Shown piece by piece: positions 1 through 64,000 of a stretch of 64,000 nucleotides of DNA. Numbering within the stretch: position 1 is the stretch's first letter; each line of letters begins with the position of its first letter. The notes beneath the pieces were generated by a model. The model saw only the letters and a program-made list of their open reading frames with translations. It did no database searches and was not told where the DNA came from. This stretch comes from Myxococcales bacterium (GTDB taxonomy: Bacteria > Myxococcota > Myxococcia > Myxococcales > 40CM-4-68-19), in assembly GCA_036513415.1 (NCBI GenBank), contig DATBZA010000147.1, positions 2,452-66,451 of the forward strand. The letters are read 5' to 3'. The position numbers were made by a program, and so were the translations under genes.

Positions 1-299
1 GCCAGATCGAACGGAAACGCCAGGTAGAGCAGCGTCGCCGGATGCAGCAGCCCCGACGTCACCTGCCCGAGGAGGGAGATTCCGCACTCCGTCAGCGGAT
101 CCCAGAAGGGCAGATGGCCGCCCCTGAGCTGCTGGGCGATGAAGAGCTTCACCGGGTAGTAGAGCCGCCCGGTGTCGCGGTAGTAGAGCTGCACCGCGGG
201 ATCGAGCGTCGGCGCGAAGAAGATCGCCAGCAGCGCGAGGCCGAGCAGGCACGGAGCGGCACGGCGGAGTCGGTCGCGCTCAATCACGATCGCGCCCAC
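1..299 (-). CDS. polytopic membrane protein, YfhO-like N-terminus (5' part only; gene runs off the left edge)
   Basis: Not in the ORF track because it is truncated. The reverse strand from GTG at 299 reads VGAIVIERDRLRRAAPCLLGLALLAIFFAPTLDPAVQLYYRDTGRLYYPVKLFIAQQLRGGHLPFWDPLTECGISLLGQVTSGLLHPATLLYLAFPFDL and is open to the window edge. Hydrophobic segments plus the YYRD...P.K......G..P.W(D/N)P pattern recall YfhO-type membrane proteins. Confidence 0.5.
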   Translation of the reverse strand, partial: MGAIVIERDRLRRAAPCLLGLALLAIFFAPTLDPAVQLYYRDTGRLYYPVKLFIAQQLRGGHLPFWDPLTECGISLLGQVTSGLLHPATLLYLAFPFDL

Positions 300-366
300 G
301 TTAGCCGCTCTCCCCCGCGCGCGCGAGAAGTTGCCCGCCCCAGGCGGGGCACGCTACAGGAACGGA

Positions 367-1305
367 ATGCAGGCGCCGGTGCGCGCGGATGCGCTGACCA
401 AGACTTATCGGGTGGGCTTCTGGGGCCGCCGCGTGCGTGCCGTCGAGGACCTGTCGTTCGAGGTGCGCGCCGGAGAGATCTTCGGCCTGCTGGGGCCCAA
501 TGGGGCGGGCAAGACCACCACCCTGAAGATGCTGCTGGGCTTCGTGAAGCCCACCTCCGGGCACGCCTGGATCTCGGGCAACCGGGTCGGCACCGTCTCC
601 TCGCGCCGCAGCCTTGGTTACCTTCCCGAGAACCCTGCCCTCTACGAGTTCCTGCGCGGGGACGAATACCTGATATTCGCGGGCCGCCTTGCCGGGCTCT
701 CGCGGGCCGAGGCGCGGAAATGGGCCGCGGAGCTGCTCGAGCGGGTGGGGCTGGTGGGCCGCGCCGACCGCCCGATCCGCAAGTTCTCCAAGGGCATGGT
801 GCAGCGTCTCGCGATCGCGCAGGCGCTGATCGGCGACCCCGGCATCGTCATCCTCGACGAGCCGATGAGCGGCCTGGATCCGATCGGTCGCAAGGACGTG
901 CGCGACCTGATCCTGCAGCTCCGCGAGGAAGGCCGCACGGTGCTCTTCTCCACGCACATCCTCCCCGACGTCGAGGCGATCTGCGACCGCGTCGGAATCC
1001 TCGTCGAGGGCAGGCTCACCGATTGCGGGGCGCTCGCGGACCTAGTCGCGCCGGGGGCGCGGGCGGTCGAGCTGGTGGTCGAGAACGTCGCGGCCGACCT
1101 GGTCGAGAAGCTCCGCCAGGACGGCGCCCGCGTGCTCCGGCGCGACCGGGCCACCGTACTGACGTTTCCCGACGAGGCGCGCGCGCGCGCAGCGCTCTCG
1201 GCGGCGGTATCGTCGGGCGCGACGGTGGTCTCGCTGACGCCGCACCGCCGGTCGCTGGAAGAGCTGTTCGTTTCCCGCGCCCGCGGGAAGGCGGCGACCT
1301 CTTAG
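367..1305 (+). CDS. ABC transporter ATP-binding protein (ABC-2 type; PilH-like by position only)
   Basis: Walker A GPNGAGKTT, signature FSKGMVQRL, Walker B IVILDEP, H-loop FSTHIL. ATG 367 (MQAPVRADALTKTYRV) is preferred over ATG 331. No permease gene is adjacent. Confidence 0.9.
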   Translation: MQAPVRADALTKTYRVGFWGRRVRAVEDLSFEVRAGEIFGLLGPNGAGKTTTLKMLLGFVKPTSGHAWISGNRVGTVSSRRSLGYLPENPALYEFLRGDEYLIFAGRLAGLSRAEARKWAAELLERVGLVGRADRPIRKFSKGMVQRLAIAQALIGDPGIVILDEPMSGLDPIGRKDVRDLILQLREEGRTVLFSTHILPDVEAICDRVGILVEGRLTDCGALADLVAPGARAVELVVENVAADLVEKLRQDGARVLRRDRATVLTFPDEARARAALSAAVSSGATVVSLTPHRRSLEELFVSRARGKAATS

Positions 1306-1316
1306 TGGGACAGTAG

Positions 1317-2177
1317 ATGCAGGATCTCGCCCGCGGCCTGCCGGTGGCGTTCACGCTCTGGGTCTTCGCCGTCGGCGCCGTGGTCGGCAGCTTCCTCAAC
1401 GTGGTGATCGCGCGGGTGCCGAAGGGGCGGAGCATCGTCTCGCCGGGAAGCCGGTGTCCGCGCTGCGGAAGCCCGATCGCCTGGTACGACAACATCCCGG
1501 TGCTCTCCTGGATCCTGCTCCGCGCGCGCTGCCGCAACTGCGGCCTCCCCATCAGCCCGCGCTATCCGCTGGTCGAGGTGTTGACCGGGGTGCTCGCCGT
1601 GGCCGTGGTCCAGAGGGTGGGTCCCAGCTGGACCGCGGTCGGGTACTTCGCCTTCGCCGCCACGCTGGTGGCGCTGGCATATATCGATCTCGACACCTGG
1701 CTGCTGCCTCACCAGATCACCTGGCCCCTGCTGGCGCTCGGCCTGGCTTCGCCGCTCTGGAATCGCGAGTTGACCTGGATCGAGTCCTTCATCGGAGCTG
1801 CCGCCGGTTTCGCGCTGTTCGCGGCCATCGCCCTCCTCGGCGAGAAGGTCCTCAAGCGCGACACGATGGGCTGGGGCGACGTGTGGCTCCTCGCCGCCAT
1901 CGGCGCCTGGCTCGGGTGGCCCGCGCTCCTGCCGGTCGTCCTGCTCTCGGCCGTCCAGGGGGCCGTCGTCGGCAGCGTCCTGCTGGCCCTGCGGCGCGAG
2001 CCCGACCGGGCGCCTCCGCCGGACCCGGTCACCCCCTCGAGCGACGACGACTGGGTGCCGCCGAAGCACGCGGTCCCCTACGGCCCCTTCCTCTCGCTCG
2101 CGGCGCTCGAGTACCTCTTCTTCGGCGATCGCCTCGTCACGGGGTGGAACCACTTGCTGTTCCGGCTGCTCTCGTGA
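1317..2177 (+). CDS. pilD: prepilin peptidase / type IV leader peptidase (A24 family)
   Basis: N-terminal CPRCG...CRNCG zinc-type motifs, a polytopic membrane body, and a catalytic GWGDVWLL (GxGD) motif. Stop overlaps the next start (GTGA). Confidence 0.92.
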   Translation: MQDLARGLPVAFTLWVFAVGAVVGSFLNVVIARVPKGRSIVSPGSRCPRCGSPIAWYDNIPVLSWILLRARCRNCGLPISPRYPLVEVLTGVLAVAVVQRVGPSWTAVGYFAFAATLVALAYIDLDTWLLPHQITWPLLALGLASPLWNRELTWIESFIGAAAGFALFAAIALLGEKVLKRDTMGWGDVWLLAAIGAWLGWPALLPVVLLSAVQGAVVGSVLLALRREPDRAPPPDPVTPSSDDDWVPPKHAVPYGPFLSLAALEYLFFGDRLVTGWNHLLFRLLS

Positions 2178-3493
2178 CGGGCGAGCGCGCCAGCCTGCGC
2201 CTGAGGCTCCTCGCCATCGTGGTGGCGGCGGCGATGGTCCCGATCGCACCGCTCACCATCGTGCTGCTGCTCCAGGTCCGCGACGCCCTCTACGCGCGCG
2301 GCATCGCCGACGCGCGCGCGCGTCTCGCCGACGTCCTCCAGCGGTGCTCCGGCGGCACCTGTCCCGACGCCGCGGGGGTGAGGAGGATCGACCGGCCGTG
2401 CACGGCCCGCAGCGAGCGGGTCGGCGAGCTGCTCGTGCTCTGCGAGGACGTTCCAGGAGGCGGCATCCAGCTCCGCCAGGATCTCCGGCCCATCCGCGAG
2501 CAGCTCGCCACGCTGGACCGCCGCATCCTCGCCGTGCTCGCCCTCTTCGTGGGCCTGCTGGTCGCGATCGCGGTGTGGCTGCTGGAGCGGGGGGTCGGGC
2601 GCAGGCTGGAGCGGATCGACGCGGCGCTGGAAGCGGTCGGGGCGGAGCAGCAGGGTCCGAATCTCTTGCCCGAAGGCGGCGACTCGGTCGGTCGCGTCGG
2701 GGCCGCGGTCAACCGGTTGGCGCAGCGGCTGCGAGACGAGCGCGGCAGGACGCGGTCGCAGATCGAGGCGCTCGAGGCGGCGAACCAGGAGCTGCGCGAA
2801 GCGCGGGAGGACCTGGCTCGCAGCGAGCGGCTCGCGAGCGTGGGACGCCTCGCCGCCGGCGTTGCTCACGAGGTGGGGAACCCGGTCTCCGCCCTGATCG
2901 GCTACGCCGCCCTGATGCGCGAGCGGATCGCCCAAGGGAAGGACGTCGCGGGCTACACCGAGCGGATCGAGCGCGAGGCGTCCCGCATCGACCGGATCCT
3001 CCGGGACCTGCTCGAGCTGGCGCGCCCTCCCGCCGCGCTGCAGGCCATCGATCTGCGCCGGGCGGTCGAGGTCGCGCGCGGCGCGGTGGCGCCGCAGCAT
3101 GCGAAGGTCGCCTTCGAGACGACCCTGCCGCCGGATCTGCCGCCGGTGCGGGGCGACGAGCACTACCTTTCGCAGGTGTTCGTGAATCTCATGACCAACG
3201 CCGCGCGCGCCGGAGCGTCGCGCGTGCGAGTGTCGGCGCGGGCGGCGGACGGCGGAGTCTGGGTGGAGGTGGAGGACGACGGGAAGGGCATTCCGGCGGA
3301 AGTGCTTCCGCGGCTGTTCGAACCGTTCTTCACCACCGCCGCGCCGGGGGAGGGCAGCGGGCTCGGTCTTGCCCTCTGTCACGCGACGATGGAGCGGTTC
3401 GGCGGGAGCATCGCGGCGCGGAACCGGGGCGGCGTCCGCGGCGCCGTCGTCGAGCTGCGGTTCGTCAGCGGATCTGCTCGGCCCGGAGCGTGA
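2174..3493 (+). CDS. sensor histidine kinase (PilS2-like by position)
   Basis: GTG 2174 is in frame within ORF 1454..3493. N-terminal TM (LLAIVVAAAMVPIAPLTIVLLL), a second TM plus HAMP-like segment, H-box GVAHEVGNP, and HATPase N/G boxes (NLMTNAARAG, DDGKGIP, GSGLGLA). Confidence 0.88.
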   Translation: MTGERASLRLRLLAIVVAAAMVPIAPLTIVLLLQVRDALYARGIADARARLADVLQRCSGGTCPDAAGVRRIDRPCTARSERVGELLVLCEDVPGGGIQLRQDLRPIREQLATLDRRILAVLALFVGLLVAIAVWLLERGVGRRLERIDAALEAVGAEQQGPNLLPEGGDSVGRVGAAVNRLAQRLRDERGRTRSQIEALEAANQELREAREDLARSERLASVGRLAAGVAHEVGNPVSALIGYAALMRERIAQGKDVAGYTERIEREASRIDRILRDLLELARPPAALQAIDLRRAVEVARGAVAPQHAKVAFETTLPPDLPPVRGDEHYLSQVFVNLMTNAARAGASRVRVSARAADGGVWVEVEDDGKGIPAEVLPRLFEPFFTTAAPGEGSGLGLALCHATMERFGGSIAARNRGGVRGAVVELRFVSGSARPGA

Positions 3494-4991
3494 TCGGATC
3501 GAGCACGAACGCCGGCCGGTCGGGAAAATGCGGCAGCAGCTCCGCGTTGCGCGCGCCCTTGTCGATCGCGCGCACCAGGTCGGCCTTCAGCAGATCTGGC
3601 TCGTTGTAGGTGAGGTCGGCGTTGCCGTCCCAACCGGGGGGATACCGGATGAACACCAGCGCGCGGCGCTGGCGCAGCCACTCGAAGGCGGGCTCCCAGC
3701 GGGCGTAGACCCAGCCGCGCTCCGCCGCGTGTCCCAGGACCAGGCGCAGCTCGCCGGCGATGTCCACCGCCGTCCACACCAAGGGAAGCGCGAGCAGGCA
3801 GCAGGCGGCGAGCGCGAGCGGCCGCCGCAGGCGCAGCGCCCCGCGCACCGCCATCTCCGCGCCGGCCGCGGCGGAGAGCGCGAGCCAGGGATAGAGCTCG
3901 AGGTGGTAGATGGCCCCGCCGTAGTGAAAGGTCAGCGACGCGGCGAAGAACGCGAGCGCGAACACCGACGACGCCCACAGCGGCGTCCAGAACAGCCCGG
4001 CCACGGCGAACGGGACCACCGGCCAGGCCGGGGCGAGGTCGGCCACGATGCGCAGCCGCCGCAGCGTCTCGGCCGGCAACCGCCGCCAGGTGTGCTTGCG
4101 GCGCTTCTCCAGGAATCCGTCGTAGAGCACACCGAGATGCGCCGGGAACTCGCGCTCGGCGCGCACTTCGCGGACGGGGCCGATCCCCGGTCCGTCGAAG
4201 GGCGTGTACTGGCGGGCGTAGAGCGCCCAGGGCGGCGTCGTCCAGGAGCCCGTCGCCGCCTTGCAGACGATCCCCATCCCGATCGCGCCGGCCAGGAGCG
4301 GCGGCAGCGCCCAGGCGAGCGTTCGCACCGGGACGCGACGGCGTAACCGCACCAGGACCGCCGCGCCGGTGACCAGCGCGGCGAGCCCGGTGAATGGCCG
4401 CACCAGCCCCGCGAAGACCACGCAGCAAAAGAGCGCGGCGACCCGGCCCGCGGACGGCTTCCGCTCCAGGGCAAGCGCGGCGACGAGCAGCGCGGCAACC
4501 ACCGCCACCGACGTGCTCTGGGACAGGTAGCTGGCGAAGAAGGGAAAGACGTCGGTGGCGCCCAGCAGCAGGACCGGCGCCAGCAGGGAACCGGCCCGCG
4601 TCAGGCCCGCGAGGCGCGCCGCCGCGAAGAGCAGCGCAGCGGTGGCGCCGAGCAGGAGACAGGGCGCGAGCCAGGGCGCCCCCAGGGCCTCGAACGGCGC
4701 GAGCACCGCGGCGTGCCCCGGGAGGTACTTCGCCGCGAACCGCGGGGTGACCAGGATGTGCGCCGCCTCGAAGAACTCCGGCAAGGGCGGAGCAGGGTAC
4801 GTGAGATGCCCGGACGCCAGGGTCTTCGCCTGGAACAGGTAGACGAACTCGTCTTCTGTGTTGGGCCGGGCACCCCACTTGCCGCTGGCGAACGTCTGCA
4901 TGCAAAGCAACGTTCCAGCCAGCAGGAGCAACGCGGCGCAGAGCGCGTCGACGCGCCCGGGGGGCGGCGCGCCGCCTACAGCGACCTGCAT
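3465..4991 (-). CDS. GT-C fold membrane glycosyltransferase (family 39 / ArnT-PMT-like)
   Basis: Internal ATG (MQVAVGG) of ORF 3465..5081. About 10 or more hydrophobic helices. An acidic first-loop motif NTEDEFVYLFQAKTLASGHL is typical of polyprenyl-phosphate-sugar-dependent GT-C enzymes. Confidence 0.7.
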   Translation of the reverse strand: MQVAVGGAPPPGRVDALCAALLLLAGTLLCMQTFASGKWGARPNTEDEFVYLFQAKTLASGHLTYPAPPLPEFFEAAHILVTPRFAAKYLPGHAAVLAPFEALGAPWLAPCLLLGATAALLFAAARLAGLTRAGSLLAPVLLLGATDVFPFFASYLSQSTSVAVVAALLVAALALERKPSAGRVAALFCCVVFAGLVRPFTGLAALVTGAAVLVRLRRRVPVRTLAWALPPLLAGAIGMGIVCKAATGSWTTPPWALYARQYTPFDGPGIGPVREVRAEREFPAHLGVLYDGFLEKRRKHTWRRLPAETLRRLRIVADLAPAWPVVPFAVAGLFWTPLWASSVFALAFFAASLTFHYGGAIYHLELYPWLALSAAAGAEMAVRGALRLRRPLALAACCLLALPLVWTAVDIAGELRLVLGHAAERGWVYARWEPAFEWLRQRRALVFIRYPPGWDGNADLTYNEPDLLKADLVRAIDKGARNAELLPHFPDRPAFVLDPITLRAEQIR

Positions 4992-5047
4992 TCGAGCACC
5001 TCCCGCTTTCTTGCCCAGGTCGCCAAGCGAACCGTACAGTCCAGCGC

Positions 5048-6229
5048 ATGCGAGTCGCCGCGCAACTGGAGCCCGCGGCAATCGAGCTCACCGTCCTCAT
5101 GCCTTGCCTGGACGAGGCGAGGACCGTAGGCACCTGCGTGGGCAAGGCGATCGAGGCCTGCCGCGCGGCCGGCGTCGACGCGGAAGTGCTCGTCGCCGAC
5201 AACGGCTCGCAGGACGGCTCGCCCGAGTTGGCCCGCGCTGCGGGCGCGCGCGTCATCCACGTCGCGGAAAAAGGCTACGGCGCCGCCCTGCGCGCGGGGA
5301 TCGAGGCCGCCCGCGGCCGATTCATCGTGATGGGAGACGCCGACGACAGCTATGAGTTCGAGGACGTCCCGCGCTTCCTCGCCCGCCTGCGCGCGGGCGA
5401 CGAGCTGGTGATGGGCTCGCGGTTCCGCGGAACCATCCACCCGGGCGCGATGCCCTTCCTCCACCGGTTCCTCGGCAACCCGGTCCTCACCTGGATCCTC
5501 AACCTGTTCTTCGGCGCCGGCATCACCGACGCCCACTGTGGCATGCGCGGTTTTTCCCGCGCCGCCGTCCGCTCGCTCTCCCTGCGCAGCGCCGGGATGG
5601 AGTTCGCCAGCGAGATGGTGATCCGCGCCGCCCAGGAGAAGCTGCGCATCGGCGAGGTGCCCACCAGCCTGAAGCCCGACGGCCGCGGCCGGAGGTCCCA
5701 CCTGCGAACCTGGCGGGACGGCTGGCGCCATCTCCGCTTCATGCTCCTCTTCAGCCCGCTCTGGCTGTTCTCCGTTCCGGGGCTCGCCGCGACCGGACTG
5801 GGCCTCGTGCTCACGGTCGCCGTCGCCGTGACGCGCGTCGAGCTGTTCGGGCGCGTGCTTCACACCCACTTCGCTCTCCTGGGCAGCGCTCTCGCCATCC
5901 TCGGCCTCCAAGTTACGCTGCTCGGGGTCTTCGCCAAGACCGTGTTCGTCCTGGACGGCGTCGGACGCAATGCCGCGATCCAGCGGCTGATCGCGGGATA
6001 CCGGCTGGAGCTGGCGCTCCTGTTCGGCGCCGCCGCGGTCTTCGCAGGGCTCTGCATCGACGGGCGCATTCTCTGGCTCTGGCTCCGCTCGAACGGTGGC
6101 GCGCTCGACGAGGCGATCACCAACCTCGCCATCATGGGCGGAACGTTGCTCGCTCTCGGCGTCGAGGTCATCTTTTCCGCCTTCTTCCTCAGCATCCTCA
6201 AGGCCTCGCGCGAGCGGCGGTGGGCATAG
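5048..6229 (+). CDS. glycosyltransferase family 2 with C-terminal TM domain (polyprenyl-phosphate glycosyltransferase-like)
   Basis: LTVLMPCLDE, VADNGSQDGS and MGDADDSYEF (DXD) motifs. The C-terminal ~170 aa carry about 4 TM helices, as in GtrB/ArnC/DPM1-like enzymes. Confidence 0.85.
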   Translation: MRVAAQLEPAAIELTVLMPCLDEARTVGTCVGKAIEACRAAGVDAEVLVADNGSQDGSPELARAAGARVIHVAEKGYGAALRAGIEAARGRFIVMGDADDSYEFEDVPRFLARLRAGDELVMGSRFRGTIHPGAMPFLHRFLGNPVLTWILNLFFGAGITDAHCGMRGFSRAAVRSLSLRSAGMEFASEMVIRAAQEKLRIGEVPTSLKPDGRGRRSHLRTWRDGWRHLRFMLLFSPLWLFSVPGLAATGLGLVLTVAVAVTRVELFGRVLHTHFALLGSALAILGLQVTLLGVFAKTVFVLDGVGRNAAIQRLIAGYRLELALLFGAAAVFAGLCIDGRILWLWLRSNGGALDEAITNLAIMGGTLLALGVEVIFSAFFLSILKASRERRWA

Positions 6230-7891
6230 ATGGGTGAGCAGCAAGCGGGCGCACTTCCTGCCCGCACAGGTACATGGATGCGGTTCCCGATCAGCGCCGC
6301 GCTCGTCACGGCGATCTCGGGAATCGCCCTCGGAGGCCTCTCGCTGGTGCTGGCCCAGCCGCTCCCTTCGGGAGGGCCGGTCGCGCCGCACATCTTCGAG
6401 TACCTGTTCTTCCGCAACGAGCCGCAGGCCGCCTGGCTGGCCATCGCGGTGGTGCTCGGGAGCGCCGCCCTTGCCCGCTGGGGACGCGTGCCGCGATCCG
6501 TGGTCTCGCGGCTGGCGGCGGATCCGCGCGCCTTCGTCGCCGGCGTGACGCTGATCCTCGCCGCCGCGGCGCTCCTCGTCTACCGCGCGCACCCGCTCTC
6601 GATGGACGAGTACGCCCCGCTGTTCCAGGCCCGCGTGTTCGCGCGCGGCCGGCTCACGGGCCAGGTCCCTCCCGACCTGGTGCCGAGGCTCGTTCCTCCC
6701 TTCCGCTGGTTCATCGAAGCGGCACCGTCGGGAGCGATGCTGTCCGCGTACTGGCCCGGGTTCGCGCTCCTCCTCACGCCGTTCGTCTGGATCGGTTGCC
6801 CCTGGCTCCTCAATCCGCTCTTGGGAGGAGCGACGCTGCTGCTGGCCTGGCGTCTTGCCGGACGCCTCTGGCCGGGCACGAGCGCGGCGGGCTGGGCGGT
6901 GCTCTTCACCGCGGCGTCGCCGGCCTTCTCGGTCAACGCGATCTCGTTCTACTCGATGGCCGCGCACCTGGCGGCGTCGCTCTGCTTCGCCGCCCTCGTG
7001 ATCGAGGAGCGGCTCTTTCTCGCGGGCCTGGTCGGCTCTCTCGCCGTCGCGCTCCACAACCCGCTGCCGCACACGCTCTTCGCGCTACCCTGGATCATCT
7101 GGCTGGCGTGGCGGCCTGGGCGCCTCAGGAACCTCCTGGTATTGGCTCTGGGCTACATGCCCGGGGTCATCGTGCTGCTCGGCGGCTGGATATGGTGCCG
7201 CGCCCGCGTCACCCATCCGGTGGAGACGCGGGGCGGGGTCTTCGAAGGCCTGCTGGTGCTCGGCCGCAGCGTTTTCGCCGCGCCGTCGCTCGATCTCCTG
7301 CTCGCGCGGACGATGAACGTTGCCGAGCTTGCGTCCTGGGCGGTGCCCCTCCTGGTCCCGCTCGCGGTCCTCGGTTTCGTCCGCTGCCGGGCCGACGTTC
7401 GGGTGCGGCTGCTCGCGCTCTCCTCTCTCTTGACGCTCGCCGGCTACGCGTTCGTCGTCTATGATCAGGGACATGGATGGGGCTTCCGCTATTTCCACGC
7501 CGCGTGGGGAGCCCTGCCTTTGCTCGCGGCCGGCGGCCTGGAAAGCGCGGAGACCACGCCAACCTTGCGCAAGCTGGCCCTCGCCGCCGCCCTCTTTGGC
7601 CTGGTGCTCTGCACGCCGCTGCGGTTCCGGCAGGTGCGGACGTTCATCGACGCGCACCTGGCACAGGTCCCTCCGACGGCGGGAGGAGGCCGGCAGACGG
7701 TGGTGTTCATCGACGTGGGTCGCGGCTCCTACACCATGGACCTGGTGCAGAACGATCCTTTCCTCGAGGGGGACCGGTGGATGCTGATCAGCTTCGGTGA
7801 GCTGGCGGACCGGAGCTTCATGCGCGCCTTCTTCCCCAGCGCGAGGCGAACGGCCGCAGGCGCGTACGGCTCCGTCTGGCAGGTCGATTGA
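6230..7891 (+). CDS. GT-C-like polytopic membrane protein (paralog of 3465..4991)
   Basis: 553 aa and multi-TM. First-loop motif PLSMDEYAPLFQARVFARGRL parallels NTEDEFVYLFQAKTLASGHL in the other GT-C protein. Start abuts the GT2 stop. Confidence 0.65.
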   Translation: MGEQQAGALPARTGTWMRFPISAALVTAISGIALGGLSLVLAQPLPSGGPVAPHIFEYLFFRNEPQAAWLAIAVVLGSAALARWGRVPRSVVSRLAADPRAFVAGVTLILAAAALLVYRAHPLSMDEYAPLFQARVFARGRLTGQVPPDLVPRLVPPFRWFIEAAPSGAMLSAYWPGFALLLTPFVWIGCPWLLNPLLGGATLLLAWRLAGRLWPGTSAAGWAVLFTAASPAFSVNAISFYSMAAHLAASLCFAALVIEERLFLAGLVGSLAVALHNPLPHTLFALPWIIWLAWRPGRLRNLLVLALGYMPGVIVLLGGWIWCRARVTHPVETRGGVFEGLLVLGRSVFAAPSLDLLLARTMNVAELASWAVPLLVPLAVLGFVRCRADVRVRLLALSSLLTLAGYAFVVYDQGHGWGFRYFHAAWGALPLLAAGGLESAETTPTLRKLALAAALFGLVLCTPLRFRQVRTFIDAHLAQVPPTAGGGRQTVVFIDVGRGSYTMDLVQNDPFLEGDRWMLISFGELADRSFMRAFFPSARRTAAGAYGSVWQVD

Positions 7892-8526
7892 TGGCGATCG
7901 GTCCGGCCGTCCGCCGCCTACTCGGCCCGCTCGAGCCCAAAGTCGCGCGCCTCTATCGCGACGCGTTCTTCGACGTGGGCGCTTTCGCGCGCGCGGTGCG
8001 GTCGTGGACCGACGCGGCGCGGATCCTCGAAGTGGGTTGCGGGGACGGTCTCGCCACCGAGGAGCTCCGGCGCGTGTTTCCGCAGGCGGAGATCACCGGG
8101 ATCGACATCCAGCCCGCGCCAGGCAAGCTCTTCCGGGGCGATCGCGCCGGGGTCACGTTCCTCAGCGGCCACCTGGGCGATTTCGTGGAGCGCAACCGGG
8201 GCAGGTTCGATCTGGTGGTGATCTGCGACGTCGTGCACCACGTTGCACCCACGGAGCGCGCGGACTTGCTGCGCAGTGCCGGCCGGGCCCTGCGCGAGGG
8301 AGGAGGCCTGGCGCTCAAGGAATGGGAGCGGCTTCCCAACCTGGCGCACCTGGGCGCATGGATCTCCGACCGGTTCATCACGGGCGCGCAGGTCCGATTC
8401 GAGACCGCGCCGGCGCTCCGCCAGCTCGCGATCGAGGCGCTGGGGGACAGCCCGGTCGAGCGCGAGGTCCGGTTTCCGCCCTGGCGGAACAACCTGGGGC
8501 TCTTCATCCGCCCGCGCCGCCGTTGA
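7888..8526 (+). CDS. class I SAM-dependent methyltransferase
   Basis: Motif I ILEVGCGDGLAT and a post-I acidic residue. 4-bp overlap with the upstream gene. Confidence 0.8.
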   Translation: MMAIGPAVRRLLGPLEPKVARLYRDAFFDVGAFARAVRSWTDAARILEVGCGDGLATEELRRVFPQAEITGIDIQPAPGKLFRGDRAGVTFLSGHLGDFVERNRGRFDLVVICDVVHHVAPTERADLLRSAGRALREGGGLALKEWERLPNLAHLGAWISDRFITGAQVRFETAPALRQLAIEALGDSPVEREVRFPPWRNNLGLFIRPRRR

Positions 8527-9448
8527 GGTGCGCGCCCCGAAGATGCAGGCGAGCGCGGATGCGCTCGACGATGCGCGAATCACGGACGTAGCGCGCACAG
8601 CCCACCGGTCCCAACCGGGCCAGCGCTCCGACTACCGGCGGCCAGCGCACCGCCGTGCCGCTGGCGGCTGCCGCCAGCGCCAGATTCAACTCGAGGGAAA
8701 AGCGTGCCGCCCGCCGGGCCGCCACTGGCGCAGCCCCACCATGCCGGTCGAGCACCGCTTCGAGCTGCCGCCGGCGATCGGCGAGGTCGGTCCGGACCAC
8801 GGTCTGGGATCCGGCATGGACGCGAAACCCGGCGAGCGGGGAGTCGAAGTACCGGATTGCGCCTGCGCGTCCCAGCCGGAGCCAGAAGTCCCAGTCGGCC
8901 GTGTACCAGAGCGACTCGTCCATGGCGCCCGCGCGCAGGGCGGCTTCCCGGGCGAACACCGGGGCGGGAGCGGCGATGAAGTTCTGCACGATCAGGCGTT
9001 CGGCGAACAGGGCCGGATCCACCTCGCCCGCAGGCAGCGGGCACCGCCAGGGTCCGAGGCGATTTCCACCTGGCCCGACGTAGAGCGCGGGGTGCAGGAC
9101 CAGGGCAGGCCCGAACGCGGCTTCCCGCTGGATCGCGGCCAGCCGACCGGGAAACCAGAGGTCGTCCTGGTGCAGGAAGCAGGCGTACTTGCCGCGGGCC
9201 TCGCGCAGGCCGGCGTTGGTCGCCGCCACCCAGTTGCCGCCGCGGTCGCGCGCGATGCGCCGCAAGGGCAGCAACCGCTCCCACGCGCGCAGGATCTCCG
9301 GGCTCCCGTCGGACGAGCCGTCGTCGACCGCGATGACTTCGTAACCGTCGGTGCCCTCGCGCCGTACGCTCTCCAGCGCCTCCGGAAGGTAGCGCTCGCC
9401 GTTCCACACCGGCATCACGATCGAGAGCCACGGCTCGCGTGCGGCCAT
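8504..9448 (-). CDS. glycosyltransferase family 2
   Basis: LSIVMPVWNGERYL, IAVDDGSSDGS and HQDD motifs. Soluble GT-A type. Confidence 0.85.
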   Translation of the reverse strand: MAAREPWLSIVMPVWNGERYLPEALESVRREGTDGYEVIAVDDGSSDGSPEILRAWERLLPLRRIARDRGGNWVAATNAGLREARGKYACFLHQDDLWFPGRLAAIQREAAFGPALVLHPALYVGPGGNRLGPWRCPLPAGEVDPALFAERLIVQNFIAAPAPVFAREAALRAGAMDESLWYTADWDFWLRLGRAGAIRYFDSPLAGFRVHAGSQTVVRTDLADRRRQLEAVLDRHGGAAPVAARRAARFSLELNLALAAAASGTAVRWPPVVGALARLGPVGCARYVRDSRIVERIRARLHLRGAHLNGGAGG

Positions 9449-9451
9449 CCT

Positions 9452-10045
9452 TCAGCGCACCCGCTTCCCGGCAATGGTGACGAACTCGTTGTACTTGAAG
9501 ACCGGGCCCGCCAGCCGGGGGAGCGGAAACGAGTAGCGGACCTGGACGCGAAGCCCGGCGCCGCGGAGGAGTCCCCCGACGGCATCGAAGTCCATGAACT
9601 CCACGTGGGTCGGATCGGAACGAAAGCCCGCTTCCTGCGGAGTGATCGCCACCACCCGCCCCGCGTCAGCCAGCAGATCGAGGTATCCGCGGACCAGCTC
9701 CGTCGCTTGCCCGGCTCGCATGTGCTCGAGGACGTGCGAGAAGAGGAGCGAGTCGAACCGTCCCGGCGTTGCCCGGGGGGAGGCGCGGAGCTCCTCGGGC
9801 GTGAACGCCTCCAGACCGCGCCCCCGCGCGATCTCCACCGCCCGCCGGTTGTGATCGACGCCAATGCTGGAGCCGCGCAGGTGGTCGAGGTTGCGGCCGA
9901 TCCCGCAGCCGACCTCGAGCACGAGCCCCAGCCGGAGGCGGCGCAGGTGCGAGCGGTACGGGCGCTGGACGTCGAGAAGCCGCTTCCACCAGGCGCTCTC
10001 CGCAGTGAGCCTCTGCTCGGCATACCCGGCTTCCTCGGTGCTCAT
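9452..10045 (-). CDS. class I SAM-dependent methyltransferase
   Basis: Motif I VLEVGCGIGRNL. Tightly packed between the oxidoreductase and GT2 genes. Confidence 0.8.
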   Translation of the reverse strand: MSTEEAGYAEQRLTAESAWWKRLLDVQRPYRSHLRRLRLGLVLEVGCGIGRNLDHLRGSSIGVDHNRRAVEIARGRGLEAFTPEELRASPRATPGRFDSLLFSHVLEHMRAGQATELVRGYLDLLADAGRVVAITPQEAGFRSDPTHVEFMDFDAVGGLLRGAGLRVQVRYSFPLPRLAGPVFKYNEFVTIAGKRVR

Positions 10046-10046
10046 T

Positions 10047-11543
10047 TCATGCGCTCAGCCGCCGCGGGACGCTGCGCAGGCCGCTGGCGCCGGTCTCCTG
10101 CGCCCGGTCGCCCTGCTCGTGGTACTCCGCGTCCTCGTTCACGCGCCACAGATCGTACAGCGGGCCGCCGCCCAGGATGTTCTTCACGCAGAGCATGGCC
10201 GTCATCATGGCGTGGTCCTGGTTGTTGTACTTGTGCATCCCGTTCCGTCCCACCAGGTGCAGCGTGGGAAAGCGGGCCTCGAGCTCGCGCCGGATCCTCT
10301 CCACGTTTTCGGCATAGCCGTCATCGTAGACGGGATATGCCTTCGGCTGGCGCACGACGCAGCCGTCGACCACGTCCAGGGCGGAAGCGAGGCCGATCTG
10401 CTGGATCTCCCGCTTGCCCAGGTCGATCAGCTCCGCGTCGCTCAGGGTCCAGAGGCCGTCGCCCTCGAAACAGAAGTACTCCAGGCCGTAGCAGGCCATC
10501 GACGGATCCGGCACCATCTCCGGCGACCAGGACTTGAAGTTCTGCACGCGCCCGACCTTCACCTTCGGGTCGTGGATGTAGATCCAGTTGTCGTCGAAGA
10601 CCTTCCGGTCCTTCAGGATCAGCACCACCGTGAGGAAGTCGCGGTAGCGCAGCCGCGCGGCGGCGGCGCGCGTCTCCTCCTCGATGCGAGGAGTGATTCC
10701 CAGGACCAGCTCGCGCAGAGGCGCCGAGGAGATCACGTGCGCCGCGCGGGTCTCGTGCCGGGCGCCCGCACGATCGACGTGAGTGAGCGTCCATTCGCGC
10801 CGGCCGGCGTCGAAGAAGCAGCCCACCACCTTCTCTCCCATGCGCACCGCGCCGCCCATCTCGCGCACCCGGCGCGCGCACGCTTCCCAGATCATCCCCG
10901 GCCCCTTGCGCGGGTAGCGGAAGGAATCGATCAGCGTCTTGATCACCGCGGACTTCTGCTTCGGCTTGCTCGCGGGCAGGAGCGCGTTGCGGATGGCGGC
11001 GCCGAGCGAGAGCCCCTTGATCCGCTGCGCCGCCCAGTCGGCGGAGATCTCCTTGCAGCTCATTCCCCACACCTTCTCGGTGTAGGTCCTGAAAAACATT
11101 CCGAAGAGCCTGCGGCCGAACTGGTTGCTCACCCAGTCCTCGAAGCTCCTCGGGTCGCGCACGGGAAAAAGCCGCGCCCTCAGATACGAGAGCACGCACC
11201 GCGCCGATTCGACCAGCCCCAGCTTGAGCAGCGCATCCGCCGCGCGGAGCGGGTAGGCGAAGAACTTGCCCCGGTAGAAGATGCGGGACGAGCGCGGCCT
11301 CTCGAGCAGGTCGTTGGGAAGCAGCTCCGTCCAGAGGTCCTCCACCTCCTTCGACTTGGAGAAGAACCGGTGCCCTCCGATGTCGAAGTGGTAGCCCTTG
11401 TAGCTGGCCGTTCGCGCGATGCCGCCGACCAGCCCGGGGTCGGCCTCGATCACCGTGACCGGGACGCCTTCCTTGGAGAGCAGATACGCAGCGGTGAGCC
11501 CGGCCGGGCCGGCGCCGATGATCGCGACCGTCTTTCCGCTCAT
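10047..11543 (-). CDS. NAD(P)/FAD-dependent oxidoreductase (amine-oxidase / UDP-galactopyranose-mutase-like Rossmann family)
   Basis: N-terminal dinucleotide fold KTVAIIGAGPAGLTAAYLLSKEG..VTVIE. 498 aa. First gene of a minus-strand three-gene operon. Confidence 0.85.
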   Translation of the reverse strand: MSGKTVAIIGAGPAGLTAAYLLSKEGVPVTVIEADPGLVGGIARTASYKGYHFDIGGHRFFSKSKEVEDLWTELLPNDLLERPRSSRIFYRGKFFAYPLRAADALLKLGLVESARCVLSYLRARLFPVRDPRSFEDWVSNQFGRRLFGMFFRTYTEKVWGMSCKEISADWAAQRIKGLSLGAAIRNALLPASKPKQKSAVIKTLIDSFRYPRKGPGMIWEACARRVREMGGAVRMGEKVVGCFFDAGRREWTLTHVDRAGARHETRAAHVISSAPLRELVLGITPRIEEETRAAAARLRYRDFLTVVLILKDRKVFDDNWIYIHDPKVKVGRVQNFKSWSPEMVPDPSMACYGLEYFCFEGDGLWTLSDAELIDLGKREIQQIGLASALDVVDGCVVRQPKAYPVYDDGYAENVERIRRELEARFPTLHLVGRNGMHKYNNQDHAMMTAMLCVKNILGGGPLYDLWRVNEDAEYHEQGDRAQETGASGLRSVPRRLSA

Positions 11544-11637
11544 GTGCGCTCATTGTCGCCCGCGCCTGCCGCGCCTGCCAAGGAAACATCCCCGGGAGGA
11601 AGCGTGCACCCGTGGCGAATCCGCATACACTGTATGC

Positions 11638-12996
11638 ATGCGGCGCGTCCTGATCGCGGATGACGAGGAATCGATCCGCCACGTGCTCACCGAGCTGCTC
11701 CACGAGCGCGGCTACGAAGTGCGCGCGGTGGCCGACGGCGAGGAGGCGATGCGCGAGCTGACCTCGCGCGACTACGACGCGCTGGTCACCGACGTGCGGA
11801 TGCCAAAGATGAACGGTCTCGATCTGGTCCGGGAGGCCCAGAGCGCGTCTCCAGAGACGACGATCATCGTGATGAGCGCGTACGGCTCACACGACCTGGC
11901 GATCGAGGCGATGAAGGCGGGCGCGTACGACTATCTCGGCAAGCCCTTCCGCCCCGACGAGGTGCTGCTGGTCCTGCGCAAGGCCGAGGAGCGCGAGCGG
12001 CTTCGCCGCGAGAACCTCCGGCTGCGGCAGGAAATGTTGCGCGGCGCTCCGCAGCTGGTCGCGGAGGGGCCGACCATGAAGGACGTGCTTCGCGTGGTGC
12101 ACAAGGTCGCGCGCGCGCCGACCACCGTGCTGATCGAGGGCGAGAGTGGGACCGGGAAGGAGCTCGTCGCCCGCGCCCTGCACGACCTGTCGCCCCGCGC
12201 CGAGCGCGCCTTCGTGGCCGTGAACTGCGGCGCGATCCCGGCGCAGCTGATCGAGAGCGAGCTGTTCGGCCACGCCAAGGGGGCTTTCACCGACGCCAGC
12301 GTCGCCAAGCGCGGCCTTTTCGAGGAGGCGGACGGGGGGACGCTGCTGCTCGACGAAATCGGCGAGCTCCCGATGCCGGTCCAGCCGACCCTGCTGCGGG
12401 CCATTCAAGAAAGCGAGGTGCGCCGGGTCGGCGACGCGCGGCCGACCCGCGTGGATGTGCGCCTGCTGGCGGCCACGAACCGGGACCTGGCCGCCGAGGT
12501 GCAAGCGGGGCGCTTCCGCGAGGACCTCTACTACCGCCTCAACGTCGTCCAGGTGCGGCTGCCGCCGCTGCGGGACCGGCAGGACGAGATCGCGGCCATC
12601 GCGGATCAGCTGCTCGCGCGCCACGCGAAGCGGATCGGGATCGCCACCCGGCGCCTCTCGCCACAGGCGCTGGAGCTGCTGCAGCGCTACCGCTGGCCCG
12701 GGAACGTTCGCGAGCTGGAGAACGCGCTCGAGCGGGCGCTGGTGCTCTCGGACGACGAGGAGATCGGGCCCGAATCGCTGCCGGACGCCGTGCAGCGCGC
12801 GGTCCCCCCGGAGCCGCCGCCGGCGCAGCTCAATGCCGACGATCTCTCGGTCAAGCGCGCGCAGCGCGTGCTCGAGGCGGACCTGATCCGGCGCGCGCTC
12901 GAGCGCACGCAGGGGAACCGCACTCGCGCGGCGGAGCTGCTCGAGCTCTCGCCGCGCGCGCTGCTCTACAAGATCCGCGAATACGGTCTCGAGTAG
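11638..12996 (+). CDS. sigma-54-dependent response regulator (NtrC family; PilR2-like by position)
   Basis: Receiver domain (RVLIADDEE...TDVRMPKMNG), AAA+ domain (GESGTGKE, GAFTDA, LLLDEIG) and a Fis-type HTH (NRTRAAELLELSPRALLYKIREYGL). ATG 11638 lies within ORF 11419..12996. Confidence 0.93.
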   Translation: MRRVLIADDEESIRHVLTELLHERGYEVRAVADGEEAMRELTSRDYDALVTDVRMPKMNGLDLVREAQSASPETTIIVMSAYGSHDLAIEAMKAGAYDYLGKPFRPDEVLLVLRKAEERERLRRENLRLRQEMLRGAPQLVAEGPTMKDVLRVVHKVARAPTTVLIEGESGTGKELVARALHDLSPRAERAFVAVNCGAIPAQLIESELFGHAKGAFTDASVAKRGLFEEADGGTLLLDEIGELPMPVQPTLLRAIQESEVRRVGDARPTRVDVRLLAATNRDLAAEVQAGRFREDLYYRLNVVQVRLPPLRDRQDEIAAIADQLLARHAKRIGIATRRLSPQALELLQRYRWPGNVRELENALERALVLSDDEEIGPESLPDAVQRAVPPEPPPAQLNADDLSVKRAQRVLEADLIRRALERTQGNRTRAAELLELSPRALLYKIREYGLE

Positions 12997-13024
12997 CCCC
13001 GGCCGCCGAAGGCGGCTTAGGGGC
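12996..13024 (+). terminator. GC-rich hairpin just after the regulator stop codon (possible terminator)
   Basis: GCCCC-g-GCCGCC-gaa-GGCGGC-tta-GGGGC. No T-tract follows. Confidence 0.35.
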
Positions 13025-13058
13025 TATGCTTGAGCGCCAGTCACATCCGGCCGCCGAC
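13020..13058. repeat. left copy of a ~37-bp direct repeat bounding the repeat nest
   Basis: GGGGCTATGCTTGAGCGCCAGTCACATCCGGCCGCCGA versus GGGGCCATGCTTGAGCGCGAGTCACGCCGGCCGCCGA at 13987..14023 (a few mismatches and one indel). Confidence 0.8.
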
Positions 13059-13079
13059 CGCGGGGCGTCGCTTCATCTG

Positions 13080-13258
13080 CGCTTAAGATCAACCGCAGAG
13101 CACGCCGAGCACGCAGAGGCGAAAAAGTCGACTCGAGTCATCTCTTTTATTGGGTTGGTCTCGTGCCACCCCGCGGCCGGAGCAACTCCGGGGCGCGGCA
13201 GTGGCGAGACGGTCATCACCCCCCAAATCTCTGCGTGCTCTGCGGTTGATCTGAAGCG
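13080..13258. mobile_element. family-A inverted-repeat element (MITE/REP-like), complete copy
   Basis: 26-bp arms CGCTTAAGATCAACCGCAGAGCACGC (13080..13105) and GCGTGCTCTGCGGTTGATCTGAAGCG (13233..13258), one mismatch, 127-bp interior. Related copies lie at 47262..47362 and 55378..55425. Confidence 0.75.
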
Positions 13259-13273
13259 GTAGTTACTTGATCG

Positions 13274-13475
13274 CGGGAGGTCTGCCCAATTCAATTTCAG
13301 CCACACTCACGGGCTGCGCGAGCCTTCGCAACTCGTTCCGGAATTTCCGGAACGACTTCGGCGAAGGCTCGGCTGCCCGTGAACCCGAACGGCTCTGTAG
13401 TAAAAGCCCGGGGTCGATGCGAAGCGAAGGTCCGGTTCGCCAGCAGGGTAGCGGTTGATTTGGGCAGACCTCCCG
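13274..13475. mobile_element. family-B inverted-repeat element (MITE-like)
   Basis: 21-bp arms CGGGAGGTCTGCCCAATTCAA (13274..13294) and TTGATTTGGGCAGACCTCCCG (13455..13475), one mismatch. The same GGTCTGCCCAA motif recurs at 13768..13785 and in the 55457..55527 element. Confidence 0.7.
13311..13378. repeat. long imperfect hairpin/cruciform (~30 paired positions) centred on palindrome P1
   Basis: GGGCTGCGCGAGCCTTCGCAACTCGTTCCGGAA-T-TTCCGGAACGACTTCGGCGAAGGCTCGGCTGCCC. Hand pairing gives a 21-nt perfect core (13334..13354) and a 10-bp outer helix GAGCCTTCGC/GCGAAGGCTC. Confidence 0.75.
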
Positions 13476-13538
13476 GCCGACCAGGGACCAGCACACGGCG
13501 GCCTGTGCTCCGGGCTCCTCATGATCTGTGGCGTTGTG

Positions 13539-13567
13539 AACTCGTTCCAGAAATTCCGGAACGAGTT
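13539..13567. repeat. 29-bp palindrome P2
   Basis: AACTCGTTCCAGAAATTCCGGAACGAGTT, 13 of 14 positions self-complementary. Confidence 0.85.
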
Positions 13568-13847
13568 GCCTGCGGCATGCCATCTCCCCGCCCTCATGAA
13601 CAGCCAATCGCAGCTCGCGTCGGCAGAGCGCTCGGATTCACGACCTGCGCCGCTTCGTCCAACTCGTTCCCGAAAATGTGCTTCGACGATTCAGCCAGCG
13701 CAGCTGCGAGATGATCGCTGTTGACGGCCCTAATGATCGTGTGCCCGGGAGATGTGACGGATCATCATTTGGGCAGACCTTCCCGCGGGTCCCGGCACGG
13801 CAACCGCAAAGCTCCGGGTCTCATTCCGGTCAGGCCGGTCCATTTTG

Positions 13848-13876
13848 AACTCGTTCCGGAAATTTCGGAACGAGTT
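13848..13876. repeat. 29-bp palindrome P3
   Basis: AACTCGTTCCGGAAATTTCGGAACGAGTT, 13 of 14 positions self-complementary (the exception would be a G-U pair in RNA). Confidence 0.85.
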
Positions 13877-13986
13877 GCCGCGGGACCACCACAACCGGCG
13901 CGCGCCCGGCCCCCACGAACAGCCAAAGACGGCTCGCGGCGGTAGAGCGCTCGGATTCACGGACTGCGCGAGCCTTCGCAGGCTCA

Positions 13987-14023
13987 GGGGCCATGCTTGA
14001 GCGCGAGTCACGCCGGCCGCCGA
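13987..14023. repeat. right copy of the ~37-bp direct repeat bounding the repeat nest
   Basis: See 13020..13058. Confidence 0.8.
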
Positions 14024-14149
14024 AGATCGACCGCGAGTCAGCCGGGTGCCCGAATGCAGTGCGGCGGGGTGCGCGCAACTGCGTCGCCGCACCACGTTTG
14101 GTCCTCCTGAAATGTAGCTCCTATGGAAGCAAAGCAGGCGCAATGACGG

Positions 14150-14169
14150 GTCAATGAGGGGTCATTGAC
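14150..14169. promoter_or_regulatory. candidate operator: 20-bp palindrome plus a third half-site upstream of the XRE gene
   Basis: GTCAATGA-GGGG-TCATTGAC is perfectly symmetric. An extra CAATGAC half-site lies at 14141..14147. The site is 50-80 bp upstream of the HTH gene start. Confidence 0.45.
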
Positions 14170-14245
14170 GGCTCAACGCGGCCGGTTCCTTGACTGCCTA
14201 CACGATGCCAAAGCAAGGATGAATCACTGCTCGCGGAGGGGCCGC

Positions 14246-14473
14246 GTGAATCGAGTTCAGAAGTTCCGGGAAGCAGCGTTGATGGCGAAGGCGGAGCTGG
14301 CTCGCAAGGCCGGCGTCTCCGAGTCGACCGTCGACCGGATCGAGGCCGGCCACGACTGCCGGATGGAGACCAAGCGCAAGATCCTCATCGCGCTCGGTCT
14401 CAGCATCCAGGAGAGCGGAAAACTCTTCCCCCGCCACAACGGCGCGACGCGGCTGCGCGTGGGGAGACCGTGA
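14246..14473 (+). CDS. XRE-family helix-turn-helix transcriptional regulator (small)
   Basis: VNRVQKFREAALMAKAELARKAGVSESTVDRIEAGHDCRMETKRKILIALGL is a classic Cro/C1 HTH. GTG 14246 or ATG 14219 lie within ORF 14165..14473. Confidence 0.75.
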   Translation: MNRVQKFREAALMAKAELARKAGVSESTVDRIEAGHDCRMETKRKILIALGLSIQESGKLFPRHNGATRLRVGRP

Positions 14474-14555
14474 TGATGGAAGTTTTTGGCGACATCTCTT
14501 CCGATGCTAGCGTCGACCCAGGGCCGCTGACGTCCAGAGAGGGGGGCTGACGGCC

Positions 14556-15626
14556 ATGGCCAAGAGCAAGCTCGCGCTCGGACTCGACATCGGCTCGTCT
14601 TCGGTGAAGCTGGTCCAGCTGAAGGAGGCGAAGCGCGGCTACATCCTGGAGGCGTTCGGGGTCGCCGCGCTGCCGCCCGAGGCCATCGTCGACGGCGCGC
14701 TGATGAACTCGACGGCCATTGTCGAGGCCATCCGCGGGCTGGTGTCCCAGTACAAGCTGAAGAACCGCGAAGCCGCCATCGGGGTCTCCGGACACTCGGT
14801 CATCATCAAGAAGATCAGCATGCCGAAGATGACCCAGGAGGAGCTCGAGGAGAGCATCCAGTGGGAGGCGGAGCAGTACATCCCCTTCGACGTCAAGGAC
14901 GTGAACATCGACGTGCAGATCCTCACGCCGCCCGACGTGGACACGGGCACGGGCCAGATGGACGTGCTCCTGGTGGCGGCGAAGAAGGACATGATCAACG
15001 ACTACACCTCGGTGGTGTCGGAGGCGGGCCTGACGCCGGTGGTGGTCGACGTCGACGCCTTCGCGGTGCAGAACTCGTTCGAGGTCAACTACGAGCTGCC
15101 CAAGAACGAGACCATCGTGCTGGTCAACGCCGGCGCGAGCGTCTGCAACATCAACGTGCTGGCGAACGGGCTGACCACCTTCACGCGCGACGTGACGATG
15201 GGCGGCAACCAGTTCACCGAAGAGATCCAGAAGCAGCTCAACGTCAGCTACGACGAAGCCGAGAAGCTGAAGGTGGGAGGCGACGCCGCCCAGGACTCCG
15301 ACTCCGTGGTCCCGCAGGAAGTGGAGCGCGTCATCCAGGGCGTGGCCGACCAGATGGCCGGCGAGATCCAGCGCTCGCTCGACTTCTACACCGCCACCGC
15401 CGCCGACTCGCACATCGCGCGGCTCTACCTCTCCGGCGGCACCGCCAAGATCCCCGCGCTCTTCAAGGTGATCGAGCAGCGGGTGGGCGTGCCCGTCGAG
15501 ATCCTCAACCCCTTCAAGGGCGTGGAGATCGACAACCGCCGCTTCGACCCCAACACCGTGATGGACGTCGCTCCTTCGGCGGCCGTCGCCATCGGGCTTG
15601 CCTTGCGCAAGTCGAACGAGCGGTAG
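14556..15626 (+). CDS. pilM: type IV pilus assembly protein PilM (actin-like ATPase fold)
   Basis: LGLDIGSSSVKLVQL N-terminus, 356 aa, first gene of a pilMNOPQ run. Confidence 0.95.
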   Translation: MAKSKLALGLDIGSSSVKLVQLKEAKRGYILEAFGVAALPPEAIVDGALMNSTAIVEAIRGLVSQYKLKNREAAIGVSGHSVIIKKISMPKMTQEELEESIQWEAEQYIPFDVKDVNIDVQILTPPDVDTGTGQMDVLLVAAKKDMINDYTSVVSEAGLTPVVVDVDAFAVQNSFEVNYELPKNETIVLVNAGASVCNINVLANGLTTFTRDVTMGGNQFTEEIQKQLNVSYDEAEKLKVGGDAAQDSDSVVPQEVERVIQGVADQMAGEIQRSLDFYTATAADSHIARLYLSGGTAKIPALFKVIEQRVGVPVEILNPFKGVEIDNRRFDPNTVMDVAPSAAVAIGLALRKSNER

Positions 15627-15638
15627 GAGGACGCGCCG

Positions 15639-16175
15639 ATGATCCACATCAACCTCCTCCCGGTCCGCGCGGCGAAGAAGCGGGAGTTCGGCCGCCAGCA
15701 GCTGGTGCTGTTCGTGCTGCTGCTGGTCCTGGCCGGCATCGGCAACTACTTCGTCTACAACCGCTTCGAGTCGGAGCTCCGGTCGCTGGACAAGCAGATC
15801 GCCACCACTCGCGCCGAGATCGCGCAGCTGGAGAAGACCATCGGCGAGGTGAAGTCGATCAAGGACGACAAGAAGGCGCTCGAGGACAAGCTGAAGATCC
15901 TCGACACCTTGAAGAAGGGACGCACCGGGCCGGTGAAGGTGCTGGACGAGCTCGCCAGCGTGGTCCCGCAGAAGGTGTGGATCATCGAGTTCTCCGAGCA
16001 GAACGGCGGAGTGTCGATCACCGGCCAGGCGGTCAACTACGAGGACCTCTCGACGTTCTCCAAGAAGCTGAAGGCGTCGACGCATTTCAGCAACATCACC
16101 ATCAAGGGCGCACGGCAGCGGGCGGACGGGACCGTGGACTGGGTGATCACCTGCACCGCGAACTACTCGGCCTGA
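15639..16175 (+). CDS. pilN: type IV pilus assembly protein PilN
   Basis: MIHINLLPVR N-terminal motif, a single TM, then a coiled coil. Confidence 0.92.
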   Translation: MIHINLLPVRAAKKREFGRQQLVLFVLLLVLAGIGNYFVYNRFESELRSLDKQIATTRAEIAQLEKTIGEVKSIKDDKKALEDKLKILDTLKKGRTGPVKVLDELASVVPQKVWIIEFSEQNGGVSITGQAVNYEDLSTFSKKLKASTHFSNITIKGARQRADGTVDWVITCTANYSA

Positions 16176-16186
16176 GGCGATAGAGA

Positions 16187-16792
16187 ATGGCTCTCTCCGG
16201 ACAGGATGTCCTCAACGCGGTCAACAAGATGCCCCTCGGCCACAAGGTCGGGGTGGTGGCCGGGTTCGTGATCCTTCTCTCCGCCACCAACTGGTACTTC
16301 TTCATCGACCCGATGCAGACGCAGATCACGCAGCGGCAGGGCCAGCTGCGCGCGCTCGAGGACGAGCTGATCCAGAAGCAGTCGATCGCCAACAACCTGG
16401 CGCAGTTCAAGCACGAGAAGGAGATCCTGGAGCGGCGCCTGGCCCAGGCCCTCACCGAGCTGCCCAACGAAGCGAACATCGACGACCTGATCCGCTCGCT
16501 CTCCGAGATCGGCACCAAGAGCGGGCTGACCATCAACAGCATCGACCCGCAGGCGGAGCAGCGGCAGAGCTTCTACGCCGCGATCCCGATCGTGATGTCG
16601 GTCACCGGCAACTACCACGAGATCGGCGTCTTCCTCGACGCGCTCTCCAAGCTCGCCCGCATCGTGAACGTCACCAACATCAAGATGGGACAGCCTCGGG
16701 TCACCTCCGAGAAGCTGATCGTGAACGCGACCTACGTCGCCACCACCTTCCGCTTCCTGCCGGAAACCACCCCGCCGAAGGCCGCGAAATGA
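16187..16792 (+). CDS. pilO: type IV pilus assembly protein PilO
   Basis: Position, single TM, coiled coil, and a ferredoxin-like C-terminus (IPIVMSVTGNYHEIGVFLDALSKLARIVNV). Confidence 0.9.
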   Translation: MALSGQDVLNAVNKMPLGHKVGVVAGFVILLSATNWYFFIDPMQTQITQRQGQLRALEDELIQKQSIANNLAQFKHEKEILERRLAQALTELPNEANIDDLIRSLSEIGTKSGLTINSIDPQAEQRQSFYAAIPIVMSVTGNYHEIGVFLDALSKLARIVNVTNIKMGQPRVTSEKLIVNATYVATTFRFLPETTPPKAAK

Positions 16793-17367
16793 GCCGCCTC
16801 CCCTTCATCGCCGGTTGCGCCGCGTTGCTGGCCGCGGGCTGCGGGAGCCCGCCGCCGCCGCCGCGGCGCGCCCCGGCGGCGGCTGCAGCAGCGCCCAAGC
16901 CGGTCAGCGACGACGAGATCAAGGCGCAGCTACCGGCAAACATCTATGTGTACTCGCCGATCGGCAAGCGCGACCCGTTCCAGAACCAGTCGGTGACGCA
17001 GCAAGGGTTCGGGCGAGCACACTCGAACCCGGGACGGGTCAAGACTCCGCTGGAGAAGTGGTCGCTGGACCAGCTCAAGCTCTCGCTGACGGTGACCGGA
17101 ACCGCCACGCCGATGGCGATGGTGGAGGATCCCGATCACCGCGGCTGGCCCGTCCGCCTGGGCGACTTCATCGGCCAGAACGGCGGCAAGGTCACGGGGA
17201 TCCACCGCGATGAGATCGTGGTCACCGAGACGATCACGGACCACTCGACCGGGCGCGTGTACCCGCAGAACGTCAAGCTGGCGGTTCCCGTCACCCGCGA
17301 GGAAGAAAGGGACTTCAAGGCGCTCCAGGAAGGCGAGCGCCTCGGCGTCGCCAGGGGGGAGCAGTGA
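16789..17367 (+). CDS. pilP: type IV pilus assembly lipoprotein PilP
   Basis: Lipobox LLAAGC, a Pro/Ala linker and a PilP beta-domain. ATGA overlap with pilO. Confidence 0.88.
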   Translation: MSRLPFIAGCAALLAAGCGSPPPPPRRAPAAAAAAPKPVSDDEIKAQLPANIYVYSPIGKRDPFQNQSVTQQGFGRAHSNPGRVKTPLEKWSLDQLKLSLTVTGTATPMAMVEDPDHRGWPVRLGDFIGQNGGKVTGIHRDEIVVTETITDHSTGRVYPQNVKLAVPVTREEERDFKALQEGERLGVARGEQ

Positions 17368-20015
17368 TGCGCGGCGCGATTCGGAAGGAGAAATGGATGG
17401 CCACCCATGTGTTCCTCACCGCGGTGCTGCTGACGGGCGCTTCTCTAGCCCGTACGGCTGCCCCGGTGAAGGTGACCTCCGTGGAGGAGAAGGGCGGAAA
17501 GCTCTTCATCCATGCCACGGCGAAACCGGAGTTCACCGTCTTCAAGCTGTCGGGACCGCCCCGCGTGGTCATCGACCTGAACGGGGGTGACGTCACCGCC
17601 GCCGCAAAGCCGGTCGAAGTCCACCGGGACGGCATCGCGGGCTGGAGCGCCGCCCAGTTCGACGAGGGGGACACGCGCGTCGGGCGCATCGTGGTCACGC
17701 TCCTTTCGGACCAGAAGTACGACGTCTCGTCGGACGGCACCGACCTGGTGCTCACGGTGGGCGAGCCGAACGCGGCGCCGGCGGTGGCACCGGCGGCGGA
17801 CCCCAACCTCGTGCTGTCACGCGAGGACGTGCAGGAGGTGCGGAATCCCGCGCACAAGCTCGGACAGGTCACGGTGGTGGAGAAGGATGGGAGCGCCCTG
17901 GTTCATCTCAAGGCGGATGGGGAGATCGGCTGGATCGGGATCATCGAGCTGAAGAATCCCGGCCGCCTGGCGCTCGACCTGCACGGCGTCGCGGGAAGGT
18001 TCGGCAAGGCGGGGGGCGCGCTGCTGGTCAAGGGCGTGCGCATCGGAAAGACCGATGACGGAGCCCGCGTCGTCATCGACGCCGGCACCGACGTGTTGCC
18101 GAAGTACCGGTTCGAGCGCGCCGCCGACGGCCTCCGCGTCCTGCTAGGGGAGCCGAAAGCGGTGGCTGTGGGGCCTGCTCCAGCCAGCGCGAAGCCGGAG
18201 CGGGAGGGGAAGCGGGAGCCGGAGGCGAAGCCGGCGCAGGCCGACGTGGCGAAGATCCCGGCGGCGCCAAAGCTCGTTCCCATCCGTGCCGTCGATCTGC
18301 GGACCCTGGAGAACCGGACCGAGGTGCTGGTCGCGCTGGACGAAGCAGTCCGGTTCGAGGTGTCGCGGCCCGACGCAAGCACGTCGGTGCTCACGTTGCA
18401 CGGCGTGGCGCTGCCCGAGCGGCTCGAGCGCAACCTCGATGCCAGCTCCCTGGGGGGTCCGGTGACGATGCTCTCGAGCTACCGGGTACCCGGCGGGGTG
18501 GACGTGAAGGTCGTCGCCACGGTCGCCAAGGGCACGCTCGACGAGCTGACCGCCCAGAAGGGCACGCTGATCTGGAAGTTCGGCGGGCCGAAGGCGGTGG
18601 CGCAGGCCACCACGCCGGCTCCCCGGGCCGCGGCCATGGCGTCCGACGCCCGGGCGGGGACGGGCCAGACCAGCGTGTACGACACCACAAATTACTCGGG
18701 ACGCAAGGTCGACTTCAACGTCAAGGACATCGACATCAAGAACCTGCTCGGCGCCATCGCCGAGATCAGCAAGAAGAACATCATCGTCGCCGACGACGTG
18801 AAGGGCTCGGTCACCATCAAGCTGCGCAACGTGCCCTGGGACCAGGCGCTCGACATCGTGCTCAAGTCCAAGGGCCTGGGCCGCGAGGACGTCGGGAACA
18901 TCATCCGCGTCGCCCCGATCGAGACCCTGCGGGCCGAGCAGAAGGCCGCCGCGGAGGCGTACAAGAACCGGCAGGCGACGGAGCCGCTCAAGGTCCGCCT
19001 GATCCCGGTCAACTACGCCAAGGCCGAATCCCTCATGCCGCAGCTCAAGGACTCGCTCACCGAGCGCGGCACCGTGTCGGTGGACGCGCGCACCAACACG
19101 CTGATCGTCAAGGACGTCCAGGAGGCGCTGCTGCGGGCCGAGGGCATCGTCCGCAACCTCGACACGCAAACGCCTGAAGTGCTGATCGAGGCCCGCATCG
19201 TGGAGGCCGCAACCAGCTTCGCCCGCCAGGCGGGCATCCAGTGGGGCGGCAACGTCATCATGGCGCCGACGTACGGCAATCCCACCGGGCTGATCTTCCC
19301 CAACATCCTCGCGGTGGCCGGCGCCGCCGACGATCCCTCCGCTCCCACCTCCGGCCTCCAGGGCGTGTCCTCGCCAAACTTCGCCGTCAACATGCCGGCG
19401 CCGATCGGCCTCAACAGCGGTGGCGGCCTCGGCTTCGTCTTCGGCAGCGCGGGGGGCGCCGCCAACCTGAACCTGCGCCTCTCGGCGGCGGAGAACAGCG
19501 GCACCATCAAGACCATCAGCTCGCCGCGAGTGGTCACCGTCGACAACGTGGACGCCAGCATCAGCCAGGGCGTGAGCATCCCGTTCTCGCAGACCAGCGC
19601 GGCGGGTGTGACCACCTCGTTCATCGAGGCGCGCCTGGAGCTCCGGGTCAATCCGCACGTGACCCAGGAGGGCTCCATCCAGATGCGCATCAACGCCACC
19701 AACAACCAGCCCAACCCGCAGCTCACCGGGTCCAACGGGCAGCCGTCGATCAGCCGGCGCGAGGCGCGCACGGAGGTGCTGGTGCGCGACGGCGAGACCA
19801 CGGTGATCGGCGGCATCTATACGCGCCGCAACTCGGAGGCCTGGAACGAGGTTCCGGTCCTCTCGAAGATCCCGGTGCTCGGATGGCTCTTCAAGAAGAA
19901 GGCGGTCACCGACGACCGCACCGAGCTGCTCATCTTCATCACCCCGCGCATCGTCAACCGCTCGCAGTCCGTCGTCGCAGCCGCGCCGTCCGCGGCCGAC
20001 GAGGGAAAGCAGTAG
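17364..20015 (+). CDS. pilQ: type IV pilus secretin PilQ with three N-terminal AMIN domains
   Basis: Three AMIN-like repeats (..PRVVIDLNGGDV, ..GRLALDLHGV, ..SVLTLHGVAL), N0/N1 domains and a secretin core (GGIYTRR...VPVLSKIPVLGWLFK). The start could instead be ATG 17367 or 17397. Confidence 0.95.
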   Translation: MMRGAIRKEKWMATHVFLTAVLLTGASLARTAAPVKVTSVEEKGGKLFIHATAKPEFTVFKLSGPPRVVIDLNGGDVTAAAKPVEVHRDGIAGWSAAQFDEGDTRVGRIVVTLLSDQKYDVSSDGTDLVLTVGEPNAAPAVAPAADPNLVLSREDVQEVRNPAHKLGQVTVVEKDGSALVHLKADGEIGWIGIIELKNPGRLALDLHGVAGRFGKAGGALLVKGVRIGKTDDGARVVIDAGTDVLPKYRFERAADGLRVLLGEPKAVAVGPAPASAKPEREGKREPEAKPAQADVAKIPAAPKLVPIRAVDLRTLENRTEVLVALDEAVRFEVSRPDASTSVLTLHGVALPERLERNLDASSLGGPVTMLSSYRVPGGVDVKVVATVAKGTLDELTAQKGTLIWKFGGPKAVAQATTPAPRAAAMASDARAGTGQTSVYDTTNYSGRKVDFNVKDIDIKNLLGAIAEISKKNIIVADDVKGSVTIKLRNVPWDQALDIVLKSKGLGREDVGNIIRVAPIETLRAEQKAAAEAYKNRQATEPLKVRLIPVNYAKAESLMPQLKDSLTERGTVSVDARTNTLIVKDVQEALLRAEGIVRNLDTQTPEVLIEARIVEAATSFARQAGIQWGGNVIMAPTYGNPTGLIFPNILAVAGAADDPSAPTSGLQGVSSPNFAVNMPAPIGLNSGGGLGFVFGSAGGAANLNLRLSAAENSGTIKTISSPRVVTVDNVDASISQGVSIPFSQTSAAGVTTSFIEARLELRVNPHVTQEGSIQMRINATNNQPNPQLTGSNGQPSISRREARTEVLVRDGETTVIGGIYTRRNSEAWNEVPVLSKIPVLGWLFKKKAVTDDRTELLIFITPRIVNRSQSVVAAAPSAADEGKQ

Positions 20016-20026
20016 GAGGCACGGAC

Positions 20027-20596
20027 ATGAACACCCGTTGGTTCATCCTCTTGCCGGCGCTCCTCGGGGTGTCGTGCAGCACGAAAATGAACTCCGCGCT
20101 CGTGGTCAGCAAGATGGTGCTGGGGACGCTGACGACGGTGGCGGGGCCGCCCCCCACCTCGTACTGCACGTACGATCCGAGCGCGGTGGAGTTCGACTTC
20201 GCCCAGATCAATCCTACCGCCAACACGGGGGGGACCATGGGCGTGGTCGTCGAGAACAACCTGACCAATCCCTCCACGAGCAATCCGATCCTCAGGACCA
20301 ACTCGGCCACCTTCCATCCTCACCAGGCGGTGGCCGACTACCAGGAGACGCAGTCGGGCGGGATCACGGTCACCCAGCAGATCATTCCGGTCTCCGGGTC
20401 CGTCCCCGCGGGAGGCACTGGCTCGGTGCTGGTCCCGTTCTTTGCACCCATCCCCGCGACGTTGCTCACCGGGATCATCCGGGTCAGCTTCCACATCGAA
20501 GGCGTGTTGGACGACGGCTCGAACGTGCGCACCAGCGATCGTGAGTACATCTTCGTGACCTGCAGCACCTCGGGCTGCAACAGCGCGTGCCTCTAG
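20027..20596 (+). CDS. putative lipoprotein, unknown function
   Basis: AGGAGG lies 8 nt upstream of the ATG. Signal peptide with C at LLGVSC. Ends in the Cys-rich CSTSGCNSACL. In frame within ORF 19241..20596. Confidence 0.7.
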   Translation: MNTRWFILLPALLGVSCSTKMNSALVVSKMVLGTLTTVAGPPPTSYCTYDPSAVEFDFAQINPTANTGGTMGVVVENNLTNPSTSNPILRTNSATFHPHQAVADYQETQSGGITVTQQIIPVSGSVPAGGTGSVLVPFFAPIPATLLTGIIRVSFHIEGVLDDGSNVRTSDREYIFVTCSTSGCNSACL

Positions 20597-20633
20597 CTTG
20601 ACGGTGGCGCGGGCCACGTGACAGACCGCTCCG

Positions 20634-20834
20634 GTGACCCTCACGCTCGCCGAGCTGTACGTGCGGCAGGGACTGATCGGAAAGGCCCGCGAGATCTACC
20701 GGCGGCTCGCGGACGCGGGCGACGAGACGGCGCGCCGGCGCTTGTCGGAGCTGCCGTCGGCTGAAGGGAAGATCGCTGCGCTCCGGGATCTGCTGGCGAG
20801 GGTGCAGGAGCGGCGCGGAAGGAGGGGGGCTTAG
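20634..20834 (+). CDS. small hypothetical protein (single TPR-like helix pair)
   Basis: 66 aa, LAELYVRQGLIGKAREIYRRLADAGD. Its stop lies 1 nt before the roadblock gene start. Weak support. Confidence 0.4.
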   Translation: MTLTLAELYVRQGLIGKAREIYRRLADAGDETARRRLSELPSAEGKIAALRDLLARVQERRGRRGA

Positions 20835-20835
20835 G

Positions 20836-21198
20836 ATGGCATTCAAGGAGGACCTCGAGCAGATCTGCGGGAAGGTGGACGGCTCCTTCGCCGCCAGCGT
20901 GATGGGGTTCGACGGGATCCCCATCGAGACGCACGAGGTGCGCCCCCCGGACGGCGTCGAGCTGCAGAACCTGCTCGTGGAATACTCCGGCATCGTCTCG
21001 CAGGTCCGCCAGGCCGCCGAAGCGCTGCAGATGGGGAAGGCGAACGAGGTCTCGATCCGAACGGAGAAGCTGGTCGCGGTGGCGCGCCCGCTGACGCCCG
21101 ACTACTTCGTGGTGCTGGCCCTGGCGCCGGAAGGAAACGTCGGCCGCGCCCGGTACGAGTTGCGTGTGGCCGGGCCCAAGCTCGCCGCGCAGCTGTAG
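20836..21198 (+). CDS. roadblock/LC7 domain-containing protein (MglC-like by size and synteny)
   Basis: 120 aa with a roadblock-type pattern (GSFAASVMGFDGIPIE...VSIRTEKLVAVARPLTPDYFVVLALAP). Its position downstream of pilQ matches my recollection of M. xanthus mglC. Confidence 0.8.
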   Translation: MAFKEDLEQICGKVDGSFAASVMGFDGIPIETHEVRPPDGVELQNLLVEYSGIVSQVRQAAEALQMGKANEVSIRTEKLVAVARPLTPDYFVVLALAPEGNVGRARYELRVAGPKLAAQL

Positions 21199-21347
21199 CG
21201 CGCGGGGACGACTTGCGCTCGAGCGTAGGCCCTGACCCGCCTGTGGAAATGGGGACACCATGAAATGGTGTCGCCCAAGCTGGACGATTCCCCCTGTTTG
21301 CGGTAGACCCGCGCGCCCTCCGATTCGGGGCAGGGGAGACCGCGGCG

Positions 21348-21917
21348 ATGGCCGATGTGATCGACACCAGCGAGTTTCGCAACGGGCTCAAGATCCTGAT
21401 CGACAACGAGCCCTTCGTGATCGTCGAGTTCCAGCATGTGAAGCCTGGCAAGGGCTCGGCGTTCGTGCGCACCCGCTACAAGAGCCTGATCAGCGGCCGC
21501 ACGCTGGAGAAGAACTTCAAGTCCGGCGAGAAGGTGGGCCGTCCCGACATCGAAGAGAAAAAGATGCAGTATCTGTACAAGGAAGGCGACCACTACGTCT
21601 TCATGGATTCAAAGAACTACGAGCAGAGCCACATCGACCAGGCGGGCCTGGGCGAGTCGAAGAATTTCCTCAAGGAGAACATGGACGCTTCCGTCCTCTT
21701 CTGGAACGGGCGGGCCATCTCGGTCGATCTGCCCAACGCCGTCGAGCTGAAGGTCGTGAAGTGCGATCCCGGGGTGCGCGGCGATACCGTGTCGGGCGCG
21801 ATGAAACCAGCCACGCTGGAGACCGGCTATACCCTCCAGGTGCCGCTCTTCATCAACGAGGGCGACATCTTGAAGATCGACACCCGGACAGGCGAGTATC
21901 TGACGCGCGTCGGCTGA
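21348..21917 (+). CDS. efp: elongation factor P
   Basis: FRNGLKILIDNEPFVIVEFQHVKPGKGSAFVRTRYKSL, 189 aa. Confidence 0.97.
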   Translation: MADVIDTSEFRNGLKILIDNEPFVIVEFQHVKPGKGSAFVRTRYKSLISGRTLEKNFKSGEKVGRPDIEEKKMQYLYKEGDHYVFMDSKNYEQSHIDQAGLGESKNFLKENMDASVLFWNGRAISVDLPNAVELKVVKCDPGVRGDTVSGAMKPATLETGYTLQVPLFINEGDILKIDTRTGEYLTRVG

Positions 21918-21930
21918 GGAAAGGGCTCCG

Positions 21931-22433
21931 GTGGACGTCGACAAGCTGAAGGCCATCCTGGAGGCGCTGCAAGGTACGGACGTCACGCGGCTCACCTGGG
22001 TCTCCGGACAGGAAACACTCGATCTGCGCCTCGGGCACCCGCCGCCCGTCACCACCGCCGTGCACGCGGTTCCCCTCCCTGCTCCGATCGCTCAGTCCCA
22101 GCACCCCCAGGGCCCGCCACCTGAGCGCGCCAACGCAGCCACGGCGTCGACGGCCGAGCAGCCGGCGGCGTCCAAGGCCTCCGAAGAGCAGAAGACGTTC
22201 ACGGTCAACTCGCCTTTCGTCGGGACGTTCTACCGCTCCGCGTCCCCGGACAGCCCGGCCTTCGTGGACGTCGGGCAGGTGGTGAAGAAGGGCCAGGTCC
22301 TCTGCATCGTCGAGGCCATGAAGCTGATGAACGAGATCGAGGCGGAGCAGCCTGGCCGCCTGGTGGAAGCGCTGGTCGAGAACGGCAGCCCGGTCGAATA
22401 CGGCGAGGCGCTCTTCCGGTTCGAGCCGGCCTA

Positions 22434-22434
<1 letters not shown>
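21931..22434 (+). CDS. accB: acetyl-CoA carboxylase biotin carboxyl carrier protein
   Basis: Biotinyl motif [15 protein letters not shown] with a Pro/Ala linker. Confidence 0.95.
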
Positions 22435-23783
<1,349 letters not shown>

Positions 23784-23834
23784 CGCAGCGCGGAATCGGG
23801 CCGGACAGTCGAGCGTCTACCTCGGTCTACATCC

Positions 23835-23864
23835 TTGACCCAAAAGCGGATTCCCCGTTACGGT
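23835..23864 (+). promoter_or_regulatory. possible sigma70-type promoter for the TPR gene
   Basis: TTGACC, 18 nt, TACGGT, about 50 bp upstream of ATG 23915. Confidence 0.3.
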
Positions 23865-23914
23865 GAGTCGCTGGATCGCAGTCCCTCCCCACAGCCCCGC
23901 GAGCCCTCCGGCCG

Positions 23915-26389
23915 ATGGACAAAAACAAGGTCATCGAGTCAGCCGCGAAGCTGATCGCGAAGGGGGCGCTCGACAAAGCCGTCAAGGAATACCAGCGCGT
24001 CCTGGAGGTGGATCCCGACGACGTGCGCGTCCTGCAGAAGCTCGCCGAGCTGTACCAGAAGATGAACCGGAAGGCGGAGGCGGCGGATTGCTTCGAGAAG
24101 GTCGCGCGGACGTACTCGCAGCAGGGCTTCTACTTGAAGGCGGTCGCGCTCTACAAGCAGGTGCTGAAGGTCATCGATCGCGTCGAGGTCAGCATCCGCC
24201 TCGCCGAGTTGTACCAGCAACTCGGATTGGTGGGCGATGCGACCAAGGAATGGCAGAACGTCGCCGCCCACTACGAGAAAGCAGGCGACACCAAGGCGAG
24301 CCTCGACACCCTCAAGAAGCTGGTCGACCTGGATCCGGACAACGTCGCTGCCCGCATCCGCCTCGGCGAGCAGTACGCGCGGCAGGACAATCCCATCGAG
24401 GCGGTGGCGGAGCTCCGGCGCGCGGCGCAGTACCTGCAGCGCAACGGCAGGCACGACGACTACCTGAGGGTGGCGGAGCGCATCAGCCACCTCGACCAGA
24501 ACGACGTGCCGCTGGCGAAGGAGCTGGCCGAGCAGTACTTGAGCCGCGGCGATTCGAAGCGGGCGCTGGCCAAGCTGCAGATCTGCTTCAAGGCGAACCC
24601 GCGCGAGCTCGGGACCCTGCAGATGCTGGCGCGCGCGTTCCAGGATCTGGGGCAGGTTTCCAAGACGGTGTCGGTCCTGAAGGAGCTCGGCCGCGTCCAT
24701 CTCGATGCCGGCCGGCCGGACGACGCGCGCAAGATCTGGACGCAGGCGCAGGAGCTCGCGCCGGACGATGCCGAGGTGAGGGCGTCGCTGAAGAGCATGG
24801 GGAGCGGCGACGCGCAACGATCCAAGGCGCCGGAGCCCGCCCGCGGAACGCCGCCCAGGTCGGCGCCGGGCCCCGTGGCAAGGGCCGCGCCCCCCTCGCC
24901 GCCGAGGGCCGCTGCCCCGCCGGCGCGCACGCCGCCCGCACCGGTCCCGGTCGCCGCGCCCGCCCGTCCGCCCACGACGCCGATCATGGGAGCGCGCCCG
25001 CCCGCTGCCTCCCTCCAGGCATCCGGCTCCGGCTCCGCTCCGACGACGCTCTCGCAGGTCCCCAAGCTCCTCAAGGAGACCGAGGTCTACGTCAAGTACG
25101 GCCTGCACGACAAAGCCACCGAGCACCTGCGCCGCATCTTCTCGGTCGACCCGGACAACATCGACGCGCACGAGAGGGCAAAGACGGTCGCGCTGGCGAT
25201 GGGGAACACCGAGGAGGCGATGGCCTCGCTCACCACCCTGCTGCGGCTCTGCACGCAGAAGCGCGATCCGCGCACCGCTGCGGTCCGGGCCGAGCTGCAG
25301 GCGCTGAAATCGCCGGGCGCTCCGGCTGCCGTTTCGCTGGGAAGGCCGCAGGACGAGATGGTGCTCGAGGACGAGCCGCTCGACGTCGAGACGCTCGCCG
25401 CCGCGGGCGACGGCGAGCTGGAGCTGGAGGCGGAGGGGGCGGCCGAAGCTGTCGTCGACGAGGAATTGCTCGACGCCGAGCCGGTGGCCGAGGGCGAGGA
25501 CGAGTTCGCCGGGGACCTGGCGGAAGCGGACTTCTACATCCAGGCCGGCCTGGCCGACGACGCACGGGCCATCCTCGAGGCGATCACGCTGGCAGCGCCG
25601 GACAACCCGGGGGCGGTGGAACGCTTGCGCAAGCTCGGCGGCTCCCGGCCGGCAGCGAACCGGGGATCGAGCCAGGAGCACGACGATCTGGCCGCGGAGC
25701 TCGCCGCGGAGCTGGCGGCGGAGGTCGGCCTGCAGACGGTCGACGACGACAAGCCGCTCGATGCCGACGTGCTCGAATCGTTCCAGGTCCCCGCCGACGA
25801 GGTCCTGGGAGAGTTCCGCGCCAAGGTCCAGCAGCTGGTCCGGCCCGAGGACGTCCAGACCCATTACGACCTGGGAATCGCCTACAAGGAAATGGGCCTC
25901 CTGGAGGAAGCGATCGCCGAGTTCGACGTCGCGCTGCGACACGGCGGGGGCACGCGGGCCGCGGATTCGCTCACCATGCTCGGAATGTGCGAGATGGAGC
26001 GGGGGAACGCGGATACGGCCGTCGCCCACTTCGAGCAAGGCCTCGAGCTGCCTGATCTGACGCCGCCCGCACGGCATGCGCTCCAGTTCGAGCTGGGTGG
26101 GGTGTACGAGGCCCGCGGGCTCGACGCCGAAGCCTTCGAATGGTACCAGGCCATCCACGCCGAGGATCCGAGCTTCCGCGACGTGGCCGAGCGGGTCCAG
26201 CGGCTGGGCGGCAGTGTGAAACCGTCCGCGAGGCCGATGGCGCGGCCGGTGTCGAGGCCCGCCGTGGCCGCGAGGAGGGCCGCTGCCCAGTCGACCGGTA
26301 CGCCGGCGACCGCCGGGTCGCGCGGCGCGAGCTCACCCGACCCGGGTCCTGAGCCCGCCCGCAAGAACCGGAAGATCGGCTTCGTCTGA
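23915..26389 (+). CDS. tetratricopeptide repeat protein (SgmX-like by synteny and N-terminal TPR array)
   Basis: 824 aa. N-terminal and C-terminal TPR blocks are separated by a Pro/Ala-rich and an acidic low-complexity region. It sits downstream of pilQ...accC, as I recall for M. xanthus sgmX. Confidence 0.8.
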   Translation: MDKNKVIESAAKLIAKGALDKAVKEYQRVLEVDPDDVRVLQKLAELYQKMNRKAEAADCFEKVARTYSQQGFYLKAVALYKQVLKVIDRVEVSIRLAELYQQLGLVGDATKEWQNVAAHYEKAGDTKASLDTLKKLVDLDPDNVAARIRLGEQYARQDNPIEAVAELRRAAQYLQRNGRHDDYLRVAERISHLDQNDVPLAKELAEQYLSRGDSKRALAKLQICFKANPRELGTLQMLARAFQDLGQVSKTVSVLKELGRVHLDAGRPDDARKIWTQAQELAPDDAEVRASLKSMGSGDAQRSKAPEPARGTPPRSAPGPVARAAPPSPPRAAAPPARTPPAPVPVAAPARPPTTPIMGARPPAASLQASGSGSAPTTLSQVPKLLKETEVYVKYGLHDKATEHLRRIFSVDPDNIDAHERAKTVALAMGNTEEAMASLTTLLRLCTQKRDPRTAAVRAELQALKSPGAPAAVSLGRPQDEMVLEDEPLDVETLAAAGDGELELEAEGAAEAVVDEELLDAEPVAEGEDEFAGDLAEADFYIQAGLADDARAILEAITLAAPDNPGAVERLRKLGGSRPAANRGSSQEHDDLAAELAAELAAEVGLQTVDDDKPLDADVLESFQVPADEVLGEFRAKVQQLVRPEDVQTHYDLGIAYKEMGLLEEAIAEFDVALRHGGGTRAADSLTMLGMCEMERGNADTAVAHFEQGLELPDLTPPARHALQFELGGVYEARGLDAEAFEWYQAIHAEDPSFRDVAERVQRLGGSVKPSARPMARPVSRPAVAARRAAAQSTGTPATAGSRGASSPDPGPEPARKNRKIGFV

Positions 26390-27336
26390 TGAACTATCTC
26401 GACTACTACGAGCTGGCCCAGGAGCCGTTCTCGAACGCCCCGGTCTCGCGCTTCTACTTCAACTCGCCGCAGCACTCGCAAGCCCTGGTGCGGCTCACGC
26501 ACCTCTGCTCGCAGATGAAGGGGCTCGGCATCCTCGTCGGAGACATCGGGGCGGGGAAGACAACGCTGGCGCGCCGGCTGCTCGACTCGCTTCCGGAGAA
26601 CGAGTACGAGGCCGCCCTGCTGGTGATCATCCACAGCGGCGTGACCGCTTCCTGGCTGCTCAAGCGCGTCGCCCTGCAGCTGGGCGTCGACGCGCCCAGC
26701 GAGGACAAGCTCACCTTGCTCGGCCAGCTCTACCAGCGGCTGGTCCGCATCTACGAGTCCGGCAAGAAGGCGGTGGTCCTGATCGACGAAGCGCAGATGC
26801 TCGCCACCCGGGAGCTGATGGAGGAGTTCCGCGGGCTGCTCAACCTGGAAGTCCCGGAACGGAAGCTGCTGAACCTGATCTTCTTCGGGTTGCCGGAGAT
26901 CGAGCAGAACCTGAAGCTCGATGCGCCGCTGGCGCAGCGCGTGGCCATGAAATACCGGCTGGACCACCTCAATGCGGATAGCACCGAGGCCTACATCAAG
27001 CACCGCCTGCGGCTGGGAGGAGCGGCGCGGATGCCGTTCACGCCGGGCGCCGTGACCGCGGTCCATCGGTTTTCTAGCGGCACGCCCAGGGTGATCAATA
27101 CTCTCTGCGACAACGCGCTGTTCGAGGGCTACGTGGCCAGGGTCCCGATGATCGACGAGCAGATGATCGAACGTGTCGCCCACGACCTCGCCCTCGACGG
27201 CGCCGCTGCTAACGGCCAGGCCGGAGGGGCGAAGCGGCCGGTCTCCGTTCCACCCCCCGCCGCGGTGGAACGAGGCAAGCCGATCGACCTCGGGGAGATC
27301 GATCGGTACCTGGCGGGGCTCGCGAAGCCGAGCTGA
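26389..27336 (+). CDS. ExeA/GspA-like AAA family ATPase (cytoplasmic domain only)
   Basis: FYFNSPQH, Walker A GDIGAGKTT, Walker B VVLIDEAQ. No TM or peptidoglycan-binding domain. TGATG overlap with the upstream gene. Confidence 0.8.
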   Translation: MNYLDYYELAQEPFSNAPVSRFYFNSPQHSQALVRLTHLCSQMKGLGILVGDIGAGKTTLARRLLDSLPENEYEAALLVIIHSGVTASWLLKRVALQLGVDAPSEDKLTLLGQLYQRLVRIYESGKKAVVLIDEAQMLATRELMEEFRGLLNLEVPERKLLNLIFFGLPEIEQNLKLDAPLAQRVAMKYRLDHLNADSTEAYIKHRLRLGGAARMPFTPGAVTAVHRFSSGTPRVINTLCDNALFEGYVARVPMIDEQMIERVAHDLALDGAAANGQAGGAKRPVSVPPPAAVERGKPIDLGEIDRYLAGLAKPS

Positions 27337-27340
27337 CCTG

Positions 27341-30300
27341 GTGCTGAGCCGGATCCTCGTCGCCCTGGGACTCGCCGCCGCGGTCGTCTCCGCCGCAGCC
27401 GTGGCGTTCCTGCGCACGGATTTCGTCGCCAACAACCTCTGCGCCTACGCCGTGGCGACGATCGAAGAGGCCACCGCCGCTACGGTGCAGGTCTCCCGCT
27501 GCTCGGTGGAGCCGGAGCAGGGCAAACTCACCATCGAAGGGCTCCGCGTCGGCGATCCCGGAGGAAGGATCGATCTCAGGATCTCGCGCGTGTTCGCACA
27601 GGTGACGGTGCGGCCGCTGCTGCAGAAAGTGCGCCTGGAGCGGCTGGAGATCGACCACCCCGAGCTGCGGCTCGCGCTCGACCAGGGGGGCGCGGGGCCG
27701 CCATCGGGCGGGCAATGCCTCCCGGACCTGCTCGATCGTTTCGAGTTCGGGCGGGTCAAGGTGCGCAAGGCGAGCATGGAAGTGCGCACCGCGAACGGGC
27801 GCGTTTCCATCCCTCGCGCCGGTCTCGCCGTGAAGGGCCGCGGCGCGCAACTGGCGGTGAGCGTCTCCACGCGCGGCGGTTCGCTGGAGCTGCCCGGCCG
27901 GACCGTAGGCCTGATCTCCTCGCGCGTGGCGGGCATCGTCGACCTGCGCGGCACCGGCAACGTCGACCTGCGGCGCGCCGATCTGATCGGCACGGATCTC
28001 TCGCTCTTCGTCAAGGGCAAGGTGTGGGACCTCTGCGATCCCCAGATCGAAGTGGCCGCCAACGTCCGGGTGGACGATCTGGAGAGCGCGACCTCGCGGC
28101 TCATTCCGGGCGCGCTCCGCGGCGTCAAGGGCGGCATCTCCGCCGACGCAACGGTCTCGCTGCTCCGGGGCGCTCCGCATCTCAAGGGAGATCTCCGCCT
28201 CAAGGGCGTGGCGCTGGAAGGCTACTCCCCGGGCGATGGCCGCCTGCGCTTCGACCTGACGCCCGCGCGCGTCAAGGTCGATCGGCTGGAGCTACCGGTC
28301 GGGCACGGGCAGGTGAACGGCTCCCTCGAGCTGTCCATCGCCGATCCCGCCTTTCCGCTCAGCGCGGATCTGCTCTTGCGGGACATGGAGCTGAGCGAGC
28401 TGCTGCGCAAGCTGGGCCTGCCGCATGCCTGGGTCGTGTTGCGCGCGAGCGGGCGCGTGCAGGCGAAGGGCACCGGGGTGCCGTTCCGCCTGACCGGCGA
28501 GACGAGCCTGGAGCTGGCGGACTTCGCGGTGCTGGACCGCAGCTACGAGAAGAGGGCGCAGACCCAGAAGATGCTCGAGTTCGCGCGCGGACGGCTCGAG
28601 GGCGCGATCGAGGCGGACGCCGAGAAGATCGTCGCCCGAGGAGTCGCCGTGGAGGTAGGCGATTCCCGCATGCAGGTGGAGAGCACGTTCTTCACCGATC
28701 CCCGCAGGGGAATGGAGCTCGCCGCGCGCAGCGAGATCGTCAAGCTCGACGACCTGCGGGGCCACTTCGGGACGCTGCCGGCCCGGGGGACCCTGAAACT
28801 GGCGGCGCGCGTGAGCGGCCCCTACCAGGCGATCTCGATCGAGGGAAGTGCCTCTGCCCAAGGCGTGCGCTTCATGGACTTGTCGCTCGGCGAGCTCAGC
28901 GCGCAGGTGGGGTTCGACACCCGCTCGATGAAGCTGAGCTTCGCGGACATCCGCGGACACAAGGATCGGAGCGTCTACAAGGGGAGGATCGCCGTCGACT
29001 TGAGCACCGACGCTGCGCCGGTCGACGCGCATCTCGAGCTTCCGGATGCCTGGGCAGCCGACCTGGTCGATCTGGCGGTCGGTCTGGTCCCTGCCCTCTC
29101 GCTGGTTGACGACCCCGAGCGCCTCGACGGCCATCTCAACGGGCTGATCGACGTGAAGGGGCCGATCCTTTCGCCGGACGGGACGGCGTCGTTCAGCCTG
29201 GACGACGTGACGGTCTGGGGCGAGAGCTTCGACCAGGGTGTCGCTCGTTTCTCGCTCCACGGGAGGGAACCACGCCTCCAGGTCGAGGAGCTCACCCTGG
29301 GGCATGGCGACGCGGAGCTGCACGTGGCCGGCAGGCTCGGACCCGACTGGCGGATGGACTTCGAAGCGCGCACCGAGGGCTTCACGCTCGAGGACCTGGA
29401 CATGGTCGAGCGGGCGAAGCTCTCGGGTCCTCTGCGCGCGACCGCGCACATCGGCGGAACCGTCATGCACCCGCTGGTGGATCTGGCAGTGAAATTCACC
29501 CGGGGGATGGCGGGCGAGGCCGACCTGGGCGAGGGCGATCTCGCCGTGAGCCTCGATGGCATGGCGCTGACCTGGAAGGGCACCCTCGGGTCGCATGGGG
29601 TGCGGGGACAGGCATCGCTGGACGGCGACATGCCCTACACTTGCGCCGCCACCCTGCGCGTTCCCGAGCTTGCGAAATACCTCGATCTGTTCGCGCCCGA
29701 CGCCAGCATCCAGAGCGGCTCCCTCTCTGCTGCCGTCGAGCTGCGCGGGTTCTTGCTCAGGTGGCGCGAGAGCGCGGGCACGATGACGCTCTCGCAGCTG
29801 CGGATCGTCCGCAGCGACCTGGCTTTCGAGAACGACGGTCCCGCGCAGCTCTCGTTCGGCCCCGAAGGAGTCCGCACCCAGCGGCTCGCGCTGCGCGCCC
29901 CCTACACCACGGCGGTGCTCTCGGGCGGAAGGGCCCGCGACGGGAGGCTCGACCTGCGCCTGGGCGCGAGCATCGACGGTCGCGCTCTCCCGGGGCTGTT
30001 CCCGGATGTGGAGCACGCCTCCGGCACCTACCTGATCCAGGCGACGGTAGGCGGGACGGCGAAGAACCCCACCGTGCTCGGCAACGTCCGCATCGAGGAC
30101 GGAGCAGGGAGCCTCCGCGGCCTCCCGGTAGTGGCGCGCTCGCTGAACGGGAGCATCTCCTTCTCGCAGGATGCGCTGGTGATCGACTCGCTTTCGGGGA
30201 AGCTGAACAACGGCGAGGCACGGGTCTCGGGCGGCGTGGAGATGGAGCGGATGGTGCCCAGGAAGATCGACATGTCCGCCCGGATCACCGACGTCAACGT

Positions 30301-31264
30301 CCGCTTCCAGGAGAGCGTCGGGGCGACCGTGGACGGCGACCTGACGCTCCACGGCCCGCCGCTGGAACCGGTGCTCGGGGGCAACCTGATCCTCTCGCAG
30401 ATGAAGTACACGGAGGACGTGGAGATCGAGAAGTCGCTCCTCGACTTCTCGCGCCGGCCGCCGACTCCGAAAGTATTGGCCAAGAGCGCCGTGGTGGTGC
30501 GCTTCGACCTCGACGTGCACCTCTCCCGCGGCGTGCGCATCGAGAACAACCTCGCCCGCACCGATCTCAAAGGCGACCTCAAGGTCACCGGCACCTCCCG
30601 CTCCATCGGCTTGCTCGGCAGCATCAATACCGTTCTCGGCACCGCCACCTTCCGGGGGAACGAGTTCCAGATCGAGCAGGGCGTCCTCACCTTCACCGAC
30701 CGGCAGCGTATCCGGCCGAGCTTCGACCTCCAGGCCACCTCGCAGGTGAAGGAGTACAAGGTCCGGTTGCATGCCTTCGGGACGCCCGGCGAGCCGCACC
30801 TTTCGCTCAGCTCCGATCCGATGCTCGCGGAAGGCGACCTCGGATTCCTCCTCACCTTCGGCTTCGTCTCGCAGAACCTCCAGCACAGCACCTTCTCGGC
30901 CGCCGACTCGGGCCTGGCGATCGGGATCGAGGCGCTGAACCGCGCCACCGGGTTCTCGGCGGAGGTGCGCCGCTTCATCCCCAAGAACCCGATCCTCCGC
31001 GACCCGAGCATCGACTTCGCCAGCGAGTTCTCGTCGGACACCAACCGGCTGGAGCCGATGGCCCGATTCCAGTCGGGGCTCCTCACCGATCGGCTCGACC
31101 TGCACATCATGCAGGGCCTGAAGACGCGCCGGTACCGCGGCGTGGTCGGCTACCAGCTTTCGGACTCCATCTCCGCCCGGTTCCAGTTGGACAACGAGCA
31201 CAGCACCACCGGCACCGGCACCGACTTCGGGCTCGACCTCCACTTGAAATGGGAGGGCGATTAG
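27341..31264 (+). CDS. tamB: translocation/assembly module protein TamB-like (DUF490)
   Basis: GTG 27341 lies within ORF 27173..31264. N-terminal signal-anchor (ILVALGLAAAVVSAAAVAF), a ~1300-aa repetitive beta-rich body and a DUF490-like C-terminus. Confidence 0.8.
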   Translation: MLSRILVALGLAAAVVSAAAVAFLRTDFVANNLCAYAVATIEEATAATVQVSRCSVEPEQGKLTIEGLRVGDPGGRIDLRISRVFAQVTVRPLLQKVRLERLEIDHPELRLALDQGGAGPPSGGQCLPDLLDRFEFGRVKVRKASMEVRTANGRVSIPRAGLAVKGRGAQLAVSVSTRGGSLELPGRTVGLISSRVAGIVDLRGTGNVDLRRADLIGTDLSLFVKGKVWDLCDPQIEVAANVRVDDLESATSRLIPGALRGVKGGISADATVSLLRGAPHLKGDLRLKGVALEGYSPGDGRLRFDLTPARVKVDRLELPVGHGQVNGSLELSIADPAFPLSADLLLRDMELSELLRKLGLPHAWVVLRASGRVQAKGTGVPFRLTGETSLELADFAVLDRSYEKRAQTQKMLEFARGRLEGAIEADAEKIVARGVAVEVGDSRMQVESTFFTDPRRGMELAARSEIVKLDDLRGHFGTLPARGTLKLAARVSGPYQAISIEGSASAQGVRFMDLSLGELSAQVGFDTRSMKLSFADIRGHKDRSVYKGRIAVDLSTDAAPVDAHLELPDAWAADLVDLAVGLVPALSLVDDPERLDGHLNGLIDVKGPILSPDGTASFSLDDVTVWGESFDQGVARFSLHGREPRLQVEELTLGHGDAELHVAGRLGPDWRMDFEARTEGFTLEDLDMVERAKLSGPLRATAHIGGTVMHPLVDLAVKFTRGMAGEADLGEGDLAVSLDGMALTWKGTLGSHGVRGQASLDGDMPYTCAATLRVPELAKYLDLFAPDASIQSGSLSAAVELRGFLLRWRESAGTMTLSQLRIVRSDLAFENDGPAQLSFGPEGVRTQRLALRAPYTTAVLSGGRARDGRLDLRLGASIDGRALPGLFPDVEHASGTYLIQATVGGTAKNPTVLGNVRIEDGAGSLRGLPVVARSLNGSISFSQDALVIDSLSGKLNNGEARVSGGVEMERMVPRKIDMSARITDVNVRFQESVGATVDGDLTLHGPPLEPVLGGNLILSQMKYTEDVEIEKSLLDFSRRPPTPKVLAKSAVVVRFDLDVHLSRGVRIENNLARTDLKGDLKVTGTSRSIGLLGSINTVLGTATFRGNEFQIEQGVLTFTDRQRIRPSFDLQATSQVKEYKVRLHAFGTPGEPHLSLSSDPMLAEGDLGFLLTFGFVSQNLQHSTFSAADSGLAIGIEALNRATGFSAEVRRFIPKNPILRDPSIDFASEFSSDTNRLEPMARFQSGLLTDRLDLHIMQGLKTRRYRGVVGYQLSDSISARFQLDNEHSTTGTGTDFGLDLHLKWEGD

Positions 31265-34200
31265 TTGATCGGCATTCTCTGTGCGCTCTTCCTCGCGCAG
31301 GCGTCGCCCCAGGAGCCACCGCGTGTGGGGGAGGTCGTGTTCGAAGGCGCGGATGCGGAGTCCGTCCGCGCGCTGGTGGAGGTGCAGCCCGGCCAGCTGC
31401 TGGATGCCCGCGACGTGCGCGACGCGGTGCGTGCGCTGCACGCGAGCGCCCGGTTCTCCCGCGTGGCCGCGTACGCGGAGCCGATGGGCGACGGGCGCGT
31501 GCGGCTGGTCTTCGTGCTCACCGGGATCGAGAAGCTGGTCTCGGTCAGCTTCACGGGCCAGAGGGCCCTCGCCGAGAGCGTCCTGCTGCAGAACGCAAAC
31601 CTCCAGGTGAACGCCGAGTTCCAGCCGGAGCAGGTGGGGCCGGCCGTCGAGGCCGTGCAGGCGGCGTACTTCCGCATCGGGTACCGGCACGCGCAGGTCA
31701 CTCCGGTGAGCAAGGCGGCGCCGGGCGGTCTGGCGCTCGAGTTTCGTGTCGATGAGGGGCCGCCGACGCGCGTTTCGGAGGTGCGGTTCGAGGGCGACCT
31801 GGCGCTCGACCGCGACCAGCTCGCCGCTGCCTTCAGGCTCGAGCAGGGCGACGTGCTGAACCTGGTCGTCCTCGACGAGGCCCTTCGCCGGGTCCGCGAG
31901 CGCTACCGGCTGGCGGGAAGGCTGCGCGCCCGCGTCGACCCGGCCCGCATCGTGGAGGCGGGCGGGAGCGAGGCGCGCATCGTGGTCCCGGTGGCCGCGG
32001 GTCCGCTGGTGCGCTTCAACCTGCGCGGGAACCGGGTCTTCTCCGACGCCGTGCTGGCCTCCCACCTCGTCCTCGACTCCGACGATCCCCTCGACGCCCA
32101 GGCTGCGCAGGAGCTGGCGGGCCGCCTGCGCCGCTTCTACGTCACGGCCGGGTTCCTCCGCGCGCGGGTCGCCGAGCGGGCGATGGTCGCCCGCGATGGC
32201 GCCGAAGAGGTGGTGTTCACCATCGACGAGGGCTTGCAAGTGCGCGTGGAGCGGCTGGTCTTCAGCGGAAACAAGGCGGTTCCTACCGCGCAGCTCCGCG
32301 AGCGCGTCCTGCTGCTCTTGCGCGACACCATCCCGCGCGATCCCGCCGTCGCGGCGGATCCGGCGACGCTGGAGCTGACCGGCCTGATGGGGAGGGTCCG
32401 GGGAGCCCGCCCGCCGCGCATCACCGTGGACCCCGACACGGTCTTCGATCCGGTGGTGTACGCGCGCGCATTGAAGCAGATGGAAGACCTCTACAAGTCG
32501 CAGGGCTACCTCTCCGTCCGGGCGGGACCGCCCCGGCTGGAGCCCATCGGCGGGAACCCGGGCCGCGTCGAGGTCACCATTCCCATCAAGGAGGGCGAGC
32601 AGACCCGGGTGGCACGCGTCCTGGTCGAGGGAGGCGGCGACGTGGCCCCCTCCGAGCTGGACGCGGCCATCATCCTGCGCAGCGGGCGGCCATTCAGCTT
32701 TCTGCAGGCGGAGGAGGGGCGCACGGCACTGACGCAGATCTTCACCCGGCGCGGCCACCTCTACGCCCGGGTCGAGGACGAGGAGGAGTTCCAGGACGCG
32801 CAGGACGGCGTCTCGCGCGTCGACGTCCGCTACCGCATCCAGCCAGGTCCCGTCGTCCGGGTCGGCTACGTCGAGGTGGTGGGAAACCGGCGCACCATCG
32901 AGGCGCTGGTGCTGGACCTGGTGGGCCTCAAGCGGGGTGACCTGCTCACCCCGGAGGCGATCGACCGGGGCCAGCAGTCGCTGCTGAGCACGGGCCTGTT
33001 CTTCTCCGCCACGCTGACGCCGCGCAATCCCGAGGTCCCGGAGGGCGAGAAGACCCTCCAGATCCAGCTCCGGGAACGGCCGACGCGGAACTTCCAGGCC
33101 AGCATGGGCTTCTCGCTCGCCGACGGACCTCGCGTCACCCTGCAATGGACCCAGGGCAACATCCTGGGGCGCAACCTCACCTTCACGGCGGTGGGCAAAG
33201 CCGACTTCCCCTTTACCCGCTTCCAGACCCGAGTCTGCCCGGACCGTTCCACCGACGTGGCGCAGTGCGAGACCCGCTACGTGTTTCCGCCGGGGATCCC
33301 GATCGAGCGCGTCATCGACCTGGGTCTCTCCGCGCCGCGGCTGCACGGGCTCACCGACGCGCTGCGCGCGGGCATCGACCTGATCCACGAGCGCGCGCTC
33401 CGGCTGTCCTACGACCTGACGAAGTACTCGGCACAGTTGGGAGTCGACTTGACCCGGCGCGCCCCGTTCACCGCGGGCGTCGCATACGAGGTCGGCTACC
33501 AGGAGCTGACCGTCGGCGCGCGATCGGTCGAAGACGTGCTCGCCGGAATCGACCAGCGCATCTTCCGCCTTCCGCCCGGGAAGATGCTGTTCGGCTCGCT
33601 GCGCCCATACCTGACCTTCGATCTCCGCGACGATCCCGTCCGGCCCCGCTCCGGTTTCCTCTTTTCGATGACCAGCGACTATTTCCGGACGTTCCGCGGC
33701 AGCGATACCCAGGAGGTCGGACAGATTCACGTCAACTTGCTGAGGCTGCAGGGCCTCGCCGCCGCTTACCTGCCGCTGCCGGCGCTCTCCAGCTTCGTGG
33801 TTTCGGCTCGCGGCGGGCGCGTGGTCCAACTCGACGCCCAATCCCTGACTCCCGGGGACCGCCGGTTCTATCTCGGCGGCGCCACGTCCCTGCGGGGCTT
33901 TCACGAGGACGCCCTGCAGCCGCAGGACCTGATCGACCAGCTCCATGCGCAGGTCCGCGCCTGCTCGGCGACTCTGACCGACTTCGCTTGCACGCCACAG
34001 GCGCAGCTCCTTGCGGCCGGAGGGACCAGCGACGGCGGCGATCAGTTCGTGGCGCTGACTGCCGAGCTCCGCCTCGCCTTCACCGATTCGTTCGAGCTGG
34101 GGCTGTTCTGGGATGCGGGGAACCTCTGGCGGACCCCGACCAGCATCCTGCACAACCTGGTGCTGCGGAACGCGGTGGGCACGGGTTTGCGCTGGCTCAC

Positions 34201-34303
34201 GCCCATCGGGCGGGTGGCGATGGACGTCGGCATCAACGTCTCGCCGGATGCGCTGCTGGGGGAGCCGCGGTACGGCTTCTACTTCTCCATCGGACCGATC
34301 TGA
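31265..34303 (+). CDS. BamA/TamA (Omp85) family outer membrane protein with an extended POTRA region
   Basis: 1012 aa. Repeated POTRA-like units (V..V.F.G...) and a C-terminal beta-barrel (GGATSLRGF, LRWLTPIGRVAMDVG). Non-ATG start (TTG) directly after the tamB stop. Confidence 0.85.
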   Translation: MIGILCALFLAQASPQEPPRVGEVVFEGADAESVRALVEVQPGQLLDARDVRDAVRALHASARFSRVAAYAEPMGDGRVRLVFVLTGIEKLVSVSFTGQRALAESVLLQNANLQVNAEFQPEQVGPAVEAVQAAYFRIGYRHAQVTPVSKAAPGGLALEFRVDEGPPTRVSEVRFEGDLALDRDQLAAAFRLEQGDVLNLVVLDEALRRVRERYRLAGRLRARVDPARIVEAGGSEARIVVPVAAGPLVRFNLRGNRVFSDAVLASHLVLDSDDPLDAQAAQELAGRLRRFYVTAGFLRARVAERAMVARDGAEEVVFTIDEGLQVRVERLVFSGNKAVPTAQLRERVLLLLRDTIPRDPAVAADPATLELTGLMGRVRGARPPRITVDPDTVFDPVVYARALKQMEDLYKSQGYLSVRAGPPRLEPIGGNPGRVEVTIPIKEGEQTRVARVLVEGGGDVAPSELDAAIILRSGRPFSFLQAEEGRTALTQIFTRRGHLYARVEDEEEFQDAQDGVSRVDVRYRIQPGPVVRVGYVEVVGNRRTIEALVLDLVGLKRGDLLTPEAIDRGQQSLLSTGLFFSATLTPRNPEVPEGEKTLQIQLRERPTRNFQASMGFSLADGPRVTLQWTQGNILGRNLTFTAVGKADFPFTRFQTRVCPDRSTDVAQCETRYVFPPGIPIERVIDLGLSAPRLHGLTDALRAGIDLIHERALRLSYDLTKYSAQLGVDLTRRAPFTAGVAYEVGYQELTVGARSVEDVLAGIDQRIFRLPPGKMLFGSLRPYLTFDLRDDPVRPRSGFLFSMTSDYFRTFRGSDTQEVGQIHVNLLRLQGLAAAYLPLPALSSFVVSARGGRVVQLDAQSLTPGDRRFYLGGATSLRGFHEDALQPQDLIDQLHAQVRACSATLTDFACTPQAQLLAAGGTSDGGDQFVALTAELRLAFTDSFELGLFWDAGNLWRTPTSILHNLVLRNAVGTGLRWLTPIGRVAMDVGINVSPDALLGEPRYGFYFSIGPI

Positions 34304-34306
34304 GCG

Positions 34307-35578
34307 CTATCTTCCCGGCAGCGGTCCCCACGCCGGGTCCGCGGCCCCCACCTTCTCCGAGGTGACCTGCCGCGGGTTCGAGCCGTCGGGCAGCACCAGC
34401 CAGATCTGCCGCTTCCCCCCGCGCGTCGAGGAGAAGAGCAGGTAGCGCCCGTTCGGGGCCCAGGCCGGCTTCTCGTTGGTGCCCTGGTTCTGCGTCAGCC
34501 GCGCCACCTTTCCGCTGTCCACCGCCAGGGTGTAGACGTCGAAGACCCGATGCTCGTCGCGGCCGGAGAACGCGATCAGGTCGCCCTTGGGGCTCCAGGC
34601 CGGCTCCTGGTTGTAGTTGCCCTGGAAGGTGAGCCGGCGCACGTCGGAGCCGTCCGCCGCCATGCTGTAGATCTGGGGCGTTCCGGCGCGGTCGGAGACG
34701 AATGCGACCCGCTTGCCGTCGGGGCTCCAGGATGCGGAGATGTCGATCCCGCGCGATTCGGTGATGCGCCGGGGGCCGCTGCCGTCCGTCTTCGCGAGCC
34801 AGACGTCGGTGTTGTCGTTCTGCGAAGCGGAGAACAGCAGGCGGGAACCGTCCGGCGAGTACGAGGCGCCGGTGGTGAAGTCGCCCATCAGGACGAGTGA
34901 CCGGATCTGCCGGGTGACGGCGTCGACCGTGTAGAGGTGCGCGCCGCCGCCGTCGCGGAAGCTGGTGAAAGCGATGACCTTGCCGTCCGGGGTCCAGGCA
35001 GGAAGCAGATTGATGGAGGCGGTGGTGAGCTGCTGCGGCGCATACCCGTCCCAGTCGGACACCACGATCTGCTTGTCGCCGTCGCCCTCGCGGACGTAGG
35101 CGATGCGGGTCTGGAAGACGCCGGGCTCGCGCGTGAAGAACCGCACCACGTCGTCGCCGAAGCGGTGCGCGGCGAGGCGGCCAGCTTGCCGCGGCGCCGT
35201 GTAGGTGCCGTGCAGCAGCTCCTGGCCGCGCGTGACGTCGTACAGGCGCATGTCGCACACGACGTCCGTGCCCGATTCTTCGCAGCTCGTCTTCACCAGC
35301 GCCTGGGCCCCGACCGCCTGCCATTTCGGGAAGTCGATCACGGTCAGCCCTTCGCCGGGCGGCGCGAGGAACGAAGCGGGATCGAGGAGACGGAACAGGC
35401 CGCTGCGCTCGAAGTCCTGGGCCAGCACGGCCTGGATCGCCGCGCCGGCTTCCTGCGCGCCCGCCGGGGGCGCGATGGCGAGCGGCAACGGCTGGACGCG
35501 GCCGCCAGAGAGATCGATCACGGGCCGGTCGGAAGCCGCGAGCAGCAGGGCGAGGAGGAGGGCAGAGGTCACGGGCAT
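34307..35578 (-). CDS. tolB: Tol-Pal system beta-propeller protein TolB (PD40 repeats)
   Basis: Signal peptide, a TolB N-domain and repeated PD40 motifs (SPDGK..AF.S.R.G...IY). Confidence 0.88.
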   Translation of the reverse strand: MPVTSALLLALLLAASDRPVIDLSGGRVQPLPLAIAPPAGAQEAGAAIQAVLAQDFERSGLFRLLDPASFLAPPGEGLTVIDFPKWQAVGAQALVKTSCEESGTDVVCDMRLYDVTRGQELLHGTYTAPRQAGRLAAHRFGDDVVRFFTREPGVFQTRIAYVREGDGDKQIVVSDWDGYAPQQLTTASINLLPAWTPDGKVIAFTSFRDGGGAHLYTVDAVTRQIRSLVLMGDFTTGASYSPDGSRLLFSASQNDNTDVWLAKTDGSGPRRITESRGIDISASWSPDGKRVAFVSDRAGTPQIYSMAADGSDVRRLTFQGNYNQEPAWSPKGDLIAFSGRDEHRVFDVYTLAVDSGKVARLTQNQGTNEKPAWAPNGRYLLFSSTRGGKRQIWLVLPDGSNPRQVTSEKVGAADPAWGPLPGR

Positions 35579-35579
35579 C

Positions 35580-36304
35580 TCAAGGTCTGAAGTTCAGGAC
35601 GACGCCGCTGTCGCGGAGCGAGCGCGCCAGATCGGGAGGAGGCGGAGGGAGCTTCGCCTTCTGGATCGCGAGCTCCAGCGCCTGATCGAAGAACGTGTTG
35701 CCGGACTTCTTCTGGATTTCGTGCTTGAGGATGCGGCCGTCGGGCCCGATGTACGCCAGCACGGAGGCGGCGAGGTAGAGCCGCTCGCGCTCCGAGATCA
35801 CCGAAGGCACCACGTACTGTTCGAGGATCGCGTCGTGCACCGCGGTGAAGTAGGCGTCGCCTTCCTCGGCGCTGGCGGCGGTGCCTTGCGCGGAGCCGGC
35901 CGCGGTTCCGGCCCGCTCCGGGTCCGGGGGCTCTTGCGATTCCGGGGTCGCCTTCCCTGCCGCCCGGGCCAGCGCCCGGTCCATCATCTCCTGCCGGGAG
36001 GGCTCGCGCTTCTGGGCAGTCGACGGCGGCGCCGTCCGGGTCGAGGGGACCAGGGGAGCGGCGCTGGCGGAAGGGGCCGGCGGTGGCGACTCCTTGCGCG
36101 GCAGCAGCTTCGGATCCCGCGGCCGGCCGAGCGCCACCATGTGCGCGATGATGGGCTTGCGCAGCGGGGGGGCTCGATCGAAGAGGCGCGGGAGCACCAG
36201 CGCAGCGGCGAAGATGGCCAGATGCAGCAGCGTAGCGAGCGCGAGCGCGGGGAAGGCGGGCATCCGCCCTTGCGGCGCGAGCAGGCTGCGCGGAGCGCTC
36301 TCGC

Positions 36305-36308
<4 letters not shown>
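35580..36308 (-). CDS. TonB/TolA-like energy transducer (TonB C-terminal domain)
   Basis: N-terminal TM, a Pro-rich spacer and a C-terminal TonB-type domain (..ASVLAYIGPDGRILKHEIQKKSGN..FD.A...A). Confidence 0.75.
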
Positions 36309-36732
<424 letters not shown>

Positions 36733-36733
<1 letters not shown>

Positions 36734-37434
36734 CAGGCGGCCTTCTTGAAGATGTGCCGCTTGATGATGTTGAGGAAGTCGGCGCTGAAGTTGCGCATCT
36801 CGTTGTCCAGCACGCGGATCCGCGAATTGAAGGCGTTGTAGGCAACCAGCGCGGGGATGGCCGCGAACAGGCCCACCGCGGTAGCGACCAGTGCCTCGCT
36901 GATCGGCCGCGCCACCGTGGCAAGGTTCGCGTTGCCGGCCGCGTAGATGTCCCGGAACGCTCCCATGATGCCCCAGACGGTCCCGAACAGGCCGACGAAG
37001 GGCGCCGCGGCGGCGGTGGTGCCGAGGAAGGGAATGCTCTGCTCAAGCGTGGTCAGCTCCGCGTTGGCGGCCCGGGCCAGCGCACGCTCGACGTTCTCGA
37101 ATCCGCCCAGCTGGTCGTGGAGCGAGCCTTCCTCGGTGGTGGCGGGCTGCGCTTGCGTCACCTTGGACAGCTCGACGTAGCCCGCGCGGAAGACCTGGGC
37201 GACCGGGCTCACCGGCATCTGCTCGCTCGCGGTGTAGATGGAATCGAGCCGCTTGCTCCGCCAGAAGGTCTCCAGGAACTTGAGGGTCTCCGCCTGCGCC
37301 CGGCGCAGGTGCAGGAGCTTGCGGAAGATGATGGTCCAGCTGGCGAGGGACGAGAGCACGAGGATGATCAGCACGCCGCTGACGACCGGGCCGCCGTGCG
37401 TGACCAACTCGACGTAATTGAGGCTGCCGTTCAT
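36733..37434 (-). CDS. tolQ: MotA/TolQ/ExbB proton channel family protein
   Basis: Internal ATG 37434 (MNGSLNYVELV) of ORF 36733..37551. PFLGTTAAAAPFVGLFGTVWGIM motif. Confidence 0.9.
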
Positions 37435-37574
37435 GGCGGGCGCGGTTCTCCCTCGCAGCGTTTGTACTGTCAACGCGGGAAGAACGGGAAAAGATCCAGG
37501 GGTGTGACCTCGGCTCACCTCGGAAGGTCTGAATGAAGGCGGTTGTTGCACGTCCCAGCAGGAAGGAGGGTCGC

Positions 37575-38249
37575 ATGCGCCGGATGCTCATTCTCTCGCT
37601 CGCCGCAGCCGCTGCATGCGGTGGGCCCAGCCGGTCGGACCTCATCATCGACTGGACGTTCGAAGGCAAGCCCTGCGCGGACGCGGGCGTCGCCGAGATC
37701 CACTTCGCGATCGCCAACGAAGTGCTGACACCGGATCATTTCACCTGCGGCCAGGCGCCTGGTGGAGTCGATCTCGGGTCCTTCCTGGTCGGCGACTATC
37801 AGCTGACGATCACCGGCTTCGACGGCGCGAACGCCCCGACCCACCAGATCGTCCAGACGCTACAAGTCCGCGGCAGGAGCGGCGGGCGCGACGAGGTCGC
37901 GGTTGACGTCCCGCGCGTGAAGAACTCGACGACCGCCGATCTGACCTGGACGTTCTCGCCAGGCCCGGACTGCGCCACGGCCAACGTGCAGCAAGTGACC
38001 ATCTACGTCGACCCGAACCCGGACGGGACCGGCGGGACCAACGCGGGCACCGTCGCTTGCAGCACCCTGGGAACGCAGGGCGCCTCCATTGCGCCGCTCA
38101 CGCCGGGGACGCACACGTTCGCCATCGTCGGTCTGCGGTCGCTCCCCAACGGTCTGACTCCCGTGTACAGGACGCACACTCCGGTCGCCGCGTTCTTCCA
38201 AGAAAGCCTGTTCACCAACGTGATGGTGAGGGCCGAACCGACGCCGTGA
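37575..38249 (+). CDS. putative lipoprotein with two tandem Cys-pair domains
   Basis: GGAAGGAGGG RBS before ATG 37575 and lipobox LAAAAAC. Internal duplication: DWTFEGKPCADAGV..IHFAI versus LTWTFSPGPDCATANV..VTIYV. Confidence 0.7.
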   Translation: MRRMLILSLAAAAACGGPSRSDLIIDWTFEGKPCADAGVAEIHFAIANEVLTPDHFTCGQAPGGVDLGSFLVGDYQLTITGFDGANAPTHQIVQTLQVRGRSGGRDEVAVDVPRVKNSTTADLTWTFSPGPDCATANVQQVTIYVDPNPDGTGGTNAGTVACSTLGTQGASIAPLTPGTHTFAIVGLRSLPNGLTPVYRTHTPVAAFFQESLFTNVMVRAEPTP

Positions 38250-38262
38250 TACAGACCGATCA

Positions 38263-39072
38263 GTGAACGCCGACGCGCCCATCGGGGTGTTCGACAGCGG
38301 GGTGGGCGGGCTGACGGTGCTGCGGGCGCTCACGGCGCGCCTGCCCCGGGAGCAGACCATCTATCTGGGCGACACGGCGCGCGTTCCCTACGGGACGCGC
38401 TCCGGCGAGGTGGTGACGCGCTATGCGCTGATGTCGGCGCGGCACCTGGCGCGTCACCGGATCAAGCTGCTGGTCGTCGCGTGCAACACCGTGTCCGCGC
38501 ACAGCCTGCCCGCGCTCGCCGACGCGCTGCCCATCCCCGTCCTGGGCGTGATCGAACCCGGGGCGCGGATCGCCGCGGCGCGGACCCGGGGAGGGGCGAT
38601 CGCCGTGCTCGGTACGCCGGCCACCGTCGCGTCCGGCGCGTACCAATCGGCGCTGCGCAGGCTGGCGCCGCTCGCCCCGGTGATCGCGCGCGCCTGCCCG
38701 CTCTTTGTTCCGCTCGCCGAGGAGGGCTGGACGGACGGGGAAGTGCCGCGCCTGGTGGCGGAGCGCTACCTCGCGGATCTGCGCCGCGCGGGCGTGGACA
38801 CCGCGGTGCTCGGGTGCACGCACTATCCGCTGCTTGCACGGACCATCGCCGAAGTGCTGGGACCGCAGGTCGCGATCATCGACAGCGCCGAAGCAGTGAC
38901 GCAAAGCGTCATAGATCTGCTACGCGCGCATGGCCTGTTGCGCAACAGCCAGGATGATGCGCCGCGTCATCGAACGCTCTGCACCGACGTCCCGAACCGG
39001 TTCCAGGCCGTGGCCGAGCGGTTTCTCGGACGGCCTGTCGGAGAGGTGGAACTGGTCGATCTTGCGCCGTAG
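38263..39072 (+). CDS. murI: glutamate racemase
   Basis: VFDSGVGGLTVL, VVACNT and GCTHYPLL motifs. Confidence 0.96.
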   Translation: MNADAPIGVFDSGVGGLTVLRALTARLPREQTIYLGDTARVPYGTRSGEVVTRYALMSARHLARHRIKLLVVACNTVSAHSLPALADALPIPVLGVIEPGARIAAARTRGGAIAVLGTPATVASGAYQSALRRLAPLAPVIARACPLFVPLAEEGWTDGEVPRLVAERYLADLRRAGVDTAVLGCTHYPLLARTIAEVLGPQVAIIDSAEAVTQSVIDLLRAHGLLRNSQDDAPRHRTLCTDVPNRFQAVAERFLGRPVGEVELVDLAP

Positions 39073-39152
39073 CCGAGGGATTTTCGGCGCCTGCCCGCCG
39101 GTTCTGCAAGCTGGCGGAGGCTCGAGGGTTCTGCTAACTGAGATAGGAGCGA

Positions 39153-39941
39153 ATGGCGACTCCGAAGGCCGCGGCCCCCGTCGTGGGGTTCAACCACAAC
39201 GTCAAATACGGTCCGCGCGTCTACCATGTGCAGACGGAGGATTCGGGCCTCCCGCACGCCCATTACATCACGCACCTGTTCGTTGGCGGAAACATCGTTT
39301 CCAGCATGAAGTCCAGCTACGCCGAGAAGGCTGGCGAGCGCGATCTGGCCCGGGTCGTGCGAGGCCTGATGGAGCACCAGCACAAGGCCATGCTCAGGCG
39401 GCTGGTGGCGGGCGAGTTCGACGAGTTGGCCGAGCGCCTCTCGGCCCCGCACTATGAGCCCGGCGTCCTCGCCGATGGGACCAACACCGCCTCGTACGTG
39501 AACACGGGCGCTGCCGCCGCCCCGGCCAAGGCGAAGAAGGCGCCTGCGATCAAGCCGGTGGCCAGGCCGGCGCCGGCGGCCCCCGCCCCCGCGCCGAAAG
39601 CCGCCCCTCCTGCAGCCCAGCCCGCCGCGCCGATCTGGCATCCCTCCCCTCCGTCCGCCTCCCCTCCGCGCGCGCCCGGAGCACCGCTTCCACAAGTAAC
39701 CCGGCAGCCGGCACAGCCCACCCGGCCGAGCACCCCGCCGAAGATGGCGCCCATGGTGCCTCCCGCCGCCCGTCCCGCCGCGGCGAAGCCGGCCGCCGCG
39801 CCAAGCTTCTTCAGCGAGAGCCCGGTGGAGATGCCCACCGACGACCTGCCCACCCTCTTCGCCGAGGAGCTGATCAGCGAGAAGAGCCTCGACGAGGTGA
39901 TCCTCGCCTTCCTTTCAGCGGACCTCGAGCCGCCCAAATAG
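39153..39941 (+). CDS. hypothetical protein: conserved-looking N-terminal domain plus a Pro/Ala-rich tail
   Basis: 262 aa. The globular N-terminal ~110 aa (VYHVQTEDSGLPHAHYITHLFVGGNIV) is followed by a PAAP-type low-complexity region and an acidic C-terminal peptide. I recognise no family. Confidence 0.6.
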   Translation: MATPKAAAPVVGFNHNVKYGPRVYHVQTEDSGLPHAHYITHLFVGGNIVSSMKSSYAEKAGERDLARVVRGLMEHQHKAMLRRLVAGEFDELAERLSAPHYEPGVLADGTNTASYVNTGAAAAPAKAKKAPAIKPVARPAPAAPAPAPKAAPPAAQPAAPIWHPSPPSASPPRAPGAPLPQVTRQPAQPTRPSTPPKMAPMVPPAARPAAAKPAAAPSFFSESPVEMPTDDLPTLFAEELISEKSLDEVILAFLSADLEPPK

Positions 39942-39948
39942 GCCCCTG

Positions 39949-40422
39949 ATGAGACACCTCGCCGCCGCTCTCGCGCTCGTCTCGCTCTGCGCTTGCGCCG
40001 GTTCGTACTCGAACGGCGGCACGGATCTGCTCCCGCCGGACAGCGGCGGCGGAGCGCTGACGGATGGAGGGCCCCCGGACGGCGGTTCCGACGGCGGCGT
40101 GGACGGCGGGCCGGACGCGGGCTGCGTCCAGCGTTCGCTGAACGGGGTGGGAGCGATCGACAACTGCGCCGGTGCTCCGAACGCGACCGCCTCGGTCTTC
40201 GTCTCGGATCCGGCTCAGGGCTGCACGGTCAGCATCACGCTCGACACCGCCACCACGCCCTGCACCGGCGTCGCCAGCCGTGGCACGCTCGACGCGTTCG
40301 ACGGCGGATGCACGGGCGGCTACGTCTGCACCTCCCCCTCGTTGCCGGGCACCCTCACCTGCAATAACGGATTCAACACCTGCACCGTCCGCATTTGCGA
40401 CGCGGGGGTCTGCGGCCCGTGA
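39949..40422 (+). CDS. Cys-rich putative lipoprotein
   Basis: Lipobox LVSLCAC, a Gly/Asp-rich linker and about 10 further cysteines. Stop overlaps the ftsE start. Confidence 0.6.
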   Translation: MRHLAAALALVSLCACAGSYSNGGTDLLPPDSGGGALTDGGPPDGGSDGGVDGGPDAGCVQRSLNGVGAIDNCAGAPNATASVFVSDPAQGCTVSITLDTATTPCTGVASRGTLDAFDGGCTGGYVCTSPSLPGTLTCNNGFNTCTVRICDAGVCGP

Positions 40423-41078
40423 TCCAGCTCTTCCACGTCAAGAAGGTCTACCCCGGGGATCCGCCGGTCCTGGACGACATCACCCTCCGCGTCCAGAAGG
40501 GCGAGTTCATCTGGCTCACCGGCCCCTCGGGCGCGGGCAAGAGCACGCTCTTGCGGCTCCTCTTCTGCGCCGAAAAGCCGACCAGCGGGAGGATCCTGAT
40601 CGGCGGAAAGAACCTCGGCCGGCTGAGCCAGTCCGGCGTTCCCTACCTGCGCAGGAACCTCGGCATCGTCTTCCAGGACTTCAAGCTGCTCGACAACCGC
40701 ACCGTTTTGGAGAACGTCGGGTACGCCCTGGAGGTGCTGGGCGCCTCGGACGCGGAGATCCGCGAGCGCGCCCGCAAGCGGCTGGAGCAGGTGGGCCTCT
40801 CGCACAAAGCGGCGAGCCTGCCCAGGCGGCTCTCCGGAGGCGAGCAGCAGCGCGTCGCCATTGCCCGGGCGCTCGTCAACGAGCCGACGATCCTGCTCGC
40901 GGACGAGCCCACCGGGAACCTCGACCCGTCCTTGACCGACAGCATCCTCCAGCTCCTCTTCGATGCGAACGCGCGCGGCACCACGGTCATCGTGGCCACC
41001 CACGATCGGGGCCTGCTGCAGCGGTGGCACCGCCGCACCGTGGGGCTGGAGCGCGGGAAGCTGGTGTTCGACGCATGA
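40419..41078 (+). CDS. ftsE: cell division ATP-binding protein FtsE
   Basis: VIQLFHVKKVY, GPSGAGKST, LSGGEQQRV and LLADEPTGNLD motifs. GTG 40419 lies within ORF 40395..41078. Confidence 0.93.
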   Translation: MIQLFHVKKVYPGDPPVLDDITLRVQKGEFIWLTGPSGAGKSTLLRLLFCAEKPTSGRILIGGKNLGRLSQSGVPYLRRNLGIVFQDFKLLDNRTVLENVGYALEVLGASDAEIRERARKRLEQVGLSHKAASLPRRLSGGEQQRVAIARALVNEPTILLADEPTGNLDPSLTDSILQLLFDANARGTTVIVATHDRGLLQRWHRRTVGLERGKLVFDA

Positions 41079-41965
41079 TCGCGCACGTCGTCTGGCGACT
41101 CTCGCGGAGGGCGGCGGTCAACCTCTGGAGGGCGCGGCTGCCCTCGCTGGTGTCGGTGTTCACCATCGGGCTGGCCCTCTTCATCGGCGCTTCGTTCGTG
41201 CTCGGCCTGTTCACGGCCCGGACCCTGCTGACGTCCTGGGGCGCCCAGGACAACATCACCCTGTACCTCGACCCACAAACCACCGAGCCGCAGGCCCTGG
41301 CGCTCTCGCAGCAGCTCCAGGCGCGCGGCGATCTCGAGGTGCACTACATCGATCCCGCGGCGGCGCTGCGGCGGCTGCGGTCCGATCTGGGAGACCTCGC
41401 CAGCGCCCTCGACGGCCTCACCCGCAACCCGCTCCCTCCCTCGCTGGAGATCAAGCCGCGCGTGCCGCTCGCGGTTCCCGCCGTCCGGGTGCTGGCCGCG
41501 GAGCTCGGCCAGCTGGGCGGGGTCCGGGACGTCGAGTACGGGCGGGAGTGGCTCGACAAGCTGGAGGCGCTGGGGCGGGGGCTCCGCGCGTTTGGCGCCG
41601 GCGCGCTTCTGGCGGTGATCGGAGCGGCGCTTCTGGTGGTCGCCAACACCATCCGCCTCGCGGTGTACGCGCGCCGCGACGAGATCGAGATCATGAAGCT
41701 GGTCGGAGCGACCGACCGCTACGTGCGGGCGCCCTTCCTGATGGAAGGAGCGCTGCAGGGATTGCTCGGAGCCGCCATCGCGGTGGGCGCGGTGTTCGCC
41801 GCCCAGCAGTGGCTCCTGCCGCGCGCGACGCAGGCTTTCGTGTACGCCACCGGCATCGGCCCCCCCCACCTCCTGCCGCTCCACGCGGCCGCGCTCCTCG
41901 CCGGAGGCGCGCTGGTGGGCCTGGTGGGGAGCTGGATCGCGGTCGCGCGCTTCCTGAAGACATGA
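41075..41965 (+). CDS. ftsX: cell division permease-like protein FtsX
   Basis: ATG 41075 overlaps the ftsE stop. Four TM helices and a periplasmic loop. EIEIMKLVGATDRYVRAPFLMEG motif. Confidence 0.9.
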   Translation: MIAHVVWRLSRRAAVNLWRARLPSLVSVFTIGLALFIGASFVLGLFTARTLLTSWGAQDNITLYLDPQTTEPQALALSQQLQARGDLEVHYIDPAAALRRLRSDLGDLASALDGLTRNPLPPSLEIKPRVPLAVPAVRVLAAELGQLGGVRDVEYGREWLDKLEALGRGLRAFGAGALLAVIGAALLVVANTIRLAVYARRDEIEIMKLVGATDRYVRAPFLMEGALQGLLGAAIAVGAVFAAQQWLLPRATQAFVYATGIGPPHLLPLHAAALLAGGALVGLVGSWIAVARFLKT

Positions 41966-43122
41966 TCCCGCTTCTCGTCGCCGTCGCCGTTTCGCAGCAG
42001 TTGCCGGAAGTGCGGCAGCGCCTGCAGGAAGAGCGCGCGGCGGCGCACAAGCTGGCGGGCCGCGAGGCGAACGTGCTCGGCCGGCTCGCCGAGCTCGAGC
42101 GGCAGATCGAGGTGGAGTCCCGGGCGCTGCGCGCGGCTGAAGCCCGGCTGCGGGCCGCCACCCAGCGGCTCTCCACCGCCGAGGAAAGCGCGGGCAAGGC
42201 GCAAGCCCAGCTCGAGGTCGCGACGTCGGCCGTGGAGCCGCGCCTGGTCGCGCGCTACCGGTTGGGCCGGGAGGGATACGTCCGCTTCCTGCTGGGGTCG
42301 ACGAGCATCAACGATCTGATGCGCCGGAGCCGCTTCTTCAATACCTTGCTGCAATCGGACTTCGAGGCGCTGGCCGTGCTGCGCGCCCAGGCGCTGGTGG
42401 CGAAGGCCGCGCGCGACGAGGTGGCCGCTGCGCACGCGGAGCAGGACCAGAGCTTCAAGCTGGAGGGCGAGCGCCGCGCCGCGCTCCAACAAACGGTCGA
42501 TCAACAGCGCATCCTCCTCGCCTCGGTGCAACGTGAGAAAGCCATGCACGAGGAGGCGGCCCGGGAGCTGGAAGAGGCCGTGAAGGAGCTCTCGTCCAGG
42601 CTCGCCGAGCTGCGGGGCTCGCGGCGGACCCACGCCGCACCCGACCTGGTCGGGGGCAAGGGGTCCATCCGGAAGCGGCGCGGCAAGCTTGCGTTCCCGG
42701 TGGACCAGGGTCGCGTCGAGGTGCGCTTTGGCCGCGCGATCGATCCGCGCTTCGGGACCGTCACCTTGCAGAACGGAATCGACGTGCGCGCGCCGATGGG
42801 AAGCCCGGTTCGCGCGGTCTGGAACGGCAAGGTGGCGCATGCGGGCTGGTTCAGGGGATTCGGCAACCTCCTCATCGTCGACCACGGCGACGGCATGTTC
42901 TCGTTGATGGCGCACCTCGACCAGCTGCAGAAGGCGCTGGGCGACAGCGTGCGCGCCGGCGAGGAGGTCGGAACGGTGGGCGAGACCGGCTCGCTCAAGG
43001 GTCCATACCTGTATTTCGAGCTGCGGGACGGCCAGACGCCGCTAGATCCCGAGAGGTGGCTCAGGCGCAGCCGCAGGGGCCCGGCCCTGCTCGCGGGTGC
43101 AAAAGGAGGCGCGGCGAAATGA
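41962..43122 (+). CDS. M23 family peptidase / murein hydrolase activator (EnvC-like coiled coil plus LytM domain)
   Basis: Long coiled coil, then GIDVRAPMGSPVRAV...DHGDGMFSLMAHL. ATGA overlap with ftsX. Confidence 0.88.
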   Translation: MIPLLVAVAVSQQLPEVRQRLQEERAAAHKLAGREANVLGRLAELERQIEVESRALRAAEARLRAATQRLSTAEESAGKAQAQLEVATSAVEPRLVARYRLGREGYVRFLLGSTSINDLMRRSRFFNTLLQSDFEALAVLRAQALVAKAARDEVAAAHAEQDQSFKLEGERRAALQQTVDQQRILLASVQREKAMHEEAARELEEAVKELSSRLAELRGSRRTHAAPDLVGGKGSIRKRRGKLAFPVDQGRVEVRFGRAIDPRFGTVTLQNGIDVRAPMGSPVRAVWNGKVAHAGWFRGFGNLLIVDHGDGMFSLMAHLDQLQKALGDSVRAGEEVGTVGETGSLKGPYLYFELRDGQTPLDPERWLRRSRRGPALLAGAKGGAAK

Positions 43123-44429
43123 AGAGGTTTCTCCTGCTCTGCGCGTGCGCCACCCTGGGCGGCTTCCTTGCCGTGCAGGTCGCGCAAGCCGCTCGCGACC
43201 CGGCCGGGCCCTACCGGAAGCTCGACGTCTTCAGCCACGTGCTCTCGCTGATCGAGAACAACTACGTCGAGCCGGTGGACGATACGCGCCTGCTCTACGG
43301 CGCGGTCGACGGCATGGTGCGCACCCTGGACCCGCACTCCAGCTTCATGGATCCGCGATCGTACGCCGCCCTGAAGGAGGAGACGGAGGGGGAGTACGGG
43401 GGAGTCGGCCTGGAGCTGGCGACGCGCGGCGAGGACGTGGTGGTGGTCGCTCCCATCGACGACACTCCCGCTTCGCGCGCCGGTTTCCAGCCGGGCGATC
43501 GATTGGTCGAGATCGACGGCCGCGCGGTGCACGGCTGGCGCGAGCCGGAGGCCGTTCGCGCCCTGACGGGATCGCCGGGCACGAAGGTGACGGTGAAAGC
43601 GCATCGGGCGGGCTGGGCGGAGCCGCGCTCGTTCACCTTGGTCCGCGACGTGATCCGCATCGTCTCCGTCGAGGAGAAGCTCTTCGATCGGAAGCTGGGT
43701 TACGTGAAGGTGAAGAGCTTCCAGGACCGCACCGACGCATATCTGCGCAAGGCCCTCGATTCGATGCGCGACCAGGCCGGCGGGCAGCTCTCCGGGATCG
43801 TGCTCGACCTGCGGCACAACCCGGGAGGCCTGCTCGATCAGGCGGTGAAGGTCGCCGATCGGTTCCTGGACGGCGGCGTGATCGTTACCACCAAGGGCCG
43901 CGGCGGGAAGCACGTCGAGGTGGAGAAGGCCCATCCCAAGGGCACCGAGCCGCGATACCCGATGGTGGTGCTGGTCGACGGCGGCACCGCCAGCGCCAGC
44001 GAGATCGTCGCCGGGGCGCTTCAAGATTCCGGCCGCGCGGTGGTGATCGGGACCCGGACGTTCGGCAAGGGCTCGGTGCAGACCGTGATCGAGCTGGAGG
44101 ACGGCTCCGGGCTCAAGCTGACGGTGGCGCGCTACTACACGCCGTCGGGGCGAAGCATCCAGGAGCGCGGGATCGAGCCCGACCTGTGGGTGAAGGCGAG
44201 CGCGGCCGATGACGATGCGCCGCGCGAGCACAACCTCCCCGGCCATTTCAAGGGCGAGGAGGGCGAATTGATCCCGGCAGCCTCGCTGCAGCCGCCCGCG
44301 CCGCAGCCGCAATCGCCGGACGATCCGAAGAACGATCCGCAGCTCAAGGTGGCGCTCGACACGTTGCGGACCTGGGCGGTCTTCAAGCGCTCCTTGCCGG
44401 CGCCGGCCGTGCGCACGGCGCATCCGTAG
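43119..44429 (+). CDS. S41 family carboxy-terminal processing peptidase
   Basis: AAGGAGG RBS, signal peptide, a PDZ domain (GDRLVEIDG) and the catalytic region LDLRHNPGGLL, ASASEI. Confidence 0.9.
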   Translation: MKRFLLLCACATLGGFLAVQVAQAARDPAGPYRKLDVFSHVLSLIENNYVEPVDDTRLLYGAVDGMVRTLDPHSSFMDPRSYAALKEETEGEYGGVGLELATRGEDVVVVAPIDDTPASRAGFQPGDRLVEIDGRAVHGWREPEAVRALTGSPGTKVTVKAHRAGWAEPRSFTLVRDVIRIVSVEEKLFDRKLGYVKVKSFQDRTDAYLRKALDSMRDQAGGQLSGIVLDLRHNPGGLLDQAVKVADRFLDGGVIVTTKGRGGKHVEVEKAHPKGTEPRYPMVVLVDGGTASASEIVAGALQDSGRAVVIGTRTFGKGSVQTVIELEDGSGLKLTVARYYTPSGRSIQERGIEPDLWVKASAADDDAPREHNLPGHFKGEEGELIPAASLQPPAPQPQSPDDPKNDPQLKVALDTLRTWAVFKRSLPAPAVRTAHP

Positions 44430-44594
44430 GCGCCCCCGGTGGGTCGATGGCCGGGCGGATCCTAATACCAACAGCGCAAGGCAGATGCCACTTCGGCCGG
44501 GCTGTGCACACGTTGTGCGCTTGAGTGGGAGCCGCGCGTCGCTGCCCCCTGGCGCGAGGGGCGTGCCGCAGTGCATCGAAGTCTGGCCGGCCGT

Positions 44595-44623
44595 TTGACA
44601 AGCAACCGGGCGTCACGTACAGT
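44595..44623 (+). promoter_or_regulatory. sigma70-type promoter upstream of the GT2 synthase
   Basis: TTGACA (44595..44600), 17 nt, TACAGT (44618..44623), about 60 bp upstream of ATG 44683. Confidence 0.5.
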
Positions 44624-44682
44624 CCCGCGCCACTCCGGGTCGACACCCCGGTAATTGTTGGAGTTTTCGAGGTGGAAAGTCG

Positions 44683-46194
44683 ATGACCTGGGTGGAGGTG
44701 CTCTTTCTAGCGACCTACTTCCTGGTCCTGCTCGTCCTTTCCATCTATGGCTCCCACCGGTACGTGATGGCGTACCTGTACTACAAGCACAAGGGCAACA
44801 TGCCGGCCCCCAAGGCCAGGTTCGACCGGCTGCCGCGCGTCACCATCCAGCTTCCCATCTTCAACGAGATGTACGTCGTCGAGCGCCTGATCGACGCTGT
44901 CGCCCGCATCGACTACCCCCGCGACAGGCTCGAAATCCAGGTCCTGGACGACTCCACCGACGAGACGCAGGGCATCGCCCGTGCCAAGGTCGCCCGGCTC
45001 CGGGAGCAAGGTGTGGACATTGCCTACCTCCACCGGAACACCCGGGAGGGCTACAAGGCCGGCGCCCTGCAAGAAGGGCTGAAGGTTGCGCGGGGCGAGC
45101 TGGTGGCGGTGTTCGACGCGGACTTCGTGCCCTCCCCGGAGTTCCTGCGGCGCTCGGTCCACTTCTTTACCGACGAGCGGATCGGCATGGTGCAGGTCCG
45201 CTGGGAACACCTGAACCGCGAGTACTCGCACCTGACCCAGGCGCAGGCCATCTTCCTCGACGGGCACTTCGTCATCGAGCACACGGCCCGCAACCGCAGC
45301 GGCCGGTTCTTCAATTTCAACGGGACGGCGGGCGTCTGGCGTCGCGCGACCATCGAGGATGCCGGCGGGTGGCAGCACGACACGCTGACGGAGGACCTGG
45401 ACCTCAGCTATCGCGCGCAGCTCGCGGGCTGGCGGTTCGTCTACTTGCCCGAGGTCGTCTCGCCGGCGGAAGTGCCGGTGGAGATGAACGCTTTCAAGTC
45501 CCAGCAGCACCGCTGGGCGAAGGGCAGCGTCCAGACCGCGCGCAAGCTGCTGCCGCGGATCCTGCGCAGCGATCTCTCCTGGCAAGTGAAGGTGGAGGCC
45601 TTCTTCCACCTCAGCGCGAATTTCACGTACCCGCTGATGATCCTGCTCACCGTGCTGATGCCGGTGAGCATGGTGATCCGCTTCAAGCACGGCTGGTATG
45701 AGGTGCTGCTGCTGGATCTTCCGTTCTTCTGGACCGCGACGGTCAGCGTGGTGCTGTTCTACGTCGCGAGCCAGCGCGAGATCGGCATCGCCTGGTGGAA
45801 ACGGCTGCAGTACCTGCCCTTCATCATGGCGCTCGGGATCGGGATGTGCGTCAACCAGAGCAAGGCCGTGATCGAGGCGCTGGTCGGCTACGAGACCGCG
45901 TTCAACCGCACGCCGAAGACCGGGATGCGGGGCCGCGATCGGAGCTGGCTGAAGAAGAGGTACCGCACGCTGCTCACCGCGCAGCCGCTTCTGGAGCTGG
46001 CCCTGGGGGCCTACCTGACCAGCGCCATCTGGTTCGCGCTGGACAAGGGCGTCTACTTCTCCCTGCCCTTTCTCCTCCTCTTCCAGTGGGGATTCTTCTA
46101 CGTGGGGTTGGTCTCGCTGCTGCAGGGTCCGGTCGGCGCGCTGATGCGCTGGATTCGCGGGCCCGCGGAAGACGCCGCCCCGGCGCTGGAGTAG
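44683..46194 (+). CDS. glycosyltransferase family 2, processive beta-glycan synthase type (CslA/cellulose-synthase-like)
   Basis: N-terminal TM, the motifs VLDDSTD, FDADF, TEDLDLSYR and QQHRWAKG (D, DxD, TED, QxxRW), and C-terminal TM helices. Confidence 0.88.
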   Translation: MTWVEVLFLATYFLVLLVLSIYGSHRYVMAYLYYKHKGNMPAPKARFDRLPRVTIQLPIFNEMYVVERLIDAVARIDYPRDRLEIQVLDDSTDETQGIARAKVARLREQGVDIAYLHRNTREGYKAGALQEGLKVARGELVAVFDADFVPSPEFLRRSVHFFTDERIGMVQVRWEHLNREYSHLTQAQAIFLDGHFVIEHTARNRSGRFFNFNGTAGVWRRATIEDAGGWQHDTLTEDLDLSYRAQLAGWRFVYLPEVVSPAEVPVEMNAFKSQQHRWAKGSVQTARKLLPRILRSDLSWQVKVEAFFHLSANFTYPLMILLTVLMPVSMVIRFKHGWYEVLLLDLPFFWTATVSVVLFYVASQREIGIAWWKRLQYLPFIMALGIGMCVNQSKAVIEALVGYETAFNRTPKTGMRGRDRSWLKKRYRTLLTAQPLLELALGAYLTSAIWFALDKGVYFSLPFLLLFQWGFFYVGLVSLLQGPVGALMRWIRGPAEDAAPALE

Positions 46195-46195
46195 C

Positions 46196-47224
46196 GTGAA
46201 GGCGATGGTGCTGTGCGCGGGCTTTGGCACGCGGCTGCGCCCTCTCACCGACAGGGTCCCCAAGCCGCTGGTGCCACTCTGCGGGGTGCCGCTGCTTCGC
46301 TACAACTTCGCGCTGCTGAAAAACGCCGGCGTCCGCGAGATCGTGATCAACACGCACCATCTGGGCGCGACGATGGCGCGGGGCGCCCAGGCCATCGCCT
46401 CGGAGCTGGAACTCGACCTTCAAGTGTCGCGAGAGGAGAAGCAGATCCTCGGGACAGGCGGAGGCGTGCGCCGGGCGCAGGCCATGCTCGGCGCCGGGAC
46501 GTTCATCCTCATGAACGGCGACATGATCTTCGATCTGGACCTCGCAGCCGCCCTCGCGGCGCACCGGAAGGCGGGGGCGGCGGCCACCATGGTGCTCGCT
46601 CCCTACCCGCGGGGAGCGACCTACGGGGCGGTCGAGGTGGACGCGCAGATGAATGTCCGCCGTGTCGCGGGGCGCGGCACGCAGCCCGATCCGTCGCTGT
46701 CGAAGTTGCACTTCACCGGAGTGCACGTGCTCGAACCGGAGCTGATCGCGCGGCTGCCGGCAGAGGGCGAAAGCGACATCAACCGGACCGCTTACGTGCG
46801 CGCCATCCACGACGGCGCCCGGGTGCACGGTTTCTTGCAGCAGGGGTATTGGGGCGACCTGGGGGCGCCGCGGTCGCTCTTGCGGGCGCACCTGGACGTC
46901 CTGGAGAAGCGCATTCCGCTGCAGCGGTTCCGGCCGGAAGCGGATCCCTTCGACGGCTGCGAGGAGCGCGCTCCCGGAGTCTTCGTGCATCCGACGGCGC
47001 AGGTGGAAGCGCCGCTGGCCGCGCCCGTCCTGATCCAGGCCGGCGCCGTCGTCGCGCCTGGAGCGGTGGTCGGCTCGGGGGTGACGATCGGGGCGAAGGC
47101 GCGCGTCGACGCGGGCGCGCATCTGGAGCGGGCGGTGGTCTGGGAGCGGACGCACGTGGCGGCCGGCGAGCGGCTGGTGGAGCAGATCGCCGCCCCTGGC
47201 GTCCGGCTGGACTGCGCGCCCTAA
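46196..47224 (+). CDS. nucleotidyltransferase family protein (NDP-sugar pyrophosphorylase with a C-terminal left-handed beta-helix)
   Basis: LCAGFGTRLRPLTDRVPKPLVPL motif with hexapeptide-like repeats near the C-terminus. Confidence 0.88.
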   Translation: MKAMVLCAGFGTRLRPLTDRVPKPLVPLCGVPLLRYNFALLKNAGVREIVINTHHLGATMARGAQAIASELELDLQVSREEKQILGTGGGVRRAQAMLGAGTFILMNGDMIFDLDLAAALAAHRKAGAAATMVLAPYPRGATYGAVEVDAQMNVRRVAGRGTQPDPSLSKLHFTGVHVLEPELIARLPAEGESDINRTAYVRAIHDGARVHGFLQQGYWGDLGAPRSLLRAHLDVLEKRIPLQRFRPEADPFDGCEERAPGVFVHPTAQVEAPLAAPVLIQAGAVVAPGAVVGSGVTIGAKARVDAGAHLERAVVWERTHVAAGERLVEQIAAPGVRLDCAP

Positions 47225-47261
47225 GGAGTATGCGACGCTGAGTCGGTGGGCGGATGGAGGA

Positions 47262-47362
47262 GCTTCATTTCAACCGCAGAGCGCCCAGAGCGCGCAGAGA
47301 TCTGGTGTGGTTCGGTACAGAAACCCAAAAAACCTCCGCGCGCTCTGCGGTTGAAATGAAGC
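47262..47362. mobile_element. family-A inverted-repeat element (REP/MITE-like) between convergent genes; likely bidirectional terminator
   Basis: Perfect 23-bp arms GCTTCATTTCAACCGCAGAGCGC (47262..47284) and GCGCTCTGCGGTTGAAATGAAGC (47340..47362). Shares the CAACCGCAGAGC core with 13080..13258. Confidence 0.75.
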
Positions 47363-47371
47363 GCTAGTGGA

Positions 47372-48400
47372 CTAGACGGCGATGCCGGTTGGGCAGGACA
47401 CACCGGTTCCACCGAGGCCGCAGTATCCGCCCGGGTTCTTCGCCAGGTACTGCTGGTGGTAGTCCTCCGCGTAGTAGAAGGGCGGCTCCGGGGCGATCTC
47501 GGTCGTGATCGCGCCGTAACCGGCCTTGCGCAGCGAGGCCTGGAACGCCTCGCGCGACTGCTCCGCTGCCTCGCGCTGCGCCGGCGTCGAGGGATAGATG
47601 GCGCTTCGGTACTGCGTGCCCACGTCGTTGCCCTGTCGCATGCCCTGGGTCGGATCATGGCCCTCCCAGAACGCGCGCAGCAGCTCGGCGTAGGAGATCC
47701 GCTTCGGGTCGTACACCACCAGCACTGCCTCGGTGTGCCCGGTCGCTCCAGAGCAGACCTCGCGGTAGGTCGGATTCTTGGTGAATCCGCCGGCGTACCC
47801 CACCGCTGTCGTGTACACGCCGTCGAGCTCCCAGAACTTCCGCTCGGCCCCCCAGAAGCAACCCATCCCGAAGAGGGCGCGCTCGTGACCCTCGGGGAAG
47901 GGCGGCACCAGAGGGGTGCCCAGGACGACGTGCCGCGGCGGGACTCGCATCGGCTCGAGGCGGTCCGGGAGTGCTTCTTCGGGGGTTGGCATGCGCAGAG
48001 ATCCCATGGCCGGATTGTGCGCGGCGGGCGTGCTCCCCGCAATCCGGTCCCCGGGATCGACTGAACCCAGCTCGAGCAGGTCTCCTTCGCGGGTCCCGGT
48101 GCGCGCGAGCGTGCCGCCGGGCAGCTCCACCACCATGGCGGCGCGTGGATGGAAGCGGGTGGCGCGCCACGGCTTCAGGCGGGAGATCGCGCGGATCACG
48201 CGGAAGTCGCGCGAGAGGAACGCCGCGTCGATGGGAAAGCGCATGAAGAAGGTGTGGATCGACGTGCAGGGCTCGATGAGAAGCGCGTCGCCCTCCTGCA
48301 GCGACTCGCGTCCGAGCAGGCCGCGGATCCGCGCGATCGGCGTCGCTGCGCGTTCCACGCGGTTGGCCAGGACCGCACCCGTGCGCGGGTTGCGCACCAT
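47372..48400 (-). CDS. msrA: DUF192 domain fused in frame to peptide-methionine (S)-S-oxide reductase MsrA
   Basis: N-terminal [31 protein letters not shown]...[14 protein letters not shown] (DUF192 pattern) runs with no stop into GMGCFWGAE...HQQYL (MsrA). Internal ATGs at 48007 and 47992 could also give a stand-alone MsrA. Confidence 0.8.
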
Positions 48401-49344
48401 CACGGGCGCACCAGCGAGACCCGCGGACCCAGCCCCACCGTCAGGCGGCCGGTCTTGCTCGAGTAGATCTCGCCGTCCAGGAACCAGGAGAGCGGAGCGC
48501 GCGCCGAAAGCTCCAGCTCCTCGCCGACGCCTTCGAGCAAGCGGTCGCGCCGTGCGGGCAGGCCGCAGAGCAGCCGCGGCAACTCGAGCGCGAACTGGCG
48601 AGGGCCGGCGGTCAGACCGAGGACCTGGAACGCGCCGGGCTGTTCGGTGGCGCGGCGGAACGGCCGCAGCCCGAGCCCGGCTTCCGCCACGGACGAGCAG
48701 ACCAGTCCGTAGATCTCGATGCGCGGCCATTCCTCGCCATCCAGCCTGACCCGCAGGTCCATCGGGGCGTAAAGCTTGCGGGCAAAGGGGCCCCGGGTCA
48801 GCGACGACCCCAGAGCGCGCGCGAAGATGCGCGCGCTGGTCAGCGGTCCGGCGTTTCCGGTCGCGTAGATCGCTTCGATGAAGCGGACCGGAAGGCCCAC
48901 CCCGAAACGGAATCCGCAGCGCGCACCGGTCCGGGCCCCCTCCTCCAGGATCCGCAGCGTGTCGCGCTGCTCGACGCGCAGCTCGTTGCCCGAAGCGAGC
49001 GCTTCCGACAGGCGGCGCAGGCGCTGCTCCGCGTCGCCCTTGCCGCCGAGGGGAGCGAGGGAATCGTATGCGCCGCCGCCGAGCAGCGCGAGCGGCGGGA
49101 GATCGTTGCCGAGCGCGCCGGCGAGGGCGGTGACCGTATGGGTGACGGTGCCGTCCCCCCCCGCTATGGCGAGGACGCGCGGCCGGTCCGCCGCGACCGC
49201 CTTGGCCACGGCGGCCAGCTCCTCCGGTCCGCGGGTCTCGAGGATCGAGGCCCCAGGCGCCGCTTTCCGAAGCTGCTCCGCCGCCAGCGGCCATTGGCGG
49301 TTGCGGCGGGCGTTCGGATTGGCGATGATCGTGATCCCCGCCAT
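48400..49344 (-). CDS. diacylglycerol/lipid kinase family protein (DAGK catalytic domain, YegS/BmrU-like)
   Basis: ATG 49344 ([12 protein letters not shown]) lies within ORF 48400..49533. AIAGGDGTV motif. ATGA overlap with the downstream DUF192-msrA gene. Confidence 0.82.
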
Positions 49345-49417
49345 GCCGGCACCGAATACCGGGCAGAAGCCTGCGGCACAAGGGCTCTTTCTCGACCCGC
49401 GCAAGACGCGCCTGAGC

Positions 49418-49894
49418 GTGGTGCTCGTCGAGCCGAAGATTCCCCCCAACACGGGCAACGTGGCCCGCCTCTGCGCGGTCACCGGATCGCGACTGCATCT
49501 GGTGGCGCCGCTCGGGTTCCGGATCGACGACAAGGATCTGCGCCGGGCGGGACTCGATTACTGGGACAAGGTGTACGCCGCGACCTGGAGCTCGTTCGAC
49601 GAGCTGCTGGAAGCCGAGGGAGTCTCCCCAGAGCGGCTGCACTTGTTCTCCGGCCGCGCCGGGACCGGCCTCTGGGCTGCCCGCTTCTCCGCTGGCGATT
49701 ACCTGGTGATGGGCGACGAGGTGGGTGGCCTTCCCCAGGCCCTGCTGGATCGTTTCGTCAGCCGGCAGGTGAGGGTGCCGATGGTGCCCGAACCGAGCGC
49801 GCGGAGCCTCAATCTGTCCACCTGCACCGGCATCGCCGTGTACGAGGCGCTCCGACAGATCGAGAAGGGGCAACCCCCCGGAACTTCGGGGTAG
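49418..49894 (+). CDS. trmL: tRNA (cytidine/uridine-2'-O-)-methyltransferase TrmL (SpoU family)
   Basis: [23 protein letters not shown] matches the TrmL N-terminus. GTG 49418 is preferred. The alternative ATG 49343 would overlap the divergent kinase start. Confidence 0.85.
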
Positions 49895-49903
49895 GATGGT
49901 TGC

Positions 49904-51676
49904 GTGGATACGTTCGAGCTCCTCCCCTCGCTGGCACAGGGAGAACTGTCCGATACCAGTACGCCGGAGCTCGTAGCGGCGGTCTTCCGGTCGCGGGCGA
50001 GCGGGACCCTCTGGCTCGAGACGCCGCAGGCTCCAGAGATCCGGGTCTTTTTCCACGCCGGCGACATGTGCGGCACCACCTCGTTTCCCGGCGTCCAGAA
50101 CCTCGCGCAAGTCCTGCTCGCCAACGACTGGGTGAACGCGCTCGACATCGACTCGAGCCGCGAAGAAGCTGCGAAGACAGGCAAGCGTCACGGGGCGATC
50201 ATGGTGGCGAAGGGGCTCCTGACCACGGAGCAGCTCCGCGCGGCCTTGGTCGCGCAGCACACCACCAATCTCTTGACGCTGATGGGAATCACCGAGGGAA
50301 AGTACGACTGGCGCGGCTGGGAGCCGCCTCCCGCCTGGGCCCGCGAAGTGGTGGTGGATCCCGTCGGCTGCCTGGTCGATGCCTTGGAGCAGGAGCAGCA
50401 CGCGCAGCGGCGCGCCAAGGTGATGCGGTGGCTGGGCGACCACCCGGTCCGGCTTTCGGTGGACTGGCCGGATCTGCAGGCGCGCCTCGCGCTCGCTCCG
50501 ATCGATCGTCGGGCGGCTGCGGTGCTGGCCCTTCCGCGGCGCCTGCAGGAGTTCGTGCGCGCATCCCAGCTCGCGCAATCGCGCGCGGAAGCAGTGCTCG
50601 CTGCGCTTCTCCTCGCTGGAGGCGCGGAGCCTCAGCCCGAGGGAGACGTCCGCGCCCCGGCCCCCGCGGCGTCGGAGCAGACCAGGGTGCAGTCGCCTGC
50701 CGGCAACGACGAGGAGCTGGAGCTGGATCTGCCGCCGGCGCCGGCGCCGTCCGCCGGCGAGCCGGAACCGCCTGCGGCGGAGGCAGGTGCCGGCATGGAT
50801 CGGGAGCGCGCGAACGACTTGCGCAAGAAGATGCTCGCGCGCGGAATCCGCAATCTGGGCTCGCTGCCCACGCGGGAGGAGTACGAGGGCTCCGTCGCCG
50901 TGACGCCAAAAGTAACGGCGTCGAAGGCGAAGGGCCAGCTTGCGCCGGACGAGCAACGATTCGCTGACGAGGTGCGCTCCCGCGTCGAGCAGGCGCCGGG
51001 CCAGAGCGCGTACGCCCGGCTCGGGGTGGATCCGGGCGCCACCAGCGAGACGATCCGGAACGCGTACCTGGAGGCGGCCAAGCGATTCCATCCGGACCAC
51101 TCCGCCAGCCCCGGCCTGGCATCGGTGCAGGCCGAGCTGCAGACGCTCTTCGCGCTCCTCAAGGAGGCGTACGAGACGATCTCCACGCCCGAGGCGCGCA
51201 CCCGCTACGACGCGTCGCTGAAGGCTGCCCACGGCGGCACGCGCAAGGAGGAGTCGGCGATCGCGCTCAAGATGGGCGACGTCCTGCTCAAGAAGCGCGA
51301 TTTCGAGGCGGCGCTGGCCAAGCTGCGGCGCGCGGTGGACCTGGACGCCACGGGAGACGCGCTCGCGGCGCTCGCTTGGGGGCTGGTGAGCGATCCCAAG
51401 GCTTCCCAGCAGGCGAAGGAAGAGGCAGCATCGCTGATCAACCGGGCGCTCCGGGCACCGGGCGTCACCGCGCGGACTTACTACGTCGCCGGTGTGCTCT
51501 GGCGGACGAAGGATCCCGAGTCCGCCCTGGACGCATTCCGCAAGGCGCTGGAGATCGATCCCAAGCACCCGGACGCGGCGCTCGAGATCCGGCTGATGGA
51601 GCAGCGGCGCGGGAAGCCTCCGAAGGGGGGCGGGGGCGTGCTCTCGGGCTTGCTCTTCGGGAAGCGGAAAGGTTGA
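49904..51676 (+). CDS. DUF4388 (PATAN-like) domain, J domain and TPR protein
   Basis: N-terminal [36 protein letters not shown] domain [31 protein letters not shown], and C-terminal TPR. GTG start. Confidence 0.8.
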
Positions 51677-53538
51677 TGTCCAAGGAGACGGTGTTGGTCG
51701 CGGACGGCGATCCGCGGAGCTTGCGCCTCTTCGAGCTCGCGCTGCGCAGGGCGGGTTTCGCGGTGGAGTCGGCCGCGGACGGCGGGCAAGCGATGCGAAA
51801 GCTGCTCGAGACGCCGGTCCAGGCCGCGGTGTGCGACGTCGCGCTGTCGGAGCCGGACGGTCTCGCGCTCTGCCGGGCGGCCCGCGCCCACCAGGGGCTT
51901 GCGGGGATTCCCTTCCTGCTCGTCGGCGCTCTGGATCCGGCCGCGAAGGCGCGGGCGGTCGAGGCGGGTGCGGACGACTACCTCGCCAAGCCGGTCCTCC
52001 TCAAGGAACTGGTCCAGCGGGTGCAGCACCTGCTCGAGCGGCGGCGCCTCTCCGATCCCGGGCCTCCCACCGCGCTCACCGGCTCGGTGCGGGACCTGGG
52101 GCTGCTGGACCTCTTCCGGTCGCTCGAGAGCTGGCGGAAGGACGCCGTGGTCCGCTGCGAAAGAGGCGGGCAGCTCGCGCGCGTCTGGGTTCTCGAGGGC
52201 GAGGTCATCGACGCCGAGCTGGGACCCGTTTCCGGTGACGTCGCGTTCTGGCGGCTGATGACCTGGGAGGAGGGCGAGTTTCGCGTCGACTTCGCGGATG
52301 CAGGCAAGCGTGAGCGCCGCATCCACGGGGGGACGCAGGGTGCACTGCTGGAGGCCATGCGGCGCGTGGAGGAGCTGGCCCGCGTCGCCCAGGCGTTGCC
52401 GATGGACACGCAGCTCACCGTGGACGTCGCAAGGCTCGAGGCGCGGTTGGCCGACCTGCCCGACGAGATCAATGAAGTGCTCCGGATCTTCGACGGCGGG
52501 CGGGCCTTGCGCGCGGCCCTCGATCTATCGCCCTCCGACGACCTGTCCACGGTGGGGGTCGTGCAGCAACTGATCGCCGACGGGATCTTGCGCCCGGCGT
52601 CGCGGCCAGCATCCCTGCAGCATTGGGTGTCCGCGCCGCCGCCGGGATCCGCGCCTGCGGAGCCGGCGGCGCCTCGGATCGTCCACTTCCCGCCCCTGCG
52701 CGGCATGCGCCGCGAGCGGTTGCGCCGCGAGGCTGAGCAGGCCAGGGTGAAACTCGCCTCCGGAGAGCCCGTCCGCCTGCACCACGTGGTCGATCTGCCG
52801 CCACGCGGCCAGGAAGAGATGCTGGGCGAGTTGCGGCGGGTCTCGCCAGCCGTCGGGGAAGCGGCGAAGACGTTCACGGCCGATGCGCAGCTCGCGCGCG
52901 TGCTGATCCCCGACCACGCCCGGGCCACCGAACCACCGCCGATCGCGCCGGTGGCCTCGACCACGCCGCCGCCTGGAGTCGGCGCCGCAGCCGGGGCGCG
53001 ACCGCGTCGCAGGTGGGCCTGGTTCTTCATCGCAACCGTTGCGCTCACCCTCGCCTGGGTCCTGCGTCCCCAGCCCAGGACGGAGCGCAGGGACGCGCCG
53101 TGGCTGGAAACGAAGGGCCTGGAAGCACCTTTGGGCGCCGAGGTGACCGCCGCGGGCGTCGCAGCCGGACCGACGGGCTACGCGGAGGCGGTAGGTCGCG
53201 GGAACGACCTGTTCCGGCAGGGAAAGTATGGGGCGGCCGCCGGCGAATACCGCAAGGCGCTGTCGCTCCGGCGGGACGCGGTGCCCGTCCTGATCTCGCT
53301 CGGCGACGCACATCTCGCGGCGGACCAGCCGCGGAGCGCGCTGGAGCCTCTCGAGCGGGCCGCGCGGCTCGATCCGACGAGCGCCCGCGCACAGCTCTTG
53401 CTCGGGACGACCTACCATTCGCTGGGCCGGATCCGCGATGCGGTGAAGGCCTACCGGCGGTATCTGGAATTGGAGCCGACGAGCGAGTTCGCCAAGGACG
53501 TGCAGGTGATCCTCGCGAACCTGGGCCCCCCGGGTTAA
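51676..53538 (+). CDS. response regulator with DUF4388 (PATAN-like) and C-terminal TPR domains
   Basis: Receiver domain (VLVADGDP...[10 protein letters not shown]...DDYLAKP), then [27 protein letters not shown]...EGEVIDAE, a TM-like segment and TPR. 1-nt overlap with the upstream stop. Confidence 0.85.
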
Positions 53539-53550
53539 ATCTCCGCGCGC

Positions 53551-54567
53551 ATGCGCGTCCTGGGGCTGGAAACGAGCTGCGACGAAACCGCGGCCGCGGT
53601 GGTCGAGACGGGCGAGGGCCTGCGCGGACGCGTGCTCGCGGACGTGGTGCACACGCAGAAGGAGGTGCACGAGAAATGGGGAGGAGTGGTGCCGGAGCTC
53701 GCCTCCAGGGACCACCTGCAGCGGGTGCTGCCCGTGCTCGACGAGGCGCTGCGGAAGGCCGGCTGCGAGCTGCGCGAGCTGGACGGCATCTCCGTCACCC
53801 GGGGGCCGGGGCTGGTCGGCGCGCTGCTCGTCGGCGTGCAGGTGGGGAAGTCGCTCGCTGCCGCCTCCGGACTTCCGATCGTCGGCGTCAACCACATCGA
53901 GGGACACGTGTTAGCGGTGTTGCTCGCGGAACAGGCGCCGGTTCCGCCTTGGCTCGCCCTGGTCGTTTCCGGAGGCCATACCTCGCTCTACGACGTGCGC
54001 GCGCTGGGCGAATACCGCGCCCTGGGCCACACGCTCGACGATGCGGCGGGAGAGGCGTTCGACAAGGTCGCCAAGCTTCTGGGACTGCCCTACCCCGGGG
54101 GTGCCCACCTCGATCGGCTGGCGCGCGGGGGCAACCCCAAGGCGATCGATTTCCCCCGCGGACTCGCCCGCCGCTCGCGCGCGGCGTTCGATTTTTCGTT
54201 CAGCGGCCTGAAGACCGCAGTGCTGACGCACGTGCGCGAGCACGGCGTTCCGTCCGGCCAGGCTCTTTCGGATCTCTGCGCATCCTTCCAGGAGGCCGTG
54301 TGCGACGCGCTCACGCAGCGGGCGCTGCGGGCAGCCCGGCACGCCAGGTCGCCGGCGCTGGTGATCTGCGGCGGGGTGGCGGCGAACTCCCGCCTGCGGG
54401 CCCTGGCAGAGGAGCGGTGCGCGGCGGAAGGTGTCTCCCTCTTCCTGCCCGAGCCACGCCTCTGCACGGACAACGCAGCGATGATCGCGATGGCGGGCGC
54501 CCACCGGCTGCTCCGGGGCGAGCGCGCGGACGCGGCCATGTCGGCGGATCCGGGGTGGCGGCTGTGA
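53551..54567 (+). CDS. tsaD: tRNA N6-adenosine threonylcarbamoyltransferase TsaD
   Basis: LGLETSCDETAAAVV, VNHIEGH and GGVAAN motifs. Confidence 0.96.
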   Translation: MRVLGLETSCDETAAAVVETGEGLRGRVLADVVHTQKEVHEKWGGVVPELASRDHLQRVLPVLDEALRKAGCELRELDGISVTRGPGLVGALLVGVQVGKSLAAASGLPIVGVNHIEGHVLAVLLAEQAPVPPWLALVVSGGHTSLYDVRALGEYRALGHTLDDAAGEAFDKVAKLLGLPYPGGAHLDRLARGGNPKAIDFPRGLARRSRAAFDFSFSGLKTAVLTHVREHGVPSGQALSDLCASFQEAVCDALTQRALRAARHARSPALVICGGVAANSRLRALAEERCAAEGVSLFLPEPRLCTDNAAMIAMAGAHRLLRGERADAAMSADPGWRL

Positions 54568-55376
54568 AGCCAGCCGAGCTGCTGCGCCGGCACGGCCTGC
54601 GCCCGAAGAAAGGCTGGGGTCAGAATTTCCTCGGCGATGAGCAGCTCCTCTCCTCGCTCGCTGCGCTGGCGCGCCTGCGGCCCGGCGACCTCGCCGTCGA
54701 GCTCGGCGCGGGTCTCGGTCACTTCACGCGCGCGCTGGCCGCCACCGGCGCGCAGGTGGTGGCGGTGGAGCGGGATCGCGAGCTGGCCCCGATCCTGCGC
54801 GCCGAGCTGCCGGGCGTCCAGGTCGAGGAAGCGGATGCGAAGAGCTTTGACCTGCGCGGCGTCGCCGCCCGCGCGGGGCGGCGCGTGGTGGTCTGTGGAA
54901 ACCTTCCGTACCATCTCAGCTCGCCGATCCTCTTCCACCTGCTCGACCAGCGGGACTCGGTCCGGCGGGCCGTCCTGCTCCTGCAGCGCGAGGTAGCCGA
55001 GCGCATCGCCGCGCCACCGGGCGGACGGGACTACGGGCTGCTCTCGGTGTTGATCCAGCATGTGGCCGATGCCTCGATCGGCTTGCGGGTGCCGCGGCAC
55101 GCGTTCACGCCTCCTCCGGAAGTGGAGAGCGCGGCGCTGGTGCTGGAGTTCCTCGAACGGCCGCGCGCCGACGTGCGGGACGAGGCGCGGTTCCGAAAGC
55201 TGGTGAAGGCGGCTTTTTCGCAGAGGCGGAAGACGCTCTGGAACGCGGTGAAGTCGGTGCCGGGGGGGCGGGAGGCGCTGGAGAAGGCGGGGATCGATCC
55301 AAAGCGGCGCGGGGAGACGTTGACGGTGGAGGAGTTCGCGTCGGTGGAGCGGGCGCTGGAAGGTGAAGTAGGCTAA
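54564..55376 (+). CDS. rsmA: 16S rRNA (adenine1518/1519-N6)-dimethyltransferase RsmA/KsgA
   Basis: GQNFL, VELGAGLGHFT and GNLPYHLSSPILFHL motifs. GTGA overlap with tsaD. Confidence 0.95.
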   Translation: MKPAELLRRHGLRPKKGWGQNFLGDEQLLSSLAALARLRPGDLAVELGAGLGHFTRALAATGAQVVAVERDRELAPILRAELPGVQVEEADAKSFDLRGVAARAGRRVVVCGNLPYHLSSPILFHLLDQRDSVRRAVLLLQREVAERIAAPPGGRDYGLLSVLIQHVADASIGLRVPRHAFTPPPEVESAALVLEFLERPRADVRDEARFRKLVKAAFSQRRKTLWNAVKSVPGGREALEKAGIDPKRRGETLTVEEFASVERALEGEVG

Positions 55377-55377
55377 G

Positions 55378-55425
55378 GCTTCAGATCAACCGCCGAGCAC
55401 GCCGAGCACGCCGAGATGGAAAAGT
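55378..55425. repeat. family-A repeat, solo arm
   Basis: GCTTCAGATCAACCGCCGAGCACGCCGAGCACGCCGAGATGGAAAAG is near-identical to 13081..13128. No partner arm was found. Confidence 0.7.
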
Positions 55426-55456
55426 AGGCTGAGGAAGTTTTTTGGGGGGGTCTAGC

Positions 55457-55527
55457 GAGGTCTGCCCCCAATCGATCCCGTGAGCGGTTCTGGGCCATGC
55501 CGGCGGCAATTGATTTGGGCAGACCTC
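55457..55527. mobile_element. family-B mini inverted-repeat element
   Basis: Arms GAGGTCTGCCCCCAATCGAT and CAATTGATTTGGGCAGACCTC around a ~30-nt loop, between convergent rsmA and the tautomerase gene. Confidence 0.7.
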
Positions 55528-55541
55528 TGGCGCCACGCTCA

Positions 55542-55925
55542 TCAGGTCGCGTACTGGGCGATGCCATTTCCGAAGGACCAGTTCTCCTTTGCGACCTCGA
55601 CGAGGCTCACGAACACGTCCTCGGGCCGCACGCCCGGCGACTCGCGCAGGAGCTGGGCGATGCGCGCGAAGAGCGCTTTGCGCGCGTCCACCGTGCGGCC
55701 GGCGTTCAGCGTGATCTGGATGAGGATCACGCCGTCGGTGCGGGAGATGCCCAGATAGGACGGGTCGTAGATCAGCTCCGACTCGTCGTGCTCGGTGATG
55801 ATCTGGAACTTGTCCTGCTCGGGGATCTTGATGGCCTCCACCATCGCGCGGTGGATGGAGCTTCCGACGGCGCGGCGGAATTCGGGACTCGTGCCCTTGC
55901 GCAGGGCGATTCGGACCAGCGGCAT
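55542..55925 (-). CDS. tautomerase family protein (4-oxalocrotonate tautomerase-like, long form)
   Basis: ATG 55925 gives MPLVRIAL (catalytic Pro after Met). 127 aa. In frame within ORF 55542..56090. Confidence 0.8.
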   Translation of the reverse strand: MPLVRIALRKGTSPEFRRAVGSSIHRAMVEAIKIPEQDKFQIITEHDESELIYDPSYLGISRTDGVILIQITLNAGRTVDARKALFARIAQLLRESPGVRPEDVFVSLVEVAKENWSFGNGIAQYAT

Positions 55926-55960
55926 GCCGTTTCCGATGCCGGGGCCGGTGGACGGTTGCT

Positions 55961-57352
55961 TCAGGTCTGCGTGCGCAGGTGGAACGACTTCCGCCGGGTG
56001 AGCGGGAGGAAGCCATACTTCGAGAGCGACATGCCCTTGCCGGTGTCCTTCACCCCGGTCCACGGCAGCAGCGGATCGAGGTAGTCGCACCGGTTCATGA
56101 AGAAGGTTCCGGTCTCGATCTGCGCCCCGATGCGGAAGGCGCGCTCCTGGTCGCGCGTCCAGATGGCCGCGGTGAGGCCGTAGGGGCTGTCGTTCATCAG
56201 CCGGACCGCCTCGTCGTCGTCCGCGACCTTCTGCACGCCGACGATGGGCCCGAAGCTCTCCTCCACCATCAGGCCGTGCATGGAGTGGTTCGCATCGATC
56301 ACCAGGCAGGGGTCGAAGAACCGGCCCCGGCCGGCGGCGTCCTGGACCGGCTTTCCCCCGCAGAGCACCCGGCCCCCCTTCGCCCGCGCTTCGTCGACCT
56401 GCGCCGTGAGCTTCCGGGGCGCATCCGGCTGGGCCATCGGCCCCAGGGTGGTGTCGGTCTGCTGCGGATCGCCCAGGCGGTACTTGCGCACTTCGGCCAG
56501 CGCGCCTTCGACGAAGCGGTCGTAGAGCGAACCGTGCACGTAGATGCGCTCGATTCCGCAGCAGCTCTGGCCGGCGTTGTAGAAGGCGCCGTCGACGATG
56601 TTCGCGACCGCATGATCGAGGTCGGCATCGGGCGCCACGTAGGCAGGGTCCTTGCCGCCCAGCTCGAGGCCGACGTCGATGAAACGCTTCGCTCCTTCCC
56701 GGTAGAGCTCGTGCCCTCCGCGCACCGAGCCGGTGAAGCTGACGTAACCGACCTCCGGCCGGGCGACGATCTTCGCGCAGGTCTCGTGAGTGGCGTCGAT
56801 GGCGGTGACCAGGTTCTCGGGCGCGCCCGCGCGCTCGAAGGCGCGGGCAAAGGCGTCGCCGCAGAGCGCGGTGCGGTTCGCATGCTTGATGATGACCGCG
56901 TTGCCGGCCAGCACGGCGGGAACGACGACGTTGACGGTGATCAGCAGCGGGTAGTTCCAGGCGCTGATGTCGAGCACGACTCCCACCGGCTCGTGGCGGA
57001 CGAAGCGCGTGAATCCCGGCACGGGCGGCAGCGGGTCGTCGCGCAGCGCTTCGGGGGCCAGCGCCATCATCGCGCGTGCGCGCATCAGGGTGGTCTTCAC
57101 CTCCCCACGCGCCTGGGCGAGGGGCTTGCCCATCTGCAGCGTGACCTCACGGGCGACGCGCTCGGAGTCCTTCTCGAGCTCCTGGCAAAAGCGCTCGCAG
57201 AGCGCGATCCGCTCCGGGAGCGGCGTCTTCGCCCAGGACTTGTGCGCCCGGAACCCGCGCGTCACCACCGATTCGACCTCCGCGTCGCCGAGGAAGCGCC
57301 GCTCCGCGACCATCTCACCGCTGTACGGATTGTCGATGCGATGCGTGTCCAT
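55961..57352 (-). CDS. aldehyde dehydrogenase family protein
   Basis: FTGSVRGG, ELGGKDP and QSCCGIERIYV (catalytic Cys) motifs. ATG 57352 (MDTHRIDNPYSG) lies within ORF 55961..58111. Confidence 0.92.
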   Translation of the reverse strand: MDTHRIDNPYSGEMVAERRFLGDAEVESVVTRGFRAHKSWAKTPLPERIALCERFCQELEKDSERVAREVTLQMGKPLAQARGEVKTTLMRARAMMALAPEALRDDPLPPVPGFTRFVRHEPVGVVLDISAWNYPLLITVNVVVPAVLAGNAVIIKHANRTALCGDAFARAFERAGAPENLVTAIDATHETCAKIVARPEVGYVSFTGSVRGGHELYREGAKRFIDVGLELGGKDPAYVAPDADLDHAVANIVDGAFYNAGQSCCGIERIYVHGSLYDRFVEGALAEVRKYRLGDPQQTDTTLGPMAQPDAPRKLTAQVDEARAKGGRVLCGGKPVQDAAGRGRFFDPCLVIDANHSMHGLMVEESFGPIVGVQKVADDDEAVRLMNDSPYGLTAAIWTRDQERAFRIGAQIETGTFFMNRCDYLDPLLPWTGVKDTGKGMSLSKYGFLPLTRRKSFHLRTQT

Positions 57353-57454
57353 GGAAGGCACAGGATGCGACCTCGACGCTGCGCGCGCAAACCCGATCTG
57401 CGAAAAAATGTCAATGCTGCAACCGGGTGTGTTCTGTGCTGACATTCGCGCGCC

Positions 57455-58102
57455 GTGGAGCCGAGGCACCGCTACATCGTGGTCGAGGGACCCATCGGAG
57501 TCGGCAAGACGTCCTTGACGCGGACGCTCTCCAAGCGCTTCAACGCGCGCAGCGTGTTCGAGCTCGTCGAGGAGAACCCGTTCCTGGCCAGCTTCTACCA
57601 GGACCGGAACAAGCACGCCTTCCAGACCCAGCTCTTCTTCCTGCTCAGCCGCTTCAAGCAGCAGCAGGAGCTCTTCCAGCAGGAACTCTTCTCCCAGGTC
57701 ACCGTCAGCGACTACCTGTTCGCGAAGGACCGCATCTTCGCCTCCATCACGCTGGACCCGAACGAGCTGGCCCTCTACGAGCGGGTCTACGAGCACCTGG
57801 GCCCGCGCGTGATGAAGCCTGATCTCGTAATCTACCTGCAGGCGCGGCTCGACGTGCTGCTGTCGCGGATCCGGAAGCGCGGGCGCGAATTCGAGCGGAA
57901 GTTCGACCCCGAATACCTGGCGGAGCTGGCGCGGACGTACAATGACTTCTTCCACCGGTACGACGAGACGCCCTTGCTGGTCATCAATACCAGCGACATC
58001 GATTTCGTGGAGAGCGAGAGGGACTTCGAGGAGCTGATCCGGGCAATCGGATCGATCAAGGCGGGGACACACTACTATCAGCCCCTCGGCACGCGCGTTT
58101 GA
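57455..58102 (+). CDS. deoxynucleoside kinase
   Basis: P-loop EGPIGVGKTS, ENPFLASFYQD, and DR.. and R-K-R-GR motifs (RIRKRGREFE). Confidence 0.88.
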   Translation: MEPRHRYIVVEGPIGVGKTSLTRTLSKRFNARSVFELVEENPFLASFYQDRNKHAFQTQLFFLLSRFKQQQELFQQELFSQVTVSDYLFAKDRIFASITLDPNELALYERVYEHLGPRVMKPDLVIYLQARLDVLLSRIRKRGREFERKFDPEYLAELARTYNDFFHRYDETPLLVINTSDIDFVESERDFEELIRAIGSIKAGTHYYQPLGTRV

Positions 58103-58269
58103 AAGCGGCAATCGGACCGTCCCAGTGGCGCTTTGACGCAGCGATGATATCCTTCGCTTGCGGTACGGATCTGTCCCGAATCGGGCTGTCCGGAGCTCAA
58201 CCTATCCAAGGTGGGCCACCAGGACGAAGCGCACCGACGAGGGGCCAAAATGCGAAACGGAGGTGAACC

Positions 58270-59127
58270 TTGAAGAAGGTCACCATCAATACGCTCCGCA
58301 AGATGAAGCAGGCCGGCGAGCGCATCACCATGCTCACGGCCTACGATGCCAGTTTTGCCCGCTTGCTCGATCGCGCCGGGACCGACGTGCTGCTCGTCGG
58401 CGATTCCCTGGGCATGGTCGTTCAAGGACACGACACGACGTTGCCGGTGACGATGGACCAGATGGTCTATCACTGCGCCGCCGTGAAGCGCGGGGTGCAG
58501 CGCGCGCATCTAGTGGCCGACATGCCTTTCGGGAGCTACCAGGGCACAGTCGACGAGGCGGTGAAGAACGCCGTCCGCCTGGTCGCGGAGGGCGGCGCCG
58601 AGAGCGTGAAGCTGGAGGGAGGCGCCGAGTACTCCGAGGTCGTCCAGCGGATCTCGCGCGCCGGCGTGCCCGTGATGGGGCACATCGGGCTCACTCCCCA
58701 GTCCGTGCACAAGCTCGGCGGCTACGTCGTCCAGGGCCGCACCGAGGAGAAGGCGCAGAAGCTGCTCGCGGACGCCCAGGCGCTGGAAGAGGCTGGCTGC
58801 TATGCGCTGATCCTGGAGATGATGCCCTCGGAGCTGTCAGCGGAGATCTCCCGCGCGGTCGGCATTCCTGTGATCGGGATTGGCGCGGGCGCCGGCTGCG
58901 ACGGGCAGGTGCTGGTCATCTACGACCTGCTGGGGATGAATCCGGACTTCTCGCCGAAATTCGTGAAGAAGTATCTCGACCTGGGTGTGCTGATCCGCGA
59001 CGCGGTCGCCCGTTACAACGACGAGGTGAAGCACGGCACGTTCCCGGGCCCCGAGCACAGCTTCGCGGCCGAGAAGGAGGCAGGCAAGTCCGCGCCGGTG
59101 CTGCAGCTCTATTCGAGCGTCAAATGA
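58270..59127 (+). CDS. panB: 3-methyl-2-oxobutanoate hydroxymethyltransferase
   Basis: [25 protein letters not shown] and KLEGG motifs. TTG start. Confidence 0.95.
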
Positions 59128-59978
59128 GCCTGGGGGTGATCGCTACCGCGCACGACTTCCGCCGCGCCTGCCAGGAAGCGCGGCGGGACGGGGAGCTCGC
59201 GCTGGTTCCCACCATGGGGTACCTGCACGCGGGGCACCAGTCGCTGATCAGGGCGGCGGCGCAGCGCGCTCCCGCGGTGGCGGTCACCATCTTCGTGAAT
59301 CCGGCGCAGTTCGGTCCCGGCGAGGACCTCTCGCGCTATCCGCGCGACGTCGACGGCGACCTGCGCAAGTGCGAGGAGGCGGGCGCGACCTTCGTGTTCG
59401 CTCCCCGCGGAGCGGAGGAGATCTATCCGCCGGGCTTCCAGACCTACGTCGAGCCCGGCCCCCTCGCCGTGCCCCTCTGCGGGGAGAAGCGGCCGGGCCA
59501 CTTCCGCGGCGTGTGCACGGTGGTTGCCAAGCTGTTTGCGCTCAGCCGCGCGGATTGCGCGTTCTTCGGCGAGAAGGACTACCAGCAGCTCGCGGTCATC
59601 CGGCGGATGAACGCGGACCTCAATCTCGGCGTGGAGGTCATCGGCCGCCCGATCGTGCGCGAGAGCGACGGGGTCGCGATGTCGTCGCGCAACGCGTACC
59701 TCTCGCGCGAGGAGCGCCTGCGGGCCGCTGCTCTCTGGAAGGCGCTCAAGGCAGCGCGCGACGCCTTCACCGCCGGCGAGGTCCAGGTAGCGCGGTTGGA
59801 GGAGCTGGCCCGCCAGAAGCTGGCGGAGGACGAGGTGCGCGTCGACTACGCGGAGGTCCGCGATCCCATCGAGCTGCGGCGCGCTCAGAAGGCGGACCCG
59901 ATTTCCCGATTGTTCCTCGCCGCATTCCTCGGTAAGACCCGCCTCATCGACAACGGAGCGCTGGGCGAGCAGGGATGA
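59124..59978 (+). CDS. panC: pantoate--beta-alanine ligase
   Basis: [14 protein letters not shown] and FVNPAQFG motifs. ATGA overlap with panB. Confidence 0.95.
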
Positions 59979-60439
59979 GCGAGAAGCACGTCAAGGTCAT
60001 CACAACCAACCGGAAGGCCCGCTTCGAGTACCACGTCGAGGCGAAGGTCGAGTGCGGCATCGCGCTCACCGGCACCGAGGTGAAGAGCCTGCGCGACGGC
60101 AGCGCGCAGCTCTCCGACGCGTACGCCATCCCCAAGAGCGGAGAGTTGTGGCTGCTGAACGCGCAGATCCCGCCGTACAAGCCGGCGGGCCCGCTGCAGA
60201 ACCACGACCCGAAGCGCACCCGCAAGCTGCTCCTGCACCGACGCGAGATCGACAAGCTGCACGAGCAGCAGCAGAGGGCCGGATACTCGCTGATCCCGCT
60301 CAGCCTCTACTTCAAGGACGGGCGGGTGAAGGTCGAGCTCGGCGTCTGCAAGGGGAAGACGGGCGTGGACAAGCGAGACGACATCGCCGAACGCGAGGCG
60401 AAGCGGGAGATGGATCGCGCGCGCAGGGGCCGCGGGTGA
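59975..60439 (+). CDS. smpB: SsrA-binding protein SmpB
   Basis: NRKARFEYHVE, GTEVKSLR and KLLLHRREIDKL motifs. Confidence 0.96.
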   Translation: MSEKHVKVITTNRKARFEYHVEAKVECGIALTGTEVKSLRDGSAQLSDAYAIPKSGELWLLNAQIPPYKPAGPLQNHDPKRTRKLLLHRREIDKLHEQQQRAGYSLIPLSLYFKDGRVKVELGVCKGKTGVDKRDDIAEREAKREMDRARRGRG

Positions 60440-61272
60440 AGGGAAGAGTGGTGCTCATCACCGGCGGAACGTCGGGGATCGGCCGCGTCACGGCGCGCGA
60501 GCTGAAACGGATGGGCGCCACCGTGGTGGTAGTCGGGCGCGACCCGGCCCGGCTCGACGACATCCGGCGGGAGATCGGGGCCGACACCATCCGGGCGGAT
60601 CTCCAACTCGTGAGCGAAGTCCGGCGCGCCGCTGACGAGCTCCGCCAGCGCTACCAGCGATTGCACGTGCTGGTGAACAACGCTGGAGCGCTGTTCGGGG
60701 ATCGCGAGGTCACGAGCGAAGGGCTCGAACGCACCTTCGCCCTGAACCACATGGCGTACTTCGCGCTGACGGCCGCGCTGTTGGACCTGCTGCGCGCCAG
60801 CGCGCCGGCCCGCGTCGTCACCGTTTCATCGGAAGCGGCGCGCGGCGGCAAGATCGAGCTCTCCGATCTGCAGATGGAGCGGCGCTACCTGGGCATCCGC
60901 CAGTACTGCAACACCAAGCTGATGAACTTGCTCTTCGCATTCGAGCTTGCGCGCCGCCTGCAGGGGACCGGCGTAACGTCGAATGCGGTGCACCCGGGCG
61001 CGATCGCGAGCGGATTCGCCATGCAGGGCGCGGGCTGGTACGGGGTGCTGACTCGCCTCGCGCGGCCGTTCCTGATCGGCGAAGTGAAGGGCGCGCGCAC
61101 GCAGATCCGGGTCGCGTCGGATCCCTCGCTCGAGACGGTGACCGGCAGGTATTTCGTTCGCGAGCGCGAGAAGCAGCCGCCCCGCGCTGCCCTCGATCAG
61201 GCGTTGGCTGGGCGACTGTGGGAAGAGAGCGAGCGGACTGCTGAACGGCTGGCCACCCGGCGCGCCGGATGA
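60436..61272 (+). CDS. SDR family oxidoreductase
   Basis: TGGTSGIGR, NNAG and YCNTK (YxxxK) motifs. GTGA overlap with smpB. Confidence 0.9.
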   Translation: MKGRVVLITGGTSGIGRVTARELKRMGATVVVVGRDPARLDDIRREIGADTIRADLQLVSEVRRAADELRQRYQRLHVLVNNAGALFGDREVTSEGLERTFALNHMAYFALTAALLDLLRASAPARVVTVSSEAARGGKIELSDLQMERRYLGIRQYCNTKLMNLLFAFELARRLQGTGVTSNAVHPGAIASGFAMQGAGWYGVLTRLARPFLIGEVKGARTQIRVASDPSLETVTGRYFVREREKQPPRAALDQALAGRLWEESERTAERLATRRAG

Positions 61273-61576
61273 GTCCGACGGTTTCGTAACCGCCACGGCG
61301 GGATCCTACGAGTTCGGCGGACCAGTGCGCAGAAGTCGCGCGCCGCGAACGCGCCACAAAGGGCGAAGCAACGCAGCGTCGAAGCGCTGGATGACATCTT
61401 CGGCGGCGCTGTCCAGCAAACGAACGAAAGTGTCGTGATCGCTGGCAGCGGCGGCTGGTGCCGCGCCGCGGCGCCCAGAGGAGAACCGGGGCCGGGGCTC
61501 CGAGGCTCACGCTGGAACCGCACTTGCAGAACAGGCCGTAGCGCCGGGGGCGCCGAAAGGAGGATTGAGTCGGGTA

Positions 61577-61670
61577 GCGGTCCGCATCGAAGACGCACCT
61601 CGCGAGCGCATCGCAGTCGGGGTCGACGCGGTAGCCTTGCACGCCTCAGGAGCTCTTCGATGCGGACCGC
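61577..61670. repeat. perfect 17-bp inverted repeat with a 60-nt spacer, just downstream of the 61690..62523 gene
   Basis: GCGGTCCGCATCGAAGA (61577..61593) and TCTTCGATGCGGACCGC (61654..61670). Confidence 0.7.
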
Positions 61671-61689
61671 GGTAGTTCGCGGGCCGAGC

Positions 61690-62523
61690 TCACCCGGATT
61701 TCACCAGCACGGGCTGCGAAACGACCTGCTTGGCCGATTCCAGGTATCGCGACCAGACGGACATGAGAGCCTGCACCAGCCCGGCCTCCTCGGTGTAGAA
61801 GGCGTACTCGGTCATGTGATCGCCGAAGCTGGGGATCGCGAACACGGCTTTCTCGCTGTCGACGATCCAGAGGTACATCGGCATCAGGCCGCGGTACTCC
61901 CAGCGGTCCGCGAAGCGCAGGTCGGCGTCCAGGGCGCGTTGCTGGCGCTCGAGCGACGCCTGCATGAACTGGGGCCGCGACTCCGACACCTGGCAGTTCT
62001 CCAGCTCCTCGTACATTCTGCGATTCCGCTGGAAGCCCCCCTTCTTGACGTACTCCTTCCAGCGGGAATCCGGATAGCGGTCCTGGAGCGCCTTCTCGCG
62101 CCCTGGGGCATCCAGGCAGAGAACCTGCACGCTGAGTGGATGACCGCGGCGGATGCGATCCGCCTTGCGATTCTCGATCGCTTTCACGTAGGCGCCGTAC
62201 CGGCCGCGGTCGCGCCAGGCGCCGTGGCCTGGAAAATCGGTGGCGATGAAGATCGACTCGCGCGCATCGGCGATGATGCGGTCGACTTCAGCCATGTACC
62301 CGGGGAACGCGCCGATCTCCTTGGTCGTCAAGTGGTCGAAAACGGAGCGCAGGTCCGTGGTCAGCTTGCGGCCGTCGCGGATGGAGAGGACCGCGAACAG
62401 CGTACCAAGGACGGCAAGGAACAGGCCGAGCATCTCGAACGGCGTGCGATTCGCGAGGTACCAGTCGTAGGCATGGATGAGTTTCTGGATGTACCAGGCT
62501 TGCGTCGAGCCCATGTGCGCCAT
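61690..62523 (-). CDS. hypothetical membrane-anchored protein, no family recognised
   Basis: 277 aa with a single N-terminal TM (FEMLGLFLAVLGTLFAVLSI) and a soluble ~210-aa domain. By eye it has more A/T-ending codons than its neighbours. Confidence 0.65.
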   Translation of the reverse strand: MAHMGSTQAWYIQKLIHAYDWYLANRTPFEMLGLFLAVLGTLFAVLSIRDGRKLTTDLRSVFDHLTTKEIGAFPGYMAEVDRIIADARESIFIATDFPGHGAWRDRGRYGAYVKAIENRKADRIRRGHPLSVQVLCLDAPGREKALQDRYPDSRWKEYVKKGGFQRNRRMYEELENCQVSESRPQFMQASLERQQRALDADLRFADRWEYRGLMPMYLWIVDSEKAVFAIPSFGDHMTEYAFYTEEAGLVQALMSVWSRYLESAKQVVSQPVLVKSG

Positions 62524-62586
62524 GCTAGCAGCGGGCGCAAGAAAGCCCGATGTGAGAGCGGGCGGGAGTATGTGGGCCCCCCCGGC

Positions 62587-62614
62587 TTGACGCGCCGCTC
62601 CCCCCGGTTATGTT
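62587..62614 (+). promoter_or_regulatory. sigma70-type promoter for ssrA
   Basis: TTGACG, 16 nt, TATGTT, ending about 20 nt before the mature tmRNA 5' end. Confidence 0.45.
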
Positions 62615-62633
62615 GTCTCCATCGGTACGTCAT

Positions 62634-62996
62634 GGGGGCGAACCGGTTTCGACGAGGGCAACGAACCTTTCGGCGCATGCAGGGGATGCCTGGACCTCTT
62701 CAAAAAACGGGCAACGCAACAAACGCCAACGACAACGTTGAGCTCGCGCTGGCCGCCTAAAACGGCTTAAGCACGCGGGACCCCGGAGCCCAGCTGATGG
62801 CGCCGGCAAGTCCCGTCAAAAAAGTCAGCTGGTCTTCCGTGGTGCTCCGACGGCGGAAGACGAGATTCATTCGGAGATGGTCCGGCGGGCAGGGGGCCCG
62901 TGCTCGATCCGCCGGATGACGACAAATCGCGGGACAAGCATGTAGCGCCAAAAAGGGGAGTGCTTTCGGACGCGGGTTCGATTCCCGCCGCCTCCA
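62634..62996 (+). ncRNA. ssrA: transfer-messenger RNA (tmRNA)
   Basis: 5' GGGGGCGAACCGGTTTCGACG pairs with 3' CGCCTCC-A, giving a 7-bp acceptor stem with a G3-U pair. T-arm GCGGGTTCGATTCCCGC. Internal tag reading frame ...ANDNVELALAA-TAA (62719..62760 region). Confidence 0.93.
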
Positions 62997-63026
62997 CTCA
63001 CTTTTTCACTCTACGACGCAGTGCGG

Positions 63027-63048
63027 CTGTAACGAGGACTGTAACGAG
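63027..63048. repeat. tandem 10-bp direct repeat next to the tmRNA 3' end (possible integrase arm-type or regulatory site)
   Basis: CTGTAACGAG-ga-CTGTAACGAG. Confidence 0.6.
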
Positions 63049-63050
63049 CC

Positions 63051-63317
63051 ATGCCTACCAAGCCGCCGCCGCTGATGACCGACCCGAATGACCTTGCGGA
63101 GTGGGATCGCCTGCACAAGGCACTCGATCCACTTCTGGAGGAGCACCAGGAGTTCCTCAAGAAGGGGAAGACGAAGACCGCCAAACCGGAGGACACGAAG
63201 GCCGCGTACGAGCGCAACAAGCAGATCAGCAGCCTTCGGGAGCAGCTTCAGGAACTCCGCGACAAGGTGTCCGTCGTCAAGCACGTCCTCAAGACGGGGA
63301 CGAAGAAGAAGAACTGA
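63051..63317 (+). CDS. small hypothetical protein (charged, coiled-coil-like, Lys-rich tail); island cargo
   Basis: 88 aa with a coding-like codon pattern, lying between ssrA and the integrase. Its 3' end overlaps the integrase 3' end antisense by 29 nt. Confidence 0.45.
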   Translation: MPTKPPPLMTDPNDLAEWDRLHKALDPLLEEHQEFLKKGKTKTAKPEDTKAAYERNKQISSLREQLQELRDKVSVVKHVLKTGTKKKN

Positions 63318-64000
63318 CCGACGCTCCGCGGTGCAGCTTCAGCGGCTGCACCTGAGCGCAGAGCTTCGACCACCCGAACGACGTGTACAACTCCATGACG
63401 TCCTGCCCGGGCGCGCCGTGCGTGCAGAGCCGCAGCACGTCCCGCTCGGCGCCGTCCTCGCGGAACAGCGTGATCCCGGTCCGCCTGAAATCGTGGAACC
63501 GGCGCAGTCGCTTCCCGAGCGCCGTGAGATCTTTCCGCAGCCGCTTGTAGCTGTCGTGGTCGGAGCGCATTCCGCCGAACTCGACGCGCGGCCCGCGGTT
63601 CGTCGGCCGCGAGTGCGGCACCACCAAGTCGTCCGGTGCCGGCGCCCGTCCCTGCTCGCGTGCCCAACCCGCAAGCTTCCACTCGGCGAGCATGGCTGCG
63701 AGCACCGGGTGCATCGGCATCCAGCGCTCCGCACCGGTCTTCGTGTCGCCCTGGTCGTAGCTCGTCAGCACGACGATCCGGCCGAGCGGTTCGAGCCCGA
63801 AAACGACATCGCGCCACCGCAGCCCTGCGGCCTCGCCGTGGCGCAGGCAGCCGACGCTGGCAAGCGCGTAGAGAACTCGCCGATCCTGCGGAATGCCTGG
63901 ATCGGAGATCAGTGCTTCGAGTTCCTCTCGTGAGAACACGGCACCGGCACGCCAGCCCTTCTTGCCGTCGCGCACCTTCCCAAGCTGAAAGTGGGTGAGA
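63289..64000 (-). CDS. tyrosine-type site-specific integrase (C-terminal catalytic part; N-terminus lies beyond the right edge)
   Basis: LRHGEAAGLRWRDV (catalytic Arg box), HDFRRTGITL (HxxR) and VMELYT (Tyr). The reading frame stays open to position 64000. Confidence 0.88.
   Translation of the reverse strand, partial: LTHFQLGKVRDGKKGWRAGAVFSREELEALISDPGIPQDRRVLYALASVGCLRHGEAAGLRWRDVVFGLEPLGRIVVLTSYDQGDTKTGAERWMPMHPVLAAMLAEWKLAGWAREQGRAPAPDDLVVPHSRPTNRGPRVEFGGMRSDHDSYKRLRKDLTALGKRLRRFHDFRRTGITLFREDGAERDVLRLCTHGAPGQDVMELYTSFGWSKLCAQVQPLKLHRGASVSSSSSSPS

Follow-up and report, generated by a model that had tools for sequence, protein, structure and literature searches.

A predicted pilin O-glycosylation module with GT-C membrane enzymes in the kinase–regulator interval of a myxobacterial type IVa pilus locus

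Seven genes lodged between the histidine kinase and the sigma54-dependent regulator of a Myxococcales type IVa pilus locus appear to encode a lipid-carrier-dependent, periplasmic glycosylation system of the Gtr/Arn type, whose most likely acceptor is, with moderate confidence from the gene content and its genomic linkage, the major type IVa pilin PilA. Pilin O-glycosylation is the best reading; the system would be analogous to TfpW of Pseudomonas aeruginosa, yet made of different protein families.

Gene calls were made by GC3-based calling combined with Pfam and NCBIfam scans over the window (the whole stretch of 64,000 nucleotides that was analysed), and they reproduced the arrangement given in the initial annotation, in which seven genes on both strands separate the PilS2-like kinase from the PilR2-like regulator. 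The features are as follows.

1..299, minus strand: YfhO-family polytopic membrane protein of 797 aa, cut by the window start (N-terminal 99 aa present)
367..1305, plus strand: ABC transporter ATPase, PilH-like by position (NCBIfam ABC ATPase matches; the L086 homologue has 312 aa)
1317..2177, plus strand: prepilin peptidase PilD (Pfam A24_N_bact and Peptidase_A24)
2174..3493, plus strand: sensor histidine kinase (HisKA, HATPase_c), PilS2-like by its position in the order pilD-HK-...-RR-HTH-pilM
3465..4991, minus strand: memA, membrane glycosyltransferase of predicted GT-C fold, 508 aa
5048..6229, plus strand: GT2 with a C-terminal TM domain (GT2-TM; Pfam Glycos_transf_2)
6230..7891, plus strand: memB, membrane glycosyltransferase of predicted GT-C fold, 553 aa
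7888..8526, plus strand: class I SAM-dependent methyltransferase (Pfam Methyltransf_25/12/23/11)
8504..9448, minus strand: soluble GT2 (Leloir-type) glycosyltransferase (Pfam Glycos_transf_2)
9452..10045, minus strand: class I SAM-dependent methyltransferase (Pfam Methyltransf_23/12/25/11)
10047..11543, minus strand: FAD enzyme of the PRK07208 family, UDP-galactopyranose-mutase-like (NF005545)
11638..12996, plus strand: sigma54-dependent response regulator, PilR2-like by position (Response_reg, Sigma54_activat, HTH_8)
14556..20015, plus strand: pilM-pilN-pilO-pilP-pilQ (ORFs; PilM homologues; Pfam labels on the syntenic L003 genes)

A small HTH gene lies between the regulator and pilMNOPQ, and it is the pilMNOPQ genes that mark this locus as one for type IVa pili. 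The kinase shows a weak HAMP match (17.8 bits, below the Pfam cut-off), and its homologue occupies the same position in the related contigs L003, L083, and L085. The seven module genes are tightly packed, with no space for an additional gene between them. The plus-strand operon begins with GT2-TM, the stop of which abuts the start of memB (6229/6230), and the start of the following methyltransferase gene overlaps the memB stop. The minus-strand operon runs from the FAD gene to the soluble GT2 gene, and the FAD gene is divergent from the regulator gene across a 94-nt gap. The remaining gene, memA, is divergent from GT2-TM (56 nt apart) and convergent with the kinase gene, which its 3' end overlaps by 29 nt; its ORF runs on to a TTG at 5081, yet the homologues have 508 aa. 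No sigma54 promoter was found inside the module. In the genome of the window, pilA lies outside the window; the ~6 kb between it and the module hold the YfhO-like gene, pilH, pilD, and the kinase gene. The truncated product at 1..299 is 100% identical to that of L086:496-2889 (Pfam YfhO, 34.3 bits; cut-off, 28.5), and its gene is situated between pilA and the ABC ATPase gene in the same genome, with a partial pilin gene just upstream in L086–L088. The YfhO-family protein is a candidate for a third GT-C-type enzyme.

Neither memA nor memB matched any entry of Pfam or NCBIfam (E<0.01) or any PDB sequence, and the PF13231, PF02366, and ArnT models gave no significant match; PF13231 (PMT_2) is present only in distant memA homologues (29–33% identity). 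The HMM searches proposed in the initial annotation recovered its GT2 assignments and failed to place memA and memB in PMT_2/GT39. Because such matches are absent, the GT-C label goes beyond what the sequence alone provides, and it was the AlphaFold2 (AF2) models (memA: pLDDT 94.7, pTM 0.93; memB: pLDDT 89.9, pTM 0.91) searched with Foldseek that agreed with the claim of two GT-C membrane glycosyltransferases. The best 38 PDB matches of memA and the best 24 of memB are all GT-C enzymes, with ArnT as the best match of both (TM 0.51–0.56; probability, 1.00; for memA, 5f15 with E 5e-7; for memB, 5ezm/5f15 with TM 0.51–0.55). The modeled fold of the two proteins, which are paralogous, is thus that of the GT-C glycosyltransferase superfamily. 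In each model, the first loop helix that follows a TM helix begins with a D–E pair: D47-E48 after TM1 of memA is invariant in 55 sequences, and D126-E127 of memB (HPLSMDEY) in 64 sequences, and neither protein has a D[DE]x motif elsewhere. The models suggest that this loop faces the periplasm, and they also contain a small C-terminal alpha/beta domain. The adjacent ArnC/DPMS-like GT2 supports a polyprenyl-phosphate-linked donor as the probable substrate of memA and memB. The hitherto unannotated memB family comprises at least 754 clusters at 50% identity (E<=1e-30).

The protein first described as a Rossmann FAD oxidoreductase is indeed a FAD protein, and can be specified further. It scores 805.6 bits against NF005545 (PRK07208, 'hypothetical protein'; cut-off, 451), and its best PDB match is the UDP-galactopyranose mutase (UGM) of A. 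fumigatus (E 5e-24 over residues 6–350, plus a C-terminal segment). The alignment retains the equivalents of GGH(63), R182, W315/Y317, R327, R447, Y453, and N457-Q458, among which we take the His to belong to the flavin loop and the Arg and Tyr residues to bind the substrate, as in UGM; Y334 is replaced by W. The score against the bacterial Glf equivalog TIGR00031 is far under the cut-off (33.2 vs 303.75 bits). Judged by its alignment, the protein is UGM-like, of the eukaryote type and with the catalytic residues kept. The presence of such an enzyme points to a furanose as the probable sugar of the module.

Pfam confirmed the GT2 with a C-terminal TM domain, the soluble GT2, and the two SAM methyltransferases. 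The best NCBIfam matches of GT2-TM are AglJ, Dol-P-hexose transferase, PpgS, and ArnC, and the best PDB matches are ArnC (9bhc/8vxh, E 4e-11) and DPMS (5mlz); a GT2_TM_C domain was found on its homologues. By its NCBIfam scores, all under the equivalog cut-offs, GT2-TM is not a known orthologue, and its likeness to ArnC and DPMS makes it a likely polyprenyl-phosphate sugar synthase of the ArnC/DPMS/GtrB type. The proposed Gtr/ArnT-type logic is therefore borne out on both sides, with GT2-TM closest to ArnC, archaeal DPMS, AglJ, and PpgS, and memA and memB nearest to ArnT in fold. The soluble GT2 best matches chondroitin synthase, PglI, and GalT1 in the PDB, and any role given to it or to the two methyltransferases is a guess. 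The suggested methylation of the sugar gains modest support from sister modules, in which TylF- and FkbM-type methyltransferases, two families of sugar O-methyltransferases, replace the generic ones. As for a flippase, tblastn gave no GtrA-family match in the window, and no GtrA, Arn, or MATE flippase was seen there; in 23 related loci GtrA is encoded, either by a gene of its own or as a domain fused to GT2.

The same module occupies the same slot in the related Myxococcales contigs L003, L010, L029, and L086 (47–95% identity), and nothing lies between the adjacent kinase and regulator genes of L085 (Myxococcales). On these comparisons the module is a real gene set, and chance grouping is ruled out. 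In Anaeromyxobacter, an AglB_L1-bearing protein is encoded between the same kinase and regulator, and in L085 a PMT-family protein adjoins pilH and the pilin; the kinase–regulator/pilA region of Myxococcota is a recurrent slot for such membrane enzymes. An unbiased memB-profile scan of species-representative genomes yielded 79 loci, 59 of which were evaluable (each at least 12 kb). A pilin, PilB/C/D/M, or PilS gene is found in 37/59, and a major-pilin gene in 24/59, with the pilin at most 268 bp from a core module gene in 21 of these 24; many of the pilin-linked loci come from one family, Steroidobacteraceae, and the counts are not phylogenetically independent. The module-linked pilins are canonical T4a major pilins, and a near-consensus sigma54 promoter is located 50–100 nt upstream in 29 of 31. 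Module genes abut pilA in Gamma- and Betaproteobacteria, the FAD gene is immediately upstream of pilA in 18 loci, and pilS and pilR are split by the module in eight gammaproteobacterial loci. At least three unrelated layouts were observed in Myxococcota, Gammaproteobacteria, and Burkholderiales:

Myxococcota: as in the window
Gammaproteobacteria, layout 1: pilS-pilR-...-GT2-memB-mem3-(GtrA)-FAD-pilA-pilBCD
Gammaproteobacteria, layout 2: pilS-[memB]-mem3-GtrA-FAD-pilR-GT2
Burkholderiales: pilA-GT2(GtrA-fused)-GT2-TMEM260-like-mem17 plus memB

The comparison of synteny called for in the initial annotation, with pil linkage in 37 loci, at least three gene orders, and three lineages, favours linkage to pilin and lends the pilin interpretation comparative support. 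The converse finding named there, occurrence of the block at loci unlinked to pil genes, also holds in part: no pil gene lies within 10 kb in 22/59 loci, which include L008 and L009 of Myxococcales and others of Thiobacillus type, Desulfobacteraceae, and Planctomycetota. Linkage to pilin is therefore not shared by the whole memB family, and the acceptor specificity may reside in another component.

A Gtr/Arn-type module might also act on a non-protein glycan of the envelope, be it the O-antigen or core of LPS, exopolysaccharide, or some other lipid-linked glycan, its site in the pilus locus being due to co-regulation or accident. Exopolysaccharide and pilus function, for instance, are coupled in myxobacteria. 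The lipid A-modifying ArnT is the closest structural match of memA and memB, O antigens are the main target of known three-component systems (PMC11127046), and 22 of the 59 memB loci are without pil genes, several of which (L022, L059, L065, L072, L016, and L024) lie among GT4/GT2 genes resembling polysaccharide clusters. We nevertheless consider this explanation unlikely, as a sigma54-driven major pilin is encoded within 268 bp of a module gene in 21 loci, which come from two proteobacterial classes and differ in gene order between them. In two phyla the module lies within pilS/pilR, and Burkholderiales pilA operons carry a TMEM260-like protein (Pfam: protein O-mannosyltransferase TMEM260-like); furthermore, no O-antigen or exopolysaccharide export genes were noted among the gene families that recur in the pilin-linked loci. 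A protein acceptor need not be pilin, and the module could serve general periplasmic O-glycosylation of the PilQ secretin, TsaP, minor pilins, or many envelope proteins, with pilin as at most one substrate among many. General systems such as Neisseria PglL modify pilin among many further proteins, GT-C protein mannosyltransferases (PMT, TMEM260) have several substrates, and the module in the window is nearer to pilMNOPQ than to pilA. The conserved neighbour in the other lineages is, however, pilA, often in tandem copies, rather than pilQ or minor-pilin clusters, which renders this account less probable still, even if the genomic data would fit both a pilin-only system and one acting on pilin plus other proteins.

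It is also conceivable, at a very low probability, that the FAD protein is a CrtI/CrtD/HpnE-type desaturase and that the module, having nothing to do with pili, makes an isoprenoid lipid that bears sugar or methyl groups, such as a carotenoid or hopanoid glycoside. Glycosylated carotenoids are products of myxobacteria, and the N-terminus of the FAD protein weakly matches CrtD, CrtI, HpnE, and protoporphyrinogen oxidase models, with a PADLOC match to 'C-3',4' desaturase'. These matches are far under the cut-offs and cover the dinucleotide-binding motif only (residues 5–110 or fewer), whereas the UGM alignment extends over 345 residues (E 5e-24) and keeps the substrate-binding arginines and tyrosines. 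The mode of GT-C enzymes, which act at the periplasmic face on lipid-linked donors, and the 18 FAD genes directly upstream of pilA argue in the same direction.

Returning to pilin O-glycosylation, the analysis shows which genes the module holds, how they are linked in the genome, and what folds, homologies, and conserved motifs their products have; the identity of the donor, the target of methylation, the flipping, the acceptor, and the order of action are inferred. In the cytoplasm, the UGM-like flavoenzyme would convert a nucleotide hexopyranose, possibly UDP-Galp, into the furanose form, and the TM-anchored GT2 would place a sugar on undecaprenyl phosphate. At the cytoplasmic face, the sugar or a second donor may be modified or extended by the two methyltransferases, with the soluble GT2 perhaps taking part. 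The lipid-linked donor would then be flipped, the window being without a flippase gene, and the paralogous memA and memB would move the sugar in the periplasm onto Ser/Thr of pilin, a transfer in which the YfhO-family protein encoded beside pilA may share; one GT-C enzyme probably initiates and the others extend. As in Pseudomonas, the role is probably one of pilus surface variation, in evasion of phages and predators or in recognition.

It is a tentative proposal, held at somewhat below even confidence, that the module exemplifies an unrecognised pilin O-glycosylation system of several lineages, with new GT-C families (memA/memB and possibly the large membrane proteins mem3, mem17, and mem32), donor supply by a UGM-like mutase and a polyprenyl-phosphate GT2, and often methylated, hexofuranose-containing glycans on major type IVa pilins, encoded in a variable 'glyco-island' found repeatedly beside pilA or inside pilS-pilR, independently in Myxococcota and Gammaproteobacteria. 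If so, the pilS2-pilR2 interval of myxobacteria would be a variable slot for glycosylation genes, and the 'glyco-island' would link the surface chemistry of pili with both the regulation of pilin and a diversifying selection exerted by phages or predators. Its genes would be candidates for the variation of the pilus surface on which phage attack, predation, adhesion, and kin recognition depend, and bacterial glycobiology would gain further GT-C families, possibly along with a lipid-linked hexofuranose donor. Glycosylation goes unmentioned in a comparison of myxobacterial pilus loci published in 2018 (PMC6060248). The routes of pilin glycosylation known from the literature searched all come from pathogens: PglL, TfpO, and TfpM are three families of O-oligosaccharyltransferases, and TfpW is the one GT-C enzyme. 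Another GT-C-based route, with families lacking a Pfam model and carried by soil Myxococcota, Steroidobacteraceae, and Burkholderiales, would widen this picture.

PglL, TfpO, and TfpM, which are O-oligosaccharyltransferases of the Wzy_C type, also modify the major type IV pilin, and tfpO and tfpM adjoin pilA, but these enzymes transfer preassembled Und-PP-linked oligosaccharides en bloc and differ in fold family from the GT-C enzymes of the module. Neither a Wzy_C domain nor an initiating phosphoglycosyltransferase was in the Pfam/NCBIfam match lists of the module proteins. Systems of the PMT/GT39, TMEM260, and YfhO/CsbB types resemble the module in that a GT-C enzyme uses polyprenyl-phosphate monosaccharides made by a GT2; related pilus loci contain genes of the PMT, TMEM260, and YfhO families, and distant memA homologues carry PMT_2, whereas memA and memB fail every Pfam/NCBIfam model at E<0.01. 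Given a UGM-like enzyme in the module, plain mannose is unlikely to be the sole sugar. The combination of a polyprenyl-phosphate synthase with an extracytoplasmic GT-C transferase is shared with GtrA/GtrB/GtrC, ArnC/ArnE-F/ArnT, and the GT136 pentofuranose systems (PMC11127046), and ArnC and ArnT are the best sequence or structure matches of GT2-TM and memA/memB, respectively. Their targets are O antigen or lipid A, whereas the context of the module points to pilin; the module also has several GT-C paralogues instead of one, an added mutase and methyltransferases, and GT-C families without a Pfam model, and the window lacks a flippase of the GtrA, Arn, or MATE type.

The initial annotation had cited TfpW and TfpO together as GT-C enzymes of pil loci, which is correct for TfpW only; the literature describes the two as unrelated. 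TfpW, from P. aeruginosa group IV (Pa5196/PA7), is a single enzyme of 646 aa encoded directly downstream of pilA, with a DDX motif in PL1, YX6PFX7P in PL4, and a C-terminal TPR domain (bioRxiv 10.1101/2020.04.19.049825). The module encodes two or three GT-C enzymes, is not immediately downstream of pilA in the genome of the window, and has DE[FY] in memA and memB (508–553 aa) in place of DDX; these two proteins, without TPR (Pfam) or the Pro-rich YX6PFX7P motif (regex), are set apart from TfpW by its published motif description. TfpW draws its donor from a PRPP/DprE1/DprE2 pathway whose genes lie elsewhere, and none of the PRPP transferase, DprE1, and DprE2 domains is in the Pfam/NCBIfam match lists of the seven module proteins; the module instead includes its own UGM-like enzyme and GT2, plus methyltransferases. 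Like the module, TfpW represents a GT-C enzyme encoded in a pilus locus, and it glycosylates the major pilin in the periplasm. Its donor is polyprenyl-phosphate-linked, its sugar is a furanose (D-Araf), as that of the module probably is, and TfpW, memA, and memB all bear an acidic motif in loop 1, which is periplasmic in TfpW.

GC3-guided ORF calling combined with Pfam and NCBIfam scans of the window (GC ~70%) gave the same gene list and coordinates as the initial annotation, and confirmed that seven genes (the module) lie between the PilS2-like kinase and the sigma54 PilR2-like regulator.

Genes of the pilus locus (window positions, strand)
1-299 (-): large membrane-protein gene, 5' part
367-1305 (+): ABC ATPase
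1317-2177 (+): PilD
2174-3493 (+): histidine kinase (HisKA, HATPase_c; HAMP weak)
3465-4991 (-): memA
5048-6229 (+): GT2 with C-terminal TM domain (GT2-TM)
6230-7891 (+): memB
7888-8526 (+): SAM methyltransferase
8504-9448 (-): soluble GT2
9452-10045 (-): SAM methyltransferase
10047-11543 (-): FAD protein
11638-12996 (+): sigma54 response regulator
about 14219-14473 (+): small HTH gene
14556-20015 (+): pilMNOPQ

The module is composed of three compact units: memA alone, GT2-memB-methyltransferase, in which stops and starts abut or overlap, and FAD-methyltransferase-GT2 on the minus strand. A 503-aa GT2 (Glyco_tranf_2_3 / Glyco_transf_21) at 44683-46194 (+) is unrelated to the module, and is located amid housekeeping envelope genes, with TamB-like (27173-31264), Omp85/POTRA (31265-34303), TolB (34307-35578), and S41 protease (43056-44429) genes as its neighbours.

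The two large membrane proteins, memA (508 aa) and memB (553 aa), showed no match in Pfam, NCBIfam, or PDB sequence searches, and their fold was therefore approached through structure prediction. The AlphaFold2 models were confident (memA: pLDDT, 94.7; pTM, 0.93; memB: pLDDT, 89.9; pTM, 0.91), and their top Foldseek matches in the PDB were exclusively GT-C enzymes, headed by ArnT and followed by PglB/STT3, ALG9/ALG12, Pmt4, Emb, AftA, and PimE. Together with the PMT_2 domain (PF13231) found on distant memA homologues, these models support the assignment of memA and memB as GT-C enzymes outside every curated family, and bear out the GT-C label initially attached to them. The two proteins are paralogues (BLASTP E 2e-8 in the N-terminal region; memB HMM versus memA, E 9e-11), and share an invariant Asp-Glu, which appears as HPLSMDEY in memB (64 homologues aligned) and as a DEF-type motif in memA (55 homologues aligned); neither protein has a further D[DE]x motif. 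The memB family comprises at least 754 clusters at 50% identity (E<=1e-30).

The nearest NCBIfam relatives of GT2-TM are AglJ, dolichyl-phosphate hexose transferase, PpgS, and ArnC, and among solved structures it matches ArnC and Pyrococcus DPMS best; these likenesses fit a polyprenyl-phosphate sugar synthase. The soluble GT2 is most similar to chain-building Leloir enzymes (chondroitin synthase, PglI, and GalT1). The FAD protein falls in NCBIfam NF005545 (PRK07208, 'hypothetical protein'), and the solved structures closest to it are UDP-galactopyranose mutases (UGMs) of the eukaryote type (E 5e-24 over 345 residues). The alignment keeps the GGH flavin loop as well as residues corresponding to R182, W315/Y317, R327, R447, Y453, and N457/Q458; their roles are taken to be those in the UGM enzymes. 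The protein is best read from its sequence as a putative nucleotide-sugar pyranose-furanose mutase. Assignment as a carotenoid/hopanoid desaturase was rejected, as such matches span the dinucleotide-binding motif only. A PADLOC scan of the seven module proteins yielded nothing beyond generic methyltransferase and FAD-motif matches.

The upstream end of the locus could be followed on a soil-metagenome contig (L086) that is 100% identical to the window and extends beyond it, with a partial pilA followed by a gene for a YfhO-family membrane protein (797 aa; L086:496-2889), the first 99 codons of which occupy 1-299 (-) of the window. Both in the window's genome and in its relatives, this gene has pilA on one side and the pilH-like ABC ATPase on the other. 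YfhO is a GT-C-type enzyme using Und-P-sugar, and the YfhO-family protein is a third candidate pilin glycosyltransferase, beyond the interval covered by the initial annotation. In three independent metagenome assemblies from the same lineage as the window (L086:2-355, L087:1-216, and L088:2-202), the contig ends within pilA, and related pilins, including those of the Myxococcales loci L003 and L029, are nearly identical over the first ~85 residues and divergent in the remainder; the breaks and the divergence together suggest that the C-terminal part of the pilin is hypervariable between strains.

A sigma54-type promoter, TGGCTCGGGGCTTGCT, is located in the window's own genome at L086:395-430, ~35 nt upstream of the pilA start. 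Within the window, a search for TGGCAC-N5-TTGCW with <=2 mismatches returned 20 matches versus 19.4 expected and 0 in the two divergent intergenic gaps of the module, a result that lends no support to control of the module by the neighbouring regulator. A ~1.1 kb non-coding stretch of lower GC (13000-14160; 0.63) separates the sigma54 regulator from the HTH/pilM genes; in this stretch, the 29-nt palindrome AACTCGTTCCGGAAATTCCGGAACGAGTT occurs three times (at 13330, 13539, and 13848, with a half-site at 13660) within ~310-nt direct repeats, and a separate 30-nt inverted repeat is found at 13080/13229. None of these palindromes and repeats is expected by chance. The repeats matched no Rfam family, and AACTCGTTCCGGAAATTCCGGAACGAGTT was found in 0 of the 88 fetched loci, close relatives included; they may represent an array of regulator-binding sites or a small mobile repeat.

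Scanning one genome per species with a memB profile identified 285 relatives, and 79 loci were fetched, in which genes were called, clustered, and labelled by Pfam. The families recovered were memB (74 loci), GT2 (60), UGM-like FAD protein (40), mem3, a ~640-aa membrane protein without annotation (32), sigma54 regulator (28), soluble GT2 (28), pilin (25), PilS (23; PF25323, E 4e-28), GtrA (23), PilB (12), PilC (12), and PilD (9). The pilins are canonical T4a major pilins, and for 29 of the 31 pilin genes in the fetched loci, a sigma54 promoter close to consensus lies 50-100 nt upstream of the gene. The UGM-like gene is immediately followed by two to four nearly identical major pilin genes in tandem at L037:15685-19240, and also in L039, L078, and L020; each copy in L037 has a sigma54 promoter of its own.

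The layouts differ by lineage. Steroidobacteraceae and other Gammaproteobacteria have pilS-pilR-...-GT2-memB-mem3-(GtrA)-FAD-pilA-pilB-pilC-pilD. Eight gammaproteobacterial loci (L032, L038, L042, L056, L068, L069, L080, and L081; uncultured Gammaproteobacteria, Steroidobacteraceae, and one bin labelled Acidobacteriota) have pilS-[memB]-mem3-GtrA-FAD-pilR-GT2, with memB, mem3, GtrA, and the UGM-like gene inside the pilS-pilR pair and pilA absent within 10 kb. The pair is thus split as in the myxobacterial window, in a different phylum, and pilR apparently forms one transcription unit with the glycosylation genes. Burkholderiales and relatives (L025, L030, L040, L043, L077, L078, and L082) carry, on the same strand after pilA, a GT2 with a fused GtrA/DPMS TM domain, another GT2, a TMEM260-like protein (747 aa; PF11028), and the unannotated mem17 (640 aa), with memB nearby and the UGM-like gene absent. 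Myxococcales L003, L010, L029, and L086 share the window's layout with variable accessory genes (extra methyltransferase, GT4, and TylF- or FkbM-type methyltransferases). The large membrane-protein families mem3, mem17, and mem32 of the related loci showed no HMM link to memA/memB and a weak or nil hhalign signal (<=62% probability), and the mem3 profile matched no PDB sequence.

The comparison of the kinase-regulator interval with M. xanthus DK1622 was made through PMC6060248 and the locus L085 of Myxococcales GCA_049841135.1. In L085, the kinase gene directly neighbours the regulator gene, nothing being inserted, and a 622-aa PMT-family (PF02366) protein (L085:590-2458) adjoins the pilH-like ATPase and the pilin gene. 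In Anaeromyxobacter sp. GCA_016718565.1, the interval from the PilS2-like kinase to the sigma54 regulator is filled by one 730-aa membrane protein (L083:6025-8217); this protein carries AglB_L1, a domain typical of archaeal oligosaccharyltransferases, with a degenerate 'PWDLG' at the STT3 WWDxG position, and has no PDB sequence match. In these other Myxococcota, the same neighbourhood is occupied by different candidate GT-C-family proteins.

Linkage to pilus genes was counted among the 59 scan loci of >=12 kb. A pilin, PilB/C/D/M, or PilS gene is present in 37 of them and a pilin gene in 24, in 21 of which the pilin lies <=268 bp from a core module gene; as a general expectation, a prepilin gene should turn up in only a few per cent of random 20-kb stretches from piliated bacteria. 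The other 22, including Myxococcales L008/L009, Thiobacillus-type, Desulfobacteraceae, and Planctomycetota loci, have no pil gene, which counts against universal pilus linkage. Synteny thus supports linkage to pil genes in a majority of loci and not in all. Of the rival readings, modification of a non-protein glycan appears unlikely, broader or other protein targets less likely still, and an isoprenoid-glycoside pathway highly improbable. The comparative genomics supports, at the sequence level, the initial interpretation that the module may glycosylate a pilus or envelope target, and we consider it reasonably probable that it is a lipid-carrier-dependent periplasmic system O-glycosylating PilA.

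The gene content, folds, motifs, and linkage are direct observations; for the proposed PilA-glycosylating system, we infer the donor, the acceptor, the sequence of steps, and the target of methylation. The UGM-like enzyme would turn a nucleotide sugar into its furanose form, which GT2-TM would put on undecaprenyl phosphate; the methyltransferases and the soluble GT2 possibly methylate or extend the sugar. The lipid-linked sugar would then be flipped, the module itself having no flippase gene, and used in the periplasm by memA and memB to O-glycosylate PilA, in which the YfhO-family protein may join. Such a system would be of relevance to pilus and glycobiology specialists.

The literature searched describes neither a memA/memB-type family nor glycosylation genes at the pilus loci of myxobacteria. 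Compared with TfpW, the GT-C pilin arabinosyltransferase of Pseudomonas aeruginosa group IV, the GT-C enzymes of the module have no TPR domain, DDX, or Pro-rich motif (YX6PFX7P), the module has no DprE pathway, and its genes are not directly downstream of pilA in the window's genome; judged by these motifs, domains, and gene position, memA and memB are therefore outside the TfpW family. Because it lacks a flippase, the module is also not a complete three-component system as defined for Gtr/Arn and GT136, although it would resemble these systems in its working. With TfpW it shares the presence of a GT-C enzyme in a pilus locus and, presumably, a lipid-linked furanose donor and a pilin acceptor.

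Follow-up and report, generated by a model that had tools for sequence, protein, structure and literature searches.

A mosaic of small hairpin-forming repeats between a sigma54 regulator gene and a pilus operon in an uncultured soil myxobacterium

Described repeat systems and the myxobacterial nest

Bacterial interspersed mosaic elements (BIMEs) of enterobacteria are built from REP/PU palindromes, and Rhizobium-specific intergenic mosaic elements (RIMEs) are their rhizobial counterparts. Miniature inverted-repeat transposable elements (MITEs) include Correia/NEMIS of Neisseria. In REPIN/RAYT systems, hairpin repeats are spread by a single-copy, domesticated HUH transposase. BIME/RIME mosaics and MITEs are the closest analogues of a repeat nest located at positions 12997–14034 of the window, the 64,000-nucleotide stretch of DNA that was analysed. 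It is highly probable that the nest arose by a recent build-up of small, non-coding, hairpin-forming repeats into an intergenic mosaic, within a single lineage of an uncultured soil myxobacterium (Myxococcota). The nest combines three kinds of sequence: a family A hairpin; several modules of a lineage-specific family, each attached to one half of a 29-nt palindrome called P and some also bearing the 21-nt B inverted repeat; and a 48-bp unit, C, whose copy number varies. The nest is an ordinary kind of feature, and its element families appear undescribed; a literature search on myxobacterial repeats and MITEs, and by sequence strings, turned up no relevant description.

Like BIMEs and RIMEs, the nest joins short, imperfect palindromes (about 30 nt) to a small repertoire of conserved motifs that are not palindromic. 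As in REP/BIME elements, the short palindrome occurs at many extragenic sites, and its flanking motifs recur in variable order and orientation. The elements lie mainly at gene 3' ends and in the gaps between convergent genes, and are probably present in many copies per genome, in clusters that differ among strains. However, the sequences are unrelated to those of BIMEs and RIMEs, the host is an uncultured myxobacterium, the modules are longer (60–105 nt, in clusters of up to 1 kb), and the nest elements showed no GTAG-type motif and, among the neighbouring genes scanned, no RAYT gene. Families A and B are similar to MITEs: they are 100–200 bp long, contain no open reading frame (ORF), have terminal inverted repeats of 21–30 nt, form long hairpins, and show insertion polymorphism between related strains. 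In contrast to MITEs, no target-site duplication is readable at the nest, and the arms of family A are arrays of 9-nt repeats instead of a plain terminal inverted repeat. We know of no parent insertion sequence for families A and B. The likeness to REPIN/RAYT systems is that, across genomes, gene-less family A hairpins coexist with versions enclosing a small nuclease-family gene, which suggests a partnership between an enzyme and its repeats. The candidate enzyme is, however, a GxxExxY protein with a PD-(D/E)XK fold (TIGR04256/PF13366) and not a Y1/HUH transposase, and its gene sits inside the hairpin.

Organization of the nest

The nest lies in the spacer that begins at the stop codon of a gene for a pilR2-like sigma54 regulator and ends at the promoter region of an XRE-HTH/pilMNOPQ operon. 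A preliminary description of the window had placed about 1 kb without a credible ORF between the sigma54 regulator and pilM. A small XRE-type HTH gene (about 14246–14473) in fact sits between the nest and pilM. The lack of coding capacity was confirmed for the whole of 12997–14034. The spread of GC content among codon positions is 0.03–0.13 across 12900–14100, compared with 0.43–0.70 in the flanking genes, and a Pfam search of the ORFs inside the nest gave no match; the called ORFs, 78–137 aa long, were judged spurious. All of the repeats that had been described were found in place, and none of them is expected by chance. An assembly artefact is ruled out as the source of the nest, since its arrangement recurs with 99.8–100% identity over the aligned stretch of the gap in L002, L003, and L009, which come from three metagenomes assembled independently. 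A near-identical arrangement is carried by contig L004. The features of the locus are as follows, with the evidence for each given last:

12997–13024, plus strand: terminator-like GC-rich hairpin (GCCCCGGCCGCC-GAA-GGCGGCTTAGGGGC); fold and sequence
13011–13058, plus strand: unit C, 48 bp (GGCGGCTTAGGGGCTATGCTTGAGCGCCAGTCACATCCGGCCGCCGA), holding the left 37-mer; contig comparison
13080–13258, no strand: family A hairpin element, 179 bp, with a nested inner hairpin; inverted-repeat search and fold
13274–13475, no strand: family B/P element 1, 202 bp, with an outer 21-nt inverted repeat CGGGAGGTCTGCCCAAWTCAA; inverted-repeat search and fold
13307–13382, no strand: inner 79-nt palindrome of the family B element, its centre being the 29-nt palindrome P1 (13330–13358); fold
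13476–13538, no strand: module d, a flank of P2; copies at unrelated loci (L134, 87%; also L121, L141, and L145)
13539–13567, no strand: palindrome P2 (AACTCGTTCCAGAAATTCCGGAACGAGTT); palindrome search and fold
13568–13659, plus strand: module b, copy 1, with the conserved core CACGAACAGCCAAA..GCTCGCGTCGGCAGAGCGCTCGGATTCACG; flank class of 17 flanks
13660–13674, no strand: lone half-P site; comparison with L006
13675–13765, minus strand: module g, truncated; comparison with L006 and a half-P-joined copy at the unrelated locus L141
13767–13847, no strand: solo copy of the B inverted repeat (13767–13786), then module c (..GGTCTCATTCCGGTCAGGCCGGTCCATTTTG); repeat search and flank class
13848–13876, no strand: palindrome P3; palindrome search and fold
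13877–13980, plus strand: module b, copy 2, ending where P normally follows; repeat alignment and flank class
13981–14025, plus strand: unit C, diverged right-hand copy, holding the right 37-mer; repeat alignment
14035–14245, plus strand: right boundary, the upstream region of the XRE-HTH/pilMNOPQ operon, outside the nest; contig comparison

Immediately after the sigma54 response regulator's stop codon comes the terminator-like hairpin, the 3' half of which is the start of unit C. The arms of the family A element (13080–13109 and 13229–13258) are 30 nt long and 93% complementary, and the element folds with a z-score of -6.9. Its termini are arrays of 9-nt units, AACCGCAGAG-CACGCCGAG-CACGCAGAG and the inverse. 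The two 21-nt arms of the family B element (13274–13294 and 13455–13475) show 95% complementarity; folding gives a z-score of -9.3 for the element and -10.1 for positions 13300–13390. The 29-nt palindrome P occurs 3.5 times in the nest. The class of module c comprises seven flanks, four of which are at unrelated loci (L119, L135, L152, and L153) and three at the nest locus itself.

The part of the nest previously described as two diverged tandem units of about 310 bp consists of two mosaic units and is not a simple tandem duplication. Pieces shared at a spacing of 309–319 nt are indeed present: 13458–13477 with 13767–13786, 13534–13650 with 13843–13969 (76.6% identity), and P at 13539 and 13848. 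However, the segments connecting them, 13478–13533 and 13787–13842, are unrelated modules. Module b is the most conserved of the modules, but only in sequence: it was rejected as a structured RNA, since its consensus fold has an energy of -4 kcal/mol and neither a conserved fold nor covariation was found in it.

States of the gap among related contigs

Contigs from soil metagenomes that encode an identical PilM show the gap in five states (8 gap-spanning contigs among the 10 shown). The site is empty in L008, where CCCCG/AGTCGCGCGGG comes after the stop codon. L005 has a 37-nt scar in which the right end of family A, TGATCTGAAGCGG, is all that is kept, and L001 has family A alone. The full nest is present in the window, L002, L003, L004, and L009, and a rearranged full nest in L006. 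The identity to the window in the regulator gene and in the HTH-pil stretch, respectively, is 86 and 97% for the contig with the empty site, 94–96 and 97–98% for those with the scar or family A only, and at least 99.4% for those with the full nest, which fits a stepwise gain. From this divergence of the flanks, we infer that the empty site was followed by family A and then by the full nest. Relatives with 80–91% PilM identity have only about 190–245 bp at the position of the nest. The nest is dispensable, and the upstream region of the operon (14035–14245) is kept in every variant of the gap, the empty site included. Comparison of the empty L008, the A-only L001, and the full site identified no target-site duplication.

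The preliminary description offered three readings of the locus, one of which was an insertion or duplication event delimited by direct repeats of about 37 bp at the edges of the nest. The repeats are real: 13014–13057 and 13981–14023 are 88.6% identical over 44 nt, and a search for their core pattern gave exactly two matches in the window and 0 in 100 shuffles. They are directly oriented, and little of the extra DNA lies outside them. Nevertheless, it is improbable that one composite insertion or a segmental duplication made the nest, with the 37-mers as a long target-site duplication or as recombination substrates. An empty site was expected to keep one copy of the 37-mer, but there is none in the empty, scar, and A-only sites, so the 37-mer is not part of the target. 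In L001, family A is present without any 37-mer, and an interior-less variant with one 37-mer was not found among the eight gap-spanning contigs. Furthermore, the left 37-mer lies within the 48-bp unit C, which L006 carries in duplicate, and the left-hand copies of this unit vary independently: there are none in L001, L005, and L008, one in the window, L002–L004, and L009, and two in tandem in L006. Another of the readings, a hotspot where small non-autonomous elements pile up, is supported by the absence of the nest from related strains and relatives, its apparently stepwise growth, and the dispersal of its modules. Nor did the 37-mers prove to be parts of a generic repeat present at many loci: no further copy of the 37-mer or of unit C was found in the approximately 1.3 Mb of sequence searched, and unit C may therefore be a local duplication and not a dispersed element. 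Contig L139 was dropped as proof of a dispersed 37-mer; past the right 37-mer it enters the middle of a UDG-like ORF, and the join looks chimeric.

The flanks of L006 are 99.4–99.7% identical to those of the window, yet segment 13345–13765 is inverted between half-P sites. The inversion spans about 435 bp and is bounded by inverted 14-nt half-P sites. Four indels accompany it: one extra unit C and indels of 138, 69, and 20 bp. The 138-bp deletion relative to L006 begins exactly at the palindrome centre of half-P 13660–13674. The L006 form had been considered a 233-bp insertion into the centre of P, and this was revised to a half-P inversion plus deletions because module g normally abuts half-P, as at the unrelated locus L141. 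Near-identical genomes differ by a half-P inversion, seen in the single contig L006, and by deletions ending at P. The two genomes are separated by 18 substitutions in 4.6 kb of flank, compared with five structural changes in 1 kb of the nest.

Invertons classically adjoin pilus and fimbrial operons, and the inversion of about 435 bp between two genomes with flanks at least 99.4% identical, next to pilus genes, could be read as one: the segment between the inverted half-P sites would flip and make expression near the pilus genes phase-variable. This appears most unlikely. No recombinase gene is found among the immediate neighbours (regulator, HTH gene, and pilM); the segment contains no promoter-like sequence, and at least about 500 bp, including the conserved promoter region, separate it from the HTH gene. 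The alternative orientation occurs in L006 only, and the window and L006 forms differ by several indels and so are not simple flip states. Programmed inversion at P palindromes is less likely than the partnership between family A and the GxxExxY nuclease discussed below.

Dispersed copies, a candidate partner enzyme, and implications

A BLAST search with the nest found copies with 76–98% identity at many unrelated intergenic loci for most of 13075–13980. The parts without dispersed copies are both 48-bp units and short stretches at about 13398–13454 and 13715–13766. A scan of metagenomes that required an exact 20-nt core of P returned 35 stretches, 30 of them high-GC; in 24–27 of these 30, the palindrome extends past the scanned core. 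According to our grouping of flank clusters, the 30 high-GC stretches represent about 19 distinct loci, across which the flank classes a/b, c, d, e, f, and g recur in differing combinations. Copies of P and of family A are mostly positioned just past gene 3' ends, often between convergent genes. The ten genes scanned beside P copies are unrelated genes, either housekeeping genes or without a Pfam match; they were rejected as candidate transposases, and no transposase (including RAYT) and no gene-carrying version of B/P was found among them. A mobilising enzyme was not found for any of the families in the window and the fetched loci, and we infer the mobility of the elements from their distribution. 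In scans of viral contigs, P and family A had no matches and family B had three, which were taken as chance; BLAST of the nest against plasmids and phages gave no match.

The position of the nest upstream of pilMNOPQ, beside two DNA-binding regulators, and the well-conserved 29-nt palindrome, of a type that a dimeric protein could bind, would suit a cis-regulatory role. The three P palindromes could be binding sites for the adjacent sigma54 activator or for the XRE protein, or the hairpins could be structured RNAs, as the preliminary description had proposed, or leaders of the pilus operon. Such a role is very unlikely. The nest is missing in strains with an identical PilM, a conserved downstream promoter region, and flanks that are 86–98% identical, and it is missing in relatives. 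P itself was found at the 3' ends of unrelated genes at about 19 further loci. There was no match to Rfam 15 at E ≤ 1 over 12800–14600 and no promoter-like site in 12800–14700. The proposal of structured RNAs was not supported: module b lacks covariation, and the elements are dispensable in close relatives and stand elsewhere beside unrelated genes.

Further family A members lie elsewhere in the window, in two gaps between convergent genes:

47264–47368, no strand: second family A copy, with the same termini and a different interior, filling the gap; fold z-score -6.2
55378–55530, no strand: family A, left arm with the left part of the interior (55378 to about 55450), followed by a short B-type hairpin (55455–55530); repeat search and fold

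Among the matches listed, more than 105 genome stretches, belonging to more than ten phyla, carry the termini of family A. The same arrays bracket genes of the GxxExxY family of PD-(D/E)XK nucleases at four of four loci found via the arms and at three of four found via the protein, against a background array density of 0.04 per kb per orientation. We group these cassette hairpins informally by inverted arms of 8–9-nt units (C[GA]C[AC][AG]AG..), with ..AACCGC(A/C)GAG as the outermost unit. The family A arms in the window match the architecture of the arms around the GxxExxY genes in L032, L064, L091, L160, and L174. There is no ORF in the family A interior 13110–13228, and tblastn with GxxExxY (TIGR04256) across the window gave no match, so the family A copies of the window are gene-less forms. 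L032, in which termini are 1.5 kb apart, was rejected as an autonomous family A element, since these termini belong to separate hairpins and what lies between them is an ordinary toxin-antitoxin pair together with a LuxR-type regulator. No transposase-encoding relative with the same ends was found, and the gene-carrying versions of family A encode GxxExxY proteins. Rfam at the gathering score gave no match in 15 loci with family A-type hairpins, and a sequence search of the PDB with a GxxExxY protein gave none.

Family A may tentatively be regarded as a mobile hairpin cassette in its gene-less form, the cassette being distributed over more than ten bacterial phyla, among the matches listed. 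In its complete form, inverted 9-nt arrays ending in AACCGCAGAG would enclose a GxxExxY PD-(D/E)XK nuclease gene, and the enzyme might mobilise or maintain both full and miniature copies. The elements of the nest probably spread by enzymes supplied in trans; a GxxExxY nuclease is the candidate for family A, since other genomes have versions of the same hairpin with the gene inside. Insertions at gene 3' ends are probably tolerated because the right-hand promoter stays intact. The palindromes could subsequently serve as substrates for recombination or hairpin processing, with inversions and deletions as the outcome. If the pilus genes are affected at all, this probably goes no further than additional hairpins following the regulator gene, which could act as transcript-end or insulator structures.

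The nest is best understood as selfish or neutral repeat DNA that varies among close strains, and not as an overlooked gene, an RNA operon, or a regulator of the pilus. Spurious ORFs get called within such nests during annotation, and in metagenome assembly the nests break or chimerise contigs, of which L139 may be one case. In strain typing, the nest marks a clade with flanks at least 99.4% identical. It is also a concrete case of palindromes driving inversion and deletion much faster than point mutation. The wider point of interest is the occurrence of family A termini in many phyla, together with their bracketing of GxxExxY genes. If the cassette reading is true, it would describe a partnership similar to that of REP and RAYT built on a different enzyme fold, and would provide a function for a very large protein family of unknown role by tying it to mobile hairpins.

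Composition of the repeat nest and its genetic surroundings

The non-coding repeat nest at 12997–14034 starts where a sigma54-dependent response regulator gene ends with its stop codon, and on the right it meets a conserved 210-bp stretch upstream of a small XRE-type HTH gene. The preliminary description, which placed the nest between the regulator and pilM, passed over this HTH gene, the position of which before pilM is kept in all relatives examined (L154–L159). An operator-like triple repeat, TGACGGGTCAATGAGGGGTCATTGACGGCTCAA, located upstream of the HTH gene, is kept in every strain variant, including that with the empty site, and may be a putative autoregulatory site of the HTH protein heading the pilMNOPQ operon. 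The DNA comes from an uncultured Myxococcota bacterium of soil; among named PilM homologues, those of Myxococcales MAGs (86%) and Anaeromyxobacteraceae (77%) are closest.

Features of the locus and related repeats in the window
11419–12996: sigma54-dependent response regulator (Response_reg, Sigma54_activat and HTH_8)
13014–13057 and 13981–14023: 37-mers, 88.6% identical
13080–13109 and 13229–13258: arms of the family A inverted repeat
13274–13294 and 13455–13475: arms of the family B inverted repeat
14140–14175: triple repeat
about 14246–14473: XRE-type HTH gene, 63–83 aa
14556–15626: pilM, followed by pilNOPQ
47264–47368: family A copy, between convergent genes
55378–55530: family A left arm and short family B hairpin, between convergent genes

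All the repeats listed in the preliminary description are present in the nest. The recurring pieces are spaced 309–319 nt apart, repeat pattern counts in the window exceed those of all shuffles, and the nest hairpins exceed shuffled controls by far in stability (z = -6.9, -9.3 and -10.1). Self-comparison of the window placed repeats at only two positions outside the nest, 47264–47368 and 55378–55530. The two tandem units of about 310 bp share the B repeat, the 29-nt palindrome P and module b, but their linkers differ (d versus c), and they are therefore two mosaic units. The spread of GC content among codon positions is 0.03–0.13 in the nest, compared to 0.43–0.70 in neighbouring genes, and the 45–137-aa ORFs within it have no match in Pfam. 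The proposal that the nest encodes structured RNAs for the pilus operon is disfavoured, since the nest has no match in Rfam, and module b is conserved in sequence but not in fold.

States of the locus in related strains

An exact PilM protein look-up identified soil-metagenome contigs from several studies, in which the regulator stop codon and pilM are separated by one of five distances: 525, 562, 752, 1559–1561 and 1857 bp.

Nest position in contigs with identical PilM (flank identity to the window, regulator gene / HTH-pil stretch)
L008: empty, TAG CCCCG followed by AGTCGCGCGGGTATTCGAATG; 86% / 97%
L005: empty, plus 37 nt keeping only the right tip of family A (TGATCTGAAGCGG); 94% / 97%
L001: family A only, without the 48-bp unit and B/P modules; 96% / 98%
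Window, L002, L003, L004, L009: full nest; at least 99.6%
L006: full nest, rearranged; 99.4% / 99.7%

Over the aligned gap stretch, L002, L003 and L009 are 99.8–100% identical to the window, and L004 is near-identical. The 37 nt of L005 are read by us as a putative deletion scar. More distant relatives (PilM 80–91% identical) have only 190–245 bp at the nest position, while the gene order of HisKA, sigma54 regulator, HTH and pilMNOPQ is kept. As judged from these sequence comparisons, the empty, scar and A-only states, together with the short gaps in relatives, indicate that the extra kilobase is recent and dispensable. The nest appears to have been gained stepwise.

A single insertion bounded by a 37-bp duplication, for which an empty site would keep one 37-mer, finds no support in the empty (L008), scar (L005) and A-only (L001) sites, all of which lack it. 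The 37-mer belongs to a 48-bp unit, GGCGGCTTAGGGGCTATGCTTGAGCGCCAGTCACATCCGGCCGCCGA, which on the left side is present in one copy in the window, in two tandem copies in L006, and is absent from L001; a diverged copy closes the right end of the nest. The first bases of the unit are predicted to supply the rest of a GC-rich terminator-like hairpin after the regulator gene. No further copy was found in the roughly 1.3 Mb of sequence compared, and the unit could have arisen by local duplication or represent a rare element. Contig L139 (L139:1–466) equals window 14019–10823 and, past the right 37-mer (after ..GAGTCACGCCGGCCG), runs into the middle of a uracil-DNA-glycosylase-like ORF. The join is probably a chimeric assembly at the repeat, and possibly a real rearrangement.

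The regulator genes of the window (11419–12996) and L008 are only 86% identical, against 97% for the adjacent pil region, and the PilM protein is identical. This uneven divergence across the regulator/pil junction is compatible with recombination at this spot. In L155 (3800–5660) and L157 (3600–5620), a wholly different set of genes, without the sigma54 regulator, precedes the HTH-pilM operon, so the junction is also a synteny breakpoint between genomes. Relatives of this type have PilM 88–91% identical to that of the window, and L155 has the same PilM as L154.

Dispersed modules and palindromes as putative breakpoints

The core of P (AACTCGTTCCGGAAWTTCCGGAACGAGTT) was scanned for in JGI metagenomes and found in 35 stretches, 30 of which are high-GC soil contigs. 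The palindrome reaches beyond the scanned core in 24–27 of these 30, which by our grouping of flanks represent about 19 different loci; only L139 is the nest locus. Outward from P, a small number of flank classes recur (b and its reverse a, c, d, e, f and g); their combinations differ from locus to locus, and several of them run on to the 21-nt B repeat. According to BLAST against all compared loci, most of 13075–13980 has copies 76–98% identical, including the family A interior and the A-then-B adjacency (L132, L141), whereas about 13398–13454, about 13715–13766 and the two 48-bp units have no paralog there. Copies of the modules occur just beyond the ends of unrelated genes (YceI, phospholipase D, isochorismatase, AhpC, FHA, Ser/Thr kinase and others), often between convergent genes, and no transposase was present among the ten neighbouring ORFs scanned. 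These dispersed modules and the series of strain states support the suggested pile-up of small non-autonomous elements.

Family A adjoins B/P at several independent loci (window 55378–55530, L141:1650–1800 and L132:280–960), with the end of A 16–22 nt from the B repeat, which suggests that one element targets the other or that both move as a block. A further palindromic module, GGTTCAACCGGTTGAACC, and a variant palindrome half, GGACTCGCCCCGGGGA, which pairs with a normal half-P, recur near P copies (L006:8650–8700, gap coordinates 560–610, and the flanks of L131, L135, L149 and L152). The repeat family thus has more members than the window shows.

In 4.6 kb of flank, only 18 substitutions separate L006 from the window, but in the L006 nest 13345–13765 is inverted. 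This nest also contains one more 48-bp unit, a 20-bp duplicate of the B repeat, an extra 138 bp, the deletion of which from the window starts exactly at a P centre (13674/13675), and an extra 69 bp with a half-P, missing from the window at 13765/13766. Module g normally abuts half-P, as seen at the unrelated locus L141. The two sequences are most simply explained by an inversion between two 14-nt half-P sites in inverted orientation, with deletions afterwards. P is identical to its reverse complement, so that each pair of copies forms both a direct and an inverted repeat, and recombination between them could therefore either delete or invert the intervening segment.

Family A hairpins and GxxExxY genes

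Scanned in one genome per species, the family A terminus (TCAACCGCMGAGCRCNCMGAG) occurs in at least 105 genome stretches, with multiple matches in several genomes. Hosts among the matches listed include Acidobacteriota, Planctomycetota, Gemmatimonadota, Deltaproteobacteria and Myxococcales, NC10/Methylomirabilota, Verrucomicrobiota, KSB1, Chloroflexota, Bacteroidota and others. These elements form hairpins 66–350 bp long, none of which has a match in Rfam, and their arms are arrays of 8–9-nt units with the outermost unit ..AACCGCAGAG / CTCTGCGGTT... Variant units (CCGAG, CAAAG, CACAG) usually change on both arms together, an exception being L098.

GxxExxY genes inside hairpins with family A-type 9-nt-unit arms
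L032:2110–2650 (minus strand)
L021:1781–2230
L064:200–880
L091:1640–2165
L160:560–1080
L170:475–1125
L174:555–1030

A GxxExxY ORF (TIGR04256, PF13366; PD-(D/E)XK fold) of roughly 125 aa is positioned between the left and right arrays in all four compared loci that have the gene; the right arm of L021 is a CTGTG variant missed by the strict array pattern count. In a protein-first search covering four distinct loci in different environments, both arrays lie within 150–170 nt of the ORF at three, and the fourth has a right arm only, read by eye. Such arrays have a background density of 0.04 per kb per orientation. Many database GxxExxY proteins are from contigs of less than 2 kb, as would result from assembly breaks at the repeats. 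The family A copies of the window contain no GxxExxY gene and are thus miniature forms. The nuclease is a candidate mobiliser of the hairpins. The protein has no sequence match among solved structures. In the literature searched, the family is mentioned only in passing, with its function listed as unknown and "multiple transfers" noted (PMC3424549).

The nest adds a new, lineage-specific case to a known class of features, the intergenic mosaics of palindromic repeats, to which BIMEs, RIMEs and MITE clusters also belong. In pilus expression it most likely plays no dedicated part, other than supplying additional hairpins after the regulator gene. Two observations stand out: an inversion between palindromes that separates near-identical genomes, and the link of family A hairpins to GxxExxY genes across phyla.
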